Source: Trypanosoma brucei
Taxonomy: Eukaryota
Direction of reading: 5' to 3'
DNA length: 64,000 bases
Assembly: GCA_000002445.1 (NCBI GenBank)
Contig: CM000208.1
Span: forward strand, 1,664,001 to 1,728,000
The position numbers and the translations under genes were made by a program. The notes under the pieces were generated by a model, which saw nothing but the letters and a program-made list of their open reading frames with translations, was not told where the DNA came from and did not search any database. This document shows, piece after piece, positions 1-64,000 of this stretch; within the stretch, counting starts at the first letter, position 1, and every line of letters begins with the position of its first letter.

Positions 1-1365
1 GTTGTGAACCGACTACGGCGTTTAATCTTGTTGATTATTTCTAAACTTTTTCATTTGCTTCGCCTTCCACCATTTGCTTGGCATTCCCCCCTTAGTATTC
101 ATCGGTTTAAATTCTTTCGTTTGTTGGTTTCTCCGTCAAACTGCCATAGGGCGGCACGCCAATTCGTATATATATATATCTTAAGCTACAATTTTTGTCT
201 TTGCTGCTGTTGTTTTTTCTTTTCCACTGCTTCCCATGCTTAACTTTCTTCGTGGCATGCTTGCCATTCCCCTCGGAGCAAGTACAGACCTGTGAAGAAG
301 TTTAGGAAAAGCCCGAAGATAATAAGGGGAACAAAACGAGTGGCATGGCGAGGCAGGCAAATATGTTAGCTCAGAAGAAGTGTGGCGGCACACCTTTTGT
401 GGCTATTTGCCCACTGCAACAGGCATTTGCTTCACTCACCATTTAAAAGAAACCATGTATCAAAAGTCCTATCATTTGTGTATTCGTGCTTTTTTTTTTT
501 CGGTTTTCGGTTGTTGTTGTTTTTTTCGCCGCGCGTTTTTTGCCCTTGCTGTTTTATCGTCTCTCTCCCCTTCCTTTTCCCCCCTTTTGGTCACTTACCG
601 CCATGAGTAGCAAGCAGACGAGGAAATGAAATCCCATCTTGCACTTGCGTATTTCTCTTCGCACGTTCCATGTGTTCATGAAGTTCACATGCGTTTCTCT
701 TTTCACACCCGGTCATATATATCTTTGAACACCCCTTTGTTAAACTTTTTATGTTATTACCTGTGGTGGGTTTGGGAAGTGAGAAAGCGGGAGGGGAAAG
801 GAACGACTGTAAAATAGTGCCTTGGGGGGGGGGGGCTCTGTGTTGATGTGTCCCTTTTCCTTTTCAGCCTTTTTTTTGCCTTTTCCGCGCATAAAATGTA
901 AGGTGCCCAGGGGCGCATTTTCATCGTTCCCGCCCCACGCATATGTGTGTCAGTTGTGCTAGTGGGTCTGCGCGTAAATGCTAGGATGTGGATGTGGATT
1001 TTCAGATGTACCCATATCTGTTCACTCTTGTTTGCTTGTTTTCACTATATATATATATATATACATATATATGGGTGCATGTATATTTGATTAAAGTGCC
1101 TCGTTCTGTTTTACCCACACCCCGAATTTGTTTGTGCCACTGTCTTCCCTCTTCTTATACCCTTTGCCAATGCTGAAACTTTTTCTTTTACTTTCAATGT
1201 GCCCACCTTCTTGTACACTGTGTGTACTTTCAAATGTGTTCCTGCGTGCGTTATATATGTCATTGTTTTCATGTTTCCTTCCCCTCTATACCCCTCCGTT
1301 TCTTTCTTCTTGTGTTTCATCTGCTCACATATGATTTGTAGTGCACGTGGGGTTGCGGTTTCCTG

Positions 1366-3603
1366 ATGCCCTCCTCTCAGTGGGTAATTTGTTTAGCATC
1401 CATCCGGTTTGACATCGACATAGGCCCTGTCGTGGATCACGTTGCTCCCCATGACGTTTTAACTGAAGAGGGGAAGCGACTCCTCACGCAGGCCAGTTTT
1501 CCTGACTGCAATCCGGAGTACGGACACGACCTTATCTTCTATTTTCAAATGAAGGAGGACTCTCTTGGTGCAAGCAATACACATAGGAAGGACGCTGAAG
1601 GTTCGAGGAATGGCGCCAACACATCTGTGTCCACAACCGTAAAGGACCCTACCTTACGCACTCTAACCTCGGCGACAAATATTTATGGAGCAACTTACTT
1701 CCGTCAAAAGAATGATGCGTCGGTGCCGCGTGGCTACGTCCAGCAGGCCTTCGTATTGTTGTCTCGTTTGCCTTACTTAGTTGTGCATGAGCTCATTCTG
1801 CGCGTTGTAGCTCCTCGCCTCTGTCAGTGTTGTCCGTTCTCGCCTGACACGGAGGTGAAACCGGTGCTGAGTGCTCTGTCGGCCGTACCGTTCACGGCTT
1901 TTGAGCTGGACCCTCTCTTTAATCCCACTCAGTGGTCGCAAGAGGGTGTGTTGGAGCGGGCCCTAGAGGAGATTGGGGGCTGGCCGACGCCCCATCCGCA
2001 CGTTCAGTATGACGTCACGCTCCTTGGTCAGTCTTTCTCATTTATAACGGTAACACGACGGCTGCAAGCACTGGGTGTGCAACGACCAGTAGGTCCACGC
2101 CGGCATGTGATGAATTTAGATGGGCGTGTTGTATTTTTAGGAAATAAGCACCAATCAATGTGCGAGTATAGTATGCTTCCGCTTTACACGCTTCTGAATG
2201 AGCATCTCAGCAATCTAACTCGCATATGGGAGCTCATACTTTCGCATGAGCCTCTATTTATTTGGAGCAATACACCTTCAATGGCATCTGGTGCTGCAAT
2301 AGCTGTTGTATCTCTCATTGAGCCGGTTGTATATAACGGCCTTTTACGTCCTTACTTGACGGTGCAAGATGAGTCGTTTGCCTACCTGAGCCAGTTGGGA
2401 AAGGCAGAACCGTTCTCACGGAGCGATAGTGTTGTTGTGGCGTCCACAAACCCGTTCTTTTTCCGCGCGTTTGATGGCTGGCGGAACCGACTGACTGTGA
2501 TGGACAGACTGGCTCGTAGCAGTGGAAGTGCGAAGGTGGTGGGAGGGGAAACTGTTGGTAGCGGAAACGATAGTGATCCCGCAGTGCACGACGACAACAC
2601 TGTCCCTGTTGTTTCTCGACAGAATAGTGGGAGTGCGTGCCCCTCACCCATACCGGATGGCAACCCGAGCGGGTGCATTCCTTCGCCCGTTTCACCGTTT
2701 GTCCTCACGTACGAAAGTTTTCACCCCACCCTGACCGCCGCCAAAAAATCGGTGGCGCGTAGTGCATCCCCCTCTCAACGTGCACACACAGCTCTCCCGA
2801 GCGCGCGGGGTGCAAGTTCTTTCACGTCACCGTTCTCGTTTTTAGTTGACCACCGTACGCAAACCGCCGTTCTGCTCAGGCGATTGGAACAGGCGTCACA
2901 TTTGAATGCAGAGGCTCAGCTGGCTATGCTGAACATGCACAATCTGGATGCTTGTGGTTGCTCAGACGACAATGTAGCCGACGGCTCTGAGGGTGGTGTA
3001 GGGGCTGTTGGGAGCGGTGACCACGGAGGTGGAGCGAACAACTTGCGCCAGTTTTTCCAGCATAATATTGCCGATGATATAGTGAGAAAGTTCTTCGTGA
3101 CGCTAACGCAGGAATTTCTCATGCCCGTGCGCGCCTGGTTCCAGGTGGCAACGAGCAATTTCAACCTTTTTCATCTGTGCGACCCTGCCATCTATGCGGC
3201 TCTCTCGTCCGAGTCGTTTTTGCAGTTCCTCAAGAACAGCAGAGAGGGCATACCCTCCTTCCTTTCCCATCACCCGTACAAAAAATACAGCGGTATGTAC
3301 AAGCGCTTTGCTAGGGGTTGTTTGTTTCAGTCGTTCCTTTTAAAGTTAGTGGATACAAAGATACGACGTGAACTGGAAGAACTGCAGCTGGATGTTTGGG
3401 CCGCTGAATATACGACGGAGAGGGAACGAGTGGAGATGATTGTTTCGCTCCTGAAGCTTGTGGAAAGGGAGGTGGCGCATTCCCTGGATCCTGATGTTGT
3501 ATTTGTCACCTCAGCGGTGTCGTTGCTTGTGGGGATGGCAACATATGTTAGCGAGTCGCTGCGAGATGAGCTGATGGCTGCGATAAGTAGGTTGAAGCCC
3601 TGA
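1366..3603 (+). CDS. DENN-domain protein, DENND6/Afi1 (FAM116)-like
   Basis: 745-aa ORF. The N-terminal block 'WVICLASIRFDIDIGPVVDHVAPHDVLTEEGKRLLTQASFPDCN...DLIFYFQ' matches the uDENN core of DENND6/Afi1/AVL9 proteins (W.hC.cvv.FD.e.G..vE..yP...LT..EK....lSFPDsN...F.F). It is followed by 'YFRQ..D...RGY.Q.A.VLLS.LPY'. Family assignment is from motif recall only. Confidence 0.55.
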   Translation: MPSSQWVICLASIRFDIDIGPVVDHVAPHDVLTEEGKRLLTQASFPDCNPEYGHDLIFYFQMKEDSLGASNTHRKDAEGSRNGANTSVSTTVKDPTLRTLTSATNIYGATYFRQKNDASVPRGYVQQAFVLLSRLPYLVVHELILRVVAPRLCQCCPFSPDTEVKPVLSALSAVPFTAFELDPLFNPTQWSQEGVLERALEEIGGWPTPHPHVQYDVTLLGQSFSFITVTRRLQALGVQRPVGPRRHVMNLDGRVVFLGNKHQSMCEYSMLPLYTLLNEHLSNLTRIWELILSHEPLFIWSNTPSMASGAAIAVVSLIEPVVYNGLLRPYLTVQDESFAYLSQLGKAEPFSRSDSVVVASTNPFFFRAFDGWRNRLTVMDRLARSSGSAKVVGGETVGSGNDSDPAVHDDNTVPVVSRQNSGSACPSPIPDGNPSGCIPSPVSPFVLTYESFHPTLTAAKKSVARSASPSQRAHTALPSARGASSFTSPFSFLVDHRTQTAVLLRRLEQASHLNAEAQLAMLNMHNLDACGCSDDNVADGSEGGVGAVGSGDHGGGANNLRQFFQHNIADDIVRKFFVTLTQEFLMPVRAWFQVATSNFNLFHLCDPAIYAALSSESFLQFLKNSREGIPSFLSHHPYKKYSGMYKRFARGCLFQSFLLKLVDTKIRRELEELQLDVWAAEYTTERERVEMIVSLLKLVEREVAHSLDPDVVFVTSAVSLLVGMATYVSESLRDELMAAISRLKP

Positions 3604-4140
3604 TGATGCGGGGGAGCGGGAGGGTAAATTGTAAGGAAGTGTATGTGTGAGGCCAGAGCAGGACAATAAATATTGCTAATGTAAGGGCGCAAAAGTGCAT
3701 ACGAGTAGGTGCTTCTATTTCCCCCTCCTTTTTTGCCCCTCTTCTCTTTGACCATTGTTTTGCGTTAAATTTTGCTGTTCTTTTTTTTTTTCGTTGTTCT
3801 TGTTTCACTTGTATCTGACCTAATATGTTGGTGTCGGCTGAAGGAAAACTGCTTGCCAGAAGGAAAGTTCATTCTGTTTGAGCTTCCCTCCTTCTGAATT
3901 AGTGGTCTGCAGCCGCTGGTAAACCCCTTCAACTCTTTCTCTGCACGAGCCATGAAGAATATATATATATACATATATATCAATATGTATATGTTGCAGC
4001 CATAATGTGTACTAGCATGGAAGCGTTCGCTTGCCTACTTGGAAGTATGTTGGGGGGAATTGTTTCCCCGTGTTGGCCTGGTGTTTTTTCATCCTCTTTT
4101 TTGTTTGTCCTTTGTTCATATAACTCGTTTTGTGTTAGCG

Positions 4141-4162
4141 ATATATATATATATATATATAT
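4141..4162. repeat. (AT)n microsatellite
   Basis: 'atatatatatatatatatatat'. Further (AT)n/(TA)n runs are at ~1046-1072, 3956-3996, 18776-18796 and 25636-25655. Confidence 0.9.
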
Positions 4163-4921
4163 CTTTCGCCATATTCAAGTGAGACAATGTGCGAAAGAAC
4201 GGATGGAGGCGTGGGGAGCCGATTCTGTCTGACCGTTGCTTGCCTTTACCTTTCCTTGCTTTTCCACATGTAAACGTTAACTACCACCCTTTGTGTCTTT
4301 CGTTACTTCACCCTTGCATTTCCTCGCCTTAGGTGTGGACATAAGGAGGGTACCGCGACAGAACATAGGGGAGTTTTTTTTTGTGCATACGTATATCTGC
4401 GTTTGTGTCCTCCTCTCATCAACCGCAATGCCACAGAAACGGCATACCACTTCTTAGGATTCCCTTCGTGACGCGAATATGCGAAGGGGTCCCTTTTTAT
4501 CTAACCGCTTGTGTGGTTCCGTGCTTGTGCGAAACCATAGGGGTATAGGCGGCGCATGGGGACCGAACTGCCCACAGAGGTTATGGAAGGGAGGAATAAG
4601 TGAATGGACATGGACGGATTCATCAAAATTATCTGCCAGTAGTTTACCACCCGTTCACCACAGTTAGTTGCATCGACCACCCATCAATGCTTTGTACAAG
4701 AAGAGCATCTTTCCCCTTTCTTTTTTGTCCGACTCGGAAGGTGAAAGAAGATTGAAAAGAGACAATATTGACAGCCATAGAGGGCTTGCAGCGTGGGATA
4801 GTGTGCGCACTGGGGGTGTACAAGTGGGTACGCAAAAAAATATTTCCCCCTCCCTCGAAATTTTGTTTCTGGCGTTTTCGTCACGCCTTTTTTTTTTTGT
4901 ATTTGAGGGTGCTGTGCATAC

Positions 4922-5968
4922 ATGTTACTTAGTGATGAGCACCTGGCATTGCTGGCGAAGTACTACGCCACGGTAGAGTTCACAGGTGAACAGAAGGACG
5001 CGCTCATAGAAAAATACTGGGAGGCAAATGAAGCTGAGCGCAAGGCCATCGCGAGGGCCTACGCATCGCTCTTTGCCAATGACGCCGACTTCATTCAGCG
5101 ACTGCTTGCCCACTACGATATGCATGTTAGCCCGCATGTGAGTCAGGGTGCGAGCAGTTGCAATGAGAACGGTGAACCCTGCAAGAGTGAGGCGGAGTTA
5201 TCGGCAGGCGCTCCCGCTGAACAGGACGGAAACGGCTCCAATAACGGCAGTCTACCGGCGCGGCCGGCGAAGCCGTCGAAAGGGCCAAGTGGCCAACAAC
5301 TCACGTACTCTCAATTGGTTCTGCGTACGGCAATACAGGACCAGTATTCCAAACTTAGTGGTGACGGCCCCTTTCCGATGGCCTTCGGTTTGGTTTTGTC
5401 CGAGGAGGAGCGCCGTGAAGTCATAGATTTGTACTCTCTGCAATTCCAATACCCCGATCAACCAGAGCTGCAGCGTCTTGTCATACTCCCCCAAACGCAT
5501 TCCACTCGTACCAGGCGTCGTGCGAAAGGGAGCTACACATGGTACCTACGCTCGCTCAACACTAACGAAATGGTGTGCGCCGTGACAATTATGGCACACC
5601 ACTATGAAACGCACCACTTCGTCGAGGTGCCGCTGTTCGCAACTGGGGTTGGGTATAAGAAGCATGGCTTCGGCAGGCTAATGAACGCAGCACTGCTGCA
5701 GTGGTGTGTAGAGACGGGGTTCGAGTTTGTGATGATATCCGCTGACGTTAAGGCGATTCCTTTTTGGTCCCATCTTGGCTATAAAACTATGGAAAAATCT
5801 GAACTCACACGTATTGTCTTCTATTATGAGCACAACTGTTATAAATTTAAGGGTGCTGAGGTTATGATTCGGTACTGCCGTACGTGGCCTACGGACGGAG
5901 TAAAAGAGGCATTGGCTCGAGTGCAGAAGGTGATCGTGTCGGGACATGTGGGTTTAATGGATGCCTAG
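4922..5968 (+). CDS. hypothetical protein with C-terminal GNAT (acetyltransferase)-like domain
   Basis: 348-aa ORF. The C-terminal region contains a GNAT motif-A-like 'YKKHGFGRLMNAALLQW' (R/Q-x-x-G-x-G/A) and a downstream 'FEFVMISADVKAIPFWSHLGY'. The N-terminal half is not recognisable. Confidence 0.4.
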   Translation: MLLSDEHLALLAKYYATVEFTGEQKDALIEKYWEANEAERKAIARAYASLFANDADFIQRLLAHYDMHVSPHVSQGASSCNENGEPCKSEAELSAGAPAEQDGNGSNNGSLPARPAKPSKGPSGQQLTYSQLVLRTAIQDQYSKLSGDGPFPMAFGLVLSEEERREVIDLYSLQFQYPDQPELQRLVILPQTHSTRTRRRAKGSYTWYLRSLNTNEMVCAVTIMAHHYETHHFVEVPLFATGVGYKKHGFGRLMNAALLQWCVETGFEFVMISADVKAIPFWSHLGYKTMEKSELTRIVFYYEHNCYKFKGAEVMIRYCRTWPTDGVKEALARVQKVIVSGHVGLMDA

Positions 5969-5984
5969 GGCGATTCTCCTTGCA

Positions 5985-6006
5985 TGTGTGTGTGTGTGTG
6001 TGTGTG
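5985..6006. repeat. (TG)n microsatellite
   Basis: 'tgtgtgtgtgtgtgtgtgtgtg' immediately 3' of the stop codon at 5968. Confidence 0.9.
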
Positions 6007-6487
6007 CAGATGTTAATCATAATTACACGACAAAAGGAAAGTCGGGCCTCATTTGTTGCTCTCTATCTCTTTGTGCATTGGTTTGCGTGCGTAAAGTGTT
6101 ACCTCCCCGGCTAAGTGTGTTTGCTGTTTGGCGGGAGCAAAAGAAAAAAAGGAAACGAAACCGGTAGCGATGCATTGATACGTGTGTGTGTGTGTGCTCA
6201 CACTCGCGCATTGTGCACCATTAAGTATTTCAAGATATACGAATACGTATATGCGAACTCGTATAGGATAGTTGTTAATTCTGGCCCCTTCTATCTATAT
6301 TTTTTGTTTGTTACTTTTCTCCTGCACTCTTGTGTTATCATAGTGTTGTATTTTTACACATTTCCCCTTCCTAATTGCAGCACTTGTGACCCCGTGGCAG
6401 TGTGCCTGCTTACGTGTGTTGGTGCCCCATCAACTCTGTGAAGGTGAGAGTGCAGAGCGAAGGGATAAAAGTAAACAAGATAAAAGG

Positions 6488-6545
6488 GTGATAAAAGAAA
6501 AAAAAAGAAAAAAGGGAGGGAGGAAGAAAAAAAAGAAAAAGGTTA
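6488..6545. repeat. polypurine (A/G-rich) low-complexity tract
   Basis: 'gataaaagaaaaaaaaagaaaaaagggagggaggaagaaaaaaaagaaaaaggtt'. Confidence 0.8.
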
Positions 6546-6787
6546 CCCAAGGTAACCGTGAGGAGAGTGGAAGGAGGGAGTGTAAGAAGAAAAGTACAGG
6601 AAAGACCGCAATTCCACTCACTCGGACAAAACCCTCAAATACGTACCGCGCATTTGTCCATCCGCACGGGCCTAGCGGAGCCAAACAAACAAACGAGGGT
6701 GAGACAGGTAGTAGAGATCCAGGTTAATAAACTGTAATTTGTACCAAACGAAAGGCGCACGAGATACCAAAGTAACGCTGAAGGAGG

Positions 6788-7612
6788 ATGAACTCTATGG
6801 ATGATGCGGCAATTGTAAATCACGTTATTAACAACAGAAACAACTACTACCGTATTTTGTTTTTGGAACGCACTGCCACCAACGAGGAGATAAAGGCAAA
6901 CTACAAGAAGATGGCCTTGAAGTGCCATCCGGACAAGAACAAACACAAAAATGCGAGTGACGCATTCAAACTGCTAGGCACCGCAAACAGCGTCCTCTCA
7001 GATCAGGCGAGGCGACGAATTTACGATTCCCAGGGTGCTGAAGCCGTACGGCGGCACGACAATGGCGGGATGGGCCACAGGGCACCTGGACACGGTGCAT
7101 ATTACAACGCTAACGACCTCTTCGAGGAGTTTTTTGGGCGTGCTCATCGTATGCATACTGAGCGGCCGTTTGCACACGAAGCTGAAGTACCCGTTAATTT
7201 ACTGATGGCGCTGCCGTTGATCTTCTTCGTGATTCTGGCGTTACTCATCCAGTCGTCTCTTACTGACTTAAGTGATTATTCAAATCCCCATATGCGCAGG
7301 GGTGGTGGCGGTGGTGATGGCATAGATACCTTCAGTTTGACGCCAGACCCCGAGCGTGGACATGTTGTGGAACGTTTAACGGCTCTGAAGGGAGCGCGGG
7401 TGAAGTATTATGTCAAACCGAAGTGGAACGAGCGGGCGTCGCGTGGGAGTGCTGACGTGCGTCGAATGGAAAGGAACGTCGTGCAACAGCAGCAAGAATC
7501 TCTGGCTCGTCGCTGTGAGGCGGAGTCGCTCTCCTACAGAGCACGCGGGCGAAAGGAAACGCCCCCGGTCTGCTCCGAATACGAGTCTTTGCGTCAAGCC
7601 ATGCACCGTTAG
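6788..7612 (+). CDS. DnaJ (J-domain) protein with a single predicted transmembrane helix
   Basis: J-domain 'YYRILFLERTATNEEIKANYKKMALKCHPDKNKHKNASDAFKLLGTANSVLSDQARRRIYD' contains the HPD tripeptide. A hydrophobic segment 'LLMALPLIFFVILALLI' lies mid-protein. Confidence 0.8.
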   Translation: MNSMDDAAIVNHVINNRNNYYRILFLERTATNEEIKANYKKMALKCHPDKNKHKNASDAFKLLGTANSVLSDQARRRIYDSQGAEAVRRHDNGGMGHRAPGHGAYYNANDLFEEFFGRAHRMHTERPFAHEAEVPVNLLMALPLIFFVILALLIQSSLTDLSDYSNPHMRRGGGGGDGIDTFSLTPDPERGHVVERLTALKGARVKYYVKPKWNERASRGSADVRRMERNVVQQQQESLARRCEAESLSYRARGRKETPPVCSEYESLRQAMHR

Positions 7613-8087
7613 GCGCGCACTTCACTCCGGTGTGTTTGCAAGGGACGGTTTCGGCGGGTTGGTGTTACGGTCCACACACACACAAGAGACTTTTGTGTGC
7701 GTGGGTGATCTTGTGTTCTGCTTTTGTATTAAACCTAATGTTGTGCACTTTGCATTTCTTGTTGAACTATTTGAATGTGTGTCTCAATCCCTACAAACGA
7801 CCCTCGCTACCATTTTGTCGCCGAATTTGCTTCCCTTTGCCCCCGCCCATGTCTTCCTCGTCATCTGATCACGCACAACGGCAATGCTTCTGTGTAGCGT
7901 CCGAGCTTCGTCCTTCGCCTCCGCAAAATATAGTAATAATAATTATTATTACCACGCACGGCCTTTTTCTTTTGAACAATCGTGTATCATAGAAGTTTTC
8001 AAACACCTATAGAAAGGACACTACACCAGGTGGAGTGATCTCCCATAGAACACAGCCAGCTTCCATTGTATAGAATTTGCCTTATGG

Positions 8088-9539
8088 ATGCCTCACTGCC
8101 CGCGGAGTCCACTGCGAACCCACACGGCTCCCTCGCTACCCCACGAGCAACCGGGTTCTTACACCGCAACTGTTACCTTACATGGTGAGCGGAGGGTAGC
8201 GGATGCATATGCATCTGAAGTTTGTTGGGGCGGCCAGACTGGCACAAGATGGGGCAGCACACACCGTGGGGTTGAGCAGGCTGACGTGTGGAAAACCGCA
8301 TTATGCCCACAAGCGGCATTTCAGAGAAGGGCGTTGTCCCTACTTGGTGAGGGTCATACGGGAACACGCCATGGCCTCCTAAAAGAGCCCCATTTGCGGT
8401 GCTGTGATGCAGGTGAAACCGCACGTCCTACGAGACATATTGAGCGCCACCGTAGTCCCACGACGGTTGGTGGCGATGCAGTTCAACAGCTTGGCACAAC
8501 ATTATGCCATAGTAGTTATTGCCGAATGCCTTCGGTGAATCCTCCGGCAACCGCGTACGAACGAGCCCTTGCAAAGCATGGGAAGCGACTCCTAGCTGCG
8601 GTCCAGAGGGAGCAGAGAAGAAAATTAGAAGAACAGCGGAATCGTCAAGTGCTTGAGCGCCGCAAGGCTCTTTACGAAAGGTATACCAAGTGGAATCGGC
8701 AGTCGACTCATAAGAACGGCTCGGAGCAAACACCAGCGGCGGCTTCCCGCTGTGAAGAGGTTGAGGCCCGGCAGCACAGTGCGCTCACAGTTACCATCGG
8801 CGCTTCTGAAACTGTTGGAAGTTCGCCTTCATCACTCCCAGGTGGGGGGACTTTAGAGACGACGTTACAAGCAACCAAACATTTGCTACTTGAACATACC
8901 ACAGAGGTTGTGGGTTGCTCTACAGCTCCGTTCAATGAGCCTGTTGGGGGAAAACATAACCAAATGCCGCGCAACACCATGTACCCCAAGGAACTACAGG
9001 AGCCACAGAACCATAATTTGGCAGAGTGCGAGTGCTCAACCTCGTTCATGGCGTACTTAGCGGGGAGGCTTTCACCGAGGAGACGCTGCGGGGGTAGTAG
9101 GTTTAATCCCGGATCTGGTGGCAGAGGCGACTTCATCCACGTGTGTTGGCCTCACTGCTTCACTCCACCGCGCCCCTTACCTTGCAGACAAGTTCCACAC
9201 GAATGGGGAAGAAACCTTGTTGCTTCCCTTGCAACGTGTGGTGACGCCGATGGTGAGGGACTGCGGTGGGGATTGCCGTCTCCATTGAGTTGCGTGCTTC
9301 CGGATGATATCCATCAAACTTCGCTGCGGCGCTCTCCTCGCACTGCTGAGGCAACCGCTCTTTCGCAGCGGTACTGCACATCTTTGGATGGTAGTGTAAA
9401 CGAATGTGCTGGGGAAGAACGGCATCTGCTCACCTTCATGCGACCAATGGACCAACCACGCCCCCTCTTGAGTTACCACAGACCGAAAACAATATGTGAG
9501 GATCAAGGAGGCGCTTATGCTGCTTCGGCATGCCCTTAA
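8088..9539 (+). CDS. hypothetical protein (long ORF in an otherwise gene-free 3.7-kb gap); true start may be an internal Met
   Basis: A 483-codon open frame is very unlikely by chance at ~50% GC. Its coiled-coil-like middle is 'YERALAKHGKRLLAAVQREQRRKLEEQRNRQVLERRKALYERY'. The N-terminal composition is odd (P/H/R/T-rich) and there is no recognisable domain. Confidence 0.4.
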   Translation: MPHCPRSPLRTHTAPSLPHEQPGSYTATVTLHGERRVADAYASEVCWGGQTGTRWGSTHRGVEQADVWKTALCPQAAFQRRALSLLGEGHTGTRHGLLKEPHLRCCDAGETARPTRHIERHRSPTTVGGDAVQQLGTTLCHSSYCRMPSVNPPATAYERALAKHGKRLLAAVQREQRRKLEEQRNRQVLERRKALYERYTKWNRQSTHKNGSEQTPAAASRCEEVEARQHSALTVTIGASETVGSSPSSLPGGGTLETTLQATKHLLLEHTTEVVGCSTAPFNEPVGGKHNQMPRNTMYPKELQEPQNHNLAECECSTSFMAYLAGRLSPRRRCGGSRFNPGSGGRGDFIHVCWPHCFTPPRPLPCRQVPHEWGRNLVASLATCGDADGEGLRWGLPSPLSCVLPDDIHQTSLRRSPRTAEATALSQRYCTSLDGSVNECAGEERHLLTFMRPMDQPRPLLSYHRPKTICEDQGGAYAASACP

Positions 9540-10469
9540 AGGTGTGGATGTGGTTACGCTTCCAAATTCGTTTGTTACCAGTGACAGTTTAACCAAGTTT
9601 TGGACTTTACTGCTGGAGAGTTGAGGAAGAGGGAACTGTAATTTTTTTTTACCTGTGCGTGCCGAGTGGTATATGTGTACGTATGTTTACTTCCAGCCTG
9701 AGCTGGCGAAAAGAGCAAATTGAGTCGGAATATGTAGTGGTTGCTGGGTTCCTCCGCTTGAAGTGTAGTGGGAAGTTGTACCCTGGTTGACTGAGGACTC
9801 TCTCTCACTACGCCCTCATGAATCTTGTTTCCACATCGCTCATCCGCCTGGCGGTTGCTTACAACGTTCGCATATGGTCGTAGTTACGCCTTTACAGGGG
9901 ACGTGTGCACTTGCGCCCCAAGCGTTGGGGTGAATGGGAGGGACATGTTTTTTCAACTCAGTGTTTTGGGGGTAACATTGGCGACGGCATTGAATGTCAG
10001 GATGTTCCCTTGTTTCCTGTGTAATAACGGCATTCTGCGCTTTACTTTTGTACATGCCTTTTTCTTTGATTCCTATCCTGTTGCTGGAAAGCAAGCACTT
10101 TCTATAATTGCTGTTCATCCCGGTGCCACGTGTGCCCTGCATTTTTTCAAGGGGTCCCTGATCGATCCATTATAACAGCAGCAGTGAACTTGGAAAGAGG
10201 GAAAAAGGACAATGTGGCACGCTACGTACACCTTGGTCTGAACAGTAAGGGTTATATGTCGTGGACTTGCTGCCGGCGGTCGCGTGATGACCCAGTGGTG
10301 TCTACGATTAGGGGCTGAGCGTTAGCCAAAGCAAAGCCGCTTTCCGAATCTGTTGGCCCCTACAAGGGCTAAAGGTCTCACGAACTCGAAATGTTAGCCA
10401 TGAGCCACCTTTTTTTTTGTGTATTCGTTTCTTGGAAACTGCGTATTTTGTTGCGGTGCATACATCCAG

Positions 10470-10496
10470 TTGTGTGTGTGTGTGTGTGTGTGTGTG
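10470..10496. repeat. (TG)n microsatellite
   Basis: 13 TG units seen directly. Confidence 0.9.
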
Positions 10497-11309
10497 GATC
10501 GAAACCCACAAAAACGAAGTGAATTTCCGGGGTTTAGACTCATTTCTCTATTTTCAGAACGAGTATACGGGGTTGTGTTAGTTTAACCATTACTGGAATA
10601 TTTTTCCGTGCACACCCTACACTGTGGTATTGTTATGATGGGAAACGACAGCAATAACGAGATGGTGCCCTCATCCTTTTTGATGTGCCATTTTATGTTT
10701 ACTTTGCATGCTTATCAACAATCTGCGCACCTTTTCATGCCTTCCTCTTCTGCACCACTGCCCTTTCCGATTTTGGTCCGCGTCACGGTACTGCGTGCTT
10801 GCTTAAGAATCTTCGGTTGAGTGACAAGTGTTATTGTGAAACTACCGGACTGAATCCAACGCACCTATTCAACAACTCACGCGAAGGCTCACTCGTAATA
10901 TACGATGTGGGGGTAGTTGGAAGGGATGCGTATGTGGCCGTTTTTTGTAAGCGCAACCTGCGGCAGAGTGATGTGGCTACTTTGCCTTCTTGTTTCTGTC
11001 TTGCCACAGTATTTCCCCTCTTTTTATTTTTTTCGCACTGTTCTGTCCCTGAAGTTTCTCTCGCCTTACGTAAAGTTCACGAAGAAAAAAAAAGCAAAAG
11101 GTCTACTAATCTGTGAGGAAGAAGAAACAGGGGAACCTCCCATACTTTTTTAGGTGCGACCACTTCCCCACACATAGGGGAGACGGTGATTAACACCCAA
11201 ACAAACAGAAAGGTTGCAGATCTTTTATTTCTGTAGTATCCACGTGTTGCTCGCTGTTCCGCAACTTAGTGCGAGCTGTTTGACTGGAGCCTTCTTTGGA
11301 TAATCCAGG

Positions 11310-13016
11310 ATGGAGGAGACGTACAGTCCCTTTACGGGACGTCAAGGCCAGTACAATCAGGGCTACAATGGTGGAGGGCGACGAGATAGCCGCGGCGGTA
11401 TGGGAGAAAGAATAAAACCCGTTGACTGGGGGAATGTTTCTCTCGTTCCCGGAAACTGGAAGGTTCTCGATGGTAAGGCGATCAAAAAGGCAGGGGAGAT
11501 AAAGACATCCACCCCAGAAGCGGGACAACTCAGCGAGGAGGAGGCGACGAAATGGCGAGAAGAACATGTGATCACCATATTTGGTGATGATTGTCCTCCA
11601 CCTATGTCATCGTTTGATCACCTGTGTGGAATCGTTCCACCATACCTTCTAAAGAAGCTCACCGCCCAGAATTTCACTGCACCAACTCCCGTGCAAGCGC
11701 AGTCATGGCCCGTTCTTCTATCTGGTCGTGACCTTGTGGGGGTTGCGAAGACAGGCTCCGGAAAGACGCTTGGCTTCATGGTTCCTGCCCTCGCCCACAT
11801 TGCAGTGCAGGAACCCCTACGCTCCGGTGACGGTCCAATGGTTGTTGTACTGGCTCCCACCCGCGAACTTGCTCAGCAGATTGAAGAAGAAACAAAAAAG
11901 GTTATCCCCGGGGACGTGTATTGCGGTTGCGTTTATGGAGGAGCACCAAAAGGACCCCAGCTTGGGTTGCTGCGGAGAGGTGTGCACATTCTCGTCGCCA
12001 CACCAGGTCGTTTGATAGACTTCTTGGATATTAAACGCATTAACTTGCATCGTGTCACCTATCTCGTTCTAGATGAAGCAGATCGCATGCTTGATATGGG
12101 ATTTGAGCCGCAGGTTCGCAAAATATGCGGCCAGATAAGGCCAGACCGGCAGACAGTCATGTTCTCCGCCACTTGGCCACGTGAGATTCAGCGACTGGCA
12201 GCAGAATTTCAGAAGCAGTGGATACGCATCAGTGTGGGCAGTACGGAACTTCAGGCTAACAAGGACGTCACTCAGCGTTTCATTCTCACACAAGAGTTTG
12301 CGAAGCAGGACGAGTTGAGGAAGCTCATGCAAGAACATCGGGAGGAACGCGTGCTGGTTTTCTGCAAGATGAAGCGGACTGCGGATGAGCTGGAGCGGCA
12401 ACTAAGACGATGGGGCTACGACGCAATGGCTATTCATGGTGACAAGGAGCAGCGGCAGAGGGAGTTCATCCTAGCGAGGTTCCGTAAAGATCCACGATTG
12501 TGCCTTGTCGCCACAGACGTTGCTGCTCGAGGTCTGGACATCAAACAATTGGAAACTGTTATAAACTACGACTTCCCCATGCAGATCGACGACTACGTAC
12601 ATCGTATTGGCCGCACAGGCCGTGCAGGCGCGAAGGGAGATGCGTTTACGCTTATCACGAAGAAGGAGGCTCAAATAACACCTTCAGTGTTGAAGGAACT
12701 TATTGGGATCCTGGAGCGCGCACAACAGGAAATACCTGATTGGATGATCGAATGGAACGCGCAACAGCCGAGATACCAGGTGAAGCGGAATCGCGGTATG
12801 AACGGGTTTGGAAGACATCAAAGCGCCCCCTTCCTGCGTAACGGTCACCGCCCATCGTTCTCAGCGAACGGGAATTATAGTGCTCACGGAAATGGTACAT
12901 TTGGCCTTGGAAAGCACAACGACGACGCTGTTCCCTTCTCGTCATCCGCTATTCAATACAAGCGATTTGACAGTGACGACGAGGCGGAACCGTCCCGCAA
13001 GAAATACGCGAGATAG
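11310..13016 (+). CDS. ATP-dependent DEAD-box RNA helicase, DDX5/DDX17/Dbp2 subfamily
   Basis: Q-motif 'FTAPTPVQ', motif I 'AKTGSGKT', motif Ia 'PTRELA', motif II 'LDEADRMLDMGF', motif III 'SAT', motif VI 'HRIGRTGRAG'. The C-terminal tail is low-complexity and Gly/Asn/Arg-rich. Confidence 0.9.
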   Translation: MEETYSPFTGRQGQYNQGYNGGGRRDSRGGMGERIKPVDWGNVSLVPGNWKVLDGKAIKKAGEIKTSTPEAGQLSEEEATKWREEHVITIFGDDCPPPMSSFDHLCGIVPPYLLKKLTAQNFTAPTPVQAQSWPVLLSGRDLVGVAKTGSGKTLGFMVPALAHIAVQEPLRSGDGPMVVVLAPTRELAQQIEEETKKVIPGDVYCGCVYGGAPKGPQLGLLRRGVHILVATPGRLIDFLDIKRINLHRVTYLVLDEADRMLDMGFEPQVRKICGQIRPDRQTVMFSATWPREIQRLAAEFQKQWIRISVGSTELQANKDVTQRFILTQEFAKQDELRKLMQEHREERVLVFCKMKRTADELERQLRRWGYDAMAIHGDKEQRQREFILARFRKDPRLCLVATDVAARGLDIKQLETVINYDFPMQIDDYVHRIGRTGRAGAKGDAFTLITKKEAQITPSVLKELIGILERAQQEIPDWMIEWNAQQPRYQVKRNRGMNGFGRHQSAPFLRNGHRPSFSANGNYSAHGNGTFGLGKHNDDAVPFSSSAIQYKRFDSDDEAEPSRKKYAR

Positions 13017-13656
13017 GCGGAATCCGTTTTTCAACCGAAATCACGATACATGTTGAGCCAGCACCAGCAGTGACTGATGATGAAGGGGAAAATGGAAGAT
13101 TTTTTGATCAACAGCTAGTAAGTTAACGAGTAATACGCAATGAAAAGCGATCGAATTCCATGAATTGTTCCGGAAGTGAGAACAGTAGGTATATATATAT
13201 TTATATACGTAATGAATATGGAAGGAACTGGTAAAGGAAAGTAGTATCGTTCAACAAAGTAACCTTTAAAAAAATTGTAACGAAGGAAATGTGCACTTCT
13301 CTTCTTTGAGTGCAGGTGAATCGCTTGACGTTCCTCATTAAATACGGGGAAATGAGAATCTGTAGTGGATGAGTGTAAGCTCCGTCTCTGACAGAATCTA
13401 CCGGATTTTTGTGACGACACTTGCAAGAAGCTTGTCGATCCTCTTTTCATGTGTGTTGTAGACATTTCCCCACTCGGCTCTTTCTGCGCATCCTTTTTCA
13501 AATAATTACACTAAGACAAATGTTGTGCTATACAACAATAAGAGGGTGTTGCATCGCGCTTAAAAACGTTTGTGAACTCCATTGCCGCTCCTGCTATCAT
13601 GCTAATCCCTTTGTTACCCTAATTTACCATGAGATAGGGAGGCGCTACGTTAGCAT

Positions 13657-14418
13657 ATGAATACTATGCAGGGAATTATGAGAGATCTGCGGATGGTTAT
13701 GTCCCCCTTTCTTCTTGTTCTCGTTGTCGCAATTTCCACACCGGCCAGTGCTGCCCGTTTCTTGCTGCAAAACACTCAGCCAATATGCTTTGTTGAGGAG
13801 GTAGGAGAGGACACGCGGTTCTTGACGGGTGTTTACACGCGCAGTGACTCTCTGCCCTATCCACCTACTGTTAAAATGACCATCAAGTCACCGAGTGGCT
13901 CGGTGACGTGGGAGGGCAAAGTTGTGGCAGGAACAAACTCTTTCAGCGCTCCTGTCTCAGCTGGGTCCATTGGCAAGTATCAGATTTGTGTGAGTGTGAG
14001 CACATGGGGATTTAGGGCTTCAGATGATGGATCATCTGTTGTTATGGACGTTAACATTGACCAGAAAACAACTGTAATATCCAAGACGGAAGTGCCTATG
14101 CTGAAGAGACAGAATGTGGGGGGTATGGAAGTGTTCACTTTCCGAGACTTTGGGGGCCAACAAAAGGATATCTTGCGTCCACCAGAATACTTTAAACGCG
14201 TTGAAGGTGCGCTGTCGAAGCTGTTGATGCAGGTGAAAGACGTTAGTTCCGGTATTGATCACAACATTGAGCGTTTCTCACGCATGTTTACCACTTCAGA
14301 AAACACCCACAAGCGCATATGGGCGTTTGGTGTGCTTACCGTGCTGGTCACGATCGCCACCATATGGCTGCAGTTCCGCCTACTGAAGTCCACTCTGCGG
14401 GAGAAGAAGTTGGTGTGA
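13657..14418 (+). CDS. p24/emp24/GOLD-domain cargo receptor family protein
   Basis: N-terminal signal-peptide-like hydrophobic stretch and a luminal beta-rich region. A single C-terminal TM helix is followed by a short tail ending 'LLKSTLREKKLV', the characteristic p24 cytosolic tail with dibasic/KKxx-like signal. Confidence 0.65.
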   Translation: MNTMQGIMRDLRMVMSPFLLVLVVAISTPASAARFLLQNTQPICFVEEVGEDTRFLTGVYTRSDSLPYPPTVKMTIKSPSGSVTWEGKVVAGTNSFSAPVSAGSIGKYQICVSVSTWGFRASDDGSSVVMDVNIDQKTTVISKTEVPMLKRQNVGGMEVFTFRDFGGQQKDILRPPEYFKRVEGALSKLLMQVKDVSSGIDHNIERFSRMFTTSENTHKRIWAFGVLTVLVTIATIWLQFRLLKSTLREKKLV

Positions 14419-15143
14419 TGCCCTTATGATATGACTCCTTTCTCTTCTCCCGCATGGGGTTTGGAGACCGGAAGTGTACTCCTTTAACTCCTAAATAGCA
14501 AGTGAAGCGTGAAAGTAAGGAACGACGAAGAAGCCAAGGGGTGGAGTTATCATTTTTTTTTACCTTCTGGTGGGGCGTAGTTCCTTTAAAACTTGTGAAT
14601 TTTTCTTACCCGATGGTAGAAGTGATAGAACACAAGCGAAGAGGAAATGAGAGACGCGTAGCAAAAGGTTTATAAAAGGAGGAGACTGGCTCTGCCTTGG
14701 TTTGTGTGTGTGACGGCGGAGGGAAGAGGATGAAAAGGGGGAGCGTTGTTTCGTTATTTACGTTTTTTGCAATTTCCAGGTGTGTTTTTCTTGTTTCAAG
14801 AGGGAGGCTTAGGATACCGCAGAAAATGCGACACTAGACCTACTTGCCCACACGCCACAACGAGGGTGGAAGGCAGCAGTACAAAGGTAACACTTAACGA
14901 GCACGGACCAACTATGAAAAAAAAAACAAAGATAACACTGTTCGTCTTACAAGCGACTTCTCCAATGTCTGGTGTCACTGGGATACCTCTCCACCTCATT
15001 CGCCACCGCGATAAACTCATTTATCGAGCAGAACTTCAACACTTGGCTCTTTTAATTTCCTGATGAATTTATGGGACTTGATAGAAATCTAGGTTAGAGA
15101 AAACGTCGGTTATATTGCCGTGTCCAGTCTAAGGAAACAATGA

Positions 15144-15792
15144 GCGATGGGCGATATTTGGCTCTCATCTCTGTGTGATGACATCACTAAGCGTTTCTGA
15201 CGGAATTCGTATGCTGAACACATAACAAACGCAAATCACTCCACACTGATAACAGCTCCGCAGGCCCCAATCCCTTACCGTACATTCGCAATGAGGCAAA
15301 CGATGAAAAAATAAATGGATCGCTGACTCTGAACACATTATCTGATTGACAGGACATTTCTTTGACTATACCTCTGAATTGTGCCCCACTTCTCTCTCCA
15401 TTCCTCCCTCTTTCTGTTGGTTTCCCCCCCCCCCCCTCCTGCTGCTGCCACTACTATTCCTCCAGGTGTCTATTGCTCCTGGTGCATTACCATTAACTGC
15501 GGTATGATTACAAAGCAATTTTATCCTCACCCTGACGTGAGTGGTTCTGTGACGAGAAACCGATTGACAATAATACCAAGATCTGCTATGAGCCCGTGAT
15601 GTTGTGTGCAGACGCTGTATTAATCCCGCCCCGTATGGCAAACTCATGCCCGGGGCGATTCATGCACAGCGGAGATGCGTATTGTCTCACTTCCCCTTAT
15701 CGTAAAGTCCACTTTCTTTCCTGTTGCGTGCCTGTTTCAAATGTACGCCCGCGCGGTTTTGTGAATGAGGCTCCCCATTCCGCTGTTGTTGC
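15144..15792. repeat. 649-bp dispersed/direct repeat, copy A (upstream of BUD31)
   Basis: Near-identical by eye to 17156..17803, differing only in the length of an internal poly-C run. Flanking sequence differs on both sides of both copies. Confidence 0.85.
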
Positions 15793-16104
15793 GGGGTAAT
15801 CTGGTTTTGTGCGTGGCGGGTGCTTGCGCTGCGTTTAGTAGACGTTAACCGATGGAGTTGTTACAAACCCCCCATTTATTCGGATTCGCTATTCCGCAGG
15901 GCGGTGGTTTAGCTCTTCGAGCACATTTGTAGTGCGGGGCGGTGCTGTTACTGCTACTGAGGTGGCTCACTGCTTGTTTAACCACGGTGCCCACTTTTTT
16001 TTCCTTTTTTTGACACCTTAGCTCTCCTCTTCTTCACTTTCGCGTTCTTCCGTTTTCAGGTTAGGAGCTGTGTAGTAAACCAACGAGTATTTTTTTTTTT
16101 AGGG

Positions 16105-16830
16105 ATGCCGAAAATCCGCCCAGGAATGAAGCGGCCGCCACCGGGGTTTGAAAAAATCAATGACAAACTTGACGAATACGACGCAGAGATGCGACTGGCT
16201 CTTTCTGAGGACCCTTCCCAGGCTGAACTACCGGTGCCGTCCAAACGAAAGGACAAACAAAATAAGGTTGAAGCGACTAAAGACAAGCATGCTCAAAGTG
16301 TACAGCGCGGTGATGGTGGTGTAGCGGGCCACTCGGACGGCGAATTAGACAAACCGGAACCCCCCTTGTGGCGAGTGGCGCGAATCAATCGGGAGCGCAC
16401 ACGTTATGTGTTTAATGCGTGTTTCCGAGAGCGGATAATTGCGGAGGAGGTTCTCGACTACTGCTGTGAGATGAATTTCATTGATGCTGGTCTCGTTCGG
16501 CGCTGGTCACTTGCTGGGTATGAACGGCTGTGTTGCAATACTTGCTGCTTACCGGGAGCTGCTAGTGAAGCGGCTCGTATGGTGAATAAGTTTGCAAACC
16601 GTGACAAAAAAGATCGGCGCACTAATGGTAATGATGACACCGGGGGTACCTGCATTTGCCGCGTGCCCGATGAGAAGCGTCTGGCCAAGGCGTTCACTAG
16701 GTGTATGGTGTGTGGGTGCTCTGGTTGTGGTTCGGGGGGTAAGCGCAAGCACGACACCGAGGAAAAAGATAGTGTATCCGACATGAAAAAAGTACGCACG
16801 GACGACTACGAGGTGAAATCGGGTAAATAG
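16105..16830 (+). CDS. BUD31: BUD31/G10 family pre-mRNA splicing factor homolog
   Basis: N-terminus 'MPKIRPGMKRPPPGFEKI...LDEYDAEMR' matches G10 'MPKV.T..K.PP.G.E.I...L.E.D.KMR'. Further matches are 'RYVF...F.RE.I..E...YC', 'W...GYE.LCC..C' and 'TCICRVP', with a C-terminal Cys cluster 'CMVCGCSGCG'. It carries a large basic/acidic insertion between the N-terminal and Cys-rich parts. Confidence 0.8.
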   Translation: MPKIRPGMKRPPPGFEKINDKLDEYDAEMRLALSEDPSQAELPVPSKRKDKQNKVEATKDKHAQSVQRGDGGVAGHSDGELDKPEPPLWRVARINRERTRYVFNACFRERIIAEEVLDYCCEMNFIDAGLVRRWSLAGYERLCCNTCCLPGAASEAARMVNKFANRDKKDRRTNGNDDTGGTCICRVPDEKRLAKAFTRCMVCGCSGCGSGGKRKHDTEEKDSVSDMKKVRTDDYEVKSGK

Positions 16831-17155
16831 TGAAGGATTTGACATTTTTTTTTTCCCCCTCCCGGAAAGTCGTTGCACCAATTGTGAATGAACTTCTTAT
16901 TCTTCGTATGCCCCCTCCCTTTTGTTGGGGTACCCACAAACCCCATCTGTTTCAAAACGGAGCATCCTTTTGTGCCTTTCATTTGCGCACCAACTGCAAT
17001 GGTAAATATTCTTTCACTGCCCATTTTGTGTATGAGAAAGTAAGATTGCTGGCTGGTAGCTCAGTAGCTCAGACAAACTTGTCGCTGTCGGCCTGCAGAA
17101 CGGCTCACGCCGGTGCCACGTTCGGGCGGGGGAACGGTGAAATTGGCTTCATTAC

Positions 17156-17803
17156 GCGATGGGCGATATTTGGCTCTCATCTCTGTGTGATGACATCACT
17201 AAGCGTTTCTGACGGAATTCGTATGCTGAACACATAACAAACGCAAATCACTCCACACTGATAACAGCTCCGCAGGCCCCAATCCCTTACCGTACATTCG
17301 CAATGAGGCAAACGATGAAAAAATAAATGGATCGCTGACTCTGAACACATTATCTGATTGACAGGACATTTCTTTGACTATACCTCTGAATTGTGCCCCA
17401 CTTCTCTCTCCATTCCTCCCTCTTTCTGTTGGTTTCCCCCCCCCCCCTCCTGCTGCTGCCACTACTATTCCTCCAGGTGTCTATTGCTCCTGGTGCATTA
17501 CCATTAACTGCGGTATGATTACAAAGCAATTTTATCCTCACCCTGACGTGAGTGGTTCTGTGACGAGAAACCGATTGACAATAATACCAAGATCTGCTAT
17601 GAGCCCGTGATGTTGTGTGCAGACGCTGTATTAATCCCGCCCCGTATGGCAAACTCATGCCCGGGGCGATTCATGCACAGCGGAGATGCGTATTGTCTCA
17701 CTTCCCCTTATCGTAAAGTCCACTTTCTTTCCTGTTGCGTGCCTGTTTCAAATGTACGCCCGCGCGGTTTTGTGAATGAGGCTCCCCATTCCGCTGTTGT
17801 TGC
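17156..17803. repeat. 649-bp dispersed/direct repeat, copy B (downstream of BUD31)
   Basis: See copy A. The two copies are 2012 bp apart start-to-start and bracket the BUD31 gene. Confidence 0.85.
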
Positions 17804-18064
17804 CGCCTCTTCCCTCCCAAGAGTTGGGGTTGAGCATCATATGGTGGTTCTTGAGCAGTATTCTATCCCCCTTATTCCCTCATTCTTTCTTCCTTATCAT
17901 ATATGCCCGTTTTGTGTTATTTTGTAAATGTGGGTGTTCCAATGAAGTAATAACTCTAGAAGCAACCTGGGCGATCCGGGTTACCGTGTTGACTAAAACT
18001 ATCAGCCGTTGTTTTTGCCCACAGAAATCTTGTTGCAGGAGAGGGGTCCGAGTGGTTTTGAGGC

Positions 18065-18442
18065 ATGATGGAGGACGATGAGGGTTTGGATGGGCAGCAG
18101 GAAGTGAGGGAAGTTGTAAAGGAGCGTCCCGTTAGGCTAACCAGCATTGTGCGGCATGACTGCTCCAAGTCCTTCGCTAACGATGTTCTTGAGATGGCCA
18201 ACGTCGTTCTTGACAACTTGCCTGCCGATCGTATGTATAAGGATGTTGCCACTCTCCTTAAGCGGCAGTTGGACGAAACTCAAAAGGGCACATGGCACGT
18301 CATCGCAGGGTCGCATTTCGGTGCGAATGTGACAAACGACGCAGAAACCATGGTGAACCTAAAGATCGACGATATGTATGTTCTTGTGTTTCGTTCTGGC
18401 CCTCCAGACCGTCCGCTAAATGCGAATGATGCAAAGGAGTAA
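18065..18442 (+). CDS. dynein light chain LC8 (DYNLL) family protein with N-terminal extension
   Basis: C-terminal 90 aa align to LC8: 'DVLEMANVVLDNL...MYKDVATLLKRQLDE...GTWHVIAGSHFGANVTNDAETMVNLKIDDMYVLVFRSG' versus canonical '...[22 protein letters not shown]...YFYLGQVAILLFKSG'. An acidic N-terminal extension of ~35 aa precedes it. Confidence 0.8.
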   Translation: MMEDDEGLDGQQEVREVVKERPVRLTSIVRHDCSKSFANDVLEMANVVLDNLPADRMYKDVATLLKRQLDETQKGTWHVIAGSHFGANVTNDAETMVNLKIDDMYVLVFRSGPPDRPLNANDAKE

Positions 18443-18965
18443 TCGACGAATGTATTTACTTGTTGAGTGTGCTCGCGTGATGATCGTTTGAAGTAGGCAA
18501 GGCGTTCGCCTGCTTGACGTTATCCATCGGCTGCGGGATTTTTCTTTTCTTTTTTCTCATTCTTTTTGACGCCGTTGCGTTCGGTGTTTTGGATGGACTT
18601 TGAACCAAGGGGATTAAACGGATTGCTAGAGTTAGAGAATCTTTCCCGTGCTGTACCACTTAAGTTACGCTTATACCTACTAGGGACCTTACAGCCTTTG
18701 TCCCGTGGAGCATGTACCGTATACCGGAGAACAAGGAAATGTGAGAACCCGTCTTTGGACACACGTACTGGGGTGCATATATATATATATATATAGTGCA
18801 TTTTTGTGAGAGCCTTTAACCCTCATCTTCCCTTTGACCGATTTCTCGCATTGCTCCGTTTGTGATATATCTTAGCTTTAAAGTTTTTAAGTTTAGCTGG
18901 TTGTTGGCGTTTGCTACAGGTGGGGGGAGTAGCATCATTCTCTGCAAAAGAGAAAACACCCTCCA

Positions 18966-21188
18966 ATGCAGCCACTACAGGCAACCGAACAGACAAAGAA
19001 GAAGCTGAAGTCGTTCGGTAAAAACCGGCGTGAGATTAGGGTGCGCACCACCTATGATGAAAAGGGCAACTGGATGGCCGTGAACAACCCGGACAAGCTG
19101 AGGCAAACGGAGTGCCCAGCTCTTGACCGTTACTATCGTGACCTTCAGCGGTTGTGTACGCCACAGGAGTGGGGCGATGAAATGGCGCTGTTCCGCCAAC
19201 CACTTCCCACTACATTTTGGATCAATGACACGGATCCCTTAGCCCCCGAAATTAGTCGCTATTTCGAATCGCTGCCTGACACAGTAGTCGAGGCTATTCC
19301 GTGGTACCCGATTCGCGGGATGGCGTGGCGTATAAAGGCTGGGAAGACTGAATTTCGGCGTCCCGAAATGAAGGAATTACGGAGTTTTTTAATTCGTCAT
19401 ACTGCCATTGGGACTGTATCGCGGCAGGAAGAGGTGTCGATGCTCCCGCCTTTCTTGTTGGACATTCAACCCACGGACAAATGCCTTGATATGTGCGCAT
19501 CCCCAGGCTCAAAAACAGCTCAAATTCTTGTTTCGTTGGGGCGGCATAAGGTTGTACCTCATGATAGTGATGCCTCACCCTTTCCGTTCGACTACGACAG
19601 CGAGGGGCTTGTGGTCGCTAATGATATTGACACCAAGCGAGCCAACATGCTGGTGCACCAAGTTAAGCGTATGAGGTTGCTATTCCCGTTTGCACTCTTT
19701 ACCAATCATGACGCACAATTCTTCCCCAATATGGTGTTGACCCCTGGAGAAGCGCAACCCCACACATGTGGACAGCAAACTACCGGCGATGATGGCGCCA
19801 CCGAGCTTCGGTTTGATAAAATACTTTGTGACGTTGTCTGTTCTGGTGACGGAACAATCCGCAAAGCTCCACACATACTCAAGATGTGGTCGCCCCGGGA
19901 GGCTATATCGCTGCAGAAGGTGCAGATTCAAATAGCATTGCGTGCCTGTCACCTTCTTCGCGTCGGCGGTCGCCTTGTCTACAGCACGTGCTCTATGAAT
20001 CCCATAGAAAATGAGGCGGTTGTAGCGCAGATTATCCACCGCACGAAAGGGGCTATGAAACTTATTGACTGCTCCTCGTTGCTCCCCGGGTTGCGGTTCA
20101 CCCCGGGTCTCCAAAAGTGGGTGGTGACGAACTCAAAGGGCAATGTGGTGGAAGCTCCATGCCAGGAAGCACACGAAGCACTCTTCCCGCCTGGAACGCC
20201 AGGGGCCTATTCGTCGGATGCGGTTGATGCTATGGACTTGCGCCTGTGTTTGCGACTGCTTCCTTCCCATTGCAACGGCGGCGCATTCTTCATTGCAGTG
20301 CTCAGCAAAGTTTCTGAGTTCCGCTTCCATAAGCATGACGAAACAACGCAGCCAGCTATCACGGTGCCGGCGCACTCTGCCCGCATTTTTGAACGCGAAG
20401 ACAACACATCAGTCGACACGGAAGTTACTCAGGATGGCCTCCCTTTAGGAAAAAGAGAAAGAGAGGAAAACGCACTCGACTTGGCCAAAGATGAGGTTCG
20501 CGGGAGAGGTGTTCCTCCGCAATTTGTTGCAGCTCCGGAGCCCATTATCAACGTCATAACGGACTTTTACCGTGTATCTAGCTTTCCGACGCGTCTGCTT
20601 GTCGTTCGTACAGCAAATGGGCAACGGGAGCTGAAACTTTCCGGTGGGTCTGTCTGCTCCATTGTTTCGCGCTCTGCTCTCGAGGTTTTGCAGCATAAGA
20701 CGGACACTCTTATTGTGGTAAGCGCTGGCCTTCGTGTTTTCGCCCACGAAAATCTTGACGGCGGCTGGCGCATTGCCAGTGAGTCGGCTGTTCTCTTTTC
20801 CAAACTAATGTCCCAGTCCCCGCGACGGCTGTGCGTTCACGTAAGTTTGGTGGAGCGCCTTTTGCAAGGAGGAAAGCTAAAAGACATTCCCTTTAATGAT
20901 ATTGAAGACGAGGCGGTACGTTTCCAGTTGGAGTCAATGGATATTGGCACTGTTCTGCTGAAAATTGAAGCCCCCGGTGCGGTCGGAGGTGTTCTTTACT
21001 CCGTGGCGCTGAGGGCACGTAAGCGGTTGCAGTTATTAGTGGACCAGGAGGACATCGTGGGATTGAGACTGCGGTTGGGACTCCCCGCGACGGAGGCAGC
21101 AAAGGTGGAGGATACCAACGCACAACAGGGGGAGGGTGGTGTTATACCTGCTGATTGCGCGGAGGAAGGGGCGGAGCGCATTCCTTAA
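18966..21188 (+). CDS. tRNA (cytosine-5)-methyltransferase, NSUN2/NCL1(Trm4)-like (NOL1/NOP2/Sun family)
   Basis: SAM-binding 'LDMCASPGSKTAQIL' and motif IV 'DKILCDVVCSGDGTIRKAP' (catalytic Cys pair region). 'RLVYSTCSMNPIENEAVV' is the TC-Cys nucleophile motif. The ~740-aa size matches NSUN2/Trm4 rather than NOP2. Confidence 0.85.
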   Translation: MQPLQATEQTKKKLKSFGKNRREIRVRTTYDEKGNWMAVNNPDKLRQTECPALDRYYRDLQRLCTPQEWGDEMALFRQPLPTTFWINDTDPLAPEISRYFESLPDTVVEAIPWYPIRGMAWRIKAGKTEFRRPEMKELRSFLIRHTAIGTVSRQEEVSMLPPFLLDIQPTDKCLDMCASPGSKTAQILVSLGRHKVVPHDSDASPFPFDYDSEGLVVANDIDTKRANMLVHQVKRMRLLFPFALFTNHDAQFFPNMVLTPGEAQPHTCGQQTTGDDGATELRFDKILCDVVCSGDGTIRKAPHILKMWSPREAISLQKVQIQIALRACHLLRVGGRLVYSTCSMNPIENEAVVAQIIHRTKGAMKLIDCSSLLPGLRFTPGLQKWVVTNSKGNVVEAPCQEAHEALFPPGTPGAYSSDAVDAMDLRLCLRLLPSHCNGGAFFIAVLSKVSEFRFHKHDETTQPAITVPAHSARIFEREDNTSVDTEVTQDGLPLGKREREENALDLAKDEVRGRGVPPQFVAAPEPIINVITDFYRVSSFPTRLLVVRTANGQRELKLSGGSVCSIVSRSALEVLQHKTDTLIVVSAGLRVFAHENLDGGWRIASESAVLFSKLMSQSPRRLCVHVSLVERLLQGGKLKDIPFNDIEDEAVRFQLESMDIGTVLLKIEAPGAVGGVLYSVALRARKRLQLLVDQEDIVGLRLRLGLPATEAAKVEDTNAQQGEGGVIPADCAEEGAERIP

Positions 21189-22089
21189 TAAAAAGGGAGG
21201 GAGGGAAAAGCAGTTGCAGTTTTGTTGTACACCAGCGACTTGCCCACGAATGAGAGCGCAACTGTGTGCACGTGTGTGTGATATCGTGTTCAAAACCGTG
21301 CGTGGCCACACTTGCGCGTAGTTGAATTGGTATAATTTAAGAATCGTAACATTAAGCGATTAAAGCTTTCAATGTGGACCCCTCATTCCTCTTCTTTCTT
21401 TGGACTTCTTTTCTCTTCCTGCTTTTATTCGTGTGGCGCAGTCGTGCGCTTAACATATCCGTCTGCGGGTTTATTTTGTTTCTGCTGTTGCCTTCGTGTT
21501 TCTCGCGAATTTAAGGCAGTCTGTGTTTAACTATGATGCCTCATTTCGGTTCTCCCGAATTTCTCTTTTCCATCTGTTTTCATTTCGTTCGGCCCCTGCT
21601 GTTTGCGAACGATGCGTGCCCATTTGTCTGCTCGCACACGCAAACAAGGAGTGTAGCGGGTGCAATTGTGGATACGGAGAACAGGTCCGGCCAGCCGTTT
21701 GATCTTTTTCGTCTTTTTGAATCGCCAAGCATATAAAAAACGGGAGCCTCAGGTGTTGAAAATTCTGCACGAGGCACAGTATATACACACATTTTATTTA
21801 TTTGTGCGCGCTCGCAAGCGGATCTAGGGGATAAGGTGCAAATCGCATCGAGTAAGTCACAAAGTAGGGGGGAAAGCGCAAAAACATCGAGTGAGGTGAC
21901 GGCCTTTGGTATCTGTTTACCCCCTTTTTGCTGAAGGAGGGAAATAGTTTCGAAGAAGAGACATTTCCTCTCACGATTGTGTACAAGTATACCTTACAAG
22001 CCATACAATAATTGAAGACTTGGGGATAGATAGATTTTTTTTTCGTTTTAGTTTCACGCACAAAACGGCTTTTCCGTTCCCGTCCAGGT

Positions 22090-23010
22090 ATGTCCACAGC
22101 GAAGAGTTTTCCGATGGCTCAACTTTCTACACGGGCTCAGTATAGCCGTATGCAACGAGAGTTTGTGCAGTTACAAAGGCAGGAGAATCCACGAAATATA
22201 AACTTTACCACTTCTTTAAAAAATCGCCACAAGAATCGCTATTTGGACATATTGGCCAATGAGGAGACAATATATCCACCGGTCCTAAAGGCCGTCGGGG
22301 CACAACCTGGGCGTTATCCCTATATCAATGGGAATTTAATCGATCTTGATTTGCCACATACGTTTGTCGCTTGTCAGGCTCCCGTACCGCAAGGTGTCCC
22401 TGACTTTTTAGAGACCCTCAGTGAGAAGAAGGTGGACCTTGTTGTGATGCTCACTAAACTACGGGAGGGTGGTGTTTTGAAGGCAGAGCGTTATTGGCCG
22501 GAAGAAGAGGAAGATTCCTTGTCATTTCCGGAATCTGGACACGATGCTATAAAGGTGACAAGGGATGCGGAGGCGTCGTACGAGGTTGATGCTGAGCTTG
22601 ACATCGTGCGTCGTCCGCTCGTTATCCATGTACCCGGTAAGCCAATGCATCGGGTGCTGCAAGTGCAGTACGTCGGTTGGCCCGATCACGGTGTTCCAGA
22701 ATCCGCAGCATCATTTGACGAGCTCTTGTCGGTAATCAAGAACTGCGTAACCACTTCCCCCATATTGGTACATTGTAGTGCTGGTATTGGTAGGACGGGG
22801 ACACTAATAGGTGCCTATGCCGCTCTACTTCACATTGAGCGCGGGATCCTTACTGATTCAACCGTATACTCTATAGTTGCAGCGATGAAGCAAAAGCGAT
22901 TCGGTATGGTTCAACGGTTAGAGCAGTATGCAGTTATCTATATGACTGTTCTGGGCCGGCTCGGTGTGGATATTAGTGGACTGGTGTCGACACTTAACTT
23001 AAAAGCGTAG
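22090..23010 (+). CDS. PTP1: protein tyrosine phosphatase (classical PTP, CX5R 'VHCSAGIGRTGT'); probable PTP1 ortholog
   Basis: PTP signature 'HCSAGIGRTGTLIG', WPD-loop-like 'VGWPDHGVP', Q-loop 'QRLEQYAVI'. The 306-aa size and synteny-style context fit the trypanosome PTP1 differentiation regulator. The symbol is tentative. Confidence 0.85.
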   Translation: MSTAKSFPMAQLSTRAQYSRMQREFVQLQRQENPRNINFTTSLKNRHKNRYLDILANEETIYPPVLKAVGAQPGRYPYINGNLIDLDLPHTFVACQAPVPQGVPDFLETLSEKKVDLVVMLTKLREGGVLKAERYWPEEEEDSLSFPESGHDAIKVTRDAEASYEVDAELDIVRRPLVIHVPGKPMHRVLQVQYVGWPDHGVPESAASFDELLSVIKNCVTTSPILVHCSAGIGRTGTLIGAYAALLHIERGILTDSTVYSIVAAMKQKRFGMVQRLEQYAVIYMTVLGRLGVDISGLVSTLNLKA

Positions 23011-23888
23011 TCGGCTGTGCCATAACTTACCCCTTTGCACATGTGTGTGTAGCGCCGCAACGTATCGTATTACTCGTTTGACGAACTGTTCTCCCCTGCT
23101 TTTTCTGTAACCTCTCAGACATGAAGAGTCACATTGGTGTGCGGGAGAGAAGAGGGCTTGACCCGTACAGCATGGCTGGATACTCCTCACGTGCCGTGCC
23201 GCGTGAATAAATGATACGGTAATGCGGAAGTGATAATGTTTGTGGAACGACTTGCCAAACATTGTCGGAGAATTCATGTGTTTTGACGTTAATACCAATA
23301 TCGGTCAACCTCCTTGTGTGTAATTTTTTTTCCCTCATTTTTCTGAAACCAGACCTCCAACGTTTGTTTAACGCTTTGTTTCGAGTGTGAGGAAAAAAAT
23401 AACAACAGAGGGAAGCCTTTGTTCTCTCCACCTCACTTTCTATTACTCACTTTTATTGGAGATATATATATTTTTTCTTTTCGCCCTCAGTCAGAGCAAA
23501 CGGCAACTGTAGGAGGAGATTCATTCCCCGTAAGGGACGGAGAGGGTGCTTGAATCCTCGCAGCCCTGCTATTTGGTGTCGATTCGAAACCTTGGTGTGC
23601 AAACAATAAAACAAACAGAAAACGTAGACTGAGGAGGGACGTGGAGCCCGTACGCCAAGGAGGTAAACCAAAAAGAGGGGGAAAATAACGAAGAGCAGGG
23701 ACAGCAAGAACACGTTTTGGGATTTCGAGGAATAAGTTCAATTTGGTGTCGGCTACGTTTGATCGTTTACGAAGGGTAGAAAAAAGTTCGTAGTAACGAC
23801 CGTACAACAAAAGGTAGCTGGGAAAAAATTGATTGAGTGACACGATTTTGTCATTGCGGCGGAAAACATTAATTCGATCGGCCACGAG

Positions 23889-25415
23889 ATGGCTGGTGCG
23901 GAACAACGACAATTTCACAGCGTAGAGGAAGTTAGCGTAGAGTTAGGTCGCGCATCACTGCATGCTTCTTGGGGTTTCAAGACATATGACGGTGTCTGCC
24001 CCCTTCGTGTACGTGATGTAGCAGCGGAGATTCCTGAAGGTGTAAGGCGCGGTGATGAAATAATTGTAATTAACGGAATCCGACCAGGGAGCTATGATGA
24101 GGGAATGTCATTGCTGCATCAGGCGCAGTCAACCGTTCAGCTATGCGTTCGTCGTAAAGTCAGTGGAAGTAAGTGTGCGACAACAGTTGATGAAGGTGCA
24201 GAACCGCGGGAGTGTGAGTATATTGGTATCGAGCGAAACAGCTGGCGCAATCGAGCCTCACTCCATTCGCTTTCCCCTAGCGCGGAATGGGAGGGCACTA
24301 TATCCCCACAGCAACAACAACGGAAACCTGCGGACCAAACTACTGCAACATCATGTCACCACTCAGAGTCGGGTGTGAGGACGTCTGCACAGCTTGCACT
24401 TGACAAGGTGCTTTTGGCTGCGTGTGGAAAAGACGCACATTGTGAGGACACAATCACTGAAGGTACTACCGACACGGAGGGGCCACCAAGTGGGCCGAGC
24501 AGGGCCCCACTTTCCATTAACAGTCAAGTTGCTGGTATATGGCGAGGCATTTTAACTAGGAAACGGAAGCGTCTTGATGACGCCTCAAGGGATAGCAAAA
24601 ACTACATGGACGTTTGTAGTGTGCTTCCCAAACTTACCCACCAGGTCATTTACGACTGCCAAAACTGCCCCTTTTCAATTGAGGAGGGTTTCGTACCGGA
24701 GTTTCACAAATCTGTCCAGTACATTATGACTGAAAGGGCGCTGTCCCAAAAGCACGCCGCCGGTGACGAGGACGGAGACGGGGACGCGAAAGTGATGCTG
24801 GCGCCGGTGAAGGATCGCTCCGACGAAGATTTGTCAGCGGTGATGGCACAGGTAGAGGCTAAGAAGGCTCAGTGCGAAAAGGAAGTGAGCCAACGCGACA
24901 CTGTTGCTGATGTACACCGAATGAAAAAGATGTTGAGCTCGCAGCAAAGTGGCATGCTGAAGGTGGTGGAAAGCCACCGTGAGAGCCTTCTGCAGAAACT
25001 GAGGGAAGATGTGGGTTGGTATCGAGAGACGGAGTGCAGCGCCCAGGACTTCTTTGCTTTGCACTCAAAGGCCATCTCATGGTGTAGGAAAGCGTCGATA
25101 AAGCAATCTCCCGTTGATTCTAAGGTGAAGTACCCCGCATTTCACCATGGAAACCGCGAGGGCCATAAGCGGCACGAGCACCCTCAACTGCTCCCACCAC
25201 CGCCACCGCCACCGCCACCACCGCTGTCACAGCCGCATTTTCCACCCCCACCGTTTGCAGCGGCCCCTTCTAGCGCTGCTGTTGTCCCTGTGAGTACGGT
25301 TTCACCCCGTGGTAGGGTTGGATACGTTGCTCCCCCAGGGTATGCCAGGCGGCTTCCTCAGCACCCTCCTCTTTTTGATGTACGAACGCTGAATGCGACG
25401 TTGTATCACCGGTAG
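23889..25415 (+). CDS. hypothetical protein with N-terminal PDZ-like domain and C-terminal poly-proline tract
   Basis: 'GDEIIVINGIRPGSYDEGMSLLHQAQSTVQLCVRR' resembles a PDZ core (GD.I..vNG.....eA..ll..a...v.L.v.R). The run 'LLPPPPPPPPPPPLSQPHFPPPPF' lies near the C-terminus. Confidence 0.5.
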   Translation: MAGAEQRQFHSVEEVSVELGRASLHASWGFKTYDGVCPLRVRDVAAEIPEGVRRGDEIIVINGIRPGSYDEGMSLLHQAQSTVQLCVRRKVSGSKCATTVDEGAEPRECEYIGIERNSWRNRASLHSLSPSAEWEGTISPQQQQRKPADQTTATSCHHSESGVRTSAQLALDKVLLAACGKDAHCEDTITEGTTDTEGPPSGPSRAPLSINSQVAGIWRGILTRKRKRLDDASRDSKNYMDVCSVLPKLTHQVIYDCQNCPFSIEEGFVPEFHKSVQYIMTERALSQKHAAGDEDGDGDAKVMLAPVKDRSDEDLSAVMAQVEAKKAQCEKEVSQRDTVADVHRMKKMLSSQQSGMLKVVESHRESLLQKLREDVGWYRETECSAQDFFALHSKAISWCRKASIKQSPVDSKVKYPAFHHGNREGHKRHEHPQLLPPPPPPPPPPLSQPHFPPPPFAAAPSSAAVVPVSTVSPRGRVGYVAPPGYARRLPQHPPLFDVRTLNATLYHR

Positions 25416-25786
25416 AGCGATGCAAGTTGACGAGTGCGCTGTGTCTTTTGGTTCCCCAGTCGCGGTCCTAATGATAATTTGGTACTTCCGGCGCAAGGTT
25501 TAAGGTGTTGGTCCTCTCTTCCACCCCTCTTTTGCGCGGTAGTGGACGGTTGCGGCATTTGTGGATGCTTCTGCTCTGACTTCATTTGCTTTTGTTTACC
25601 TGAAGGGTACGCGAGGGGTGTGTAACATTCTTAAACATATATATATATATATATAATGTACATGTGTACGTCCGTGTGTGGTATCGTGTGCGTGCTGTAA
25701 GGGAGCCCACGGGCTTTGCTTAAACCATTTTTACTTCTCACTAACGTGATATCGCTCCCTCTAAAGTCACATTCTTTGCGGGTTGG

Positions 25787-26977
25787 ATGGAAGCTGTTGT
25801 GTATGAGATCGAGCAGGACCCAGATACAAGGTTGCATCGGCTAAGAAATGCTATGCTAGCCTTCGTTTCTGTACCCATGGCTTCTCCTCCTGCAGTGGCT
25901 CTTCTCGTTTCTCTCTCCCTGGACGAACCCCCGGGTTCTTCACGCAAGCAGCAGGATCGGGCCACAACAAAAGCAACGGCGGTCGAGACCCAACTTCGGA
26001 GCGCGTGCGACGATCGAGCCGTGCTTCTGAAGTGGTTGCGAGCCGAGATGAACATCGTGTTAGATATTCCTGTAGCCGCTTCTTTTGAACCTAGTGGGGC
26101 GGAGCAACTCTCCGTACTCTCCACATGGCAACAAGACCAGCACCGGTCCCCCCTGCGTAAAGCGGATATCGTATTACTTTCGTTGCGTAATGTGGCACCG
26201 CTGTGGGATAATCACGAGACTAGTTCATCCCTGCTCGGTCGTCAGCGTGACGTCTGTGCCCCACACCTTGGGTTGTTTCTTCTTGCTCATCAGAGCCTAT
26301 TGCTTGATGTGACCTGCTGTGTCGGAGGTGGAAAGCTGGAGTTGTTATCCCCTGCGGCCTTCAGTCCACTTCGTGCACGGCACATCGCGAAAGGCCGCAC
26401 AGCAGCCGTAGCATTTTACGGCTGTTGGCTGTCGCTAGCAGCAACACCAAGCGGTTTTCACATCTTACAGAAGAGACTTCAGTCACTAAACGAGCACGTT
26501 CTTTCTGCTATGCAGTTGCCCTTGTGCTGTTCTTACGGCGGAAAAGTTGGCAACCTTCAGCATAATTTATCAACGGTACCCAGCCCAGCAGGGGCGGCGC
26601 GACCCCGTGAGGTCCACACGGTTTCCGCACCACTGCTGCCCACGCGTCCATTAAGGGACATATTCAGTCTTCTGGGTTTCCTATTGGCTTGCCCGCACGT
26701 TGACTATTACAGCGAGGCCACTAAGTTTTGTACTCGGGTGGCGACAAGGAGAAAAACTGCATTGGTAACAGAGAACAAGTGTTTCAGCGGCTGCGCGACA
26801 CACAGTGAGGAGGTGGTTAAGAGATATGACAGAAAACGGATGAGAGGCGTGATTCGCGCATCATTGTCCATGCGTTCAAAGCGGCAACAGCACTCAAGTG
26901 CTCCAGATAAAAAACAAACTTTCACACAGCTAATAACATCGGAAGAACCTCTGTGGTATGAAGACTGCGGGTCTTAA
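25787..26977 (+). CDS. hypothetical protein
   Basis: 396-aa ORF in the same orientation and spacing as its neighbours. No recognisable motif. Confidence 0.4.
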   Translation: MEAVVYEIEQDPDTRLHRLRNAMLAFVSVPMASPPAVALLVSLSLDEPPGSSRKQQDRATTKATAVETQLRSACDDRAVLLKWLRAEMNIVLDIPVAASFEPSGAEQLSVLSTWQQDQHRSPLRKADIVLLSLRNVAPLWDNHETSSSLLGRQRDVCAPHLGLFLLAHQSLLLDVTCCVGGGKLELLSPAAFSPLRARHIAKGRTAAVAFYGCWLSLAATPSGFHILQKRLQSLNEHVLSAMQLPLCCSYGGKVGNLQHNLSTVPSPAGAARPREVHTVSAPLLPTRPLRDIFSLLGFLLACPHVDYYSEATKFCTRVATRRKTALVTENKCFSGCATHSEEVVKRYDRKRMRGVIRASLSMRSKRQQHSSAPDKKQTFTQLITSEEPLWYEDCGS

Positions 26978-27257
26978 GAGGGGGTCTCCACAGCACCCAC
27001 TACTTCATCTCTCTGAGATCATATACGCTGTCTCGGATTTTGTCTCCACTGCGGTTTGTTGTTGTTTTTGTGGATGGGGTGACTATCCTCTTTTTCAGCC
27101 ATCCTCCTCACTCCATTGTCATTCTCTTTGTGTTTCTCGAACCTAAATAGAAAAAATACGTTGAGAAGGTGCGTATTTGCTTTTCGGTGAACAAAGGTTT
27201 GTATAAAATAAGCCCGCTTTCTCTTATACATAAGCCCCACTTACCCTTGTAAAAAAG

Positions 27258-28727
27258 ATGATGCAAGGATTTCCCTCCTTAGGGGAAAAGGACCCAGCTG
27301 CCAAGCCACCAGCAGAGGGAAAACCGACCTCAGCTTCGGGAGAGAAACAACCGAGCGAAGCAGTACAGGGAATACCGCTATACCAAGGTGATGGTGATGA
27401 TAAAGAAGGATTGAAACGTTTTGTGGTACAGGGGTATAAGGATGTGTGGGCTGCAATATTATACATTTTATGCATTTTCGCCATCGCTGGAATCGGAGTA
27501 CACGCAATGTGGTCGAGAGGCTCCTCCGAAGAAAAACAAGAGGTTAAAAAAACAACAGCAGAAAATGAGCCTTCAAATTCAAAGTCCCTTTGGAGTGTCT
27601 ACTTTCTTGTTGGTGTGGCTGCTGCCGCTTCCATCGGTGCGGCGTCCGTGTCGTTTCTACTGATGCGTATGTTTCCACGCAAGACAATTCTTTTCGCAAA
27701 CATTGCCGCCATAATTATAAACATCATTTCAGCTTTGCTAGCAATATTATCAGGACACATGGTAAGCGGTATCCTCATGATGACATTATGTGCCCTGCAC
27801 ATAATGTGGTTTTTCTTTGCACGGCACCGAATTCCTTTTGCTGCAGAACTTCTCAAGGCCTCTATCGATGTGTTGTCTGGCTACAAGGCGGTATATTTAT
27901 TCAATGTCATGTTATGTGTTGGTTGCACAGGATTACTTATGCTGTGGGCAAACGCTTTTATGTGGACGTATCAAAGAAGTCAAGCGCAAGATTCATCATT
28001 CTCCGGTATAATTTACCTTTTCCTTATGCTTTTCTTATTTTGGACATCGCAGGTGACAACTAATCTGATGCATGTAACAACTGCTGGACTTACTGCTACA
28101 TGGTACTTTGCTGGTAAGGAGAATATGCCAAAGAATCCCACCCTCGCCTCATTCAAGCGAGGTACCACCACAAGCTTCGGCTCCATTTGCTTTGGGTCAC
28201 TGCTTGTGGCAATTATCCGTCTCATACGGTGGCTCGTGTCAACCGCAGAAGACAGTGAACATGAAATATTACGCTGTGTATTCCTTTGTATTATTGGTTG
28301 TTTGGAGAGGCTGATGGAATACTTCAACACATACGCATTTGTTCATGTTGCCATCTATGGTTGTGGGTACATTGAAGCAGCGAAAATGACATGGGAGTTG
28401 TGTAAACAGTGTGTGTTTTCTGCCCTGTTCAATGACACTCTGATTGATGTAACACTCGGGCTACTTGCTACTTGTGGTTCGCTACTGGTTGGTAGTGTTT
28501 TTGGTTTTCTCTTAAAATCCTGGGCAGCATTCGCGCTTGGTTTTGCCGTTTCTATATTGGTTCACCTCCTCATATTCTCCCCCGTGGGTAGTGCTGTAAC
28601 CACCTTATTCGTATGTTATGCGGAAGTGCCTGAGGGCCTTGAGCACTCATCCCCTGACTTGTACGCGGCTCTTCAGAGAACTGACCAAAACGGCACATCA
28701 AATGGAGCAGCACCTCCACGTGTGTAA
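27258..28727 (+). CDS. CTL/Pns1-like (SLC44 / 'Choline_transpo' family) multi-pass membrane transporter, array copy 1
   Basis: Conserved family core 'ATWYFAGKENMPKNPTLASFKRGTTTSFGSICFGSLLVAIIRLIRW' and 'CLERLMEYFNTYAFVHVAIYGCGYIEAAKMTWEL...NDTLIDVTLGLLATCGSLLVG'. These match Pns1/CTL 'WYF.....P..P...S..R.....GS.AFGSL..AI...IR' and 'CL...L.Y.N.YA....AIYG..F...AK.....L..N.......D.V.D..L..G.L.V'. The protein has ~10 predicted TM helices. The substrate cannot be inferred. Confidence 0.75.
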   Translation: MMQGFPSLGEKDPAAKPPAEGKPTSASGEKQPSEAVQGIPLYQGDGDDKEGLKRFVVQGYKDVWAAILYILCIFAIAGIGVHAMWSRGSSEEKQEVKKTTAENEPSNSKSLWSVYFLVGVAAAASIGAASVSFLLMRMFPRKTILFANIAAIIINIISALLAILSGHMVSGILMMTLCALHIMWFFFARHRIPFAAELLKASIDVLSGYKAVYLFNVMLCVGCTGLLMLWANAFMWTYQRSQAQDSSFSGIIYLFLMLFLFWTSQVTTNLMHVTTAGLTATWYFAGKENMPKNPTLASFKRGTTTSFGSICFGSLLVAIIRLIRWLVSTAEDSEHEILRCVFLCIIGCLERLMEYFNTYAFVHVAIYGCGYIEAAKMTWELCKQCVFSALFNDTLIDVTLGLLATCGSLLVGSVFGFLLKSWAAFALGFAVSILVHLLIFSPVGSAVTTLFVCYAEVPEGLEHSSPDLYAALQRTDQNGTSNGAAPPRV

Positions 28728-29407
28728 AACTTCTTAAGCTCATGCATATAAGGAGGATATGTGTTTGTCTCTCTTCTGCAAAAACTTTCCCTCCCATACC
28801 CAATTTCGCACACTCGCACCGTGTGAAGAAGAGTCAAATATCTTTTGTTTTTGATTCACTATATATAATGCACTGAAGCGTGTGTTATGCATGCAAATAA
28901 ATTGATAACATCGCTGACTCTTCTTTTTGTTCTATTATATTACTCTGTTCGATTTGCTCTTGACTATTTTGTATTTTCTTTCCGTTTCATGTGATGGATG
29001 CGAGGGACATAACCACAACATATTGAATGTGTCGCGGTGTAAACTGCTCTGTTGTGAGCGATCGGTATTGTGTTAGTATTTTTGTTCCAAGTGTTGAGGA
29101 AGTTGAATAGAGTCCTGATGCAGTCCACTCATGCGGTAAGCAGTGATGCGCCTTAGTGTGAGAATTCCTTTGATACTGTGTGATTTGCACACTTCCATTC
29201 TTCTTCGTCACTGGAAGCTGTTGCTACTGCATACTAATGCATCATCATTTCCTATTTCCTTTCCTCTTCCATAATTTTCCATTTTCTCTGTTTTTTAATC
29301 AAACAAATAAGATATATTGCAAGTGTACGCAATTGCTATCCAGCAACAAAGGGCTATAGACACTATTATCTCAGTGATAAGGTATTGTTTATTTCTGAAG
29401 AAGGACG

Positions 29408-30880
29408 ATGAACAAGCAATACGGAACAGAAACAAATCGCTACGACTATGATGTGTGGCAGGAAAATCAGCGGAATTGTCGGCAGGAATGTTCACCACAA
29501 GCTGTGCCGCTACAAGGAATACCGCTATACCAAGGTGATGGTGATGATAAAGAAGAGCTGAAACGTTTTGTGGTACAAGGGTATAAGGATGTGTGGGCTG
29601 CAATATTATACATTTTATGCATTCTTGCAACTATTGGGCTTGGAATATATAATATTGTGAAGCCTGATGCTTCAGGAGAAGAAGAAGAGGAAAGTGTCGT
29701 ATCGGTTAAATCATCTAACCCGTTTTCTGGTGTGTTTAAAAGTGTTTACATTTGGATTGCCGTTGCTGGTGGAATTGCCATAGCTGTGGCGTCGCTTTCC
29801 TTTCTCTTTATGAGGATGTTTCCTCGGAAGATTATTATTGTGGCAAATGTTGTCTCGATTATCATCAATATTGGAGGCGCCGCTGCCGCCATTGTGATGG
29901 GGGTGCTTCCACTTGGCATTGCTTTACTCATTATGTGCGCTATGCACATACTGTGGTTTTACTTTGCACGGCACCGAATTCCTTTTGCTGCAGAACTTCT
30001 CAAGGCCTCTATCGATGTGTTGTCTGGCTACAAGGCGGTATATTTATTCAATGTCATGTTATGTGTTGGTTGTGCGGGGTTTACCATATTATGGGGGTAC
30101 GCAGCTGTTCCTTCACTAGAAACTGCCAGTAACAAAGGTGACAGTGGGGCACTAGCGGTTTTGCTACTTCTTTTCCTTATGTTGGTTTTTTTTTGGTCAT
30201 CTCAAGTTACTGGAAATCTGATGCATGTAACAACTGCTGGACTTACTGCTACATGGTACTTTGCTGGTAAGGAGAATATGCCAAAGAATCCCACCCTCGC
30301 CTCATTCAAGCGAGGTACCACCACAAGCTTCGGCTCCATTTGCTTTGGGTCACTGCTTGTGGCAATTATCCGTCTCATACGGTGGCTCGTGTCAACCGCA
30401 GAAGGTAGTGAACATGAAATATTACGCTGTATATTCCTTTGTATTATTGGTTGTTTGGAGAGTTTGATGGAATACTTCAACACATACGCATTTGTTCATG
30501 TTGCCATCTATGGTTGTGGGTACATTGAAGCAGCGAAAATGACATGGGAGTTGTGTAAACAGTGTGTGTTTTCTGCCCTGTTCAATGACACTCTAATTGA
30601 TGTAACACTGAATCTACTTGTTACTTGTGGTTCGCTACTGGTTGGTAGTGTTGTCGGTCTACTCTTCAGATCCTGGGTAGCATTCGCGCTTGGTTTTGCC
30701 GTTTCTATATTGGTTCACCTCCTCATATTCTCCCCCGTAACCAGTGCTGTAACCACCTTATTCGTATGTTATGCGGAAGTGCCTGAGGGCCTTGAGCACT
30801 CATCCCCTGACTTGTACGCGGCTCTTCAGAGAACTGACCAAAACGGCACATCAAATGGAGCAGCACCTCCACGTGTGTAA
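29408..30880 (+). CDS. CTL/Pns1-like transporter, array copy 2
   Basis: Same conserved core as copy 1. Distinct N-terminus 'MNKQYGTETNRYDYDV' and a unique TM2-4 segment. Confidence 0.75.
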   Translation: MNKQYGTETNRYDYDVWQENQRNCRQECSPQAVPLQGIPLYQGDGDDKEELKRFVVQGYKDVWAAILYILCILATIGLGIYNIVKPDASGEEEEESVVSVKSSNPFSGVFKSVYIWIAVAGGIAIAVASLSFLFMRMFPRKIIIVANVVSIIINIGGAAAAIVMGVLPLGIALLIMCAMHILWFYFARHRIPFAAELLKASIDVLSGYKAVYLFNVMLCVGCAGFTILWGYAAVPSLETASNKGDSGALAVLLLLFLMLVFFWSSQVTGNLMHVTTAGLTATWYFAGKENMPKNPTLASFKRGTTTSFGSICFGSLLVAIIRLIRWLVSTAEGSEHEILRCIFLCIIGCLESLMEYFNTYAFVHVAIYGCGYIEAAKMTWELCKQCVFSALFNDTLIDVTLNLLVTCGSLLVGSVVGLLFRSWVAFALGFAVSILVHLLIFSPVTSAVTTLFVCYAEVPEGLEHSSPDLYAALQRTDQNGTSNGAAPPRV

Positions 30881-31579
30881 AACTTCTTAAGCTCATGCAT
30901 ATAAGGAGGATATGTGTTTGTCTCTCTTCTGCAAAAACTTTCCCTCCCATACCCAATTTCGCACACTCGCACCGTGTGAAGAAGAGTCAAATATCTTTTG
31001 TTTTTGATTCACTATATATAATGCACTGAAGCGTGTGTTATGTATGCATTTTACCGGCTTCACCATGATAAACCACATACTTGATGTAGTAGGTGAAATT
31101 AGATGCCGCAGTATCTGGTCGTGTGTAGCAGTAAATATATTAATAAATAACGACTCTTTATTATCGTAACTGCGCAAAAAGTGTTTAACATGAGCGATAT
31201 TTTTTATGATACGTACGACATTATCGTGAGCGATCGGTATTGTGTTAGTATTTTTGTTCCGTGTGTTGAGGAAGTTGAATAGAGTCCTGATGCAGTCCAC
31301 TCATGCGGTAAGCAGTGATGCGCCTTAGTGTGAAAATTCCTTTGATACTGTGTGATTTGCACACTTCCATTCTTCTTCGTCACTGGAAGCTGTTTCTACT
31401 GTATACTAATGCATCATCATTTCCTATTTCCTTTCCTCCTCCATCATTTTCCATTTTCTCTGTTTTGTAATCAAACAAATAAGATATATTGCAAGTGTAC
31501 GCAATTGCTATCCAGCAACAAAGGGCTATAGACACTATTATCTCAGTGATAAGGTATTGTTTATTTCTGAAGAAGGACG

Positions 31580-33052
31580 ATGAACAAGCAACACGGAACA
31601 GAAACAAATCGTTACGACTATGATGTGTCGCAGAAGGATCGGCGAAATTCTGATTCTCGGGAGTGTTCACCACATGCTGTGCCGCTACAAGGAATACCGC
31701 TATACCAAGGTGAAGGTAATAATCAAGAAGGATTGAAACGTTTTGTGGTACAAGGGTACAAGGATGTGTGGGCTGCAATATTATACATTTTATGCATTCT
31801 TGCAACTATTGGGCTTGGAATATATAATATTATGCGGAAGGATTCTTCGATGAAGGATGTAGAAAGCACTAATACAACAGCAGAAAATGAGCCTTCAAAT
31901 TCAAAGTCCCTTTGGAGTGTCTACTTTCTTGTTGGCGTGGCTGCTGCCGCTTCCATCGGTGCGGCGTCCGTGTCGTTTCTACTGATGCAGAAGTTTCCAC
32001 GCAAGACAATTCTTTTTGCAAACATTGCTGCCATAATTATAAACATCATTTCAGCTCTTTTGGCGTATCGATCAGGCTATATTGTGGCTTCTGCTGTAAT
32101 GATGACATTATGTGCCCTGCACATACTGTGGTTTTACTTTGCACGGCACCGAATTCCTTTTGCTGCAGAACTTCTCAAGGCCTCTATCGATGTGTTGTCT
32201 GGCTACAAGGCGGTATATTTATTCAATGTCATGTTATGTGTTGGTTGCACAGGATTACTTATACTGTGGGCAAACGCTTTTATGTGGGCGTTTCGGAGGG
32301 TTAAATGGGAGACATCCGCTTCTTTCGGGTGGCCTCTGCTTGTGTTCCTTATGCTTTTCTTATTTTGGACATCGCAGGTGACAACTAATCTGATGCATGT
32401 AACAACTGCTGGACTTACTGCTACATGGTACTTTGCTGGTAAGGAGAATATGCCAAAGAATCCCACCCTCGCCTCATTCAAGCGAGGTACCACCACAAGC
32501 TTCGGCTCCATTTGCTTTGGGTCACTGCTTGTGGCAATTATCCGTCTCATACGGTGGCTCGTGTCAACCGCAGAAGACAGTGAACATGAAATATTACGCT
32601 GTATATTCCTTTGTATTATTGGTTGTTTGGAGAGTTTGATGGAATACTTCAACACATACGCATTTGTTCATGTTGCCATCTATGGTTGTGGGTACATTGA
32701 AGCAGCGAAAATGACATGGGAGTTGTGTAAACAGTGTGTGTTTTCTGCCCTATTCAATGACACTCTGATTGATGTAACACTCGGGCTACTTGCTACTTGT
32801 GGTTCGCTACTGGTTGGTAGTGTTTTTGGTTTTCTCTTAAAATCCTGGGCAGCATTCGCGTTTGGTTTTGCCGTTTCTATATTGGTTCACCTCCTCATAT
32901 TCTCCCCCGTGGGTAGTGCTGTAACCACCTTATTCGTATGTTATGCGGAAGTGCCTGAGGGCCTTGAGCACTCATCCCCTGACTTGTACGCGGCTCTTCA
33001 GAGAACTGACCAAAACGGCACATCAAATGGAGCAGCACCTCCACGTGTGTAA
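31580..33052 (+). CDS. CTL/Pns1-like transporter, array copy 3 (mosaic of copy-2-type N-terminus and copy-1-type middle)
   Basis: N-terminus 'MNKQHGTETNRYDYDV' is copy-2-like. The middle 'TTAENEPSNSKSLWSVYFLVGVAAAASIGAASVSFLLM' is identical to copy 1. The C-terminal half is identical to copy 1. Confidence 0.75.
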   Translation: MNKQHGTETNRYDYDVSQKDRRNSDSRECSPHAVPLQGIPLYQGEGNNQEGLKRFVVQGYKDVWAAILYILCILATIGLGIYNIMRKDSSMKDVESTNTTAENEPSNSKSLWSVYFLVGVAAAASIGAASVSFLLMQKFPRKTILFANIAAIIINIISALLAYRSGYIVASAVMMTLCALHILWFYFARHRIPFAAELLKASIDVLSGYKAVYLFNVMLCVGCTGLLILWANAFMWAFRRVKWETSASFGWPLLVFLMLFLFWTSQVTTNLMHVTTAGLTATWYFAGKENMPKNPTLASFKRGTTTSFGSICFGSLLVAIIRLIRWLVSTAEDSEHEILRCIFLCIIGCLESLMEYFNTYAFVHVAIYGCGYIEAAKMTWELCKQCVFSALFNDTLIDVTLGLLATCGSLLVGSVFGFLLKSWAAFAFGFAVSILVHLLIFSPVGSAVTTLFVCYAEVPEGLEHSSPDLYAALQRTDQNGTSNGAAPPRV

Positions 33053-33725
33053 AACTTCTTAAGCTCATGCATATAAGGAGGATATGTGTTTGTCTCTCTT
33101 CTGCAAAAACTTTCCCTCCCATACCCAATTTCGCACACTCGCACCGTGTGAAGAAGAGTCAAATATCTTTTGTTTTTGATTCACTATATATAATGCACTG
33201 AAGCGTGTGTTATGCATGCAAATAAATTGATAACATCGCTGACTCTTCTTTTTGTTCTATTATATTACTCTGTTCGATTTGCTCTTGACTATTTTGTATT
33301 TTCTTTCCGTTTCATGTGATGGATGCGAGGGACATAACCACAACATATTGAATGTGTCGCGGTGTAAACTGCTCTGCTGTGAGCGGTCAGTATTGAGTTA
33401 ATATTTTTGTTCCGTGTGTTGAGGAAGTTGAATAGAGTCCTGATGCAGTCCACTCATGCGGTAAGCAGTGATGCGCCTTAGTGTGAAAATTCCTTTGATA
33501 CTGTGTGATTTGCACACTTCCATTCTTCTTCGTCACTGGAAGCTGTTGCTACTGCATACTAATGCATCATCATTTCCTATTTCCTTTCCTCTTCCATAAT
33601 TTTCCATTTTCTCTGTTTTGTAATCAAACAAATAAGATATATTGCAAGTGTACGCAATTGCTATCCAGCAACAAAGGGCTATAGACACTATTATCTCAGT
33701 GATAAGGTATTGTTTATTTCTGAAG

Positions 33726-35243
33726 ATGACGCAAAAGGGGTACGTCGGAGTTCCTGAGGAACCATACAGGTCTAAATTTACTCCTGAGGTGGGACCTTAT
33801 TATGGATTTGAAGGAGAAGGAACACATGCTGTGCCGCTACAAGGAATACCGCTATACCAAGGTGAAGGTAATAATCAAGAAGGATTGAAACGTTTTGTGG
33901 TACAAGGGTATAAGGATGTGTGGGCTGCAATATTATACATTTTATGCATTCTTGCAACTATTGGGCTTGGAATATATAATATTTGTCAGCAGGGATTGCG
34001 TAGTTTAATATCTGCTGATGTAGTAAATATTTTTTGGGCTTGTAATGATGATAGTTGTATTGACTCGGTGTGTCTTTTCTTTCTTCTTGCTTTTGCTTTT
34101 TCAGTTATTGTATGTTTGTCCTCTTTGTCGTTGATGAAACGTTTTGCTAGCGGAATAATCAAGGGTTGCAACGTTATTTTGCTTATTTTTTATGTCGTTG
34201 CTTTCCTTTTTTCGGTATGGGCACTTAATAACGCTTTTGCTATTCCATGGTTTTGTATGCTGGTTGTGCATTTACTTTGGCTTTTCTTTGCAGGTCGGCG
34301 TATTCCTCTCGCTGCTGAGCTTCTGAAAAGCTCTTCTACTGTGGTATGTAACTACAAAGCACTGTGCGCAGTCAACGCCGTCCTGTTTGGTGCACATGTC
34401 TTTTTCAGTGTTATGTGGGCGTCTGTTATGAAACCACTATATGCGCAGCTGGCGAAGATGGAGTTAAATCCGAGCGCTGGTGGAGCTCGCAATGAGGAAG
34501 ATTTGACTCTCAACATTCTATTCCTAAGCTTGCTTGCTCTGCTGTTCGTCATGTTTTGGGCGACGCAGGTGACAACTAATCTGATGCATGTAACAACTGC
34601 TGGACTTACTGCTACATGGTACTTTGCTGGTAAGGAGAATATGCCAAAGAATCCCACCCTCGCCTCATTCAAGCGAGGTACCACCACAAGCTTCGGCTCC
34701 ATTTGCTTTGGGTCACTGCTTGTGGCAATTATCCGTCTCATACGGTGGCTCGTGTCAACCGCAGAAGACAGTGAACATGAAATATTACGCTGTATATTCC
34801 TTTGTATTATTGGTTGTTTGGAGAGTTTGATGGAATACTTCAACACATACGCATTTGTTCATGTTGCCATCTATGGTTGTGGGTACACTGAAGCAGCGAA
34901 AATGACATGGGAGTTGTGTAAACGGTGTTCTTGTGCTGCTTTGTTTAATGACAGACTGATTGATGTGACATTATTTGTTGCTTCATTTATTGGTTCGCTA
35001 CTGGTTGGTGTTATCGTCGGTCTTGTGTCTGCATCGGGAGGTGGATTTGCGTTTGGTTTCACCGTTTCTATATTGGTTCACCTTTTCATATTCTCCCCCG
35101 TGGGTAGTGCTGTAACCACCTTATTCGTATGTTATGCGGAAGTGCCTGAGGGCCTTGAGCACTCATCCCCTGACTTGTACGCGGCTCTTCAGAGAACTGA
35201 CCAAAACGGCACATCAAATGGAGCAGCACCTCCACGTGTGTAA
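33726..35243 (+). CDS. CTL/Pns1-like transporter, array copy 4 (subfamily B, divergent transmembrane core)
   Basis: The ORF-track start at 33642 reads through the conserved 5' flank. The first Met aligned with the other copies is at 33726 ('MTQKGYVGVPEEPYRSKF'). The 'GEGNNQEGLKRFVVQGYKDVWAAILYILCILATIGLGIYNI' segment is shared with copy 3. Then comes a divergent TM region with 'RRIPLAAELLKSSSTVVCNYKAL'. The invariant core and shared tail follow. Confidence 0.7.
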   Translation: MTQKGYVGVPEEPYRSKFTPEVGPYYGFEGEGTHAVPLQGIPLYQGEGNNQEGLKRFVVQGYKDVWAAILYILCILATIGLGIYNICQQGLRSLISADVVNIFWACNDDSCIDSVCLFFLLAFAFSVIVCLSSLSLMKRFASGIIKGCNVILLIFYVVAFLFSVWALNNAFAIPWFCMLVVHLLWLFFAGRRIPLAAELLKSSSTVVCNYKALCAVNAVLFGAHVFFSVMWASVMKPLYAQLAKMELNPSAGGARNEEDLTLNILFLSLLALLFVMFWATQVTTNLMHVTTAGLTATWYFAGKENMPKNPTLASFKRGTTTSFGSICFGSLLVAIIRLIRWLVSTAEDSEHEILRCIFLCIIGCLESLMEYFNTYAFVHVAIYGCGYTEAAKMTWELCKRCSCAALFNDRLIDVTLFVASFIGSLLVGVIVGLVSASGGGFAFGFTVSILVHLFIFSPVGSAVTTLFVCYAEVPEGLEHSSPDLYAALQRTDQNGTSNGAAPPRV

Positions 35244-35916
35244 AACTTCTTAAGCTCATGCATATAAGGAGGATATGTGTTTGTCTCTCTTCTGCAAAAA
35301 CTTTCCCTCCCATACCCAATTTCGCACACTCGCACCGTGTGAAGAAGAGTCAAATATCTTTTGTTTTTGATTCACTATATATAATGCACTGAAGCGTGTG
35401 TTATGCATGCAAATAAATTGATAACATCGCTGACTCTTCTTTTTGTTCTATTATATTACTCTGTTCGATTTGCTCTTGACTATTTTGTATTTTCTTTCCG
35501 TTTCATGTGATGGATGCGAGGGACATAACCACAACATATTGAATGTGTCGCGGTGTAAACTGCTCTGTTGTGAGCGGTCAGTATTGAGTTAATATTTTTG
35601 TTCCGTGTGTTGAGGAAGTTGAATAGAGTCCTGATGCAGTCCACTCATGCGGTAAGCAGTGATGCGCCTTAGTGTGAAAATTCCTTTGATACTGTGTGAT
35701 TTGCACACTTCCATTCTTCTTCGTCACTGGAAGCTGTTTCTACTGCATACTAATGCATCATCATTTCCTATTTCCTTTCCTCCTCCATCATTTTCCATTT
35801 TCTCTGTTTTTTAATCAAACAAATAAGATATATTGCAAGTGTACGCAATTGCTATCCAGCAACAAAGGGCTATAGACACTATTATCTCAGTGATAAGGTA
35901 TTGTTTATTTCTGAAG

Positions 35917-37470
35917 ATGACGCAAAAGGGGTACGTCGGAGTTCCTGAGGAACCATACAGGTCTAAATTTACTCCTGAGGGGGGACCTTATTATGGATTT
36001 GAAGGAGAAGGAACACATGCTGTGCCGCACAAGGGAATACCGCTATACCAGGTGAAGGTTAATATCAAAAAGGGATTGAAACGTTTTGTGGTCAAGGGTA
36101 TTAGGGATGTGTGGGCTGCAATTTAATACATTTATGCATTTCTTGCAACTATTGGCTTTGCGTGGTATAATACTTTTTCTCAAAATTTTTCTGAAATTAT
36201 ATAGGATAGTGTTGGAAAGTTATTCTGGCGCAGTTCTGACGAATGCTTTACTGTTTTTCTCTCTGTTCTTTTCTTTGTTTCTTCTGTCAGTTCAGTAATT
36301 TTATCCTTGTTTTCTTTATCGTTGATGAAGCGCTTTCCACATGATATGATCATCACGGCAAACCTTCTATTCTTTGCCGTGTGCATTGTTGGTTTTTTGT
36401 TGTCTATTCTTTGGGGAAATCTTTATTTACTTCTTTTATGTTTGGGTCTTTTTATTGTGCATTGGTTATGTTTTACGGAGTTGCGGAACCGCGTTCCATT
36501 CGCTGCTGAGCTTCTGAAAAGCTCTTCTACTGTGGTATGTAACTACAAAGCACTGTGCGCAGTCAACGTCGTCCTCTTTGGTATGTTTACCCTTTTTCTG
36601 GTTTTGTGGTGCTCCGCTTTCTCTGCACTGAGCAATGTGTTGAGTAAACAACCAGACCCGAGCAGTGGTGTGAGTGGTAAACGAGGCAATTCATTTTTGA
36701 TTATTTCTGTATATTTACTGCACCTAATGTTGCTGTTTGTCATGTTTTGGGCGACGCAGGTGACAACTAATCTGATGCATGTAACAACTGCTGGACTTAC
36801 TGCTACATGGTACTTTGCTGGTAAGGAGAATATGCCAAAGAATCCCACCCTCGCCTCATTCAAGCGAGGTACCACCACAAGCTTCGGCTCCATTTGCTTT
36901 GGGTCACTGCTTGTGGCAATTATCCGTCTCATACGGTGGCTCGTGTCAACCGCAGAAGACAGTGAACATGAAATATTACGCTGTATATTCCTTTGTATTA
37001 TTGGTTGTTTGGAGAGTTTGATGGAATACTTCAACACATACGCATTTGTTCATGTTGCCATCTATGGTTGTGGGTACACTGAAGCAGCGAAAATGACATG
37101 GGAGTTGTATAAACGGTGTTCTTGTGCTGCTTTGTTTAGTTGTTTTTTTGTTGACGCTATGTTGTGTCTATTTGCAGTACTAAGCGCCCTTCTTGTTTGT
37201 GCTGTTGTTTGTACTGCTTATGGTTTAGTCTTTGATTTATCGTTTGGTATTTTGCATATTACCGCTGAAATCTTCGTATTCAGTTTTGGTGTTTGTATGT
37301 TGGTTCACCTCTTCGTCTTTTCTTCCGTAACCAGTGCTGTAACCACCTTATTCGTATGTTATGCGGAAGTGCCTGAGGGCCTTGAGCACTCATCCCCTGA
37401 CTTGTACGCGGCTCTTCAGAGAACTGACCAAAACGGCACATCAAATGGAGCAGCACCTCCACGTGTGTAA
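35917..37470 (+). pseudogene. CTL/Pns1-like transporter, array copy 5, disrupted by frameshifts in the N-terminal third (probable pseudogene or sequencing-error-containing copy)
   Basis: The copy-4-type start 'MTQKGYVGVPEEPYRSKFTPE' (35917) runs only to 36126. The frame resumes at 36307 with a subfamily-B middle 'RVPFAAELLKSSSTVVCNYKALCAVNVV' and the invariant core. The 36000-36310 interval shows multiple substitutions/indels relative to copy 4. Confidence 0.6.
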
Positions 37471-38107
37471 AACTTCTTAAGCTCATGCATATAAGGAGGA
37501 TATGTGTTTGTCTCTCTTCTGCAAAAACTTTCCCTCCCATACCCAATTTCGCACACTCGCACCGTGTGAAGAAGAGTCAAATATCTTTTGTTTTTGATTC
37601 ACTATATATAATGCACTGAAGCGTGTGTTATGTATGCAAATAAATTGATAACATCGCTGACTCTTCTTTTTGTTCTATTATATTACTCTGTTCGATTTGC
37701 TCTTGACTATTTTGTATTTTCTTTCCGTTTCATGTGATGGATGCGAGGGACATAACCACAACATATTGAATGTGTCGCGGTGTAAACTGCTCTGTTGTGA
37801 GCGGTCAGTATTGAGTTAATATTTTTGTTCCGTGTGTTGAGGAAGTTGAATAGAGTCCTGATGCAGTCCACTCATGCGGTAATAGGAGTGACATTCCAAT
37901 GTTTGTACATTATTTGTGTCGTTTTAAATTTATTACGTCTTTTTTTTTTTTGTGTGTGTGTGTGCTTCTTGTCTTTCTGATGTTGTGGTGATGTCTTCTA
38001 TCTGTTTTTTTTTCAGTTTCTATTCATTGCTTAATATTGTTTTTTTACTTCTTTTTTATTGTTGGTGTAGATACGGATTGTAGAAGTCGTGTTGTTGGTC
38101 TGCCTGA

Positions 38108-38761
38108 ATGCGTGCGCTGTTTGGCGGTTTTGTCTTTGTTGTTGGTAACGATGTGCCGCAAGAGGTGCTTTCTCTAGTCGTTGCTTGTGGGGGTCGAGTG
38201 TGCAGGGAACTCACAGCTGCCACTACGCATGGCTTAGTTGTTGGACCTGAGTGCGGGGATTCTATTGATGTTGAACAATTACGCGGCCTGCGGATTCCAA
38301 TACTTCGAACTCATTGGATACGTGCGTGTGTAGCTGCTTTACGTATTTTGCCGATGAAAGGGGCAGCTGCTGCGTTCGACCCTTTTCTTTTTGATTCTTT
38401 ATTGTTTACAACTACGATGATGCGATGTGACCTGAAGGATCGTGTTGCTGCTCTTATTATTTTTTTGGGAGGTTCCTATTCTCCTCATCTTACCATCAGC
38501 ACTGATGTAGTGCTGGTTGGAGATGATGCGGTGGAGTCAATTAGTGGGAGTGATTGCGTTGTTGACGTTTCGCTTGTTGATAAGTCGCATCGTGGTCCCG
38601 CGAAACCTTTGGGTGCTGCAAATGCGGGCGTTAAGCGTGGTGTGCGTAGCTCAAAGTTAAAGCTGGCCGCAAGTCGCTCAATTCCATGTGTGAATTTGGT
38701 TTGGTTACAAAAGTGTATTTCCACTGGACAGGTGCATCTTCCCGTGACTGGGGGGTTGTGA
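38108..38761 (+). CDS. hypothetical protein with two BRCT-like domains
   Basis: The first module 'LFGGFVFVVGN....THGLVVG........IPILRTHWIRACV' and the second 'LFDSLLFTTT...DRVAALIIFLGGSY.......VVLVGDD......IPCVNLVWLQKCISTG' both follow the BRCT pattern. That pattern is a hydrophobic core, a G/GG turn, and a C-terminal W..xC. Confidence 0.45.
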   Translation: MRALFGGFVFVVGNDVPQEVLSLVVACGGRVCRELTAATTHGLVVGPECGDSIDVEQLRGLRIPILRTHWIRACVAALRILPMKGAAAAFDPFLFDSLLFTTTMMRCDLKDRVAALIIFLGGSYSPHLTISTDVVLVGDDAVESISGSDCVVDVSLVDKSHRGPAKPLGAANAGVKRGVRSSKLKLAASRSIPCVNLVWLQKCISTGQVHLPVTGGL

Positions 38762-39902
38762 TGGTGCCTAGGGCCATTATTTATTATTTTTTTTACATTA
38801 GATATTACCATAGATCTTTTAATTGTGCTTTCTGTTTCGTACGTTTTATTAAGTTTCTTTTTCATTTCGTAAGCTGGTGTTCTGTTTTGAACATGTACTT
38901 TGCGGCACAAAGATTATCGTTGAAGAAAGTGTGTTTTGTACTTTTCGTTAAGTTATTATTCTTGTTGAGAGCTTAGCGACGCGTATCGTACAGAAAGTTT
39001 GCTAACTTTTCCACCACTGGTGTTGATGAATGGAGCAGCCGGGCTTGTTTGCACAGGGGGTGTGATGTTGACGTGTGCCTAGATATTAGATTGTGGATTT
39101 TCCTAGAAAAGAGAAAGGTTTGTATGCGGTGGAAGTGTCTGATGCGCGGTTTCGACCAGCGGGCCGACATTTGACAGAAGAGATTCTTCAGAGCTATTTA
39201 TTCCCGATTGAAGAGTTTCAGTTGTTTTATTTCTTTTTTAAAGTTTCATCTCTCTTTTTCTTCAGTGTGCGGTTCCCTTCTTCTCAGTTGACTTTCGGTG
39301 ACTCTGTTTCATTGCGCCCTTCTCGGTTATGTTGCTTCGTGCATATCCGTTGTTTCTTTTTTCTCCCCTTCTCTTGTCATCTTGCTTTGACTAGTTTCAT
39401 TCACAGGAAGGTTGATAATCGTCTCCACCCCGTTTTTTTTTTTGTGTTACTCATCATTTCGGAGGGGAATTGCTCATGTAACGGGGTCTCCGTTTAAAAG
39501 CGCTTCTTTTTTTTTTAAAAAAAACTCTACATTTCCTTTTTGTATTGAATGTTGTCGTTGGTTTCAACTGCCTTTCTCTTCTGTATTGCTGGGGACTTTT
39601 ATTCGTTTGTGAACTTTTTTTTTGTTTTCGGGCCCGTTTAGAAGGAAAGAAAAAAGGGAACTATATTTCTGTGTAGGCAGACGGGCGGGCTCACCACCGC
39701 AGATTGAGGCCGCGGTGATTGGGACTTGGCAAGCACCCTAAGGAAAGGCTGTCAACAAAATAGTTGTAATAAAGCCGAAACATTTGTGTGTGTGCGTGAG
39801 AGAAGGGGGGGGGAAACAGAAGAGGAGGCACTTAGAACAATAGTAAAAGCATCGTAGGGGAAACGGGTGAGGGGTTTGTGATAACAGGACGCCGGCAACC
39901 AA

Positions 39903-41678
39903 TTGATAATGTCGACCGCGCCTCCCAATCTGTTTAGCACAGTGGCAGCCTACATGGACGCGATTCTCCCCGCAGACAACGCAATGAAGGTTTTGCTGGT
40001 GGACGAAGCCACCCTTCATATAATCTCCATGGTGCGCTCGCAGACATTTTTACTCAGCAGGGGTGTGTTTCTTGTAGCGCGCGTCGATAACCACTCGCAA
40101 CGAAAGTGCATGGGGAACATGCGCTGTGTTGTGTTTATCCGACCGCAAGTTCTTAGTGTTAATGCGGTATGTGATGAACTCCGCAATCCAAAGTATGAGA
40201 GCTATGCCATTTACTTCAGTGCAGCAGCTCCATCAGAGCTACTCGATTCCTTAGCTTGCGCTGATGTGAGGGGTGTCGTGAGGTCAGTCTGCGAGGTGTT
40301 CTGCGACTTTGTTACACTGAATGCCGATGCGTTTGTCACCGCTGCCCCTGTTCCCAATGTGTTGCTACCTGGATTTATGAACTCTGGGTCATTGAAACGT
40401 GTGGCTGAGGGCATTGCGTCCACCTTTGTGGCTCACCGACGGCGCCCATACGTGCGTTATGATCAGCGGAGTGCTTTCGCTCGGAGCCTGGCAACGGTGC
40501 TCAATGATGTTCTAGGAGAAAACATTGAACTGTATGATTACAAGAGCAAGGATACCGTGTTGTTGATACTGGACCGGAACAGTGATGCCCTTACGCCTCT
40601 CATTACGCCATGGACGTACCAATCCATGCTCAACGAGCACGTAGGCCTTCAGTACAACCGACTACACTTCTCTGCTGCTACGTCTCAGAACAATCAGGAA
40701 CAAAAAGGGAGCGAAGAGGGGGAGGGAGAGTACGTGTTTTCACCAAATGATGATTCCTTTTTTGCCGCGAATATGTTTGCAAACTGGGGGGATCTGTGCC
40801 AGAACGTAAAGGAATTTGTCGACAAATGCAAATCAACGATCAATATTGATCGGAATACGGCCACAATGGATGAAATAAAGGATTACGTGCAACGGATTTC
40901 ACACACTAAGAGCATGGCGGGCTCAGTGGAAAAGCACGCTACAGTTGTAACGCACCTTTCATCAGAGATTAAGAAGCGTGGACTGCTCGAAACATCGCTT
41001 CTCGAGCAACACATGATCGTTGCTAATGACCCAACGGGGCATTGGAACCGCCTCCAGGATTTTGTTTGCCAGCGCAACCGCGGCAGTGGCGACGGTGTGG
41101 CGACTGTCACCGACATCGTCCGCTTATGCTTGATTTATCACCTGAAGTATGAAAAACCCCACCAACCATCGCGTGTGACAGAGGTGCTAAGGGGCCTAGG
41201 GGCAAACTACGGAGATCTATTGCGCAAACTACGCCAGTACAACGGTGACAGGCCGACTGAAGAGCTCTTTGGTGCCACTGGCGTCATAGCAACAATAGTT
41301 AAAAGCTTTGTTGATTCGGAGAATATTTATACACAGCACGAGGCAGTGTTGAAACGAACGCTACTGCAACTCTTCAGCGGTCGGCTACCCGTAGAGCAGT
41401 ATCCGTATCTCGGCCCCTCTTCACCTGGGAACGCTGGTGCATCTTGTTTTCACCAGCCTCAGCAACCGTTCACGTTCAAACCGAAGGAAGTGATTGTTTT
41501 TATGTGCGGTGGATATACTTATTCCGAGGCGGCGGTAATTAATGCTATTAACACGGGTTCAGCATATACCGGCTCAGCCGCAAGTAGTCTTCCACAAGGT
41601 CCTGTGCACGCCTGCATCGGTGGGACTGGAGTCCTTAACAGTGAAACCTTCCTGAGCCTGCTAGCAGCGCACGCATGA
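39903..41678 (+). CDS. Sec1/Munc18 (SM) family protein, VPS45-like
   Basis: 'MKVLLVDEATLHIISMVRSQTFLLSRGVFLVARVDN' matches VPS45 'MKVLLMD..T..IVSMVYTQSEIL...VYLFE.ID'. 'LILDRNSDALTPLITPWTYQSMLNEHVGL' is the SM-family signature ('LDR..D..TPL...WTYQ.M.hE..gi'). The 591-aa size fits VPS45. Confidence 0.7.
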   Translation: MIMSTAPPNLFSTVAAYMDAILPADNAMKVLLVDEATLHIISMVRSQTFLLSRGVFLVARVDNHSQRKCMGNMRCVVFIRPQVLSVNAVCDELRNPKYESYAIYFSAAAPSELLDSLACADVRGVVRSVCEVFCDFVTLNADAFVTAAPVPNVLLPGFMNSGSLKRVAEGIASTFVAHRRRPYVRYDQRSAFARSLATVLNDVLGENIELYDYKSKDTVLLILDRNSDALTPLITPWTYQSMLNEHVGLQYNRLHFSAATSQNNQEQKGSEEGEGEYVFSPNDDSFFAANMFANWGDLCQNVKEFVDKCKSTINIDRNTATMDEIKDYVQRISHTKSMAGSVEKHATVVTHLSSEIKKRGLLETSLLEQHMIVANDPTGHWNRLQDFVCQRNRGSGDGVATVTDIVRLCLIYHLKYEKPHQPSRVTEVLRGLGANYGDLLRKLRQYNGDRPTEELFGATGVIATIVKSFVDSENIYTQHEAVLKRTLLQLFSGRLPVEQYPYLGPSSPGNAGASCFHQPQQPFTFKPKEVIVFMCGGYTYSEAAVINAINTGSAYTGSAASSLPQGPVHACIGGTGVLNSETFLSLLAAHA

Positions 41679-42090
41679 TGTGCCGCCCTCGCCTGTTTTG
41701 GCGGGGACATTGCGCCTCCGCATGGTGGTATGAATAAACGAAACCAAAATACGGTGCGCGGGGGGGGGCGCAAAACGGTGGGGATATGTTTTTGGTGAGC
41801 AAGCTGTCAGCTACAATCCTTGCTTTTGTTTTCCTTTCACGATCTATACAAGAATAAAATCCTTCAGTAACCGGATGCTGACTTGCGTTGATGGTGTGTA
41901 CGTGCATAGCACCTTCACTGTTTAATGGGTCATACCCCTTACCGTATCATATATATCCACCTTGTCCTTCCTGCTCCTTTCTCTTATGCGTTTCCATTCT
42001 GTCTTGTTGCTTCTGCTGCTGTTGACATCTCAACGTTTGGTCAGAGGGAGTAACTTACCCTCCAGCATCGTTGGTTGAGGTGGCGTACGC

Positions 42091-45000
42091 ATGCCTTCAA
42101 CGTCCTCAACAGCAATTTTGGTTGCGCCCAGGGGACCCACTGTGCGTGAGAAGGGTGATCAAATCCCATCATTAGTCGAGCTTCTTTTGGAGTTATCAAG
42201 TTCTGTAAGTGGCGATTTTGCTAGTGGATTCCAACGCGGCTGCCCCGCAGCAGCTTTGGGCACAGGGAACGTAACTTGTGTGAGTGCGGCCCATCCTTCC
42301 TCTACCTCCTCGGATGGTTCGTGGAGTAACTCAGTGCGCGTGCCGCGCAAGCGACGCCGACACGTGCTGGATGCATTCTTCGATACGGCCGCCTGTTGCC
42401 CGACATCGTCGCCCGCGCCCCTTCGCCGCCGCATACGTGAGCTATTCCGTAACGCGAAGCAGAATGTTCTTCACACAGCGAAAACCCACGCCTCCATGCT
42501 GGAGCTGCTTTGCTCTCTAATTGCCCCCTGTGTTGTGCGTAACTGCAGTGCGCCGAATGGAACGGACGATAGGGAGCTTTCGGAAGCAGAATTGATGCTG
42601 TATATCGTCCTTCGGACAAGCATTGCCGCCGCGCCCACGTGGCAGAAACCGCCCGTCGTTCCGCGCTGCTGGTTGTCATCGTCAATAACGGCAATCGTGG
42701 AGCGGTCAGTTGAGATACAACAAGCTCTGTGCTGGTCCTGTGACCCCGACCCCGTCGTGACTGCAGTTTTGGGTATAAATGCTGTTGAACACAGGCGTTT
42801 GGCACTAAGCTCATTTAATTTCTCCCAGTGGTTGAATGATTTGCCCTGTCACGTTGACGGTGTGAGGGGCGCTGCCGCTTCGTCGCCTAGTGAAGGCTCA
42901 AGGTTAACAGGATTCAGTCGTTATAGCAAGACTCACTGCTCTTGGGTTGCGGTGGAGAGTGAAGATGTGCGGCGGCTGTTTGAAAGGAAGCGGACGCACG
43001 TAATGGCTAGCGAGGAAGGGCCGGCAGCCTGCCAGTATGGGTGGTTAATGGAGGGTTCAAGCGCGTGTGGAACATCCCCACTGGATGTCGCTTCCCGTAG
43101 TATTGCAGACGATTTAACCAGTTCGTGTTTTTCGCTGTTCCGTGAGGTTTACCCGTCTCACTCACCCTTCTGTTCCCTCCTGTACGTCGCACTTCACAGG
43201 AGTGTTATTGGGCGGCAGGACCCTTACTTGCTGTTGTCCTTACGGCAAGAAAACTCGGATTACAAAGATTCACCTACGAACTCATTGTCACCTCCATTCA
43301 GGTCTCCACTACTACCGCGCGTGTTTGCTACACCAGGGGCGCCTTCCTCATCCTTTCCCTGCATCACGGTGAGCGCGGAGTTTCTTTGCTCGGTTCGTTG
43401 CAGCAAAGGATGCAAGGATCTGGGGGGTAAGGCTTCTCAGTCGTCAATCACCGACGGCACCGAAGCGTTTGAAGCCGCAAGCACGGTTTGCTCCAGGGGT
43501 GTCATGGCCATGTTGCAGTGGAGTTGTCGCTGTGGAACATTGTTCCTCCGACTCCTTCACCTTTGCGACGTTGCCGAACGTCCGGAGTTTCGAGTGGCCC
43601 TTGGATTGTACGGCAGGAGTGCCATCACCGCCTTACGCAGATTGCTTTTCCATTTGCAGCGCCTCGTGGTGGACATCTCTGAACGACCCGGAGGTCCACG
43701 CGGCGTATCATTTTCGGAGCTAGTGCTGGCGAGTCAACGCCTCCGTCCCGTGGTGGAGGATGTAATAACGCTGAGTGATATCTTTCACGTGCATGCCGAG
43801 GCTGCATGGGATCCCGATACTGCCATTAGGGAAATTTCGTCAGCCACACTACTTTCGGCACTTCATGGGCACTACCAGCGGCGGCTAACAAACAAACTCG
43901 GATGCGGTACCAGTCCTGGCGTCTCACGGGCGCAACCGGACGTTGTTGGGAATGTGTTCATCTCTGTGCTACAGCCACTGCACAAAACGCTGTGGATGTG
44001 GATTTGTAGGGGTGAGTTGCACGACCCCTTCGATGAGTTCTTTGTTGTTGCGTCGGCTGGTGCTCCGGGTTTGAGCTACTCTGTGGATGTCTCACCCCAG
44101 AGACTCCCTAGTTTCATTTCAGTGGAGGCTGCGCACAAAATTCTACATGCCGGCATTAGCCTCCGTGCTCTCCGTATTGCCACGCTTCATATCCAGGAGT
44201 GTGTGGAAAAAAACCAAAGGGGTCAACGGGGGTTGGTTGAGGATGTTGACGCTGCTGCCATGCTTCGGAGTAAGGTGGAAGATGCGGCTCGCATCAAAGG
44301 CTTCCTTCAAGACTTCATGAAGGCGCTTACTGGTTATCAGCGCTCTAAAGAGCTTTTGTCAACCCCAATGGTAGATTTGTTGCTGAAAGAAGGTGAGCTG
44401 CCGTACTGGCACACTTTTTATCGTGCCTGCAGTGGGATATTACTTCCCTCTTGTGGCGACGTGGCGAGCGATGAAGCTAAAAATGATGAACCCGAGAACG
44501 GCACCGCTGGTTGGGAGGGATCTTCTCTGGTGGTGCTCGAGGAGTCCCAACAGCCAGGTGAAGTTGGACCTAGCGGCTCATTTGGATCATCGGACCAAAG
44601 ATCGGTGAGCGTCGTTGGTGTAGAGGTCGTATCAATGAGTGCAAGCGTGTCACACTCGACCGGGGCTGCGTCGCCGCCACAGGGAACAATGTCGGTGGAT
44701 ACAACTTTTGCTACTGGAGCCGTAGGCAAAGGGGAAACGGGTGCGTCAACGACTCAGGCAACGTTGTGTCGTGAGTACGAATTGGGGTTGCTCCACCGCC
44801 AAACGAGGCAGCGGTTACAACAGTGGAAGGCACAGCGACAGTCCCTTAACTTATCTCGTGCCTCCGCCATATCAAGAACCGTTGATGAGCTGGCCGACTT
44901 CTATGAAAATGCGAGAAGGATCGGACCACTACGTTGTGGGGCTCCTGGCAGGTGGACTGAGGAGGAAAGTATCGGGATGGATGAGGGTGCCCCTGACCAC

Positions 45001-47274
45001 AACATACTTTATAGGATCGTGGAGCCCTTGCGACAGGTCCCCCTGATAAACGTCGAAGAGGATGGTGCTGTGGACAACCTTACAATCGCTTCCCCACTCT
45101 GCAACGTCTCCGCTGGCGAAAGTGGTACAGTCTCGGTTTCATGTTCTCTGACATCACTGGGTTGTGCGTCCAAGTCGAGGTTACCGCCCCGACGTAGCAG
45201 CCGCGGTGAAGTTATCGTAGGAGCGTCTTCTACCGGCTTCGGCCACTTGAGTGGATGTGGTTCTGTCCGTGGTGGAGGTGAAGCGGCGGTTGTGGCGGCA
45301 TCCGATCCGTTTGTGCACTCACCGGAGATGTATGTTGTGGCTGATATCAATGATGATGAGTACCTGATGAAACGCGCGGGGCCCCACGTCACCGACACAA
45401 GTGCAGCGGATGAGTTAATTGCTCTTCTTGATGCGAAGGAAGCGACGATTCGAAACTATGATATCTCAAGCGAAGAGTACCAGCGAGGGTGCGAGGCAGC
45501 GGCGCTAGAAATTCTCCGGTCTGTGGAACGGTGTGATGGTGGCAGCGTTGCAGGTGCCGGCCGCATTATCAGCAATGTTTGGTGGACTGACCCAACAGAT
45601 TGTGAAGAAGATGCTGCATATTTACAAAACAGTTATGAGGAAGGCAAAGATGGCCCCACTGTGGCTGACATCCCGTCGTTAAGTGCGTCACCAAACACCG
45701 CAAAGACCCTCACAGAGAGACAGGCAAAAAATTTGCTGCATTGTTCACATTACTATCTTTCACTTGGTCACTTTACAGCAAACTATTTGACGCACAAAGC
45801 AGTCCAAATATTGTTATTGGAGCCTTACGGTATTCTTTACAGGATGACGCGCCAATTTCTTGATGTTTGCCTCTTGCAGAGTAGTCGTGTCGCGGACCGC
45901 ATAACCGGATTGTGGCAGCAGGTGATGCGGGGGTCACTTGAAAAGGGACATTTTAACGCGCTCGGGGCATTGGCGACTTTGAACAATGCCTTTGTGGAAG
46001 AATGGGAGCATTGTGTACCCTACGGGAGCGATACCATACAGCTAAGAGTGGGTCTTGCTCCCGTCGGTGTTGAGAGGAACAGGAAGAGAGCCGTCGACGA
46101 GGTTGAAAGTGAGGTTGAAGGATGTAAGGATGAAGGCACAAGCGGAGAGTTAGTCCTCAGCGGCACAACGTTTCGTAGGCGGGCACGGAATCCATCAACA
46201 TCACGATCCCCAAAAGCTGACCGGAACGAAGAAGGTACCGGCAAAGGAGTGACGTCGGTTTTGGTACCGGATAATCCCTTTGACTTCATTTCCCGACTGT
46301 GTTTGTTCCAGGAGAGAGCAGACGTCAGCTTGTGGCCTATTCCGGAGAATGCAGTGTCTGCGTATGGTGATCTTTTCAGCACCCTGCTTTTCTGGAGCTC
46401 CGTGTCACAACTCATCACACGCGTATGGTGTATCGGCATTAAATCAGATACACCGGAAGTGTTTTTCTTCTGTAATGCATCGCGTTCGGTGCTAAATGCT
46501 GTGTCTCAACACGTATGGTACCTCGTCAGTGGCCGCGCCCGTGAGTACTGGTTGTCACTGAGGTGTGGTTCAAGCACTATTTACGCCTATAGAAGAATAG
46601 AAGATTTCACCACTGGCCACGCTGCCTTCCTGGAATACTGCTCCTTCGCCGCTATGCTAACTCCTATCTTTGCGAGTGCTAGGCGGCATGTGTATGAAAT
46701 GGTTCAACAGTTAGAGGAGGTAGAGCGACTGCTTCTCCTTGTCGTAGAGAGGAGGACGGTTGCACAAACTGCACAGGAAGAACATCTCCAGCCGGATTCC
46801 AACTCCCCTTCTGTGGAGGTGATTGGAAAAGGACAGTCCAACAAGAACAAGCAAAAAGTGAAAAGCAAAAGCAAGAAAACAACAAAGAAGGCTGGTCCAG
46901 TAGCTGATCGTCACTCAGAACCCCAACCTGGAAGTCCGAAGAAACCCAGGGAACGTCTCAAGGAAGGGTCAAAAGCCCCCCATGAAGTGAATACTAAAAC
47001 GTACCCAGTGGATTATCGGCGGAAGGTACGTGATACCATCCGCAGGCGCCTTCGCTCCTTCGCAGAGATGACGGGGGCGCTAATAGAGGGTCTGTGCTTC
47101 GCGCGGGACAGCATTGCAGATACGGGACAGAAGGATGTGAAAGTGACTGAAGATGAGGAGGAAGAGGAAGAGGGACTTCGGGGTAACGCGCAGGCGGTGG
47201 CGCGCGCCACCGCGTTGACATCTCTAATCCGACTGCTGGAGTCGATGTACGCTTCGATAAACAATAGAATTTAG
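42091..47274 (+). CDS. gamma-tubulin complex protein (GCP/Spc97-Spc98 family), large member (GCP5/6-like)
   Basis: GRIP1-type motif 'VLQPLHKTLWMWICRGELHDPFDEFFVV' (L..W...G.L.DP..EFFv) is followed by '...SFISVEAAHKILHAGISLRALR' (P.F....A.KIL..GK.ln.lr). 1727 aa with long low-complexity insertions and a basic, lysine-rich C-terminal region. Confidence 0.6.
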   Translation: MPSTSSTAILVAPRGPTVREKGDQIPSLVELLLELSSSVSGDFASGFQRGCPAAALGTGNVTCVSAAHPSSTSSDGSWSNSVRVPRKRRRHVLDAFFDTAACCPTSSPAPLRRRIRELFRNAKQNVLHTAKTHASMLELLCSLIAPCVVRNCSAPNGTDDRELSEAELMLYIVLRTSIAAAPTWQKPPVVPRCWLSSSITAIVERSVEIQQALCWSCDPDPVVTAVLGINAVEHRRLALSSFNFSQWLNDLPCHVDGVRGAAASSPSEGSRLTGFSRYSKTHCSWVAVESEDVRRLFERKRTHVMASEEGPAACQYGWLMEGSSACGTSPLDVASRSIADDLTSSCFSLFREVYPSHSPFCSLLYVALHRSVIGRQDPYLLLSLRQENSDYKDSPTNSLSPPFRSPLLPRVFATPGAPSSSFPCITVSAEFLCSVRCSKGCKDLGGKASQSSITDGTEAFEAASTVCSRGVMAMLQWSCRCGTLFLRLLHLCDVAERPEFRVALGLYGRSAITALRRLLFHLQRLVVDISERPGGPRGVSFSELVLASQRLRPVVEDVITLSDIFHVHAEAAWDPDTAIREISSATLLSALHGHYQRRLTNKLGCGTSPGVSRAQPDVVGNVFISVLQPLHKTLWMWICRGELHDPFDEFFVVASAGAPGLSYSVDVSPQRLPSFISVEAAHKILHAGISLRALRIATLHIQECVEKNQRGQRGLVEDVDAAAMLRSKVEDAARIKGFLQDFMKALTGYQRSKELLSTPMVDLLLKEGELPYWHTFYRACSGILLPSCGDVASDEAKNDEPENGTAGWEGSSLVVLEESQQPGEVGPSGSFGSSDQRSVSVVGVEVVSMSASVSHSTGAASPPQGTMSVDTTFATGAVGKGETGASTTQATLCREYELGLLHRQTRQRLQQWKAQRQSLNLSRASAISRTVDELADFYENARRIGPLRCGAPGRWTEEESIGMDEGAPDHNILYRIVEPLRQVPLINVEEDGAVDNLTIASPLCNVSAGESGTVSVSCSLTSLGCASKSRLPPRRSSRGEVIVGASSTGFGHLSGCGSVRGGGEAAVVAASDPFVHSPEMYVVADINDDEYLMKRAGPHVTDTSAADELIALLDAKEATIRNYDISSEEYQRGCEAAALEILRSVERCDGGSVAGAGRIISNVWWTDPTDCEEDAAYLQNSYEEGKDGPTVADIPSLSASPNTAKTLTERQAKNLLHCSHYYLSLGHFTANYLTHKAVQILLLEPYGILYRMTRQFLDVCLLQSSRVADRITGLWQQVMRGSLEKGHFNALGALATLNNAFVEEWEHCVPYGSDTIQLRVGLAPVGVERNRKRAVDEVESEVEGCKDEGTSGELVLSGTTFRRRARNPSTSRSPKADRNEEGTGKGVTSVLVPDNPFDFISRLCLFQERADVSLWPIPENAVSAYGDLFSTLLFWSSVSQLITRVWCIGIKSDTPEVFFFCNASRSVLNAVSQHVWYLVSGRAREYWLSLRCGSSTIYAYRRIEDFTTGHAAFLEYCSFAAMLTPIFASARRHVYEMVQQLEEVERLLLLVVERRTVAQTAQEEHLQPDSNSPSVEVIGKGQSNKNKQKVKSKSKKTTKKAGPVADRHSEPQPGSPKKPRERLKEGSKAPHEVNTKTYPVDYRRKVRDTIRRRLRSFAEMTGALIEGLCFARDSIADTGQKDVKVTEDEEEEEEGLRGNAQAVARATALTSLIRLLESMYASINNRI

Positions 47275-47659
47275 TCGCTGAAGATGAACACAGGAAAGGC
47301 TGAAGGAGGATTATTTTCATTCGTCCTTGCTTCGCTGGTCTTCCCATCCAGCCATTGGGGACACATTTTCTGGTCGTTTTGGGGCCTCTTACCAGTTGCC
47401 ATGCACTTTCTTTTTTTTTTTTTCACTGCTGTCTTTTGTCTGCGTTGATTGCTACAGATCATTGTATAGTTCATCTGAGTGAGGTGCCGCGTTTGTTCGT
47501 TTGTTTTCTTGATGGGATGTGTAAAGGGTGTTCCATATCACCTCCCTGAGCCCCTGTTCGTCCAGTGGAAGGGGCTACTCGAAGAATGTGGGTCTTTCTC
47601 TCGATCTTCCATTAAATTATGCCAGCACAATGCCATTGTCATTTTTACTCCCCTTTATT

Positions 47660-47700
47660 CTCTCAGTTCTTTCTTTTTTTTCCCACAGGTAAGTCATTGG
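47660..47700 (+). promoter_or_regulatory. polypyrimidine tract + AG (candidate SL trans-splice acceptor for the DRG gene / polyadenylation guide for the upstream gene)
   Basis: 'tctctcagttctttcttttttttcccacag' lies immediately 5' of the ATG at 47738. Confidence 0.5.
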
Positions 47701-47737
47701 CTCCCGTGATTAGCAGCAAGCTGCCGGGGCGGAGGTC

Positions 47738-48844
47738 ATGTCCAATTTGCAGAAGATAAATGACATCGAGGCAGAGATCGCGCGGACGCAGAAGAACAAA
47801 GCGACGATGGCGCATCTTTGCCAACTGAAGGCCCGTCTTGCACAGCTGAAGCGCGAACTCATCGCCTCTGAGTCAAAGAAAGGAGGCGCAAAGGGTGAAG
47901 GTTTTGATGTGCAGAAGACTGGAGACGCCCGCATCGGTTTCATCGGGTTCCCTTCCGTGGGGAAGTCTACTCTTCTCACTAAACTCACATCCACACATTC
48001 CGAAGTGGCAGCGTACGAGTTCACTACGCTCACTTGTGTGCCCGGTGTTGTGAGCTATCGCGGTGCGAAGCTTCAAATGCTTGATTTACCAGGAATTATT
48101 GAGGGTGCTAAGGATGGTAAAGGTCGAGGTCGACAAGTTATTGCTGTTGCACGTACCTGCTCCCTTATTCTTATTGTGCTTGACATCGCGAAACCGCTTC
48201 AGCACAAACTTATCATTGAGCGTGAGCTTGATGGATTCGGCATCCGCCTGAACAAGAAACCACCCAACATCGATATCCGGAAGAAGGACCGTGGTGGTAT
48301 TAGTATCTCTTCTACATGTCCATTAACCCACCTTGACAATGAAACCATTAAAACGATACTTGGTGAGTATCGCATGAGTAACGCGGACGTTATGTTGCGC
48401 GGGGATTATACGGCAGATGAATTAATTGACGCGATTGAGGGAAACCGTATTTATATTCCTTGTATTTATGTTCTTAACAAAATCGATCAGATCAGTATAG
48501 AGGAGCTTGATATTGTCTCCCGCATCCCACACAACTGCCCCATCAGTGCACACCACTCGTGGAACATCGATGGACTTTTGGAGTGTATATGGGACCACCT
48601 GAACTTCATTCGTCTCTACACGAAACCGCGTGGGCAGGTGCCCGACTACGACGAGCCGGTTATCCTCAAAAAGGCGCCACAACCCACGGTGGAGCGGTTT
48701 TGCCTGCGGTTGCATCGCCAGATGATGAAGAGTTTCAAGCACGCGTGGGTTTGGGGAGCCAGCGTGAAGCATCAACCGCAACGCGTAGGGAAGGACCATC
48801 TTCTTGAGGATGAGGATGTGGTGCAGGTTGTGAAGAAGGTTTAG
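47738..48844 (+). CDS. DRG: developmentally regulated GTP-binding protein (DRG, Obg-like GTPase)
   Basis: '[36 protein letters not shown]' is the DRG N-terminal helix. G1 'GFPSVGKST', G3 'DLPGII', a TGS-like C-terminus, and '[12 protein letters not shown]' is the DRG-specific motif. Confidence 0.9.
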
Positions 48845-48990
48845 GAGTTTCATTGGTTGTGTGAATGTGGAGAGGACGGAGGGATAACGAAAGGGCACAG
48901 CGAAGTTGCCATTCGAACTCTGAAGGTACGGAGAGCAAACACTCTTTCTGTTTTATCCCTCCACCTGCTTGTTTACTTGTTTGGGTACTT

Positions 48991-49027
48991 GTCTGTCTGT
49001 CTGTGTGTGTGTGTGTGTGTGTGTGTG
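48991..49027. repeat. (GTCT)n-(GT)n compound microsatellite
   Basis: 'gtctgtctgtctgtgtgtgtgtgtgtgtgtgtgtgtg' ~150 nt 3' of the DRG stop codon. Confidence 0.9.
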
Positions 49028-49794
49028 AAGGCGATGCGTGACTGGAATGTATTTTCCTAAACACTACTCGGTTATTACGGTTACATACAAAATGCTGAAA
49101 AAGAAATATATACATCAACAGGGAAGTAAACAATAATAAAAATAAAGGTGATGAAGGGTGGGAGAAAGAAAAAAAATAGGAGCACTGTCCTCACGAGGCT
49201 AGTTTAGTGCTCTTACCTTTTCTTTCCTTGTTTACGTATTATTCGTGGCTGGTGTAAAAAGAAGTAAAAAAAAGAACAAAGGAAGAGGACAGCAACTGCA
49301 GCTACCCTGCAAGCGAAGGAGCGCATCCGGCATCCCGCGACCGGTGAGTGTGCGCGGGTCGTTGTTTCGTGTTAATGTTTTCATTACTTTAGCCTGGGTT
49401 GAGCCAAATTTCTTTACTTTTTTTCTTTCCTTTTCTTCCCTTTGGTTAGCCCTCCCACGCGCTGGGATCGTTTCGGGGTGTCATTATCGACGCTAACCAT
49501 ACATCGTTCAGTCTCCCGGGAAGTTATAGGTTTTTGAATAGACAAAAAAACATATCAACAGAAGCAAGTGTTTAAAAGAGCAAACAAAAGAAGAGGGTCG
49601 AAAGGTGCTGAGGTGTAAGGAAGATTGTGTGTTTTTTTCACTCTTTTCTTCCGAAATACCATCGTCCCTCTTGTTTTATTTTTAAATATCCAACGGATTT
49701 CAACGCACCGTGTGTGTGCGCGCGTACTGGTGCTATACACGAGCTACATAGATAAACGCCGTGTCGCGCCGCGCTCCGCAATCGACTTTTTAAC

Positions 49795-50589
49795 ATGTTG
49801 CCCCCTCCCCACCCGAGGGAAGATGAAGATTTGACTCGACAAAGACATTCTCCAGCGCATATCATCGTTTTTGTGGGTCCAAGTGGCTGCGGAAAGTCAA
49901 CACTAGCAGATGAGATTATGAAAAGGTGGCCGAACCGGTTCGCCTTTAGTGTCAGTCACACAACTCGCAAGCCGCGTAAGAACGAAGTGAATGGGAAACA
50001 CTACCACTTTGTTTCTAAGGAAAAGTTTCTTCAACTGCTTGCCGACGGTTTGTTTGCCGAGCACAGTAAAAGCTTCACAAAAGCGAAGCGAAACACAAGT
50101 GACGATTGCGGGCCGCGGGGTTCTGGCGCTGAGGAGGACGACGAAGACACAGTCTACTACGGGACCTCAAAGATGGCGCTCCACGATGTTCTTTCCAACG
50201 GACGAATTGTTCTGATGGATACAGACATCAGTGGGGCTATTAAGATAAAGAGATACTGCGATGAGATTAACACACAACTTACGGGCAAGACTGAGCAATC
50301 CGTCGTGCAGTCGAATGCGGGTGTTATACGACGGTTGCAGTTGCACCTTATCTTTGTTAAATGCCCAAACCTGGAGGTGGGGGAGCAACGGTTGCGCAAC
50401 CGGGGAACGGAGACTTTGACGTCGCTTCAACGTCGCTTCCTGTCAAATAGGCAGTGTATTCAGTGGTACAATGCACACACCGGTTTCTTTAACCTCACGT
50501 TGGTTAATGATACACTGGAACGATGTCTAGAAGATCTTTTTTCCTACGTGAGTGGAAAGATACTTTGCTCACCGAGCAGTAAGTTGTGA
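49795..50589 (+). CDS. guanylate kinase
   Basis: P-loop 'VGPSGCGKSTL'. The GMP-binding motif 'SHTTRKPRKNEVNGKHYHFVSKEKF' matches 'S.TTR.PR.GE.nG.dY.FVs...F'. It carries an acidic insertion and a C-terminal extension. Confidence 0.8.
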   Translation: MLPPPHPREDEDLTRQRHSPAHIIVFVGPSGCGKSTLADEIMKRWPNRFAFSVSHTTRKPRKNEVNGKHYHFVSKEKFLQLLADGLFAEHSKSFTKAKRNTSDDCGPRGSGAEEDDEDTVYYGTSKMALHDVLSNGRIVLMDTDISGAIKIKRYCDEINTQLTGKTEQSVVQSNAGVIRRLQLHLIFVKCPNLEVGEQRLRNRGTETLTSLQRRFLSNRQCIQWYNAHTGFFNLTLVNDTLERCLEDLFSYVSGKILCSPSSKL

Positions 50590-51526
50590 ATAGCAAAGGG
50601 GGGAGTGTTTGTTTGTCGTGTTTAGTTGTCTGCGTTGTTATCATGTGGAAGAGTGAGCGAATATCACCTTTGAGGGGAGGGATAACGATGACTCACATTT
50701 CAATATTTCTTATCCGAGTATTCAATGTAATTTCCTGCGAAATGGTGGGTTGGAGGCGGAAACCAATGTCTAATTTTCTTCGTTTAAGACGTAATGATTT
50801 AAGTGGACAGAGGGGAGCGATTGGAGTTTTCGACTATATATATATTATATATATGCTTGTTCGTGTATGTGAGCGTATAAGCACGAGGAATCGTCATAAT
50901 GAGGGTGAAAGCTGGTTACCTAATTCCCATCCCTCCTCTTAATTGTGCATATAAAAATTAACCATGGCGGAGAGGGGTGCCGCATAATGACGTTAATTTC
51001 AATACCGTTGGTTACGGCATCGCTTTGACCCCGTGGCATAGGAGCTTATTTGCCGGACCGTGTTTTAACAATGGGGAGCTGGGGTGTCCACTCAGAAGTT
51101 GGCGGGGTAACAACTTTGCAATCTGCGTATTTCGTATTCTTCCCTCTGGGAGAAGGAAAGAAGGGGCCGTTTGGACTTCTGTTTTTTTTTCTGTATATCC
51201 GCTCTGGTTCGCTGTTGTTCTGCACGCCATGCTTTAAGCCTCGAGGGGCTGTATATTTTTCGCGGTTCATCATTTTCTTGTTTTCATTTTCTCGTCGTTT
51301 TGATTTTTTTTCTACTATCGCCTGCCTCCAAAGAAATCGTGTGAGTGGGCTGTATCCCGTACGTTCCACTTAAGTTTCTTCCCTCTTCATTTTGGATCTC
51401 TTCATATTGCTGTTTGTCCAATACTCTCCTCTTGGCACACATCCATCTCTTCGAACTAGCTGTTCACGTATTACGGTACGTATTCACAAAGTAAAATAAA
51501 ATAAACTACGCAAATTACCCCCGTCT

Positions 51527-52471
51527 ATGGGTTCGACGTCGTCCGCTTGTAGGAGACTGGAAACGGCATGCAGGACCGGTGAGAATGTAGCCGATGCCGT
51601 TGAGGCATTCCGAACGGATCTCCAGGAAAAAATAGAGCAGAATGACGAGCAAGCCAGTGGAGACATGATAAAGGAAGCCATGAAGGAAGCTGTTTTGCCA
51701 CATCGGTGCGATTCTGCTGCATTGGCCGTTGGCGCGGAGTTGCTAAAGTTTCTTGCACACTTCGATCACAAGCGAGACCGAAAAGCACTGGATGCTATTC
51801 ATGAAATGAACGCTGCCTTCATGACTATTCCTGAAAGTGAAATGACGTCGGGGTGGCGCAACGCTCAGGTAAATTTTCTTACCTCAGCGTTTCAGGCATG
51901 GATCCAAGGTGGAGGGCCAATTGTCATACGGGAGGAGTGCAGGGACACCGACATCGAACAAGAAGGAATAGTGTATATAAATGAAGAACTCTGCAGCGTT
52001 TTTCTACGTTTTTCTAGGTGGGATAAAACACTCACTACTGGTAACCGCAGTCACGCCCTGGCTGCTTCGGCCTACAAAATTAGTCACCAATGCGGGACCA
52101 AGCTGGAACTCGTTGCAGCTGCTGTTGAGGAGGTACAAAGCCTACTAAAGGAAGAAGAGAAGCCATTCCTTATCGCTCGCACAGTTTATGGCGTGTTGGC
52201 AGCAACTTCTGAAAACCCGAAAATATCATCGCAGTATGCACTAAAGTTGGCGGGGCAACTGCTGCGGGCGGATGCGTTGACCGCGGGCCCTTCCGCGATT
52301 TCTAGTTTCCTTCACGATATTCTGAAAATACTAGAGATAAAAGCATTGGCGTTGCAGGCAGATCGGGAGGCGGAGCTCTGTAAGGTAGTGGAAGTTCTCT
52401 GTAGGGTATACAAACGGAGCCTCATGTTGTTGGGTGACCTGAATTGGGTTGAACTAGTGAAACAATTTTAA
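51527..52471 (+). CDS. hypothetical protein (N-terminal 'MGSTSSAC' = possible N-myristoylation/palmitoylation site)
   Basis: 314-aa ORF. Gly2 and Ser6 fit the N-myristoyltransferase consensus, with Cys8 nearby. No other motif recognised. Confidence 0.4.
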   Translation: MGSTSSACRRLETACRTGENVADAVEAFRTDLQEKIEQNDEQASGDMIKEAMKEAVLPHRCDSAALAVGAELLKFLAHFDHKRDRKALDAIHEMNAAFMTIPESEMTSGWRNAQVNFLTSAFQAWIQGGGPIVIREECRDTDIEQEGIVYINEELCSVFLRFSRWDKTLTTGNRSHALAASAYKISHQCGTKLELVAAAVEEVQSLLKEEEKPFLIARTVYGVLAATSENPKISSQYALKLAGQLLRADALTAGPSAISSFLHDILKILEIKALALQADREAELCKVVEVLCRVYKRSLMLLGDLNWVELVKQF

Positions 52472-52859
52472 CTGTAGTGTTGAAAATTTGGACAAGTGAG
52501 TTTGATTGTGGAGTTCGCTGTGATACACTCTTCGGAGAGAAGGCAGAGGATAATAGAGCAATTCCACACACTAGGTTGATTTGCCTGTGGTGCAAACTAT
52601 ATGCCGTTGCTTTCTATTGACATTGTTCCCTACGAAGCACAATTTTTTTGTCATTTCTTTATTATCTTTCATGTTTTGCTGCACTTTACTGCTGTCAAGC
52701 TATCGGGGGTTTGAAACTATCCTTTGAGTTGGCCTTAGGTGGGAATATTCGGACTCACCCCACACCTCAAGCGAGGGTCTTGTCCTTCCAGTTGCCTTTT
52801 GGTAACGACAAACGAACATGTGTATCTTGGCGTGAGAGGAGTTCACAGTTATGGATACA

Positions 52860-52935
52860 TTTTTGTTCCACTCATTTTGCTCCTTCCTTCCGTTGTTTTT
52901 ATCGCTGTGGGACTTCCCTAACCCTAACCCTCAAT
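52860..52935 (+). promoter_or_regulatory. polypyrimidine tract, CCCTAA telomere-like motif and AG acceptor immediately upstream of BBS4
   Basis: 'ccactcattttgctccttccttccgttgtttttatcgctgtgggacttCCCTAACCCTAACCCTcaatagGT' is followed by ATG at 52940. Confidence 0.45.
52916..52931. repeat. interstitial telomere-like repeat (CCCTAA)2.5
   Basis: Exact 'ccctaaccctaaccct', 9 nt upstream of the BBS4 start codon. Confidence 0.7.
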
Positions 52936-52939
52936 AGGT

Positions 52940-54340
52940 ATGGAAAAGAAAGGATCGGGAAGGGGTGCCGGTGCGCGGGAGAGCAAATCATCCGCTGTTG
53001 CAGCAACTTGCAAGCACCAACACCCCTTGCCACCCTCGAAACCCGGTGGTGTTGAGGGAACAGGTGCCGTTGAGACGGGAACCATCAAGGAGGAAGTGGC
53101 TTCACGTGATAAGATACGGGAACGCCGCAACTGGCTCATTTATGAGCTTTACGTCCGACAGGAATACAGTCAGTGCTGTGCAGTTATTGATGCACAGTTG
53201 GCGGAGTGTAATGGCACATGCGAGTATGCTTTGTTCGTAAAGGGGTTGCTTACGAGGCGGAGTGGCGACTTGACGATATCATTCCAACATTTTCAGAAGG
53301 CGTTGACTCTTAATCCCGGGAGTCCCGCTTGTCTGCAACAGCTCGCTCAAACCTCCCTTCTGCTTGGCAAGTTTTATGAAGCGATCGAAAGTTTCCAGAG
53401 GGCTGAGGAGGCACGTGCAGCACGGGGTTTTAGGAAAGACTGGTCACTGCAATATGGAGTAGGTCTTTGCTACGAGTATATGAGGGAGTACCGGAAGGCA
53501 GAAGAGGCCTTTGTGAGCTCCATGCAGATACAGCGATTTGACTGCACAGTGCTGCGATTGAGTAAAGTTCTTGTATTACAGAAGCAGCACTCGCGCGCTA
53601 TTAGTTTGCTTGAAGAAGCTGTCTTAGGATCTCCTGACAATCCCGATATGCTAACGGTACTGGGTTTGCTTTATCTACGGGTAGACAGACCCGCAAAAGC
53701 CTTCAACTACTTGGGAAGATGCCTAATCTTGAACTCGTCCGACTCTAGGGCAACCATGGCGGCTGCGAGCATTATGCAAGAGAATGGAGAGTTTGGTGTG
53801 GCGCTAAACAAGTACCGAGTGGCCGTGCCAAAGCTTCCATCCTCTGCTTGCCTATGGAGCAATATTGGGATGTGTTTCTTTGGTCAGAAGAACATGCACG
53901 CGGCCGTCGCATGCCTGCGGAGGGCAGCCTCTTTGTCTCCATTTGAGTGGCGTATCGCATACAACCTAGGTCTCGTATTTTTACACCTCAAGCAGTACGC
54001 TTCCGCTTTTCACTACCTTTCTGCATCGACTCACTTGCACGGGAAGTATGCGTTGGCCTTCATGCACATTGGTGTCTGCCTTGCGCTAATGAGCGACTCG
54101 GACAATGCCTGTGCAGCGTATAATCGCGCGATTTCCATACAAGACGATCCACTTATTAGATTGAACTACTGCATCACTCTCGTTCACTGCGGGAAGGATG
54201 CAGAGGCTCGTGATCAGTTAGATAAGTTCATACAGATGAGGGAGCGAGGAAAGGAAAATTCTCAGCAGCATCCACAGCTAGATGTGGGACCAGTCGTTCC
54301 AAGGGCGTTAACCCTCCTTACGGCAAAGCTACGCAAATGA
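52940..54340 (+). CDS. BBS4: Bardet-Biedl syndrome 4 protein (BBS4) homolog, TPR-repeat BBSome subunit
   Basis: '[42 protein letters not shown]' matches human BBS4 '[42 protein letters not shown]'. '[58 protein letters not shown]' matches '[58 protein letters not shown]'. Confidence 0.9.
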   Translation: [466 protein letters not shown]

Positions 54341-54878
54341 TGAACGTAGGTGACTGCAAGTACAGTGGCGGTATGTGCGTGTGATTGGGAGAGCTATTCT
54401 CATTCGCTGGTGGTGGCACTGAAGAAAGGATCAATGGGGAAGAAGGAAACGGATGTCATACCATGGAGTTTAGGTGATGTGGCAAAGGTAAAGGACATAC
54501 GTCTGTTTGCTTGAGCAGGTCCTCGCGCACGTTGTCGTGCCCGTGAAGCCATCCAGGAAGAATTTCACGCGCGTATAGATACACAACCATATATCCCTAC
54601 TGGAGGATTATAAAAGCATGTTTAGGCTTATACGGGTGAAACGAAGTGAGGAGTGTGGCGGGGCAAAACGCAACTGCCTCCCAAACCCTAGTTTATTCCT
54701 TTTTTTAAACTGTCATCCTGTACCCTCTTCCACATACATAAACTGTTGTTTTCTTTTTGAATGGAACCGGTCGTTGTCGTGCAGCACAATAATTCGCTCG
54801 TTTACTGGAATATCTTTTGCTTTCCACATTACAACGGTGCAAGTGGCGGGAATCAACTAGTAAGGTCTTGTTGAAAAG

Positions 54879-55808
54879 TTGGAGAGGGATAGGGAACAAC
54901 GAAAGGCGATTCGTCAAAGGATGGAGCCACTGGAAAAGCTACAGAGTGAAATCGACCGTCTCAAAAGGGAGATTGCAGTGTTATCGTGTGCAGAAGACGA
55001 AGAGGCCCTCCGTGACATTTATGATGAGTTTCGTATGGATATTAAAGAGCACTACAGCAACTCTATTGGGGTGTATGTCTTGAAGTGCTTCACCGTGCCA
55101 ATTATTGTGGGTATCTGTGTTTTCCTATTTTGGCTCTCGTACGAAAACATTCGCTCGTGGTGGATGCGGAAGTCCGTGACAAAGGGGCTGAACAACATCT
55201 CTATTGTTGCGGATGAAATATCAGAACGCAAACTAACGCAGGCGGCGTGGAGGTCCACGCGCCGGCGTGTCTGCTTTTTCGTAGTGATCAAATGTTTTAT
55301 TGCCGTCACCTGTATTTTCTTCTTTGTTGGAATGCGTTTCCTCATGGAGGCATCAGTACGTGTTTGGTTGAGAAATGTACTTGTACCATCCATGGAAGAA
55401 AACGTGACGGCCTACGATAGCCCAGTGGGTACTAGCAACGATTTCAATCCCATGTCGGGAATCAGATATGAAGTCCACAACTTCCTGGCGTCTCTGCTTG
55501 GCCTTGACTGGGTAAGAGATTTGCAAAGCGTGTATCTGTTTTATCTTTTTGGACCCGGCCTCTTGGCTTTCGGCCTCGGTGTTATGCGCTCTGCTGCGAT
55601 TGATATGATGGCACTTGGCGAGAAATTCAGTTTGCCGTTGGATACACTCAAGATGTACCGCACGAAGAAGAAGGAGGTGTACGATCTGCAGATGCAAAAG
55701 CGTGTGGAGGAAGTGATGACCAAATTATATGCACTTGCCGATCCCTCTATCCCGTTGCTAGAGGAGGACAAGCGCGTGGACGACGAGGAGGAAATGCCGG
55801 GCGAGTAG
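54879..55808 (+). CDS. hypothetical membrane protein (N-terminal coiled coil, several TM helices)
   Basis: 309-aa ORF. 'LEKLQSEIDRLKREIAVL' is coiled-coil-like. Hydrophobic helices are 'FTVPIIVGICVFLFWL', 'FFVVIKCFIAVTCIFFFVGM' and 'LFYLFGPGLLAFGLGV'. Confidence 0.4.
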   Translation: MERDREQRKAIRQRMEPLEKLQSEIDRLKREIAVLSCAEDEEALRDIYDEFRMDIKEHYSNSIGVYVLKCFTVPIIVGICVFLFWLSYENIRSWWMRKSVTKGLNNISIVADEISERKLTQAAWRSTRRRVCFFVVIKCFIAVTCIFFFVGMRFLMEASVRVWLRNVLVPSMEENVTAYDSPVGTSNDFNPMSGIRYEVHNFLASLLGLDWVRDLQSVYLFYLFGPGLLAFGLGVMRSAAIDMMALGEKFSLPLDTLKMYRTKKKEVYDLQMQKRVEEVMTKLYALADPSIPLLEEDKRVDDEEEMPGE

Positions 55809-55848
55809 TTGCAGCCGCACTTATTTTTGTTTGGTGTTTCTCCGTTGT

Positions 55849-55873
55849 AGTTTGTTTGTTTTGTTTGTTTGTA
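55849..55873. repeat. (GTTT)n microsatellite
   Basis: 'gtttgtttgttttgtttgtttgtag'. Confidence 0.8.
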
Positions 55874-57334
55874 GAATCCCTTCACGGTGAAAATGTACTC
55901 ATCAGCGGCTGTCCATAAGTAAATAATGTGATATGTGCTCCTACACGGACGCGACAAGTTGTCGCTATTTTGGCTTTGTTCCTTCTTCTTTCATTTATGG
56001 ATGCTGACGAGCGGTGTGGGAGAAGTGAGTGAAGAGCAATCGCATGGGGGGAAAAAAGGGAACTGATGTATGCGGTTGGTAGAGGTGGATGTAAACGAGT
56101 GGAGTGGCCGTTTCTGTGTTCCAAAAAAAAAGTTACCGTAAGAAAAGTTTTGGTTTGTGCGCTGTGTTTTATCGTATGGGGCCCAACGGATAAATTCCTA
56201 CCAACTGGTACTGCGCAGTGCGAAAGAAGCATTCCTTTTCTCTTTTGTCTCATTGTAAAAAAAAAAAAAGAAACGAATTTACGTCAAGTTGTGTGTGTGT
56301 GTTTCTGTGTGCGTGCTTATTTGTTTTATATTCTTTCCTCTGTGGTACAGCTTTCTTTGCCTCCCTCTTGACGTTACGCTCGGGAGAGAAAAGGACTCCT
56401 TTCTTCCACAGCGTTTCCGGCGGTACCTTCCCTCATACATGAAGCAGGTAAATTTTATGTACCGACGGCCGGGTGCGGGTCGTGGTGATATACCTCTGAC
56501 CAGTAATGTGTTGTTATTGCGTTTGTTTTATTTTACTTTGTTTATTTGCTTCCCCCATTTAACTTCCTCTTTTCTTTTCTTTTCTTTTTACACCATCCAT
56601 GCTTCTTTTTCATTTCATTCTTATGCAAAAATTCCCTCGACAGGGGCTGTAGTAACATTCGCGATCTCGAGATTTAAAGCTTAATGAGGCTAATAGCTGC
56701 AGATGATATTATTTCTTTCGGTCAGTCTGTGTGCTAAGCTTTCGAGGAGGGGATATCGACAGAAAGTTATGCCTACATGGGTTTCTTGTGTTATATACAT
56801 GTTTAATTGGGCGATGTGCATGTTAAGATACTTCACCTTTACGCAGTTAATGAAATAAGAGGAACTGTGGTGATAATATTGCTGGTTTGGTGCCACGTTC
56901 CTATAGTCACTGGCGGCCGAATGCTGTGGAATGTTAAAACTCCGTTTGTGTAAGCGTACGTGTGTTTGTATTCGACTCTTAATGTGGTATCCAGAGTAAC
57001 ACAAATGCATAAAGGGTGTGGTGTGCAATTTGTTGCAGCACTATTACTTTCCTCTGCAACGAGGAGATGTCAACGTAAAATAAATAAATAAAATAGTAAG
57101 ACTAGATGCTAGCACACTACCACTAACAGTGTGCTTGGCGCACCGTTTCACACCCTTACAACTTTCTGGGTTTCTGATATTTCTTGCGCTTCTCTAAACT
57201 TTTTCTTTTGTGGAGAAGAGTGCCTTTGCACAACCAAAAGTGTGTGCGAAGGAGGGTCTAGTGGTGAAACGGCATAAACAGGTCGTAGCGGAGGAAGGGA
57301 AGGATAATTTGCGCTAAACTGTGGAAAGGGTGAC

Positions 57335-58297
57335 ATGAATCGTACGGGTGGGTCGGTATATGCACATGCGCTATCGCAGTTTGCTGTTTGCAGACAGCCA
57401 TGGAATGAATATATTGGCCTTCTCACAAAGCAGGACTCTACACCTTACCACACAGAACCGCAAGAAAAACCAGCATACAGGGGTCGCAAGCAAGGGCGGG
57501 AGGGATGGCTTTTTGGGCAGCAGGTGCAACTGCACTATCACCGCTTTCCCGACGAACAACTCATCACAAATCTCTCTCGTTGGCGCACCGGTGAGACGGT
57601 AGGAGATATTGCCATGCAACAGTTCCGCAATGCACAACCATTCGACATTGAAGATAAGGACCCACAAGGGGTGCAGAGACCATCACCTGAAGTTTATATG
57701 AAGCTTAACTACAAGAATCCCGCCACCATATCTCGTTTCTTAACTAGGACGGGTCACATGTACCCGGCTGACATTCTTCCACTCAACCCTGAGGCTGTAG
57801 TAAAGCTTCGCGTAGCGAAGGCGCAGGCCATTCGCATTGGCCTCTACCCACGCTTTGGAAACCCTTTCTGGTTTCGCTCGCAAAAATTCAGACCGAAGGC
57901 GTACCAGGAGAATTATGACCCGACGACGTACTCCACAAAGCGCACCGTTGAACATTTTGCGTATAACTGGGTCCAAACCGACCGCATACGGCGCTATTTT
58001 AGGGAACTTGAGGCTGTGCACACGAGCGGTTCTGCCAGTGCCCGTGGCAGTGGTGGTGGCACAACGGCAGAGCACAAGCAGCAGGATCAGTTTTACTCGC
58101 CCGAGAATCAACCGATTTCTCTGCATCGGAATAATATATCGTACATGGAGGATGTTGGGCGCTCAGTGAAGAATCCAACCGTACCGGGACTCATGTCGAC
58201 AAAAGGTATGAAGAAGAAGTTCCACAATCTGTATTCCTCAACATCGACGAAGCGCATGGGTTTCTCGAACCCGACACTGGGTATCAAGAAGGTGTAA
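57335..58297 (+). CDS. bS18-like (ribosomal protein S18 fold) protein, probably mitoribosomal
   Basis: 'LNYKNPATISRFLTRTGHMYPADILPLNPEAVVKLRVAKAQAIRIGLYP' fits the S18 signature 'i.YKN...L.rFi...GkI.prr.TgL..k.QR.L..AIKrAR.lgLlP'. It sits in a 320-aa protein with long extensions, typical of kinetoplastid mitoribosomal proteins. Confidence 0.5.
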   Translation: MNRTGGSVYAHALSQFAVCRQPWNEYIGLLTKQDSTPYHTEPQEKPAYRGRKQGREGWLFGQQVQLHYHRFPDEQLITNLSRWRTGETVGDIAMQQFRNAQPFDIEDKDPQGVQRPSPEVYMKLNYKNPATISRFLTRTGHMYPADILPLNPEAVVKLRVAKAQAIRIGLYPRFGNPFWFRSQKFRPKAYQENYDPTTYSTKRTVEHFAYNWVQTDRIRRYFRELEAVHTSGSASARGSGGGTTAEHKQQDQFYSPENQPISLHRNNISYMEDVGRSVKNPTVPGLMSTKGMKKKFHNLYSSTSTKRMGFSNPTLGIKKV

Positions 58298-58774
58298 AGG
58301 AGGTCTTATCCGCCTGTGTTTACACAGCTTTCGTCAAAACTCCTCCTATTTGATTATTTTCTGTTTGTTGAAATGATTACGTTTGGTGTCTTCATGCTGT
58401 ATACCTATATATATATAAATATATATTCTTTTTATAGTGACTGCTCCGGCTCTGTCAATCGTATTTGCCCATTTTATTCTGACACACTGTTCTCTTTTTT
58501 TTTTTTCGTAGTGATGTAGTAGTGGTATTTATGCGAAATTTTGACTTGTTGGGGGGACCCCTCATAGTAGCCACCACTGAATAATACACAGTACTCCAAA
58601 GAGGAGTAGAGAAGTTCGTGAATGATGCACTTTCATCTGTAAAACAAGGTCCACTATCTCAAATATGTGAACGGAAGTACAAGTAGGGAGCAAATGTAGC
58701 TGACTATTGCGGCACCAACATGTGTGCACGTAGCTTTGCAAGACCTACTGAGGGTTCGTAAGTGAAGCAATTTT

Positions 58775-58860
58775 TTTTTTTGTTGTTTCTCTTCTCTCCT
58801 CATTTCCTCATTACCTTTTTTTTCTTTCTGCACTTCTTCGTACTGCAAGGTGATGCCTCA
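58775..58860 (+). promoter_or_regulatory. long polypyrimidine tract (SL-addition/polyadenylation signal) upstream of the endonuclease V gene
   Basis: 'ttttttttttttgttgtttctcttctctcctcatttcctcattaccttttttttctttctgcacttcttcgtactgcaag'. The automatic ORF (58762) reads through this tract as 'FFFLLFLFSPHFLITFFFF', which is not credible protein sequence. Confidence 0.5.
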
Positions 58861-59004
58861 GTGTGCCCGCGGTTGCTTCTGTGGTGGTGTTTTTCTGTAA
58901 GGTCAAACAATCAACCCTCCGCCTCGTATTTTCCGGCGTCACGGCACCAGAAAGCGAACCTGTTGGGGTTCCTTGCGGGGTACATAAACACAGGAACTGA
59001 ACAT

Positions 59005-59955
59005 ATGGGTGTGGGAGAAATGAGTGAAGTTACCGCGACAAAGTTGGACATGTGGGCTTCCATGCAAAAAAGGTTGGCCGCTGAGGTGTGTGTACCCAAC
59101 ACCAATGGAATGGTGGAACTTTACGAGGAAGGTACTGAGTGTGTAAAGGCTCCACGCGACTCCTTCTTGCTTCCCCACCACCTTGTGGAAGAGTTTGCAT
59201 CTTCTGCAATTGGACCACAACTTGAACGCGATGAACGCCGTCGGGGAAGGCACTCCCCTCCCATTCTCCGCCACGTCGGCGGCGTTGACATATCCTTTAT
59301 TCAGGGAGGTGATACCGCAGTTGCTTGTCTTGCCGTGATGGAGTATCCGTCTATGAAAGTGTGCCGTACTTTTGTTCAGCGTTGTGAGGTCAAGGAACCA
59401 TATATAACGTCTTACCTCGCGTTCCGGGAGGCGGGCCCACTGGTGCAGTTGATTGAGAGCGTACGTGATGAGTTATTTGAAGAGGCATGTTTCCCCCAAC
59501 TTCTACTAGTTGATGGTTGTGGCGTGCACCATCCACTTCGATGTGGACTTGCAAGTCACTTGGGAGTTGTATTGGATATTCCCACCGTTGGATGCGCTAA
59601 GAAGTTCCTGTCGATAGATGGGATTACACGCGACTCTATGGATGCTCGTTTTGCAGAGGAACACACCGTAGCATCACGTCGATTTGAAGGTACATACCTT
59701 TCCAGTAGCTCGGGGGTGTGCGAGGCTTGCTTCGTACCTATAATTGGCGAGAGTGGAAGACTTTGGGGTTATGCGGCTACGCCCAACCGTCGAGTTAAAA
59801 ACCCCATTTTCATTTCGCCTGGGAACCGCGTCGGATATGCAGAGGCCGCAGCGCTGGCTGTTTCCATGTGCAAATATCGTGTTCCCGAACCCATCCGCGC
59901 TGCCGACTTGCACTCGCGTGAGTTTATCCGACGGATTCAACTAAATGAATGCTGA
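59005..59955 (+). CDS. endonuclease V (deoxyinosine 3' endonuclease, Nfi family)
   Basis: 'VGGVDISF' (catalytic Asp region), 'PYITSYLAFREAGPL', 'LLLVDGCGVHHPLRCGLASHLGVVLDIPTVGCAKKFL', 'PIFISPGNRVGYAEAAALAVSMCKYRVPEPIRAADLHSREFIR'. All are canonical EndoV blocks. The start is placed at the first Met after the polypyrimidine tract; 59020 is an alternative. Confidence 0.85.
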   Translation: MGVGEMSEVTATKLDMWASMQKRLAAEVCVPNTNGMVELYEEGTECVKAPRDSFLLPHHLVEEFASSAIGPQLERDERRRGRHSPPILRHVGGVDISFIQGGDTAVACLAVMEYPSMKVCRTFVQRCEVKEPYITSYLAFREAGPLVQLIESVRDELFEEACFPQLLLVDGCGVHHPLRCGLASHLGVVLDIPTVGCAKKFLSIDGITRDSMDARFAEEHTVASRRFEGTYLSSSSGVCEACFVPIIGESGRLWGYAATPNRRVKNPIFISPGNRVGYAEAAALAVSMCKYRVPEPIRAADLHSREFIRRIQLNEC

Positions 59956-60447
59956 GCGGCCACGGGACGTTGAACGCTTGTTTCTCATGTATTTTTGCGT
60001 GTAACAGTGGCGGGAAAGAAGAAGAAGAGGAGGCAGAATGGGGGTGTGGCTGAAGAGGTTGGTACCACTAGTTGATGTATTTGAACGCTCTGGGAAGGAG
60101 GGGGAAACACGTTGAGTCATCGCATCCCCCCTTTGCAGTTCTCCTTTTCACTATGTTTTTCCCCACATCCACTTCCGCAGCCAGGAATGGGGATACGCAT
60201 TTCTGGTGTGGTCGTTTTACATCGCTTTCCCTTTCCATGTTCTCCTCTTTGTGGGAACCCGGGGCAGTGTTTGATGGTGGCGTTTGTGCAAACCTACTAG
60301 TTAACTGAGGGTCATTTGTGCATTTATTTTCGAAACAACAACAACAACAAAAACATCAACACCACTTTGCTTTTAAAAAAAAAATGAAAAAATAAGGTAC
60401 ACGAAAAATTCCACAGAAACAGATAGCTTGCCCACGGTTGGTAGGGA

Positions 60448-61545
60448 ATGATATTTTTACTGTTCATAAGCTTTATTGGTTGGGTACTCTGGTCCCTGTA
60501 CTCCCTCTTGTCGTACCGCCGCGTGTCTGTAGCGGGGAAGACTGTGGTGATTACAGGCGGCTCCGTAGGCATTGGAAAGCACCTTGCGCTTCATTTCCTT
60601 CGGCTTGGCGCGACCGTGCATGTATGGGACGACAACAAGGAGAAACTGTCACAGTTGTCTAAGGAGGCACTGCTGATTCCCTCTCCTCGGCCAACCAAAA
60701 GTGCAAACTGTGACACAGAAGGGTTAACGGAAACGAGCGCAAACGAGCTTGAGGGTAACGACTGCTTGAAGACAGTTGTTGTTGATTTGTCCAATCGGTT
60801 TCATCTGCACCGTCTAGTGAAGCAGGTTGGAACCGTCCATATCGTCGTTAATGCGGCACTAAATGTGAGCAGCAAGGCGTTTTTGGACCATGCTGACAAC
60901 GCTATTGAACGCATCCTGCACGTCAACGCTTTGTGCCCCCTTATCCTCGCAAGAGCCTTCCTCCCGGCGATGTTGGAGCGTCGGGACGGGTACTTCGTCA
61001 CTATTACGGATGCGAACGGGTTGCTGGGAAACGCGTCACAGCCGGATTTCGCTGCCTCACAATGGGCGGCCGTTGGTGCGCACGAGAGCATCCAAATGCT
61101 AATTAGAGAAAATGGATGCTGCGGCAAGGTTCGTACGACATTGTTATGTCCGTACAATGTTGTGAGTAGTCAACCAACGTTACTACGGACACCATCACCG
61201 TTCTCTTCTTCTAGAGTAATGAACACAGCAGACGCGGCAAACACCGCAGAGGGGCAGTCAGTAAACACCATAAGGAGGTCTCGTATTCTGGGTTACTTCC
61301 TTTCAATCTTTAGGCGCCCTGTTACCCCGGAGGAGGCGGCAGAGGCCTGCGTTTGGGCCATCACACACGGTGTGGAACGGCTGTATATCCCGTACAGCCT
61401 GCTGTTCCTGACCCTTTTCAGGTTTTTACCGGTTCCGTGGTTTATGTGGGTGATTTCCCCGTCCACCCAAAGTACCAATGTAGAGACCAGCAAGGGGAAT
61501 TGTCCAAGCGAAAGTGACAGTAGCAGGAGTAGTTCGGAGAAATGA
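60448..61545 (+). CDS. short-chain dehydrogenase/reductase (SDR)-fold protein with N-terminal TM anchor; catalytic residues appear substituted
   Basis: Rossmann motif 'GKTVVITGGSVGIGKHLAL' (TGxxxGxG) and 'VVNAALNV' (NNAG-like). The position of the catalytic Y-x-x-x-K reads 'FAASQ' (61048..61062). The catalytic Ser region reads 'VTITDANG'. A hydrophobic helix at the N-terminus is 'IFLLFISFIGWVLWSLYSLL'. Confidence 0.7.
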   Translation: MIFLLFISFIGWVLWSLYSLLSYRRVSVAGKTVVITGGSVGIGKHLALHFLRLGATVHVWDDNKEKLSQLSKEALLIPSPRPTKSANCDTEGLTETSANELEGNDCLKTVVVDLSNRFHLHRLVKQVGTVHIVVNAALNVSSKAFLDHADNAIERILHVNALCPLILARAFLPAMLERRDGYFVTITDANGLLGNASQPDFAASQWAAVGAHESIQMLIRENGCCGKVRTTLLCPYNVVSSQPTLLRTPSPFSSSRVMNTADAANTAEGQSVNTIRRSRILGYFLSIFRRPVTPEEAAEACVWAITHGVERLYIPYSLLFLTLFRFLPVPWFMWVISPSTQSTNVETSKGNCPSESDSSRSSSEK

Positions 61546-62542
61546 GCAAGCAACTTCTGCTCCCACTACGTTGAGATCTGTCGTTGTTGTGTCTTTGGCT
61601 GTGATAATTTGGTTGGTCGTGCAATGGCTGGTGCAGTTGGTTTCGTATTTCAGTGTGGGTTTGGGGGAAATAGATGATGTTGCAGGACGTTTTTTTTTTT
61701 GTATTTACAAGTGATTGGGAATACTTCGACCAATATTTATCTCTTCCGACAGGGTTATCGACGAGAGGCGACGGGCATGAATCTTGTGGCCACGAGTAGT
61801 TGCTTTTTTATCCTTTGGTTGTCCTTAAGAGCGTATGTGGCAGTCTAAGTGCTCTTTCACTTTCGATTTGCATGGGCTTTTCAGCTCCACAAATTTCTTT
61901 TTCTTTTATATAAATGTCGGGGATCACATGGAGAAGGATGGCGACGATGAGCGATTGCGTTCGTATCCTGCGTTGGTGGTTATTCAATTTACAACTGGAT
62001 TTATGGCTAGTGCATGTACCCTGATGTGGCTCGTGGTGGCGTGGGAGTTGTTCACATTAGGGCCAATGAATTTGTTAATAGCCGTGCGCGGAAGCACGTA
62101 TCGTTTACTCCGATCTTTCGAGTGCATATGTGCTGTATTGCTGAAAAGGATGGATATGTGTTTGATTTAGGTTTAGATGGACTAGGGTCATTTCCGTACC
62201 GCGGTAGTTGGGGGGATGGGCTCTCACCTCACTTTGGAGTGTGTTTTATTGTTCTATCCTTTACTGATGCAGTGACTTTTTAAAATCCTTCCCCTATCGT
62301 TTTTCTTTTCGTTGCAGTTAGAGGTGAAGTCGCAGTCCTTTCGTTTGTTTTGCCGTCACGTGGGGTAAACATGAGAGAGCTGCGCACGGAGAGCTTGGTT
62401 GATGTTTGCCACGTGTTGTTTTCCCATCTGCGTGGGAAGCTAATACTTGGTGAAAGTGGGGTACATGAGCATGGGGAAAGAGGCATTAGGTATGGCATGT
62501 GTAGAGCTGCACTTTGGTGTATACTTGAAGCCCAGTCTGCGA

Positions 62543-62577
62543 GTGTGTGTGTGTGTGTGTATGTGTGTGTGTGTGTG
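62543..62577. repeat. (GT)n microsatellite
   Basis: 'gtgtgtgtgtgtgtgtgtatgtgtgtgtgtgtgtg' in the GAPDH 5' flank. Confidence 0.9.
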
Positions 62578-62725
62578 CTTTCTTTGTTAATTTTGGCTCC
62601 ATTTTTTCTTTTTCTTTTTTTTCATTGCATCCTTCCGAAACGTGTGCACTGGTGTCTGCACACACGTTTGGCACCTTGTGGCTGTGGGGAAGATTCCATA
62701 ATTTGACAGCTCCAAAAACAATTAA

Positions 62726-63748
<1,023 letters not shown>

Positions 63749-64000
63749 GAAAGTGGGCTTTTAGCCACTTCTTTTCTTTTTTGTTGCGTTTTACCCCCTA
63801 CTCATCAAGGTAAAATGCTCTCGCTTCAAACATTCAACCCGAAAGCAACCACGACGAGTGCCAATAGGAGATTGGCCGGGGGAAGCAGGAGGTACTTATA
63901 TCTTTTTCAATTCAACAAATTTATGGGGATATAACGCGCAATTTGTGGAGTTCTGTGACACAATTAAAAGGGGTCAGTTTTTTTTGTTTTTCTCTTGCAT

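What the first reader, a model, noticed from the sequence alone, without database searches (positions are those of the whole stretch)
15144..17803. A single gene (BUD31/G10) is bracketed by two near-identical 649-bp direct repeats
Copies at 15144..15792 and 17156..17803 are virtually identical, differing only in poly-C run length. Their outer and inner flanks are unrelated. They sit in the intergenic regions on either side of the BUD31 gene with a 2012-bp period. They have no terminal poly(A), no obvious target-site duplication and no coding capacity. So they do not look like an ingi/RIME/SIDER retroposon. The geometry is what is left by a segmental tandem duplication followed by deletion. Alternatively, a sequence element has been copied to supply the same UTR/processing signals to two neighbouring genes. 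Such repeats are substrates for homologous recombination that would delete or circularise BUD31.
Basis: seen in the sequence. Interest (0 to 1): 0.5.

Follow-up and report, generated by a model that had tools for sequence, protein, structure and literature searches.

The report
Duplicated snoRNA gene cluster flanking BUD31
The two near-identical 649-bp repeats around the Trypanosoma brucei BUD31 gene are two copies of an already catalogued cluster of four small nucleolar RNA genes (TB10Cs2''); the only apparently new point is that this arrangement is shared by all seven Trypanosoma species examined and the two copies are kept alike by gene conversion.

Summary
Copies at 15144-15792 and 17156-17803 differ only by one C in a poly-C run, and their flanks are unrelated.

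The interpretation misses the point, because the repeat is not function-less DNA. The window is T. brucei TREU927 chr10 1,664,001-1,728,000. Each repeat is the published snoRNA cluster TB10Cs2'' (Doniger et al. 2010), deposited as two sets of four genes. Each copy holds three box C/D RNAs and one H/ACA-like hairpin. Published modification targets are SSU Gm1700, LSU-beta Am1201, LSU-alpha Gm1605, SSU Um1630 and, as a putative assignment, 7SL Psi226.

Both copies occur in three T. brucei assemblies, so this is not an assembly artefact.

The same four-gene cluster flanks BUD31 on both sides in T. vivax, T. cruzi and T. rangeli. T. theileri and T. grayi show variants, and T. congolense is consistent. 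Paralogs are 96-100% identical within a genome, while orthologs are 51-64% identical. The duplication is therefore old and homogenised by gene conversion, not recent.

Verdict: a known element, with a modest comparative-genomics footnote. Interest is low.

The parts
15144..15792 (+). Repeat copy A (649 nt) = snoRNA cluster TB10Cs2'' copy 1, in the emp24-BUD31 intergenic region
   Evidence: sequences identical to Doniger 2010 candidates 28 and 29
17156..17803 (+). Repeat copy B (648 nt) = snoRNA cluster TB10Cs2'' copy 2, in the BUD31-dynein light chain intergenic region
   Evidence: candidate 29 coordinate 1681621 = window 17621
15169..15255 (+). sno1 = TB10Cs2''C1, box C/D. C box GTGATGA at 15175-15181; D guide CAAATCACTCCACA at 15232-15245, followed by the D box CTGA; terminal stem CTGT/ACAG. 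Copy B: 17181-17267.
   Evidence: The guide plus D box is invariant in four species. The guide complement GTGGAGTGAT matches the T. brucei SSU primer TTTGGTCGGTGGAGTGAT. The literature target is SSU Gm1700, and the +5 rule predicts a G.
15296..15384 (+). sno2 = TB10Cs2''C2, box C/D. C box CGATGA at 15301-15306; D' guide AAATGGATCGCTGACT at 15313-15328, followed by CTGA; D box CTGA within 15371-15379. Copy B: 17308-17396.
   Evidence: The D' guide is invariant in five species, whereas the D guide is not conserved. The literature target is LSU-beta Am1201, and the +5 rule predicts an A.
15504..15592 (+). sno3 = TB10Cs2''C3, box C/D with variant boxes. C box ATGATTA at 15504-15510; D' guide at 15514-15531 followed by CTGA; C' TGTGACGA at 15548-15555; D guide ending ACCAAGATCTGCT at 15587; D box variant ATGA. 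Copy B: 17515-17603.
   Evidence: Identical to Doniger candidate 28. Boxes; conserved in 6-7 species. The guide complement AGCAGATCTTGGT matches a 28S rDNA primer over 12 nt. Literature targets are LSU-alpha Gm1605 and SSU Um1630.
15610..15678 (+). sno4 = TB10Cs2''C4, which by structure is an H/ACA-like single hairpin. Lower stem CGCTGT/ACAGCG; 8+8-nt pocket ATTAATCC/ATTCATGC; upper stem CGCCCCG/CGGGGCG; AGA box plus 3 nt. Copy B: 17621-17689.
   Evidence: Identical to Doniger candidate 29. Fold energy -28.7 kcal/mol, z = -3.3. 93% of cells are paired across 7 species, against 60% or less in slid registers, with no compensatory changes. The pocket complement GCATGAA-TG-GATTAA is an exact substring of a 25S rRNA primer. 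The pocket is the same as in Rfam S. pombe snR90 (weak hit). It is listed as the putative guide of 7SL Psi226.
15384..15445 (+). Polypyrimidine tract with the variable poly-C run, between sno2 and sno3. Copy B: 17396-17456.
   Evidence: A pyrimidine-rich spacer is present at this position in all species, but its sequence is not conserved. The poly-C length is 13/12 in strain 927, 9/9 in 427 and 11/10 in gambiense.
16105..16830 (+). BUD31/G10 coding sequence (241 aa), a single copy in the 1363-bp unique spacer between the two cluster copies
13657..14418 (+). Upstream neighbour, an emp24/p24 family gene (context for synteny)
   Evidence: the same gene order is seen in T. vivax and T. cruzi
18065..18442 (+). 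Downstream neighbour, a dynein light chain type 1 gene (context for synteny)
   Evidence: the same gene order is seen in all Trypanosoma loci

Best explanation
Each 649-bp repeat is one copy of the T. brucei snoRNA gene cluster TB10Cs2''. It lies on the sense strand of a Pol II polycistron and encodes three box C/D guide RNAs and one H/ACA-like guide RNA. The RNAs are cut out of the polycistronic precursor (established for trypanosomatid snoRNA clusters; not shown here). [quoted passage not shown] Two copies exist because gene dosage is the main way to raise output in a genome without gene-specific promoters (inference). The duplication is old: it dates at least to the common ancestor of the Trypanosoma species sampled, with one copy on each side of BUD31. 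Recurrent non-crossover gene conversion keeps the copies nearly identical, and the converted tract is limited to the cluster plus about 25-190 bp on either side. BUD31 simply occupies the unique spacer. Because it is a spliceosome component, crossover or single-strand-annealing events that would pop it out are presumably removed by selection (inference).
For: Identity:
- Doniger 2010 supplementary candidates 28 and 29 (chr10 1679504 and 1681621) are exact substrings of the repeat.
- GeneDB holds two sets, snoRNA.0100-0103 and .0104-0107.
- Expression was shown by primer extension and by NOP58 knock-down.

Targets:
- RiboMeth-seq and HydraPsiSeq tables assign C1 to SSU Gm1700, C2 to LSU-beta Am1201, C3 to LSU-alpha Gm1605 and SSU Um1630, and C4 to 7SL Psi226.
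- My +5-rule readings predict G, A and G for the conserved guides.
- Guide complements match published SSU, 28S and 25S primer sequences.

Conservation pattern:
- Between species only boxes, guides and the hairpin are conserved.

Not an artefact:
- Both copies are present in TREU927, the 427 chromosome-scale assembly and gambiense DAL972.

Ancient bracket:
- The order s1-s2-s3-s4 occurs on both sides of BUD31 in T. brucei (3 strains), T. vivax, T. cruzi and T. rangeli.
- T. theileri (gapped) and T. grayi show variants, and T. congolense is consistent.

Concerted evolution:
- Paralog identity is 99.5-99.8% in T. brucei strains, 98.3% in T. vivax (no substitutions) and 96.4% in T. cruzi, against 51-64% for orthologs.
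- Within T. brucei, site 237 is T/T in 927 but G/G in both 427 and gambiense; site 546 is A/A, G/G and G/A; and poly-C length tracks strain.
Against: - I could not read T. brucei rRNA or 7SL sequences, so target pairing rests on primer fragments, on heterologous rRNA primers and on the literature.
- The SSU numbering of the primer table and of the Nm table do not obviously coincide for C1.
- The fourth RNA was classified experimentally as C/D (NOP58-dependent), whereas its structure is H/ACA-like.
- The hairpin shows no compensatory covariation because its stems are invariant.
- The T. congolense evidence comes from one end-redundant 2.7-kb contig, and the T. theileri and T. rangeli loci contain scaffold gaps.
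- The dosage rationale and the 'BUD31 is protected by selection' step are inferences. BUD31 essentiality in T. brucei was not established here. I found only its presence in the trans-spliceosome structure.
Confidence: 0.9

Rival explanations
1. A recent, lineage-specific segmental duplication (tandem duplication of cluster plus BUD31 followed by deletion of the second BUD31), with the near-identity simply reflecting youth.
For: There are no substitutions between the two copies in TREU927, and the boundaries are sharp. The geometry equals 1.32 units of a 2012-bp tandem repeat.
Against: Both copies sit in the same two intergenic regions in T. vivax, T. cruzi, T. rangeli and T. theileri, with T. 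grayi as a variant. In each genome the paralogs are near-identical, while orthologs are 51-64% identical. Independent duplication into the same two spacers in six or more lineages is very unlikely. Strain-specific alleles shared by both copies require exchange after the duplication.
Confidence: 0.04
2. The repeat is a cis-acting mRNA-processing or UTR module (polypyrimidine tract, spliced-leader acceptor, polyadenylation signals) copied to serve two neighbouring genes.
For: Each copy lies between an upstream stop codon and the next gene, and it contains a long polypyrimidine tract. Some T. brucei snoRNA clusters lie in annotated 3' UTRs or in spliced-leader/poly(A) 'new transcripts'.
Against: Interspecies conservation is confined to the snoRNA boxes, guides and hairpin, and the pyrimidine tract is not conserved in sequence. 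BUD31 and the dynein light chain gene each have their own pyrimidine tracts in unique DNA downstream of the repeats. The RNAs are experimentally detected snoRNAs.
Confidence: 0.04
3. A mobile or retroposed element (ingi/RIME/SIDER-like) or an assembly duplication.
For: None beyond the fact that it is a dispersed repeat.
Against: There is no poly(A) tail, no target-site duplication and no reverse-transcriptase-like ORF, and there are only two copies in the window. Two gene sets are deposited for the genome. Both copies are present in three independent T. brucei assemblies.
Confidence: 0.01

Closest known systems
T. brucei snoRNA cluster TB10Cs2'' (C1-C4), Doniger et al. 2010, BMC Genomics 11:615; GeneDB Tb927_10_v5.snoRNA.0100-0107
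   Same: It is this element. Candidates 28 and 29 match base for base at the corresponding chromosome coordinates, and two copies are deposited.
   Different: As far as I could read, the paper describes a cluster 'repeated' twice and does not mention that a protein-coding gene separates the copies. It classes all four RNAs as C/D, whereas the fourth has H/ACA-like architecture here.
Typical trypanosomatid reiterated snoRNA clusters (Liang et al. 2005 nomenclature; Michaeli et al. 2011, PMC3273796)
   Same: It is a mixed C/D plus H/ACA-like cluster on the sense strand of a Pol II polycistron, lying between protein-coding genes and present in more than one copy.
   Different: Typical clusters are described as repeated clusters. 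Here the two copies are 1363 bp apart with a conserved single-copy gene in the spacer. TB10Cs1, 50 kb downstream, has copies 1.5 to 8 kb apart (coordinates).
Concerted evolution of tandem gene arrays in T. brucei (Jackson 2007, PMC1855330)
   Same: Paralogs are homogenised within a genome while orthologs diverge. Dosage in a promoter-less polycistronic genome is the usual rationale given for such arrays (abstract).
   Different: That work concerns protein-coding tandem arrays. Here the converted unit is a non-coding RNA cluster, and the two copies are interrupted by an unrelated gene that is not converted or duplicated.
S. pombe snR90 (Rfam RF01442) H/ACA snoRNA, 5' hairpin
   Same: The pseudouridylation-pocket sequences are the same (AUUAAUC / UUCAUGC), with the same stem layout followed by an AGA/ACA-type box (alignment). 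This implies the same conserved LSU target, GCAUGAA-U-GGAUUAA.
   Different: The match scores only 24.8 bits against a gathering score of 80, so the element is not a member by Rfam criteria. The trypanosome RNA is a single hairpin of about 69 nt with an AGA box, not a two-hairpin H/ACA RNA.

Membership tests
Box C/D snoRNA (sno1-sno3) | C box (RUGAUGA) near the 5' end and D box (CUGA) near the 3' end, with internal C'/D' boxes | tested here: met
   sno1 has GTGATGA...CTGA and sno2 has CGATGA...CTGA, each with an internal CTGA D' box. The boxes are conserved in 4-5 species. sno3 has variant boxes (ATGATTA and ATGA), which are also conserved.
Box C/D snoRNA (sno1-sno3) | A guide of at least 10 nt complementary to rRNA, ending next to D or D', with the target nucleotide opposite the 5th position upstream | tested here: inconclusive
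   The sno1 guide complement overlaps the T. brucei SSU primer over 10 nt. The sno3 guide complement matches a 28S primer over 12 nt. The predicted target bases G, A and G agree with published Gm1700, Am1201 and Gm1605.
Box C/D snoRNA (sno1-sno3) | Association with or dependence on NOP58/fibrillarin | not testable with these tools
   Doniger 2010 report NOP58-dependence for candidates 28 and 29. NOP1 silencing lowers the assigned Nm sites.
Trypanosomatid H/ACA-like snoRNA (sno4) | A single hairpin with an internal pocket, an AGA (or ACA) box 3 nt from the 3' end, and 14-16 nt between the pocket top and the box | tested here: met
   The minimum-free-energy fold gives a 6-bp stem, an 8+8-nt pocket, an upper stem, then AGA plus 3 nt. 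There are 15 nt between the upper stem and AGA. 93% of cells are paired in 7 species, against 60% or less in slid registers.
Trypanosomatid H/ACA-like snoRNA (sno4) | Bipartite pocket complementarity flanking a target U | tested here: met
   The pocket complement GCATGAA-[TG]-GATTAA equals the 25S rRNA primer GCATGAATGGATTAACGAGATTC. The pocket is identical to the snR90 consensus. The test used heterologous LSU sequence, not T. brucei LSU.
Trypanosomatid H/ACA-like snoRNA (sno4) | CBF5 dependence | not testable with these tools
   The literature conflicts. The RNA was classified as C/D by NOP58 silencing, but it is later listed as a putative pseudouridine guide for 7SL Psi226.
Trypanosomatid H/ACA-like snoRNA (sno4) | Compensatory covariation in the stems | tested here: inconclusive
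   There are no double changes. Most stem pairs are invariant, with a few one-sided G-U changes and occasional mismatches, so this says nothing for or against the structure.
Reiterated trypanosomatid snoRNA cluster | Several snoRNA genes of both classes, closely spaced on the polycistron's sense strand and present in repeated copies | tested here: met
   Four genes lie within about 510 bp on the + strand, like all flanking ORFs. There are two copies.
Reiterated trypanosomatid snoRNA cluster | Copies directly head-to-tail (tandem) | tested here: not met
   The copies are separated by 1363 bp of unique DNA carrying BUD31. T. rangeli does show apparently adjacent copies on each side of BUD31, but across scaffold gaps.
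Retroposon (ingi/RIME/SIDER) | 3' A-rich tail, target-site duplication, many dispersed copies | tested here: not met
   There is no A tail, no target-site duplication, and only two copies in 64 kb. The SIDER signature itself was not searched.
Concerted evolution by gene conversion | Paralogs are much more alike than orthologs, including in unconstrained spacer; positional orthology of both copies; lineage-specific alleles shared by the paralogs | tested here: met
   Identity is 96-100% within genomes against 51-64% between species. The flanking genes are the same. Sites 237 and 546 and the poly-C length show strain-specific alleles shared by both copies.

The most novel reading that the evidence does not exclude
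A spliceosome gene (BUD31) has stayed trapped between two copies of a snoRNA cluster since before the divergence of the Trypanosoma species sampled. The pair exchanges sequence only by non-crossover conversion. The embedded, presumably essential gene acts as a 'lock': any crossover or single-strand-annealing collapse of the duplication to one copy would delete it, so the lock enforces the two-copy snoRNA dosage. This would be a general way for a promoter-less genome to stabilise a minimal gene-dosage duplication.
Probability: 0.2. Interest if true: 0.4.

Novelty: already known. Interest (0 to 1): 0.2.

Why it matters
It matters little for the element itself, because the cluster, its two copies, its expression and its modification targets are published.

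Three small points may be useful:
1. The layout cluster-BUD31-cluster is conserved across the genus, with textbook concerted evolution. That makes it a compact natural system for measuring gene-conversion tract length and the balance between crossover and non-crossover repair in trypanosomes.
2. The RNA named 'C4' appears to be an H/ACA-like guide for a universally conserved LSU site, so the catalogue name and class may need correcting.
3. Genome annotations that call hypothetical ORFs across these repeats (for example in T. b. gambiense) are probably wrong.

Tried and rejected
- Rfam at gathering thresholds on the whole window gave no hits. A permissive scan gave only a sub-threshold H/ACA match. 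T. brucei snoRNAs of this cluster are therefore not in Rfam, so 'no Rfam hit' was not evidence of absence.
- Literal sequence searches of paper main texts found nothing. Supplements of two Michaeli-lab papers lacked the sequences. The oligo table of Chikne 2019 contains no oligo for this cluster. The 2005 catalogue (Liang et al.) is not held.
- I tried to extend the comparison beyond Trypanosoma. Three unidentified kinetoplastid loci with BUD31 (41-48% identity; gene order MCM-BUD31-MFS) have neither the snoRNAs nor any flanking repeat. Their taxonomic identity is unknown, so they do not date the duplication.
- A covariation test of the sno4 hairpin was uninformative because the stems are invariant.
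- I considered the ORFs of 87-106 aa inside the repeats as possible genes and rejected them. They are not conserved, and the conserved blocks ignore reading frame.
- I could not reconcile SSU numbering between the primer table and the Nm table. I also could not explain the published SSU Um1630 target of C3 from the D' guide. It fits only if CTGC is read as an alternative D box.
Full report
**1. Observation**

The repeat is real and is exactly as described. Copy A is 15144-15792 (649 nt) and copy B is 17156-17803 (648 nt). They align with no mismatches and a single 1-nt gap in a poly-C run, 13 versus 12. With 200 nt of flank added on each side, nothing beyond the repeat aligns. There is no A-rich tail and no target-site duplication, and there are no further copies in the 64-kb window. 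The ORF between the copies (16105-16830) is BUD31 (PF01125, E=2.4e-38). All large ORFs of the window are on the + strand, as expected for a trypanosomatid polycistron.

**2. Organism and locus**

The BUD31 protein is 100% identical to T. b. gambiense DAL972 over the annotated part. The exact 241-aa protein is encoded on a 4.1-Mb chromosome of assembly GCA_003543875.1, which is 99.4% identical to the window over 20.7 kb. Coordinates in Doniger et al. 2010 place the window at Tb927 chr10 (v4) 1,664,001-1,728,000. Candidate 28 starts at 1,679,504, which is window 15,504. Candidate 29 starts at 1,681,621, which is window 17,621.

**3. What the repeat is**

The first clue came from T. congolense. 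Its BUD31 contig has blocks of 84-100% identity to the repeat downstream of BUD31, in otherwise unalignable intergenic DNA. Those blocks carry C boxes and D boxes at about 80-nt spacing, followed by a GC-rich hairpin ending in AGA.

The supplementary candidate table of Doniger et al. 2010 (PMC3091756) contains two sequences that are exact substrings of the repeat. These were named TB10Cs2''C3 and C4. Two further C/D RNAs (C1, C2) were found by the authors in the flank. GeneDB holds two sets of four genes, snoRNA.0100-0103 and .0104-0107. Expression was shown by primer extension (candidate 28 was abundant), and classification was by NOP58 or CBF5 knock-down.

Rajan et al. 2022 (PMC9283944) give these assignments:

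| RNA | Assigned modification |
|---|---|
| C1 | SSU Gm1700 |
| C2 | LSU-beta Am1201 |
| C3 | SSU Um1630 and LSU-alpha Gm1605 |
| C4 | 7SL Psi226 (putative guide) |

**4. Anatomy in window coordinates**

- **sno1/C1 (15169-15255).** The C box is GTGATGA, and the conserved D guide is CAAATCACTCCAC-A-CTGA. The guide complement overlaps the T. brucei SSU primer TTTGGTCGGTGGAGTGAT. The +5 rule predicts a G.
- **sno2/C2 (15296-15384).** The C box is CGATGA, and the conserved D' guide is AAATGGATCGCTGACT-CTGA. The +5 rule predicts an A.
- **sno3/C3 (15504-15592).** The boxes are variants: C box ATGATTA and C' box GTGACGA. The invariant 3' guide is ACCAAGATCTGCT, followed by ATGA. The guide complement AGCAGATCTTGGT matches a 28S rDNA primer. 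The +5 rule predicts a G.
- **sno4/'C4' (15610-15678).** This is a single hairpin of -28.7 kcal/mol with z = -3.3. It has a lower stem CGCTGT/ACAGCG, an 8+8-nt pocket, an upper stem CGCCCCG/CGGGGCG, 15 nt from the upper stem to AGA, and then 3 nt.

For sno4, the pocket complement GCATGAA-TG-GATTAA is an exact substring of a 25S rRNA primer. The pocket is identical to that of the 5' hairpin of S. pombe snR90 in a sub-threshold Rfam match. Across seven species the stems and pocket are essentially invariant and only the apical loop varies. 93% of cells pair, against 60% or less in slid registers, but there are no compensatory changes. On structure this is an H/ACA-like RNA. That fits its later use as a pseudouridine guide, and it conflicts with its C/D name and its NOP58-based classification.

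Copy B holds the same features at +2012 (sno1, sno2) and +2011 (sno3, sno4).

**5. Not an artefact and not recent**

Both copies are present in the 427 assembly (99.8% identical to each other) and in gambiense (99.5%). A short T. equiperdum-type contig breaks inside the repeats.

BUD31 loci from other species show the same two-sided layout. A motif map gives:

| Species | Layout |
|---|---|
| T. brucei (3 strains), T. vivax, T. cruzi | emp24 - [s1 s2 s3 s4] - BUD31 - [s1 s2 s3 s4] - dynein light chain |
| T. rangeli | about two copies on each side of BUD31 (scaffold gaps) |
| T. theileri | [s3 s4] - GP63 - gap - [s3 s4] - BUD31 - [s1-s4] |
| T. grayi | [s3 s4] - GP63 - BUD31 - [s1-s4] |
| T. 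congolense | one end-redundant contig, BUD31 - [s1-s4] - BUD31 start; this is the path expected through a repeat-spacer-repeat graph, or a true tandem |

Three BUD31 loci from unidentified non-Trypanosoma kinetoplastids have a different gene order, no snoRNA motifs and no flanking repeats.

**6. Concerted evolution**

Within-genome paralog identity is 99.5-99.8% in T. brucei and 98.3% in T. vivax. The T. vivax copies have no substitutions in 715 bp and differ only by a 12-nt CCTT-repeat indel. In T. cruzi identity is 96.4%, with 20 differences of which 15 are in spacer. Ortholog identity over the same segments is 51-64%, and spacers between the snoRNAs are essentially unalignable between species.

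Purifying selection cannot explain identical spacers. With both copies in the same two intergenic positions in all these lineages, repeated independent duplication is far less parsimonious than one old duplication homogenised by gene conversion.

Within T. brucei the process is visible directly:
- Site 237 is T in both 927 copies and G in both copies of 427 and gambiense.
- Site 546 is A/A in 927, G/G in 427 and G/A in gambiense.
- Site 604 is a copy-B-specific A in 427 and gambiense but G/G in 927.
- Poly-C length follows strain: 13/12, 9/9 and 11/10.

The unique BUD31 spacer differs by 12 substitutions between 927 and the other two strains. The repeats are therefore not unusually slow-evolving; they are being exchanged between copies.

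**7. Mechanism**

Shown here or in the cited papers:
- The repeats encode four expressed guide RNAs with conserved guides.
- They are duplicated on both sides of BUD31 across the genus.
- The copies co-evolve.

Established background, and the literature cited there: trypanosomatid snoRNA clusters lie on the sense strand of Pol II polycistrons and are processed from the precursor.

Inferred:
- Two copies serve dosage.
- Homogenisation is by non-crossover conversion limited to the cluster plus about 25-190 bp on either side.
- Crossover or single-strand-annealing products would delete BUD31 and are selected against. BUD31 is a resolved component of the trypanosomatid trans-spliceosome.

**8. Comparison and novelty**

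The element is already known and annotated. I found no mention in the readable literature that a protein-coding gene separates the two copies. I also found no mention that the layout is genus-wide with concerted evolution. This is an incremental observation of a well-known process (compare Jackson 2007 on T. brucei tandem arrays).

The retroposon and assembly-artefact ideas are refuted.

**9. Verdict**

The novelty class is 'already known', and interest is about 0.2.

Noticed in passing
window 27258-38000: A five-copy tandem array of choline-transporter-like genes (PF04515), with a period of 2153-2227 bp. Copies 1-3 give 489-490-aa ATG ORFs. Copies 4 and 5 give only TTG-start or shortened ORFs (33642-35243, 36307-37470) and may be degenerate.
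   Followed up: partly
window 15610-15678 and 17621-17689: The RNA catalogued as C/D snoRNA TB10Cs2''C4 has the architecture of a trypanosomatid H/ACA-like RNA. Its pocket is complementary to the conserved LSU sequence GCAUGAA-U-GGAUUAA. The name and class look wrong, or the NOP58 dependence reflects co-processing with the adjacent C3, which ends only about 18 nt upstream.
   Followed up: yes
L003 (T. b. gambiense) 10001-10618, 9069-9527 (-), 11480-11797 (+): The gambiense annotation starts BUD31 at a later ATG (205 aa against the 241-aa ORF). It also calls hypothetical ORFs across both snoRNA repeats, which are probably spurious gene models.
   Followed up: no
L007 3683-5626 (T. theileri); L011 3255-5351 (T. 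grayi): A GP63/leishmanolysin gene sits next to an extra or upstream partial cluster copy (s3-s4 only) in these two species, in the position where emp24 lies in the other species. This suggests the cluster repeats have mediated or accompanied local rearrangement.
   Followed up: partly
window 15384-15445 and 17396-17456; same position in all species: A polypyrimidine tract separates sno2 from sno3 in every species, conserved in composition but not in sequence. Its poly-C or CCTT microsatellite is the main source of length differences between copies and strains. It could act as a spliced-leader or poly(A) signal that splits the cluster into two transcripts. This was not testable here.
   Followed up: no
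L004 (T. congolense) 1-514 and 2221-2733: The contig is end-redundant (99.8% identity). Either BUD31 plus the cluster is a true tandem unit of 2220 bp in T. congolense, or the assembler looped through the repeat-spacer-repeat structure.
   Followed up: partly
just beyond the window end (chr10 1,729,160-1,738,963): According to coordinates in Doniger's supplementary file 1, another repeated snoRNA cluster (TB10Cs1) starts about 1.2 kb past the 3' end of this window. This stretch of chr10 therefore carries two snoRNA loci within about 50 kb.
   Followed up: no

What the first reader, a model, noticed from the sequence alone, without database searches (positions are those of the whole stretch)
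27150..37885. Five-copy head-to-tail array of CTL/Pns1-like (SLC44-type) membrane transporters
A single ~10.7-kb locus is made of five ~2.2-kb units. Each unit encodes a ~490-530-aa polytopic membrane protein. The conserved blocks 'TWYFAGKENMPKNPTLASFKRGTTTSFGSICFGSLLVAIIRLIRW' and 'MEYFNTYAFVHVAIYGCGY.EAAKMTWEL' match the signature region of the choline-transporter-like / Pns1 family (TC 2.A.92). Such tandem amplification of a transporter family, with hypervariable N-terminal and transmembrane halves, is unusual for a housekeeping permease. It suggests selection for diversification (substrate range, surface exposure/immune pressure, or dosage). If this family has not been functionally described in this organism, it is the best candidate in the window for a new system: a polymorphic surface transporter array.
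Basis: partly seen in the sequence, partly recalled or inferred. Interest (0 to 1): 0.8.

Follow-up and report, generated by a model that had tools for sequence, protein, structure and literature searches.

The report
Known trypanosome CTL/Pns1 tandem gene array
This is a real five-copy tandem array of choline-transporter-like (Pns1-type) membrane protein genes on Trypanosoma brucei chromosome 10, but it is already annotated and was analysed in two published tandem-array surveys, and nothing here supports a new, immune-driven "polymorphic surface transporter" system.

Summary
Window 27258-37885 carries five head-to-tail units of about 2.2 kb, each with a PF04515 (Choline_transpo) gene (E 1e-64 to 1e-68). 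The window is T. b. brucei TREU927 chromosome 10, and the genes are Tb927.10.6720-6760. Copies 1-4 are intact (489, 490, 490 and 505 aa). Copy 5 (517 codons) has two in-frame stops inside a 220-nt stretch that looks like a sequencing error.

The AlphaFold model matches only yeast Pns1 and human CTL1 in the PDB.

The array is already known. It is array 103 (Tb10.70.0040) in Jackson 2007 and 2010, which reported concerted evolution, recombination mosaics and subspecies-specific copies. I reproduced all of this independently:
- The core and the 3' flank are nucleotide-identical in all copies (dS about 0).
- Helices M2-M5, the outer loops and the N-tail have saturated dS, with dN/dS 0.2-0.7.
- Orthologs are 94-100% identical between subspecies, so the copies are not polymorphic between strains.

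Non-salivarian relatives carry one gene at the syntenic locus, and African trypanosomes carry two to five. Choline transport by this family is contested (Nel 2026).

Verdict: ordinary and already catalogued. The function remains unknown.

The parts
27258..28727 (+). Copy 1 CDS, 489 aa (Tb927.10.6720 by gene order; EAN78086.1)
   Evidence: ORF. PF04515 E 4.4e-67. Exact match to the TREU927 protein. AF2 model pLDDT 89.4, matching Pns1 9f63.
29408..30880 (+). Copy 2 CDS, 490 aa (Tb927.10.6730; EAN78087.1). The copy closest to the forms in other species.
   Evidence: Closest to T. congolense P0007 and to the outgroups in the variable regions. TrypTag places it in the flagellar pocket 'ring'. Phosphorylated on its N- and C-tails.
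31580..33052 (+). Copy 3 CDS, 490 aa (Tb927.10.6740; EAN78088.1). A chimera with a copy-2-like 5' end (about 240 nt) and a copy-1-like body. Absent from T. b. gambiense DAL972.
   Evidence: The 60-nt window mosaic analysis. DAL972 locus with four genes.
33726..35243 (+). Copy 4 CDS, 505 aa from the ATG at 33726 (Tb927.10.6750; EAN78089.1)
   Evidence: The ORF tool's TTG start at 33642 is an artefact of the bacterial code.
35917..37470 (+). Copy 5, 517 codons with two in-frame stops at 36124-36126 and 36202-36204 (Tb927.10.6760 by gene order; no protein record in TREU927)
   Evidence: tblastn of the intact DAL972 ortholog P0005 covers all 517 codons in one frame at 94% identity. Stops located. 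Accession numbering skips it.
36029..36250 (+). Lesion stretch in copy 5. It holds 48 of the 52 differences from the DAL972 ortholog: 9 extra bases, 9 missing bases and 15 substitutions. Probably a low-quality stretch of the reference sequence.
   Evidence: Over the same motif, copy 4 (927) and copy 5 (DAL972) are identical to each other.
28062..28371 (+). Homogenised core block, given in copy 1 coordinates. It encodes the end of M6, AH2, M7 and most of M8. Tracts of 190 nt and 60 nt are identical in all five units. The equivalent blocks are at 30215-30524, 32387-32696, 34578-34887 and 36769-37078.
   Evidence: identity runs. (dS 0-0.1 across columns 286-385). (per-helix identity 97-100%).
28590..28889 (+). 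A 300-nt tract identical in all five units, covering the last 138 nt of the CDS (C-tail) and the first 162 nt of the 3' flank. Equivalents are at 30743-31042, 32915-33214, 35106-35405 and 37333-37632.
31043..31225 (+). Copy-2-specific 3'-flank cassette of about 183 nt. It is unrelated to the block that copies 1, 3, 4 and 5 carry at the same position (for example 28890-29053).
   Evidence: Intergenic alignment. Unit profile columns 1700-1900 show 35-55% identity for unit 2 against 99-100% among the others.
29054..29407 (+). Shared upstream region (pyrimidine-rich; presumed splice-acceptor and 5' UTR) preceding copies 2-5. Repeated at 31226-31579, 33379-33725 and 35570-35916. After copy 5, only its first ~86 nt (37797-37882) are present, and this marks the end of the array.
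   Evidence: Repeat families D9 and D12. Intergenic alignment.

Best explanation
The locus is the already catalogued T. brucei chromosome 10 tandem array Tb927.10.6720-6760 (Jackson's array 103, old ID Tb10.70.0040). [quoted passage not shown]

Shown here:
- A single ancestral gene sits at a conserved syntenic position (PTP1 - two genes - CTL - BRCT - VPS45 - GCP). It was amplified in African (salivarian) trypanosomes.
- All copies lie in one polycistronic unit.
- Copy number changes by unequal crossing-over: 4, 4 and 5 copies in three T. brucei subspecies.
- Segmental gene conversion keeps the end of M6 through AH2, M7, M8 and AH3, the C-terminal tail and about 165 nt of 3' flank nucleotide-identical.
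- The N-terminal tail, the M1-M2 loop, helices M2-M5, the M5-M6 loop and M9 have escaped conversion. They have diverged to saturation under net purifying or relaxed constraint.
- The result is four stable isoform types (copy 1/3, copy 2, copy 4, copy 5) that are conserved between subspecies.

Inferred:
- The isoforms share one conserved core (the putative ligand or lipid site) and differ in the peripheral helices that shape the opening of the bowl, and in their cytosolic tails. They are therefore sub-functionalised variants with different ligand access, partners, trafficking or regulation.
- They act in the flagellar pocket or endomembrane system, in a choline- or lipid-related role.
- They are not an antigenically diversifying surface family.
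- Whether they transport anything is unproven.
For: Identity and annotation:
- Exact matches to the TREU927 proteins EAN78086-89, named 'Choline transporter-like protein' in UniProt.
- ID anchors: VPS45 = Tb927.10.6780, PTP1 = Tb927.10.6690 = Tb10.70.0070.

Family:
- PF04515 at E 1e-64 to 1e-68 over the full profile.
- Sequence hit to PNS1 9f63 at E 5.5e-32.
- AF2 model with pLDDT 89.4 and pTM 0.88. Its only Foldseek PDB hits below 1e-3 are 9f63 (E 2.5e-20, TM 0.83) and CTL1 7wwb and 9qu3.

Expansion:
- One copy in T. theileri and L. tarentolae at the syntenic locus.
- About three copies in T. vivax and at least two in T. congolense.
- Four in DAL972 and four in T. equiperdum.

Gene conversion:
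- Tracts of 190, 60 and 300 nt are identical in all five units.
- dS is 0-0.1 in the core but 1.3 to above 2.5 in the variable segments.
- Copy 3 is a copy 2 / copy 1 chimera, and T. equiperdum gene 4 is a mosaic.
- T. congolense P0007 is closer to T. brucei copy 2 than to its own paralog P0015 in the variable regions (51/69/46/57% against 33/44/43/30%). In the C-tail it is 95% identical to P0015 against 70% to T. brucei.

Published agreement:
- Jackson 2007: Ds 0.48, Dn 0.29, orthology rejected at p=0.0001, concerted evolution not rejected.
- Jackson 2010: 4+4 annotated copies, 3 shared isoforms, 1 unique to each subspecies, PHI p<0.001, 4-6 breakpoints.

Stability: orthologs are 94-100% identical.

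Expression and localisation:
- Tb927.10.6730 is in the flagellar pocket 'ring' class in TrypTag.
- It is phosphorylated on both tails in procyclic forms.
- Its protein rises at 6-24 h of stumpy-to-procyclic differentiation.
- Tb427.10.6740 was found in 3 of 4 surface-labelled bloodstream-form samples and in 0 of 3 unlabelled controls.
Against: - No functional test exists for any copy, so sub-functionalisation is an inference from sequence pattern only.
- dS is saturated in the variable segments. Segment-wide dN/dS below 1 therefore cannot exclude positive selection at individual sites.
- T. vivax keeps near-identical copies (98-100%). Amplification for dosage alone is clearly possible in this family.
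- Only three subspecies assemblies were compared, so population-level polymorphism is untested.
- The localisation evidence covers one copy in one life-cycle stage.
- The mapping of gene IDs to copies rests on consecutive numbering between two anchored genes.
Confidence: 0.75

Rival explanations
1. Gene dosage only. The array exists to raise expression of one housekeeping CTL protein in a genome without individual promoters. The divergence between copies is neutral drift in poorly constrained helices and has no functional meaning.
For: Jackson 2007 gives dosage as the primary purpose of T. brucei arrays. T. vivax keeps its copies 98-100% identical. The variable regions are also the least conserved between single-copy species (53-54% against 88% for T. 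grayi vs T. cruzi). dN/dS is below 1.
Against: Four distinct isoform types are each kept at 94-100% identity across subspecies. At least the copy 2 lineage predates the T. brucei / T. congolense split, so the copies have been retained for a long time rather than lost or homogenised. The N-tails differ, and copy 2 has its own 3'-flank cassette.
Confidence: 0.25
2. One reading: a polymorphic surface transporter array under diversifying selection, driven by immune pressure or widening of substrate range.
For: The greatest divergence falls in the predicted outer loops (M1-M2 loop 11% and M5-M6 loop 14% mean identity, with insertions in copies 4 and 5). One member is at the flagellar pocket. One member was recovered after surface labelling of live bloodstream forms.
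Against: Orthologs are 94-100% identical between subspecies. Segment dN/dS is 0.2-0.7. Membrane helices M2-M5 are as variable as the loops, which does not fit antibody pressure. The outer loops are short. The locus is chromosome-internal and syntenic, not subtelomeric. Transport by this family is contested.
Confidence: 0.07
3. Genuine choline or ethanolamine carriers with different affinities. On this reading the array supplies the so far unassigned choline uptake activity of T. brucei.
For: The family name and Pfam description. A 2026 phosphoproteome paper calls Tb927.10.6730 'the choline transporter'. Choline uptake has been characterised in T. brucei (Macedo 2013, cited). No gene was assigned to it in any of the papers I could search. 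Glu393, Tyr394 and Asp432 of the PNS1 pocket are conserved in copies 1-4 (alignment).
Against: CTL1, PNS1 and CherI showed no choline or ethanolamine uptake in oocytes, and the closed bowl fold is hard to reconcile with alternating access (PMC13160678). Six of the nine PNS1 pocket residues are not conserved here. The label is an annotation, not an assay.
Confidence: 0.2
4. Assembly artefact: a single gene expanded or mis-assembled into five copies.
For: Repeats are hard to assemble. Copy 5 contains a stretch that looks like poor sequence.
Against: The copies differ by 16-43% in protein sequence and have unalignable segments. The same ordered isoforms occur in two other independent assemblies. 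Published surveys count 4+4 annotated copies.
Confidence: 0.01

Closest known systems
Saccharomyces cerevisiae PNS1 (PDB 9F63), the Pns1-type branch of the CTL / SLC44 family (PF04515)
   Same: The full-length Pfam match is the same. The predicted architecture has the same 10 helices plus three amphipathic helices (TM-score 0.83 normalised to the 9f63 chain, 25% identity). There is no large extracellular domain between M1 and M2. The N-tail is long and disordered. The motifs 'TTSFGSICFGSLL' and 'EYFN.YAF' are shared.
   Different: Only 3 of the 9 residues lining the PNS1 pocket are conserved (Glu393, Tyr394, Asp432), and copy 5 lacks the Asp. Yeast has one gene, whereas T. brucei has 4-5 diverged tandem copies.
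Human CTL1 / SLC44A1 (PDB 7WWB, 9QU3)
   Same: Same family and same core fold (Foldseek E about 1e-8; sequence E 2.5e-7).
   Different: CTL1 has a large extracellular domain between M1 and M2, which is absent here (the M1-M2 loop is about 12 residues in the model). Identity is only 16-19%.
T. brucei variable tandem gene arrays evolving in concert (Jackson 2007, BMC Evol Biol 7:54; Jackson et al. 2010, PLoS NTD 4:e658). Examples are the amino acid transporter, hexose transporter and ISG arrays.
   Same: This locus is one of them (array 103, Tb10.70.0040). It shows same-strand duplicates in a polycistronic unit, non-coding flanks more conserved than parts of the CDS, chimeric copies, subspecies-specific isoforms and loss of orthology in the homogenised parts (reproduced).
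   Different: Nothing essential differs. What I add is the mapping of converted and escaped segments onto the Pns1 fold, the inference from one Stercorarian and one Leishmania locus that a single copy was ancestral, and the diagnosis of the copy 5 lesion.

Membership tests
CTL / Pns1 family (Pfam PF04515 Choline_transpo; SLC44) | Significant, full-length match to the PF04515 profile | tested here: met
   All five copies score E 1.9e-64 to 1.1e-68 (218-232 bits against a cut-off of 26.9) and cover profile positions 1-3 to 326 of 326.
CTL / Pns1 family (Pfam PF04515 Choline_transpo; SLC44) | Bowl-like fold of 10 transmembrane helices, with three amphipathic helices between M4/M5, M6/M7 and M8/M9 | tested here: met
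   The AF2 model of copy 1 (pLDDT 89.4, pTM 0.88) has the matching helix series. The only Foldseek PDB hits below 1e-3 are PNS1 9f63 (E 2.5e-20, TM 0.72/0.83) and CTL1 7wwb and 9qu3. This is a predicted structure, not a solved one.
CTL / Pns1 family (Pfam PF04515 Choline_transpo; SLC44) | Conservation of the residues lining the putative central pocket of PNS1 (Arg296, Trp390, Glu393, Tyr394, His397, Asp432, Asn436, Glu492, Arg495) | tested here: inconclusive
   Three of nine are conserved in copies 1-4 (Glu393 and Tyr394 in 'MEYFN', Asp432 in 'FNDT'). Copy 5 has Cys at the Asp position. The family itself conserves only the Tyr between PNS1 and CTL1, so this feature discriminates poorly.
Metazoan SLC44A1-5 subtype | Large extracellular domain between M1 and M2 | tested here: not met
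   The model has M1 at 63-98 and M2 at 111-138, leaving a loop of about 12 residues. PNS1 likewise lacks this domain. The proteins are therefore Pns1-type, not SLC44A-type.
CTL / Pns1 family as 'choline transporters' (TC 2.A.92, number recalled from memory) | Demonstrated choline or ethanolamine transport | not testable with these tools
   No assay exists for any trypanosome member in the searchable literature. For CTL1, PNS1 and CherI, transport was not detected. The TCDB assignment was not checked because no tool covers it.
T. brucei tandem arrays under concerted evolution (Jackson 2007) | Paralogs within a species are more alike than homologs at the syntenic locus in other species, in at least part of the repeat | tested here: met
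   In the core, T. brucei copies are 88-100% identical to each other but 73-84% to T. congolense. In the C-tail, T. brucei copies are 100% identical and the two T. congolense paralogs 95%, but only 70% between species. Published: orthology rejected at p=0.0001.
T. brucei tandem arrays under concerted evolution (Jackson 2007) | Partial gene conversion or chimeric copies | tested here: met
   Tracts identical in all five units, of 190, 60 and 300 nt, are flanked by 25-60% identity. dS is about 0 against above 1.3. Copy 3 and T. equiperdum gene 4 are mosaics. Published: PHI p<0.001 with 4-6 breakpoints.
Antigenically diversifying or contingency surface gene families (e.g. VSG, ESAG6/7) | High sequence polymorphism of the same locus between strains | tested here: not met
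   Orthologs are 98-99% (copy 1), 99-100% (copy 2), 99% (copy 3) and 95-100% (copy 4) identical. Copy 5 is 94%, and nearly all of that difference is the suspect 220-nt stretch. Only three assemblies were compared.
Antigenically diversifying or contingency surface gene families (e.g. VSG, ESAG6/7) | Excess of non-synonymous change (dN/dS above 1) in exposed parts | tested here: not met
   Nei-Gojobori dN/dS by segment is 0.2-0.7 in the variable segments for all paralog pairs. Caveat: dS is saturated and no site-level test was run.
Antigenically diversifying or contingency surface gene families (e.g. VSG, ESAG6/7) | Subtelomeric or expression-site location | tested here: not met
   The locus lies about 1.6-1.7 Mb into chromosomes of 3.9-4.1 Mb, inside a one-strand polycistronic unit, with gene order conserved as far as Leishmania.

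The most novel reading that the evidence does not exclude
African trypanosomes have turned a single housekeeping Pns1-type CTL protein into a modular set of flagellar-pocket proteins. Gene conversion is tolerated only in one invariant 'engine' (the end of M6 through AH3, plus the C-tail). Selection keeps four different peripheral modules (M2-M5, the outer loops and the N-tail) that set ligand or lipid access, or partner choice, in different hosts and life-cycle stages. If so, the array would be a natural domain-swap experiment that could reveal what the enigmatic CTL fold actually does.
Probability: 0.12. Interest if true: 0.55.

Novelty: already known. Interest (0 to 1): 0.2.

Why it matters
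As a discovery it matters little. The genes are annotated, the array has been listed twice in published tandem-array surveys, and its mode of evolution is the standard one for T. brucei.

Three things remain of value:
1. [quoted passage not shown] A parasite with four natural isoforms sharing an identical core but different peripheral helices is a convenient system to probe that question.
2. In the literature I could search, the gene behind T. brucei choline uptake is still unassigned. The label 'choline transporter' now being applied to Tb927.10.6730 is untested.
3. The reference sequence of Tb927.10.6760 probably contains base-calling errors that make an intact gene look like a pseudogene.

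Tried and rejected
- Assembly artefact: rejected. The copies are distinct, and two other assemblies agree.
- Truncated fifth gene (the 387-aa TTG ORF): rejected. The full 517-codon frame is present with two stops.
- Genuine decay of copy 5: judged unlikely. There are 9 insertions exactly balanced by 9 deletions within 250 nt, with near-perfect sequence on both sides. This cannot be settled without the reads.
- Antisense ORFs of 150-164 aa inside the conserved core (32203-32655, 34352-34846, 36543-37037): treated as mechanical by-products of a repeated block. All 26 long ORFs in the window are on the + strand.
- Structured RNA in the repeat or its flanks: no Rfam hit at gathering threshold in 26000-39000.
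- Literature searches for a trypanosome CTL study ('choline transporter-like' with T. brucei, PF04515, surface proteome, SLC44): nothing specific was found.
- Cell-surface phylome (Jackson 2013): no mention of choline or of these IDs in the main text.
- Shimogawa 2015 surface proteome: not held in the library.
- High-confidence surface (ESP) set of Gadelha 2015: membership could not be established. Only the 'All proteins' sheet carries the hit.
- T. brucei P0002 lookup by exact protein: returned no contig, so the TREU927 identity was established through cluster membership instead.

Full report
**1. What is in the sequence**

Between 27258 and 37882 the + strand carries five head-to-tail units with start-to-start spacing of 2153, 2172, 2191 and 2227 nt. 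Each unit holds one long reading frame:
- copy 1, 27258-28727, 489 aa
- copy 2, 29408-30880, 490 aa
- copy 3, 31580-33052, 490 aa
- copy 4, 33726-35243, 505 aa from its ATG (the 533-aa ORF listed from a TTG at 33642 is an artefact of the bacterial start-codon rule)
- copy 5, 35917-37470, 517 codons

G+C falls to 0.40-0.42 over the array, against about 0.47-0.53 on either side. All 26 ORFs of at least 250 aa in the window lie on the + strand. This is the layout of a trypanosomatid polycistronic transcription unit.

**2. Where it comes from**

Copies 1-4 and both upstream genes are exact matches to T. brucei brucei TREU927 proteins on the 4,054,025-bp chromosome 10. Copies 1-4 are EAN78086-EAN78089, and the downstream BRCT gene is EAN78090. 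UniProt names the four proteins 'Choline transporter-like protein'.

Two anchors fix the gene IDs: VPS45 = Tb927.10.6780 and PTP1 = Tb927.10.6690. By consecutive numbering, copies 1-5 are Tb927.10.6720-6760. This step is an inference from gene order.

**3. Family membership**

- All five copies match PF04515 over the whole profile, at E 1.9e-64 to 1.1e-68.
- By sequence, copy 1 finds yeast PNS1 (9f63, E 5.5e-32) and human CTL1 (E 2.5e-7) among solved structures.
- An AlphaFold2 model built on a 64-sequence alignment is confident (pLDDT 89.4, pTM 0.88). It shows the expected series of ten long helices plus short amphipathic ones.
- Foldseek against the PDB returns only three hits below 1e-3: PNS1 (E 2.5e-20, TM 0.83 normalised to the target) and two CTL1 entries.
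- The M1-M2 loop is about 12 residues, so the proteins are Pns1-type. They lack the large extracellular domain of metazoan SLC44A proteins.
- Of the nine residues lining the PNS1 pocket, Glu393, Tyr394 and Asp432 are conserved in copies 1-4. Copy 5 has Cys at the Asp position.

**4. Copy 5**

The intact 517-aa ortholog from T. b. gambiense DAL972 (P0005) aligns to the whole of 35917-37470 in one frame at 94% identity. Of the 52 nucleotide differences, 48 fall in 36029-36250. A gapped alignment resolves them into 9 extra bases, 9 missing bases and 15 substitutions. These produce in-frame stops at 36124 and 36202.

Over the conserved motif in this stretch, copy 4 of TREU927 and copy 5 of DAL972 are identical to each other. 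Only TREU927 copy 5 deviates. Eighteen exactly balanced single-base slips in 250 nt, flanked by near-perfect sequence, are what poor base-calling produces. Neutral decay would not give this pattern. I therefore think copy 5 is probably intact in the organism. That is an inference, and only the reads can settle it.

**5. Anatomy of the repeat**

A sliding-window comparison of the five units shows a sharp mosaic. Tracts of 190, 60 and 300 nt are identical in all five units. The 300-nt tract spans the last 138 nt of the CDS and the first 162 nt after the stop codon. Between these tracts lie segments with only 25-60% nucleotide identity.

Mean identity among the four isoform types, mapped on the model's helices:

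| Element | Identity |
|---|---|
| M6-AH2 link, AH2, M7, C-tail | 100% |
| M8 | 97% |
| AH3 | 88% |
| pre-M1 motif | 87% |
| M10 | 76% |
| AH1 | 72% |
| M6 | 57% |
| M1 | 51% |
| M9 | 47% |
| N-tail | 34% |
| M2, M3, M4, M5 | 29-33% |
| M5-M6 loop | 14% |
| M1-M2 loop | 11% |

Copies 4 and 5 carry insertions at the M5-M6 junction, and copy 5 has a 12-residue insertion between M9 and M10.

Nei-Gojobori estimates give dS 0-0.1 in the core. In the variable segments dS is 1.3 to above 2.5 (saturated), with dN/dS 0.2-0.7. Synonymous identity across 100 codons and into the 3' flank cannot be due to protein-level selection, so it indicates gene conversion. The variable segments are old and show no segment-wide excess of replacement changes.

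**6. Recombinant copies and copy number**

- Copy 3 has a copy-2-like first ~240 nt and a copy-1-like body at 93-100% identity.
- DAL972 has four genes (489, 490, 505 and 517 aa) and lacks copy 3.
- T. equiperdum has four genes (489, 490, 490 and 505 aa) and lacks copy 5. Its fourth gene is copy 4 up to about nt 1260 and then a mosaic whose end is copy-5-like.
- Orthologs are 94-100% identical between the three subspecies, and paralogs are 57-84% identical.

The copies are therefore stable isoforms with presence/absence variation. They are not strain-variable sequences.

**7. Flanks**

The first ~165 nt after each stop codon are identical in all five units. Copy 2 then carries a cassette of about 183 nt (31043-31225) that is unrelated to the block shared by copies 1, 3, 4 and 5. 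After that, all units share the pyrimidine-rich region that precedes the next gene. After copy 5 the similarity ends at 37882. Copy 1 has its own unrelated upstream region. In trypanosomes 3' UTRs control mRNA abundance (established knowledge), so the copy 2 cassette may give that copy separate regulation. This is an inference and was not tested.

**8. Evolutionary origin**

The gene order PTP1 - two genes - CTL - BRCT - Sec1/VPS45 - GCP is conserved.
- T. theileri and Leishmania tarentolae have one CTL gene there.
- T. vivax has a 5.56-kb multi-gene unit repeated at least three times at 98-100% identity.
- T. congolense has at least two diverged paralogs.

T. congolense P0007 is closer to T. 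brucei copy 2 than to its own paralog P0015 in every variable region (51/69/46/57% against 33/44/43/30%). In the C-tail it is 95% identical to P0015 and only 70% to the T. brucei copies. This is the classic signature of a duplication older than the speciation, followed by concerted evolution of part of the gene.

Copy 2 is the most conservative copy, and copies 4 and 5 sit on long branches. The variable regions are also the least constrained parts between single-copy species (53-54% against 88% for T. grayi vs T. cruzi).

**9. What was already published**

With PTP1 = Tb10.70.0070, the old ID Tb10.70.0040 falls on copy 1.
- Jackson 2007 lists array 103 (Tb10.70.0040) among 47 T. brucei tandem arrays. 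It reports Ds 0.48, Dn 0.29, monophyly of the array copies in 500/500 bootstraps, the orthology scenario rejected at p=0.0001 and the concerted scenario not rejected. The paper states the general rule that less conserved regions can escape conversion and diverge.
- Jackson et al. 2010 list the same array with 4 annotated copies in each subspecies, 3 shared isoforms, 1 unique to each, PHI p<0.001 and 4-6 breakpoints over 1557 sites.

This is exactly what I found independently: copies 1, 2 and 4 are shared, copy 3 is brucei-only, and an intact copy 5 is gambiense-only.

**10. Experimental data on the proteins**

- TrypTag lists Tb927.10.6730 in the 'ring' class of flagellar-pocket localisations in procyclic forms.
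- A 2026 phosphoproteome found it phosphorylated on both hydrophilic tails and called it a choline transporter. That name comes from annotation only.
- Its protein rises at 6-24 h of stumpy-to-procyclic differentiation.
- Tb927.10.6720 mRNA is bound by CSD1 and regulated during RBP6-driven development.
- Tb427.10.6740 gave 67 PSMs. It was seen in 3 of 4 surface-labelled bloodstream-form samples, 0 of 3 unlabelled samples and 2 of 2 dead-cell samples. I could not show that it belongs to the high-confidence surface set.

**11. Function**

The 'transporter' label is weak for the whole family. Nel et al. 2026 found no choline or ethanolamine uptake by CTL1, PNS1 or CherI in oocytes. They solved CTL1 and PNS1 and judged the closed, bowl-like fold hard to reconcile with alternating access. 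They suggest a regulatory or lipid-related role while not excluding transport under other conditions. They also note that the position of the M3/M4 hairpin is the largest difference between the two structures.

In the trypanosome array M2-M5 are the most divergent helices, while the M6-M8 core is identical. My best reading, which is an inference, is that the isoforms share one core site and differ in access, partners, trafficking or regulation.

**12. Verdict**

The claims that the array is unusual, polymorphic, immune-driven or a new system are not supported. The locus is an ordinary, already catalogued T. brucei tandem array of a family whose biochemical function is unknown. Interest is low. 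Two things remain of value: it is a natural set of 'same core, different periphery' isoforms for studying the CTL fold, and the reference sequence of Tb927.10.6760 probably contains an error.

Noticed in passing
window 36029-36250: This stretch of copy 5 differs from the DAL972 ortholog by 9 extra bases, 9 missing bases and 15 substitutions, and the gene is near-identical on both sides. It creates two in-frame stops. It looks like a low-quality patch in the TREU927 reference rather than a real pseudogene.
   Followed up: partly
window 31043-31225: Copy 2 alone carries an unrelated cassette of about 183 nt in its 3' flank. Copies 1, 3, 4 and 5 share a common block of about 164 nt at that position. 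This may give copy 2 separate post-transcriptional control.
   Followed up: partly
window 28001-38000: G+C drops to 0.40-0.42 across the array, against about 0.47-0.53 in the flanking genes, with a strong T excess (AT skew down to -0.27).
   Followed up: no
window 32203-32655, 34352-34846, 36543-37037 (minus strand): Antisense ORFs of 150-164 aa recur inside the conserved core of copies 3-5. They share sequence only because the core is repeated, and they are most likely meaningless.
   Followed up: no
L003 1-21119 (T. vivax, SOPI01000403.1): At the syntenic locus T. vivax has a 5.56-kb unit (CTL gene plus neighbouring genes, including a 222-aa ORF) repeated at least 3-4 times at 98-100% identity. 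Several of its CTL copies are called as fragments (372, 185 and 228 aa), possibly because of indel errors in the assembly.
   Followed up: partly
L002 10001-11518 (T. equiperdum gene 4): This gene is copy-4-like up to about nt 1260. A stretch of about 60 nt (1321-1380) then matches no reference copy well (35-68%). After that comes a copy-5-like segment at 97%. It is a subspecies-specific mosaic, and that strain has no separate copy 5.
   Followed up: partly
window 23889-25415: The upstream 508-aa ORF (Tb927.10.6700 = KKIP3 by gene order; UniProt calls it PDZ domain-containing) has a run of 11 prolines near its C-terminus.
   Followed up: no
window 38001-40000: This interval has the strongest G-over-C skew (0.171) and T excess (AT skew -0.278) in the window. 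It spans the BRCT gene and the intergenic region before VPS45.
   Followed up: no
window 39903-41678: The ORF tool gives VPS45 a TTG start and 591 aa, whereas the called genes in DAL972 and T. equiperdum are 589 aa. Like the 33642 start of copy 4, this is an artefact of applying bacterial start codons to a eukaryote.
   Followed up: no

What the first reader, a model, noticed from the sequence alone, without database searches (positions are those of the whole stretch)
27258..35243. Patchwork (mosaic) architecture of the array paralogs implies segmental gene conversion
Reading the translations side by side, segments are shared in different combinations. N-terminus: copies 2 and 3 both start 'MNKQ.GTETNRYDYDV'; copies 4 and 5 both start 'MTQKGYVGVPEEPYRSKFTPE'; copy 1 is unique. 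The loop motif is 'GDGDDKE' in copies 1 and 2 and 'GEGNNQE' in copies 3 and 4. First TM end: 'ILCILATIGLGIYNI' in copies 2, 3 and 4 versus 'ILCIFAIAGIGVHAMW' in copy 1. The TM2-3 segment 'TTAENEPSNSKSLWSVYFLVGVAAAASIGAASVSFLLM' is identical in copies 1 and 3 but absent from copy 2. 'SPVTSAVTT' is shared by copies 2 and 5 versus 'SPVGSAVTT' in copies 1, 3 and 4. No simple duplication tree explains this. It looks like short-tract gene conversion or recombination shuffling cassettes between neighbours. That process is mechanistically reminiscent of mosaic gene formation in trypanosome surface-antigen families.
Basis: seen in the sequence. Interest (0 to 1): 0.75.

Follow-up and report, generated by a model that had tools for sequence, protein, structure and literature searches.

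The report
Mosaic transporter gene array, already described
Five neighbouring copies of a choline-transporter-like gene on Trypanosoma brucei chromosome 10 are patchworks made by gene conversion and unequal crossing-over, but this array was already tested for recombination in papers from 2007 and 2010.

Summary
The window is T. brucei brucei TREU927 chromosome 10. It holds five head-to-tail PF04515 (choline-transporter-like) genes; copy 5 has two in-frame stops.

Copy 3's closest relative changes along the gene:
- copy 2 at nt 1-120 (84% identity);
- copy 4 at nt 148-306 (1 mismatch in 159 nt);
- copy 1 over most of the rest (97-100%).

Synonymous divergence within a single pair runs from 0.00 to saturation. 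My tests agree: PHI p≤0.0005, long identical tracts with global p≤0.003 for six pairs, and conflicting segment trees with 97-100% bootstrap.

Orthologous arrays show cassettes at different positions:
- 927 copy 1 carries GDGDDKE, while gambiense and equiperdum copy 1 carry GEGNNQE;
- gambiense lacks copy 3;
- equiperdum lacks copy 5, and its copy 4 is a hybrid;
- dinucleotide variants in the core sit in different copies in different strains.

It is not new. This array is "Tb103 / Tb10.70.0040 (DUF580)" in Jackson 2007, which recorded one conversion event. Jackson et al. 2010 reported PHI p<0.001 and 6 GARD breakpoints for it against T. b. gambiense, under the heading "subspecies-specific sequence mosaics". 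Interest is low.

The parts
27258..28727 (+). Copy 1 (489 aa, XP_822914). It has a unique 5' flank and N-terminus, and its body is mostly copy-3-like. The loop motif GDGDDKE lies at 27387-27407.
   Evidence: PF04515 E=4e-67. Exact match to TREU927 XP_822914. Copy 1 and copy 3 are identical over 28020-28727 apart from a few sites. The motif differs from gambiense and equiperdum copy 1.
29408..30880 (+). Copy 2 (490 aa, XP_822915). It is the most distinct of the 1-3 group in the variable half. It is identical to copies 1 and 3 at 29962-30072.
   Evidence: Its variable region is as close to a T. congolense paralogue (58%) as to copies 1 and 3 (58-59%).
31580..33052 (+). Copy 3 (490 aa, XP_822916), the main chimera. 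31580-31672 is copy-2-like (84%). 31673-31831 is copy-4-identical (1 mismatch in 159 nt). 31883-32062, 32093-32272 and 32345-33052 are copy-1-like. Old islands lie at 31796-31882, 32063-32092 and 32273-32341.
   Evidence: The same structure is present in the independent T. b. equiperdum assembly (9 differences in 1473 nt). The copy is absent from T. b. gambiense DAL972.
33726..35243 (+). Copy 4 (505 aa, XP_822917). Its N-terminus is shared with copy 5. 33825-33983 is shared with copy 3. The core 34564-34887 and the tail 35086-35243 are homogenised with all copies.
35917..37470 (+). Copy 5. It is a pseudogene in this assembly, with in-frame stops at 36124 and 36202 inside an aberrant tract at 36029-36250. 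It is intact (517 aa) in T. b. gambiense.
28728..29407 (+). Intergenic repeat 1 (3'UTR of copy 1 plus 5'UTR of copy 2). It is about 94-100% identical to the repeats after copies 3 and 4.
30881..31579 (+). Intergenic repeat 2. It is like the others except for a private block of about 180 nt (approximately 31048-31225) in the 3'UTR of copy 2.
   Evidence: The block is conserved after copy 2 in gambiense and equiperdum.
33053..33725 (+). Intergenic repeat 3.
   Evidence: Its 5'UTR SNPs group as {1,3}|{2,4} and then {1,4}|{2,3}, so the non-coding DNA is also mosaic.
35244..35916 (+). Intergenic repeat 4.
37471..37885 (+). Truncated terminal repeat (3'UTR-homologous part after copy 5). The array homology ends here.

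Best explanation
This is a tandem array of five paralogous choline-transporter-like (PF04515) membrane-protein genes in a polycistronic unit of T. brucei chromosome 10. It evolves by partial concerted evolution. Homologous recombination between misaligned or neighbouring units takes two forms: non-reciprocal gene conversion with tracts of roughly 10-750 bp, and occasional unequal crossing-over. This recombination repeatedly copies sequence from one unit into another.

Some blocks are kept essentially identical in all copies: the intergenic/UTR DNA, the central core (about aa 261-380 of copy 1) and the C-terminal tail. Other blocks escape homogenisation and stay anciently divergent: the N-terminal tail, the TM1-TM6 region with its loops, and a TM9-10 patch. 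Conversion tracts that end inside the gene produce chimeras, most clearly copy 3 (copy 2-like, then copy 4-identical, then mostly copy 1-like). Unequal crossing-over changes copy number between strains.

What is shown: the mosaic structure, the statistical recombination signal, the alternation of old and young segments, and the differences between strains. What is inferred: the molecular pathway (RAD51-type homologous recombination), the direction of each transfer, and selection as the reason the divergent islands persist.
For: Identity and setting:
- Exact protein matches to TREU927 chromosome 10. All genes lie on the + strand. All five copies match PF04515.

Mosaicism:
- Nearest-neighbour switches in sliding-window identity.
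- Split patterns change along the gene.
- PHI p<=0.0005. PHI remains significant on well-aligned blocks only and on 13 sequences from three strains.
- Identical tracts are significant for six pairs.
- Segment bootstraps are (2,3) 97%, then (1,3) 100%.
- Parsimony segmentation beats every one of 500 site permutations.

Conversion rather than constraint:
- pS for one and the same pair runs from 0.00 to about 1.0 between segments.
- Copy 1-copy 3 islands have pS 0.70-0.83 next to tracts with pS 0.02-0.14.
- 3'UTR and intergenic DNA is 94-100% identical between units.

Concerted core against retained variable region:
- T. brucei copies and T. congolense copies are each monophyletic (98-100%) in the core and tail, but not in the variable region (33% and 39%).

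Ongoing process:
- Orthologue differences are clustered: B1/G1 6 of 11 within 64 nt, p=0.003; B4/E4 36 of 48 within 95 nt, p=0.0002.
- The donor-like sequence is visible in a paralogue.
- The same dinucleotide variants sit in different copies in different strains, and an equiperdum-only variant is shared by the neighbours copy 3 and copy 4.
- Copy number differs between strains.

Independent published tests of this array:
- Jackson 2007 recorded a GENECONV/SiScan event with voucher reads.
- Jackson et al. 2010 reported PHI p<0.001, 4 LRT breakpoints and 6 GARD breakpoints.
Against: - The variable half is 40-60% identical at nucleotide level. Alignment there is uncertain and homoplasy is high, so the four-gamete Rmin of 55 is not interpretable.
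- Only 2-3 breakpoints change the tree topology. The remaining evidence is branch-length heterogeneity.
- With copy 5 and the variable region removed, only 23 informative sites remain and PHI is not significant (p=0.33).
- All three assemblies are collapsed diploid consensus sequences of a tandem repeat. Some single-site 'hopping' variants could therefore be allelic mixing or assembly choices.
- Donor and recipient directions cannot be assigned from these data.
Confidence: 0.9

Rival explanations
1. The mosaic is an assembly artefact. Reads from near-identical tandem units, or from the two homologous chromosomes, were joined wrongly and created false chimeras.
For: Tandem repeats are hard to assemble, and both Jackson papers warn about this. 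Copy 5 contains a 222-nt tract that looks like poor base-calling. Copy numbers differ between assemblies.
Against: The chimeric architecture of copy 3 is reproduced in an independent T. b. equiperdum chromosome-scale assembly with 9 differences in 1473 nt. The architectures of copies 1, 2 and 4 are reproduced in three assemblies. The junctions lie between blocks that are 40-60% divergent, which are easy to place uniquely. Jackson 2007 checked individual voucher reads for the event in this array.
Confidence: 0.04
2. There is no recombination. A single duplication tree with strongly uneven selective constraint and mutation rate along the gene mimics a patchwork.
For: The conserved blocks are the functionally conserved PF04515 core, which is also conserved across species. 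The (4,5) split is stable along nearly the whole gene.
Against: Constraint cannot make synonymous sites and UTRs identical (pS 0.00-0.02). It also cannot make copy 3 closest to copy 2, then copy 4, then copy 1 with high support. PHI and the tract tests are permutation-based and reject it. Core trees group paralogues by species.
Confidence: 0.02
3. The recombination is the same, but the array is an adaptive diversification device. Selection preserves old, divergent cassettes, chiefly the predicted extracellular loops. Conversion recombines them to make functionally or antigenically new transporter isoforms, in the manner of a contingency locus.
For: The three old islands between copies 1 and 3 fall on predicted external loops if the N-terminus is cytosolic (inference from hydropathy and K/R distribution). 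Strain-specific isoforms exist. T. vivax keeps its copies 99% identical, so diversification is lineage-specific. Copy 2 has a private 3'UTR block that could give it separate regulation.
Against: dN/dS in the islands is 0.19-0.27, not above 1. The variable patch at aa 395-440 is within predicted membrane helices. There are only five cassettes and no archive. There is no expression or localisation evidence here, and the topology is only predicted. Jackson 2007 interprets such patterns as a balance of homogenisation and divergence, not as a dedicated mechanism.
Confidence: 0.1

Closest known systems
T. brucei tandem gene array 'Tb103' (Tb10.70.0040, DUF580) in Jackson 2007 (BMC Evol Biol 7:54) and in Table 2 of Jackson et al. 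2010 (PLoS NTD 4:e658)
   Same: It is the same locus. The record gives chromosome 10, unit CDS 1470 nt, 11 TM, DUF580 (to my recollection the former Pfam name of PF04515; not checked here), and coordinates 1641891-1649912. One gene-conversion event was recorded with voucher reads. The 2010 paper lists 4 copies against 4 copies, 3 shared isoforms and 1 unique isoform in each subspecies, PHI p<0.001 and 6 GARD breakpoints. This matches what I see: copy 3 is unique to brucei and intact copy 5 is unique to gambiense.
   Different: The papers give only summary rows for this array. The segment map was worked out here, not reported there. That covers the copy 3 chimera, the old and young islands, the equiperdum hybrid copy 4, the motif swap in copy 1, and the contrast between the concerted core and the retained variable region against T. 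congolense.
Other T. brucei arrays with chimeric duplicates: phosphoglycerate kinase PGK-A/B/C, hexose transporters THT1/THT2, ISG65, GRESAG4 adenylate cyclases, amino-acid transporters
   Same: All are head-to-tail arrays in polycistrons. They have homogenised UTRs or blocks next to divergent blocks, and chimeric middle copies made by conversion. In Jackson 2007, 21 of 47 arrays contained chimeras and 76 events were counted.
   Different: The protein family is different (PF04515, substrate unknown). The contrast here is unusually sharp: about 25-35% amino-acid identity in the variable region against 94-100% in the core.
Segmental gene conversion forming mosaic VSG genes in T. brucei
   Same: It is the same organism and presumably the same homologous-recombination machinery. 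Short tracts from several donors are combined into one gene.
   Different: VSG mosaics are assembled somatically during an infection. Donors come from a large subtelomeric archive, mostly of pseudogenes, and the product is placed in a telomeric expression site and selected by host antibody. The array here is a germline-stable, five-member, core-chromosome locus flanked by housekeeping genes. Its architecture is largely shared by three subspecies.
CTL/SLC44 and yeast Pns1 family (PF04515)
   Same: There is a full-length PF04515 match (E about 1e-67). About 10-11 hydrophobic segments are predicted. Sequence similarity to solved yeast Pns1 is E=5.5e-32 and to human CTL1 is E=2.5e-7.
   Different: The loop between TM1 and TM2 is short. 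Choline transport is not established: a review reports that RNAi of the T. brucei CTL candidates did not affect choline uptake (PMC4010794, citing Macedo et al. 2013, which I did not read).

Membership tests
Pfam PF04515 choline-transporter-like (CTL/SLC44/Pns1) proteins | Significant full-length match to the family profile above the curated cut-off | tested here: met
   All five copies score 218-232 bits against a cut-off of 26.9, covering profile positions 1-326.
Pfam PF04515 choline-transporter-like (CTL/SLC44/Pns1) proteins | Polytopic membrane protein with about 10 transmembrane helices | tested here: met
   A hydropathy scan finds 8-11 segments per copy. Jackson 2007 lists 11 TM. There is homology to solved Pns1 and CTL1.
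Pfam PF04515 choline-transporter-like (CTL/SLC44/Pns1) proteins | Transports choline | not testable with these tools
   A review states that RNAi of the T. brucei CTL candidates did not affect choline uptake. The substrate is unknown.
Tandem gene array under partial concerted evolution with inter-copy gene conversion (sensu Jackson 2007) | Head-to-tail copies on one strand with repeated intergenic DNA | tested here: met
   There are five units with 2153-2227 nt spacing, all on the + strand, with intergenic repeats 94-100% identical.
Tandem gene array under partial concerted evolution with inter-copy gene conversion (sensu Jackson 2007) | Phylogenetic signal inconsistent along the unit, with significant recombination tests | tested here: met
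   PHI p<=0.0005, tract test global p<=0.003 for six pairs, and conflicting bootstraps of 97-100%. Published PHI and GARD results agree.
Tandem gene array under partial concerted evolution with inter-copy gene conversion (sensu Jackson 2007) | Paralogues cluster by species (concerted evolution) | tested here: met
   Met for the core and C-tail: 100% for T. brucei and 98-100% for T. congolense. Not met in the variable region (33% and 39%), hence 'partial'.
Tandem gene array under partial concerted evolution with inter-copy gene conversion (sensu Jackson 2007) | Copy number and isoform content vary between strains | tested here: met
   927 has copies 1-5. Gambiense has 1, 2, 4 and 5. Equiperdum has 1, 2, 3 and a hybrid copy 4. 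Caveat: copy number in assemblies of tandem repeats can be unreliable.
VSG-type mosaic (segmental) gene conversion system | Subtelomeric or expression-site location with a large silent donor archive | tested here: not met
   The array sits in a core polycistron between PDZ-domain, BRCT, Sec1 and gamma-tubulin-complex genes. It is syntenic in three T. brucei subspecies and in T. vivax. It has only five members.
VSG-type mosaic (segmental) gene conversion system | Somatic, within-infection assembly of new mosaics under immune selection | not testable with these tools
   This needs time-series expression data. The architectures here are germline and largely shared between subspecies.

The most novel reading that the evidence does not exclude
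The anciently divergent islands that survive inside otherwise homogenised copies may be actively protected by selection. These are the predicted external loops between TM1/2, TM3/4 and TM5/6, plus the N-tail. On this reading the array works as a small combinatorial store of surface-exposed or specificity-determining cassettes for an orphan transporter family. Strain-specific recombinants (copy 3, the equiperdum hybrid copy 4, the GDGDDKE/GEGNNQE swap) would then be functionally distinct isoforms. A second, smaller possibility is that the 222-nt aberrant tract in 927 copy 5 is a real footprint of error-prone repair and not poor sequence.
Probability: 0.12. Interest if true: 0.45.

Novelty: already known. 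Interest (0 to 1): 0.15.

Why it matters
It is a clean textbook case of partial concerted evolution. Within a single 1.5-kb gene, blocks that are 100% identical between paralogues, including at silent sites, lie next to blocks more divergent than the orthologues of distant trypanosome species. This shows how a parasite without gene-specific promoters can keep dosage-type homogeneity and isoform diversity in the same array. The proteins are orphan membrane transporters that, according to a review, are not needed for choline uptake. The isoform differences could therefore guide substrate-specificity work. The recombination claim itself adds nothing to Jackson 2007 and Jackson et al. 2010, which covered this very array.

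Tried and rejected
- **Four-gamete Rmin.** It gave 55. I rejected it as uninformative because the variable half is saturated and recurrent mutation alone gives four gametes.
- **PHI on a reduced set.** On copies 1-4 with the variable region removed it gave p=0.33 from only 23 informative sites. This is underpowered, not evidence against recombination.
- **Simple unequal crossing-over as the origin of copy 3.** A copy 2 x copy 1 crossover would place the hybrid between copies 1 and 2, not after copy 2. It also would not explain the copy-4-identical tract or the 84% (old) copy 2 affinity. I rejected it in favour of several conversion events.
- **Recent positive selection as the origin of the copy 1-copy 3 difference clusters.** I rejected this because synonymous sites there are saturated (pS 0.70-0.83) and dN/dS is 0.19-0.27.
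- **Independent sequence for the aberrant copy 5 tract.** I looked up four possible ORF products by exact sequence and none is in the collection. The question of artefact against real stays open.
- **Donor for the aberrant copy 5 tract.** I compared it with the other copies of this array in the three strains and saw no matching donor tract; copy 4 matches gambiense copy 5 rather than 927 copy 5 there. No donor was found for the private 3'UTR block of copy 2 elsewhere in the window either.
- **Literature on function.** The search found only a review statement that RNAi of the CTL candidates did not change choline uptake.

Full report
**What the region is**

The window is Trypanosoma brucei brucei TREU927 chromosome 10. 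Eight ORF products, including the four intact array members, match TREU927 proteins XP_822912-XP_822920 exactly, on a 4,054,025-bp contig. Nearly all long ORFs are on the + strand, as expected for a trypanosomatid polycistronic unit.

The array has five head-to-tail units spaced 2153-2227 nt apart:

| Copy | Window coordinates | Note |
|---|---|---|
| c1 | 27258-28727 | |
| c2 | 29408-30880 | |
| c3 | 31580-33052 | |
| c4 | 33726-35243 | starts at this ATG; the ORF lister began at an upstream TTG |
| c5 | 35917-37470 | two in-frame stops in this assembly |

All five match Pfam PF04515 (plasma-membrane choline transporter / CTL family) over the full profile, at 218-232 bits against a cut-off of 26.9. 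They have about 10 hydrophobic segments each. They resemble solved yeast Pns1 (E=5.5e-32) and human CTL1 (E=2.5e-7).

**Check of the observation**

The one exception is that c5 reads SSVTSAVTT, not SPVTSAVTT. At nucleotide level (codon alignment) the nearest relative of c3 changes along the gene:
- c2 at alignment nt 1-120 (84% identity; c1 and c4 are about 38%);
- c4 at nt 148-306 (1 mismatch in 159 nt);
- c1 for most of nt 361-1617 (92-100% in most windows).

Other patterns stand out. c4 and c5 are 99% identical at the 5' end. c1, c2 and c3 are identical at nt 615-725. All five copies are about 100% identical at nt 900-1200 and from nt 1460 to the stop. The identity continues through about 415 nt of 3'UTR and the rest of the intergenic repeat.

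**Is it more than chance or constraint?**

- **PHI.** On 285 informative sites the observed value is 0.174 against a permuted mean of 0.246 (z=-11, p<=0.0005). It stays at p<=0.001 using only well-aligned blocks or only c1-c4. For 13 sequences from three strains it is 0.070 against 0.094 (p<=0.003).
- **Tract test.** A GENECONV-style test (longest run of concordant polymorphic sites, site-order permutation, global correction) is significant for pairs 1-2, 1-3, 2-3, 2-4, 3-4 and 4-5.
- **Segment trees.** NJ trees give (2,3) 97% at nt 1-120. At nt 121-270 they give (1,2) 95% with c3 and c4 nearly identical. They give (1,3) 100% at nt 271-600, and (2,5) 93% at nt 1441-1614.
- **Parsimony segmentation.** It needs 2-3 topology changes and beats all 500 site permutations.
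- **Synonymous divergence.** This rules out constraint as the cause. For c1 against c2, pS is 1.05, 0.27, 0.77, 0.00, 0.79, 0.12, 0.08 and 0.04 in successive segments.
- **Alternating old and young segments.** Within c1 against c3, three clusters of differences (nt 271-360, 541-570, 751-870) have pS 0.70-0.83 and dN/dS 0.19-0.27. The tracts between them have pS 0.02-0.14. Old and young segments therefore alternate at least six times in one pair. That requires several conversion tracts of roughly 60-750 bp.

**Related sequences**

I fetched the orthologous arrays from T. b. gambiense DAL972 (L001) and T. b. equiperdum (L002). Gambiense has c1, c2, c4 and an intact 517-aa c5, but no c3. Equiperdum has c1, c2, c3 and c4, but no c5. 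Orthologous copies differ at only 1-15 sites, except where the differences are clustered:

- **Copy 1 motif swap.** 927 c1 differs from gambiense and equiperdum c1 at 6 of 11 sites within 64 nt (p=0.003). This turns GEGNNQE into GDGDDKE, and the 927 version matches c2 exactly over the motif.
- **Equiperdum copy 4.** It differs from 927 and gambiense c4 at 36 of 48 sites within 95 nt (p=0.0002). The patch is partly c2-like and then identical to c5 through the SSVTSAVTT region. This fits the loss of c5 by unequal exchange.
- **Core variants.** In the homogenised core, dinucleotide variants occupy different copies in different strains (AC/GT at columns 1061-2, GC/TT at columns 1119-20). A variant found only in equiperdum is shared by the neighbours c3 and c4.

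Against other species, the core and C-tail group all T. brucei copies together (100%) and both T. congolense copies together (98-100%). In the variable TM3-TM6 region, T. brucei monophyly has only 33% support. There c2 is as close to one T. congolense paralogue (58%) as to c1 and c3 (58-59%), and c4 and c5 are only 25-35% identical to c1-c3. The syntenic T. vivax array has 5.5-kb units that are about 99% identical throughout. The diversified state is therefore not universal.

**Mechanism**

The best-supported account is partial concerted evolution driven by homologous recombination between units. Frequent non-reciprocal conversion keeps the UTRs, the core and the tail identical. Conversion tracts that end inside the gene make chimeras. 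Unequal crossing-over adds and removes units. Some blocks persist as ancient islands.

The anatomy, the statistics and the differences between strains are shown directly. Three things are inferred: the pathway (RAD51-type recombination), the direction of each transfer, and selection as the reason the islands survive. If the N-terminus is cytosolic, the three c1-c3 islands fall on predicted external loops. That topology fits the K/R distribution and is, to my recollection, also the topology reported for CTL proteins (not checked here). It is an inference from hydropathy only.

**Rivals**

- **Assembly chimeras.** Unlikely, because c3's architecture recurs in an independent assembly and Jackson checked voucher reads for this array.
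- **Uneven constraint without recombination.** Contradicted by silent-site and UTR identity and by the topology conflicts.
- **An adaptive 'cassette store'.** Not excluded, but it lacks positive evidence (dN/dS below 1, five members, no expression data).

**Comparison with what is known**

The array is 'Tb103, Tb10.70.0040', annotated as DUF580 (to my recollection the former Pfam name of PF04515; not checked here). The record gives chromosome 10 at 1641891-1649912, a 1470-nt CDS and 11 TM.

- Jackson 2007 (PMC1855330) recorded one GENECONV/SiScan event in it: 165 bp in the 5'UTR, donor copy 3, recipient copy 2, with voucher reads. That paper reports chimeric copies in 21 of 47 arrays.
- Jackson et al. 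[quoted passage not shown] Its Table 2 lists this array with 4 and 4 annotated copies, 3 shared isoforms, 1 unique isoform in each subspecies, PHI 0.061 against 0.078 (p<0.001), 4 LRT breakpoints and 6 GARD breakpoints.

My segment map and the equiperdum comparison add detail, not a new phenomenon.

The link to VSG mosaics holds only at the level of homologous recombination. The location, the archive and the somatic-selection features of that system are absent or untestable here.

On function, a review reports that RNAi of the T. brucei CTL candidates did not affect choline uptake (PMC4010794). The substrate is unknown.

**Verdict**

The novelty rating is 'already known', and interest is low (0.15). 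The most novel reading still open is selectively maintained loop cassettes that make functional isoform diversity. I give it a probability of about 0.12.

Noticed in passing
window 36029-36250 (inside copy 5, 35917-37470): Both in-frame stops of copy 5 (36124 and 36202) lie in a 222-nt tract that differs from the T. b. gambiense orthologue at 48 codon-aligned positions. The other 1330 nt differ at 4. After nucleotide re-alignment, the tract resolves into five compensating 1-nt deletion/insertion pairs 5-10 nt apart plus roughly 20 substitutions, and the substitutions are rich in transversions. This looks like low-quality Sanger base-calling in the reference, or an error-prone repair patch. Copy 5 may not really be a pseudogene in strain 927.
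   Followed up: partly
window about 31048-31225 (3'UTR of copy 2): Copy 2 carries a private block of about 180 nt in its 3'UTR. It replaces about 160 nt that all other units share. The block is conserved after copy 2 in gambiense (L001 11630-12045) and equiperdum (L002 7312-7727). No similar sequence occurs elsewhere in the window. Because 3'UTRs control expression in trypanosomes, copy 2 may be regulated separately.
   Followed up: partly
L002 10001-11518 (T. b. equiperdum copy 4) and L002 11519-12153: Equiperdum lacks copy 5. Its copy 4 has a 3' patch (nt 1286-1380 and beyond) that is partly copy-2-like, partly unlike any sampled copy, and then identical to copy 5. This is consistent with unequal crossing-over between copy 4 and an unsampled copy 5 allele.
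   Followed up: partly
L001 (T. b. gambiense) 11474-12165: Gambiense goes directly from copy 2, with its private 3'UTR block, to copy 4, and copy 3 is missing. Copy 3's N-terminal region is old (84% identity to copy 2, pS 0.27). This therefore looks like loss or assembly collapse in gambiense, not a recent gain in brucei.
   Followed up: partly
L003 4151-16680 (T. vivax syntenic array): T. vivax has at least three CTL copies in 5.5-kb units, each also holding a 222-aa ORF. The units are about 99% identical over their whole length, and some copies are truncated ORFs (372 and 228 aa). The array is fully homogenised, unlike in T. brucei and T. congolense.
   Followed up: partly
window 28728-29407, 30881-31579, 33053-33725, 35244-35916 (5'UTR parts): SNPs in the last 200 nt or so before each ATG group the intergenic repeats as {1,3}|{2,4} and then {1,4}|{2,3}. 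The non-coding DNA is therefore mosaic too. The array repeat begins about 230-260 nt upstream of copies 2-5, but copy 1 has no such upstream homology. The left edge of the repeat lies inside copy 1's coding sequence, near nt 100.
   Followed up: partly
window 26001-40000: The array is more AT-rich (GC 0.40-0.42) than the flanking genes (0.47-0.53). It has a strongly negative AT skew, meaning a T-rich coding strand.
   Followed up: no
window 25160-25415 (C-terminal part of ORF 23889-25415): The upstream PDZ-domain protein ends with a run of prolines (PPPPPPPPPPP) and a proline-rich tail. I did not examine it.
   Followed up: no

What the first reader, a model, noticed from the sequence alone, without database searches (positions are those of the whole stretch)
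28050..29407. Homogenised 3' coding core, 3' flank and 5' flank with homology breaking exactly at the start codon
In every unit a ~230-nt block ('caggtgacaactaatctgatgcatgtaacaactgctggacttactgctacatggtactttgctggtaaggagaatatgccaaag...gaacatgaaatattacgctgt') is nucleotide-identical, even between the two otherwise divergent subfamilies. The last ~130 nt of coding sequence and the entire ~680-nt intergenic spacer are also essentially identical across units. That spacer includes the 3' UTR, polyadenylation/trans-splicing tracts and 5' UTR. Identity continues up to the ATG ('...ttgtttatttctgaag|ATG') and is lost immediately inside the ORF. So all copies likely share identical RNA-processing and UTR regulatory elements while encoding different N-terminal halves. 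The identical coding core could also be a single RNAi or antibody handle for the whole family.
Basis: seen in the sequence. Interest (0 to 1): 0.55.

Follow-up and report, generated by a model that had tools for sequence, protein, structure and literature searches.

The report
Gene-converted trypanosome transporter gene array
This is a tandem array of five choline-transporter-like genes on Trypanosoma brucei chromosome 10 in which gene conversion keeps some segments (a coding core, the 3' coding end and most of the spacers) identical while others stay very different; it is real, but surveys of T. brucei gene arrays have already reported concerted evolution and recombination breakpoints for this array.

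Summary
The window is T. b. brucei TREU927 chromosome 10. It holds five tandem choline-transporter-like (PF04515) genes, U1 to U5; U5 carries two in-frame stops. All five copies are identical over 28062-28251 (190 nt; 230 nt if U2 is left out) and over 28590-28889 (the last 138 nt of coding sequence, stop codon included, plus 162 nt of 3' flank). In the 120-codon core, synonymous difference between paralogues is 0-0.012 (0.07-0.08 against U2). In the segments flanking the core it is 0.13-0.90 between subfamilies. Between T. brucei and T. vivax or T. theileri it is saturated (0.77-0.79). The "shared UTRs" claim holds only in part. U1 has an unrelated 5' flank and N-terminus. U2 carries a private 184-nt cassette in its 3' flank that is kept in three strains. 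The last copy shares only 410 nt of 3' flank. The array is "Tb103 / Tb10.70.0040" in Jackson 2007 and in the 2010 T. b. gambiense genome paper. Those papers already report concerted evolution and recombination breakpoints for it. Verdict: already known, low interest.

The parts
27258..28727 (+). U1, first array copy (489 aa, choline transporter-like). It has a unique 5' flank and a unique first ~35 codons; similarity to the other units begins at 27364.
   Evidence: ORF list; Pfam PF04515 E=4e-67; local alignment of the 5' region
29408..30880 (+). U2 (490 aa), the most divergent of the U1-U3 subfamily. It has 8 differences in the 230-nt core block.
   Evidence: a cluster member named T. b. brucei TREU927 (XP_822915.1) is listed, but it was not compared with U2
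31580..33052 (+). U3 (490 aa), identical to TREU927 protein XP_822916.1.
   Evidence: 0 differences to P0002; accession
33726..35243 (+). U4 (505 aa), second subfamily. Its ATG directly follows the shared '...ctgaag'.
35917..37470 (+). U5, last copy, with two in-frame stop codons; it is not among the four annotated TREU927 proteins. The T. b. gambiense orthologue is intact (517 aa).
28048..28401 (+). Homogenised coding core in U1. Counterparts are at +2153 (U2), +4325 (U3), +6516 (U4) and +8707 (U5). The run identical in all five is 28062-28251.
   Evidence: runs; paralogue pS 0-0.012, or 0.07-0.08 against U2; 0.77-0.79 against T. vivax and T. theileri; variable sites
28590..28889 (+). 300-nt block identical in all five units: the last 138 nt of coding sequence (stop included) plus the first 162 nt of 3' flank. 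The 135-nt coding part (45 codons) shows no variation in 13 copies from three strains.
28728..29407 (+). Spacer S1 (680 nt). S3 (33053-33725) and S4 (35244-35916) differ from it by 9-10 substitutions plus a 7-nt indel just before the ATG.
31043..31226 (+). 184-nt cassette private to the 3' flank of U2. It replaces the 164-nt block found in the other spacers (28890-29053 in S1). It is 99.5% conserved at the same place in T. b. gambiense and T. equiperdum.
37471..37880 (+). 3' flank of the last copy, homologous to the internal spacers for 410 nt only. This probably marks the extent of the shared 3' UTR.
   Evidence: the method of delimiting UTRs this way is from Jackson 2007
29245..29311 (+). 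Pyrimidine-rich tract (80-87% C+T), followed by the first AG at 29310-29311. This is the predicted trans-splice acceptor region shared by U2-U5. It is inferred, not mapped.
27366..27476 (+). Block A, a further shared segment ('QGIPLYQG...KRFVVQGYKDVWAAILYILCI'). It is 84-100% identical in U1-U4 and shows strain-specific patchwork.

Best explanation
The region is part of a tandem array of choline-transporter-like genes on T. brucei TREU927 chromosome 10. It lies in a polycistronic unit between the TbPTP1-like phosphatase and a BRCT-domain gene. The array evolves by segmental (partial) concerted evolution. Short-tract gene conversion and unequal crossing-over between neighbouring units repeatedly overwrite certain segments. 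These are the coding core, the last 45 codons, most of the intergenic spacer, and two smaller coding blocks. Other segments escape conversion and stay deeply divergent. These are the first ~35 codons, three membrane-spanning stretches, and a 3'-flank cassette private to U2.

Shown here: identity at synonymous sites, the mosaic structure, copy-number differences between strains, and differences in which variant each copy carries.

Inferred: conversion persists where purifying selection keeps the sequences similar enough for homologous recombination. It stops where divergence or selection for distinct isoforms blocks it. That would place one boundary at or within 7 nt of the start codon. A consequence is that U2-U5 probably share their trans-splicing region and 5' UTR, and that U1, U3, U4 and U5 share a 3' UTR.
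For: Identity of the locus:
- PF04515 hits at E about 1e-66 to 1e-68.
- U3 is identical to TREU927 XP_822916.1.
- Neighbouring genes are syntenic in T. b. gambiense, T. equiperdum, T. vivax and T. theileri.

Conversion rather than constraint:
- In the core (120 codons, about 82 synonymous sites), paralogue pS is 0-0.012, or 0.07-0.08 against U2.
- The last 45 codons show 0 differences.
- Between the two subfamilies, pS is 0.36-0.90 in the segments flanking the core.
- For the same core, T. brucei against T. theileri or T. vivax gives pS 0.77-0.79.
- Run lengths of 190-230 nt compare with at most 42 nt in shuffles.

Ongoing exchange:
- Linked variants at 28252/28253 and at 28310/28311 are distributed patchily among 13 copies in three strains.
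- T. b. gambiense lacks the U3 type.
- T. equiperdum lacks the U5 type and has a chimeric last copy.

Species-specific homogenisation:
- Core plus C-terminus trees give 100% bootstrap support for monophyly of the T. brucei copies and of the two T. congolense copies.
- The variable segments do not give this.

Published evidence:
- Jackson 2007 lists array 103 (Tb10.70.0040; chromosome 10; 4 copies of 1470 bp; DUF580) with Ds 0.48 and Dn 0.29. The orthology topology is rejected, the concerted topology is not, and one conversion event is recorded.
- Jackson et al. 2010, Table 2, give PHI p<0.001 and 4-6 breakpoints for the same array.
Against: No recombination event was observed directly; everything is inferred from sequence patterns.

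The core is also the most conserved part of the protein across species. Purifying selection therefore contributes to amino-acid identity and may be what keeps the segment convertible. The two effects cannot be fully separated.

The outgroups with DNA available (T. vivax, T. theileri) are distant. A lineage-specific nucleotide-level constraint in T. brucei is therefore not formally excluded.

Homogenised segments show no GC3 enrichment, so there is no sign of biased conversion.

The reasons given for where tracts stop (a homology threshold, or selection on isoforms) are inference.

Splice and poly(A) sites were not mapped.
Confidence: 0.9

Rival explanations
1. Protein-level purifying selection alone keeps the core and C-terminus identical, with no conversion.
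For: The core contains the motifs most conserved across trypanosomatids, such as NxMHVTTAGxTATWYFAG and EYFNTYAFVHVAxYGCGY.
Against: Synonymous sites are identical among paralogues (0-1 of about 82 sites). The same codons are saturated between species (pS 0.77-0.79). The identity also runs 162 nt past the stop codon and through most of a non-coding spacer.
Confidence: 0.02
2. A nucleotide-level functional element is selected in every copy and explains the identity. Candidates are an RNA structure, a regulatory motif or an embedded non-coding RNA in the core, the 3' coding end or the spacer.
For: 3' UTRs control mRNA abundance in trypanosomes (established knowledge). An mRNA with a gene identifier in this numbering range (Tb927.10.6720; which copy it names was not verified) is listed as bound by CSD1.
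Against: No Rfam family matches (best E=0.99, outside the blocks). The shared 410-nt 3' flank folds no better than shuffles (z=-0.99). Core synonymous sites are free to vary between species. U2 tolerates a full replacement of 164 nt of the spacer.
Confidence: 0.05
3. The direction is reversed. The array was duplicated recently and was uniform, and the divergent segments were imported later from diverged donors elsewhere in the genome by ectopic conversion.
For: Jackson 2007 documents ectopic conversion in other T. brucei arrays. The variable segments are at or near saturation at synonymous sites while adjacent blocks are identical.
Against: No donor was found in the 64-kb window or in the syntenic loci. 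T. congolense paralogues differ in the same segments and are alike in the same core and C-terminus. This fits old paralogues with local homogenisation. The U2-type variable segment 2 is closer to a T. congolense copy (59% identity) than to any T. brucei paralogue (29-34%), although bootstrap support for that grouping is weak (32-45%).
Confidence: 0.06
4. Assembly artefact: repeat collapse or consensus-calling across copies created the identical blocks.
For: Tandem repeats are hard to assemble. U5 contains a stretch that looks like base-calling error.
Against: The same mosaic, with the same boundaries, appears in three independently produced assemblies: TREU927, T. b. gambiense DAL972 and T. 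equiperdum.
Confidence: 0.02

Closest known systems
T. brucei tandem array 'Tb103' (Tb10.70.0040, DUF580), in Jackson 2007 BMC Evol Biol 7:54 and Jackson et al. 2010 PLoS NTD 4:e658
   Same: It is the same locus: chromosome 10, four annotated copies of 1470 bp, about 8 kb, 11 transmembrane helices, DUF580 (to my knowledge the earlier name of PF04515). The published results already include Ds 0.48 and Dn 0.29, support for concerted evolution, one conversion event in the spacer, PHI p<0.001, 4-6 recombination breakpoints, and one subspecies-specific isoform each in T. b. brucei and T. b. gambiense.
   Different: In what I read, the papers treat the array only as a table row. Several details worked out here are not described in the text I read: the block-by-block anatomy (a 190-nt and a 300-nt invariant run), the U2-private cassette in the 3' flank, the boundary at the start codon, and the odd stretch in U5.
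Arrays with invariant non-coding regions but divergent coding sequences (Tb24 PP1 phosphatase, Tb62a, BARP Tb93), in Jackson 2007
   Same: The pattern is the same: intergenic and UTR sequence is more uniform than the coding sequence, and coding and UTR segments give conflicting phylogenetic signals.
   Different: Here the coding sequence itself alternates between identical and near-saturated segments, and one spacer carries a private cassette.
Choline transporter-like (CTL / SLC44 / yeast Pns1) family, Pfam PF04515
   Same: All four intact copies match PF04515 end to end (E about 1e-66 to 1e-68). The closest solved structure is yeast Pns1, 9f63 (E=5e-36).
   Different: Substrate and function in T. 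brucei were not tested here. One paper simply calls Tb927.10.6730 'the choline transporter' and reports it phosphorylated on its N- and C-terminal tails.

Membership tests
Segmental concerted evolution by gene conversion in a tandem array | Identity at synonymous sites in the homogenised segment, next to segments with high synonymous divergence | tested here: met
   Core pS is 0-0.012 (0.07-0.08 against U2) and C-terminus pS is 0. Between subfamilies, flanking segments give 0.36-0.90.
Segmental concerted evolution by gene conversion in a tandem array | In the homogenised segment, paralogues within a species are closer to each other than to orthologues in other species | tested here: met
   For core plus C-terminus, bootstrap support is 100% for T. 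brucei monophyly and 100% for T. congolense monophyly. Identities are 97-100% within T. brucei, 88-96% within T. congolense and 71-87% between the two species.
Segmental concerted evolution by gene conversion in a tandem array | Adjacent segments give conflicting relationships (a mosaic) | tested here: met
   Windowed identity profiles and best-match scans. Published PHI and GARD tests agree.
Segmental concerted evolution by gene conversion in a tandem array | Variants are shared patchily among copies and differ between strains, indicating ongoing exchange | tested here: met
   Sites 28252/3, 28268, 28310/11, 28372 and block A across 13 copies. Copy content differs among TREU927, DAL972 and T. 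equiperdum.
Segmental concerted evolution by gene conversion in a tandem array | GC enrichment of converted tracts (biased conversion). This is an optional feature, not a defining one. | tested here: not met
   GC3 is 0.42-0.46 in the core and C-terminus, against 0.28-0.55 in the variable segments.
Segmental concerted evolution by gene conversion in a tandem array | Direct observation of conversion events | not testable with these tools
   This needs experimental evolution or pedigree and long-read population data.
Published array Tb103 / Tb10.70.0040 | Same chromosome, copy number, gene length, span and domain | tested here: met
   Table S3 gives chromosome 10, 4 copies of 1470 bp, coordinates 1641891-1649912, DUF580. 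In the window, U1-U4 span 27258-35243 (7986 nt). U3 is identical to TREU927 XP_822916.1.
Choline transporter-like family (PF04515) | Full-length match to the Pfam model above the gathering score | tested here: met
   224-232 bits against a cut-off of 26.9; model positions 1-3 to 326 of 326.
Choline transporter-like family (PF04515) | Choline transport activity | not testable with these tools
The literature search found no functional study of these genes.

The most novel reading that the evidence does not exclude
The array may be a set of old, functionally distinct transporter isoforms. Some of these lineages could predate the T. brucei / T. congolense split. Their divergent N-terminal tails, membrane segments and (for U2) private 3'-UTR cassette would be protected by selection from an otherwise pervasive conversion process. 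On this reading the conversion boundaries, including the one at the start codon, map functional modules. The published whole-gene 'monophyly' of the T. brucei copies would then be an artefact of the homogenised core.
Probability: 0.3. Interest if true: 0.4.

Novelty: already known. Interest (0 to 1): 0.15.

Why it matters
The value is mostly practical.

Short reads and probes cannot tell the copies apart over the identical blocks. Expression, proteomic or RNAi data for the genes of this array (apparently numbered Tb927.10.67xx) therefore need care.

A double-stranded RNA from the core or the 3' end should hit every copy. The first ~100 nt of each ORF, the variable membrane segments and the U2-specific 3'-flank cassette are the copy-specific handles.

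It is also a clean textbook example of partial concerted evolution, with conversion boundaries that could be used to study the limits of homologous recombination in trypanosomes.

It does not change current understanding.

Tried and rejected
- Tandem Repeats Finder misses the array because the period exceeds 500 nt. The repeat finder and my own alignments were used instead.
- A first NJ bootstrap with Biopython timed out. A second used a Kimura distance that produced NaN values and was discarded. The Poisson-distance version is the one used.
- T. congolense DNA could not be fetched, because no gene with that exact product is on record. The T. congolense comparison is therefore at protein level only.
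- Trans-specific orthology of U2 with a T. congolense copy is suggested by 59% identity in variable segment 2. It has only 32-45% bootstrap support, so I do not claim it.
- Rfam and RNA folding of the spacer gave nothing.
- The GC3 test for biased conversion was negative.
- A literature search for functional work on T. brucei choline transporter-like proteins found nothing relevant.

Full report
**What is there.** Nearly all long ORFs in the window (28 of the 29 of at least 200 aa) are on the + strand. To my knowledge this is typical of a trypanosomatid polycistronic unit. Between 27258 and 37470 lie five tandem units with a period of 2153-2191 nt:
- U1 27258-28727
- U2 29408-30880
- U3 31580-33052
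- U4 33726-35243
- U5 35917-37470

U1-U4 encode proteins of 489-505 aa that match Pfam PF04515 (plasma-membrane choline transporter) end to end at E about 1e-66 to 1e-68. The closest solved structure is yeast Pns1, 9f63. U5 has two in-frame stops. The best database hits are from Trypanosoma brucei. U3 is residue-for-residue TREU927 XP_822916.1, and four consecutive TREU927 accessions (XP_822914 to XP_822917) fall in the same protein clusters. The window is therefore T. b. brucei TREU927 chromosome 10, just downstream of a tyrosine phosphatase that I recognise as TbPTP1-like (the identification is from my own knowledge).

**Checking the observation.**
- The quoted core string is present exactly in U1, U3, U4 and U5 but not in U2.
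- Those four units are identical over 28048-28277 (230 nt). With U2 included, the longest run identical in all five is 28062-28251 (190 nt). Positions 28062-28401 have 6 sites that vary among the five copies.
- A second run identical in all five covers 28590-28889. That is the last 138 nt of coding sequence (stop included) plus 162 nt of 3' flank.
- Between the two subfamilies, overall coding identity is only 65-71%. Column shuffles at that identity never gave an identical run longer than 42 nt.
- Spacers S1, S3 and S4 differ by 9-10 substitutions plus a 7-nt indel directly before the ATG.

Three details of the finding do not hold:
- S2 has a non-homologous 184-nt block (31043-31226) in place of the 164-nt block of the other spacers.
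- The flank after U5 matches the spacers for only 410 nt, up to 37880.
- U1's 5' flank and first 106 nt of coding sequence have no detectable similarity to the other units; homology starts at 27364.

The start-codon boundary is real for U2/U3 against U4/U5. Identity runs to '...ttgtttatttctgaag', which is followed at once by ATG in U4/U5 and by AAGGACG-ATG in U2/U3. Identity then returns about 100 nt inside the ORF in 'block A' (27366-27476). A further block at about 27810-27940 is shared by U1-U3 only. The units are mosaics of about eight segments.

I built a codon alignment and made Nei-Gojobori counts per segment.
- In the 120-codon core (about 82 synonymous sites), pS between paralogues is 0-0.012, or 0.07-0.08 against U2.
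- In the last 45 codons there are no differences at all.
- In the segments flanking the core, pS between subfamilies is 0.36-0.90.
- For the same core codons, T. brucei against T. theileri or T. vivax gives pS 0.77-0.79, which is saturated, while pN is about 0.2.

The core protein is therefore constrained, but its synonymous sites are free to change between species. Their identity among paralogues must come from recent copying. Even taking the lowest flanking between-subfamily value (0.36) as the null, seeing at most 1 difference in 82 sites has a probability of about 1e-14. This is my own binomial estimate from the numbers.

**Evidence that exchange is ongoing.** I fetched the syntenic loci of T. 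b. gambiense DAL972 and T. equiperdum.
- DAL972 has four copies, of types U1, U2, U4 and U5, and its U5 type is intact.
- T. equiperdum also has four copies, of types U1, U2, U3 and U4. Its last copy is a chimera of U4-like, U1-like, U2-like and U5-like pieces.
- Across the 13 copies, the 135-nt C-terminal coding block and 190 nt of the core are invariant.
- The few variable core sites (28252/3, 28268, 28310/11, 28372) and those in block A are distributed patchily among copies, and differently in each strain.

This is the expected footprint of short conversion tracts. The same mosaic in three independent assemblies rules out an assembly artefact.

**Other species.**
- T. theileri has a single copy at the syntenic site.
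- T. vivax has three almost identical copies in a longer unit.
- Two T. congolense proteins differ from each other in the same segments that vary in T. brucei, yet are alike in the core (88%) and C-terminus (96%).
- NJ bootstrap on core plus C-terminus gives 100% support for monophyly of each species' copies.
- In the variable segments, T. brucei monophyly drops to 12-22% (segments 1b and 2) or 68% (segment 3). U2 tends to group with one T. congolense copy, but only at 32-45% support. I regard a pre-speciation origin of the subfamilies as possible but not shown.

**Mechanism.**
- Shown: segment-wise homogenisation that includes non-coding sequence, with stable boundaries and differences between strains.
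- Inferred: conversion and unequal crossing-over operate along the whole array. Tracts are retained only where similarity is high enough for homologous recombination and where overwriting is not selected against. The most constrained coding segments therefore stay convertible, while diverged segments escape.
- The boundary at or next to the start codon fits selection for distinct N-terminal tails. One paper reports a transporter numbered Tb927.10.6730 and called 'the choline transporter' as phosphorylated on both terminal tails. With about eight boundaries in a 2.2-kb unit, however, one landing within 7 nt of the ATG is only mildly surprising (roughly 5% by my own estimate).
- No GC3 enrichment marks the converted blocks.
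- No Rfam family matches and no unusual fold explains the spacer's uniformity.

**RNA processing (prediction only).** The spacers carry a pyrimidine-rich tract at 29245-29297, with the first AG at 29310-29311. That would give a 5' UTR of about 90-96 nt shared by U2-U5. The 410 nt of 3' flank shared with the last copy probably marks the 3' UTR, following the logic used by Jackson 2007. On this view, U1 has its own 5' UTR. U2 has a 3' UTR containing a private cassette that is 99.5% conserved in three strains. 'All copies share identical regulatory elements' is therefore too strong.

**Comparison with what is known.** Jackson 2007 (PMC1855330) surveyed all T. brucei tandem arrays.
- Table S3 lists array 103: Tb10.70.0040, chromosome 10, 4 copies of 1470 bp, 1641891-1649912, 11 transmembrane helices, DUF580. 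This matches the present locus.
- Table 1 gives Ds 0.48 and Dn 0.29, presence in all six species examined, 500/500 bootstrap support for monophyly, rejection of the orthologous topology and non-rejection of the concerted one.
- The supplement records a 165-bp conversion event in the spacer. Its coordinates are close to those of the U2-specific block.
- The paper also describes other arrays in which non-coding regions are invariant while coding sequences diverge.

Jackson et al. 2010 (PMC2854126), Table 2, lists array 103 again. [quoted passage not shown] Both the phenomenon and this locus are therefore already in the literature. What I add is the fine anatomy.

**Verdict.** This is a real feature, correctly read as conversion, with the uniformity of the spacers and UTRs overstated. 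It is ordinary for T. brucei and already published, so interest is low.

Noticed in passing
window 36028-36250 (inside U5): Compared with the intact T. b. gambiense orthologue, this ~220-nt stretch has five paired single-base deletions and insertions a few bases apart, about 20 substitutions and both in-frame stops. The remaining ~1330 nt of U5 differ at only 4 sites. The length-preserving pattern looks more like base-calling error in the reference than like decay, so U5 may really be an intact fifth gene.
   Followed up: partly
window 31043-31226; L001:11636-11819; L002:7318-7501: A 184-nt cassette is found only in the 3' flank of the U2-type gene. It is embedded in otherwise homogenised spacer and is 99.5% conserved in three strains. 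It is a candidate copy-specific 3'-UTR regulatory element.
   Followed up: partly
L001 (T. b. gambiense) 7851-15910; L002 (T. equiperdum) 3534-11518: Copy content differs between strains. DAL972 lacks the U3 type. T. equiperdum lacks the U5 type, and its last copy is a chimera of U4-, U1-, U2- and U5-like pieces, consistent with unequal crossing-over.
   Followed up: yes
L003 (T. vivax) 4151-16680: T. vivax has three near-identical copies (mostly 95-100% identical in 60-nt windows) in a ~5.8-kb unit that also carries a repeated 222-aa ORF with no Pfam hit. Two of the three copies are annotated as truncated or split.
   Followed up: partly
L004 (T. theileri) 10001-11464: There is a single choline transporter-like gene at the syntenic position, between the same neighbours (phosphatase, two unnamed genes, BRCT, Sec1). 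The array is therefore an expansion seen only in the African trypanosomes sampled here (T. brucei group, T. vivax).
   Followed up: no
window 33642-33725 and 35833-35916: In U4 and U5 the shared 5' leader is open and in frame with the ATG, so the ORF finder extends U4 to a TTG at 33642. This is probably meaningless, but it could mislead automatic annotation.
   Followed up: no
window 10471-10496, 48990-49027, 62543-62577: Three (TG)n / (GT)n dinucleotide microsatellites of 13-19 repeats.
   Followed up: no
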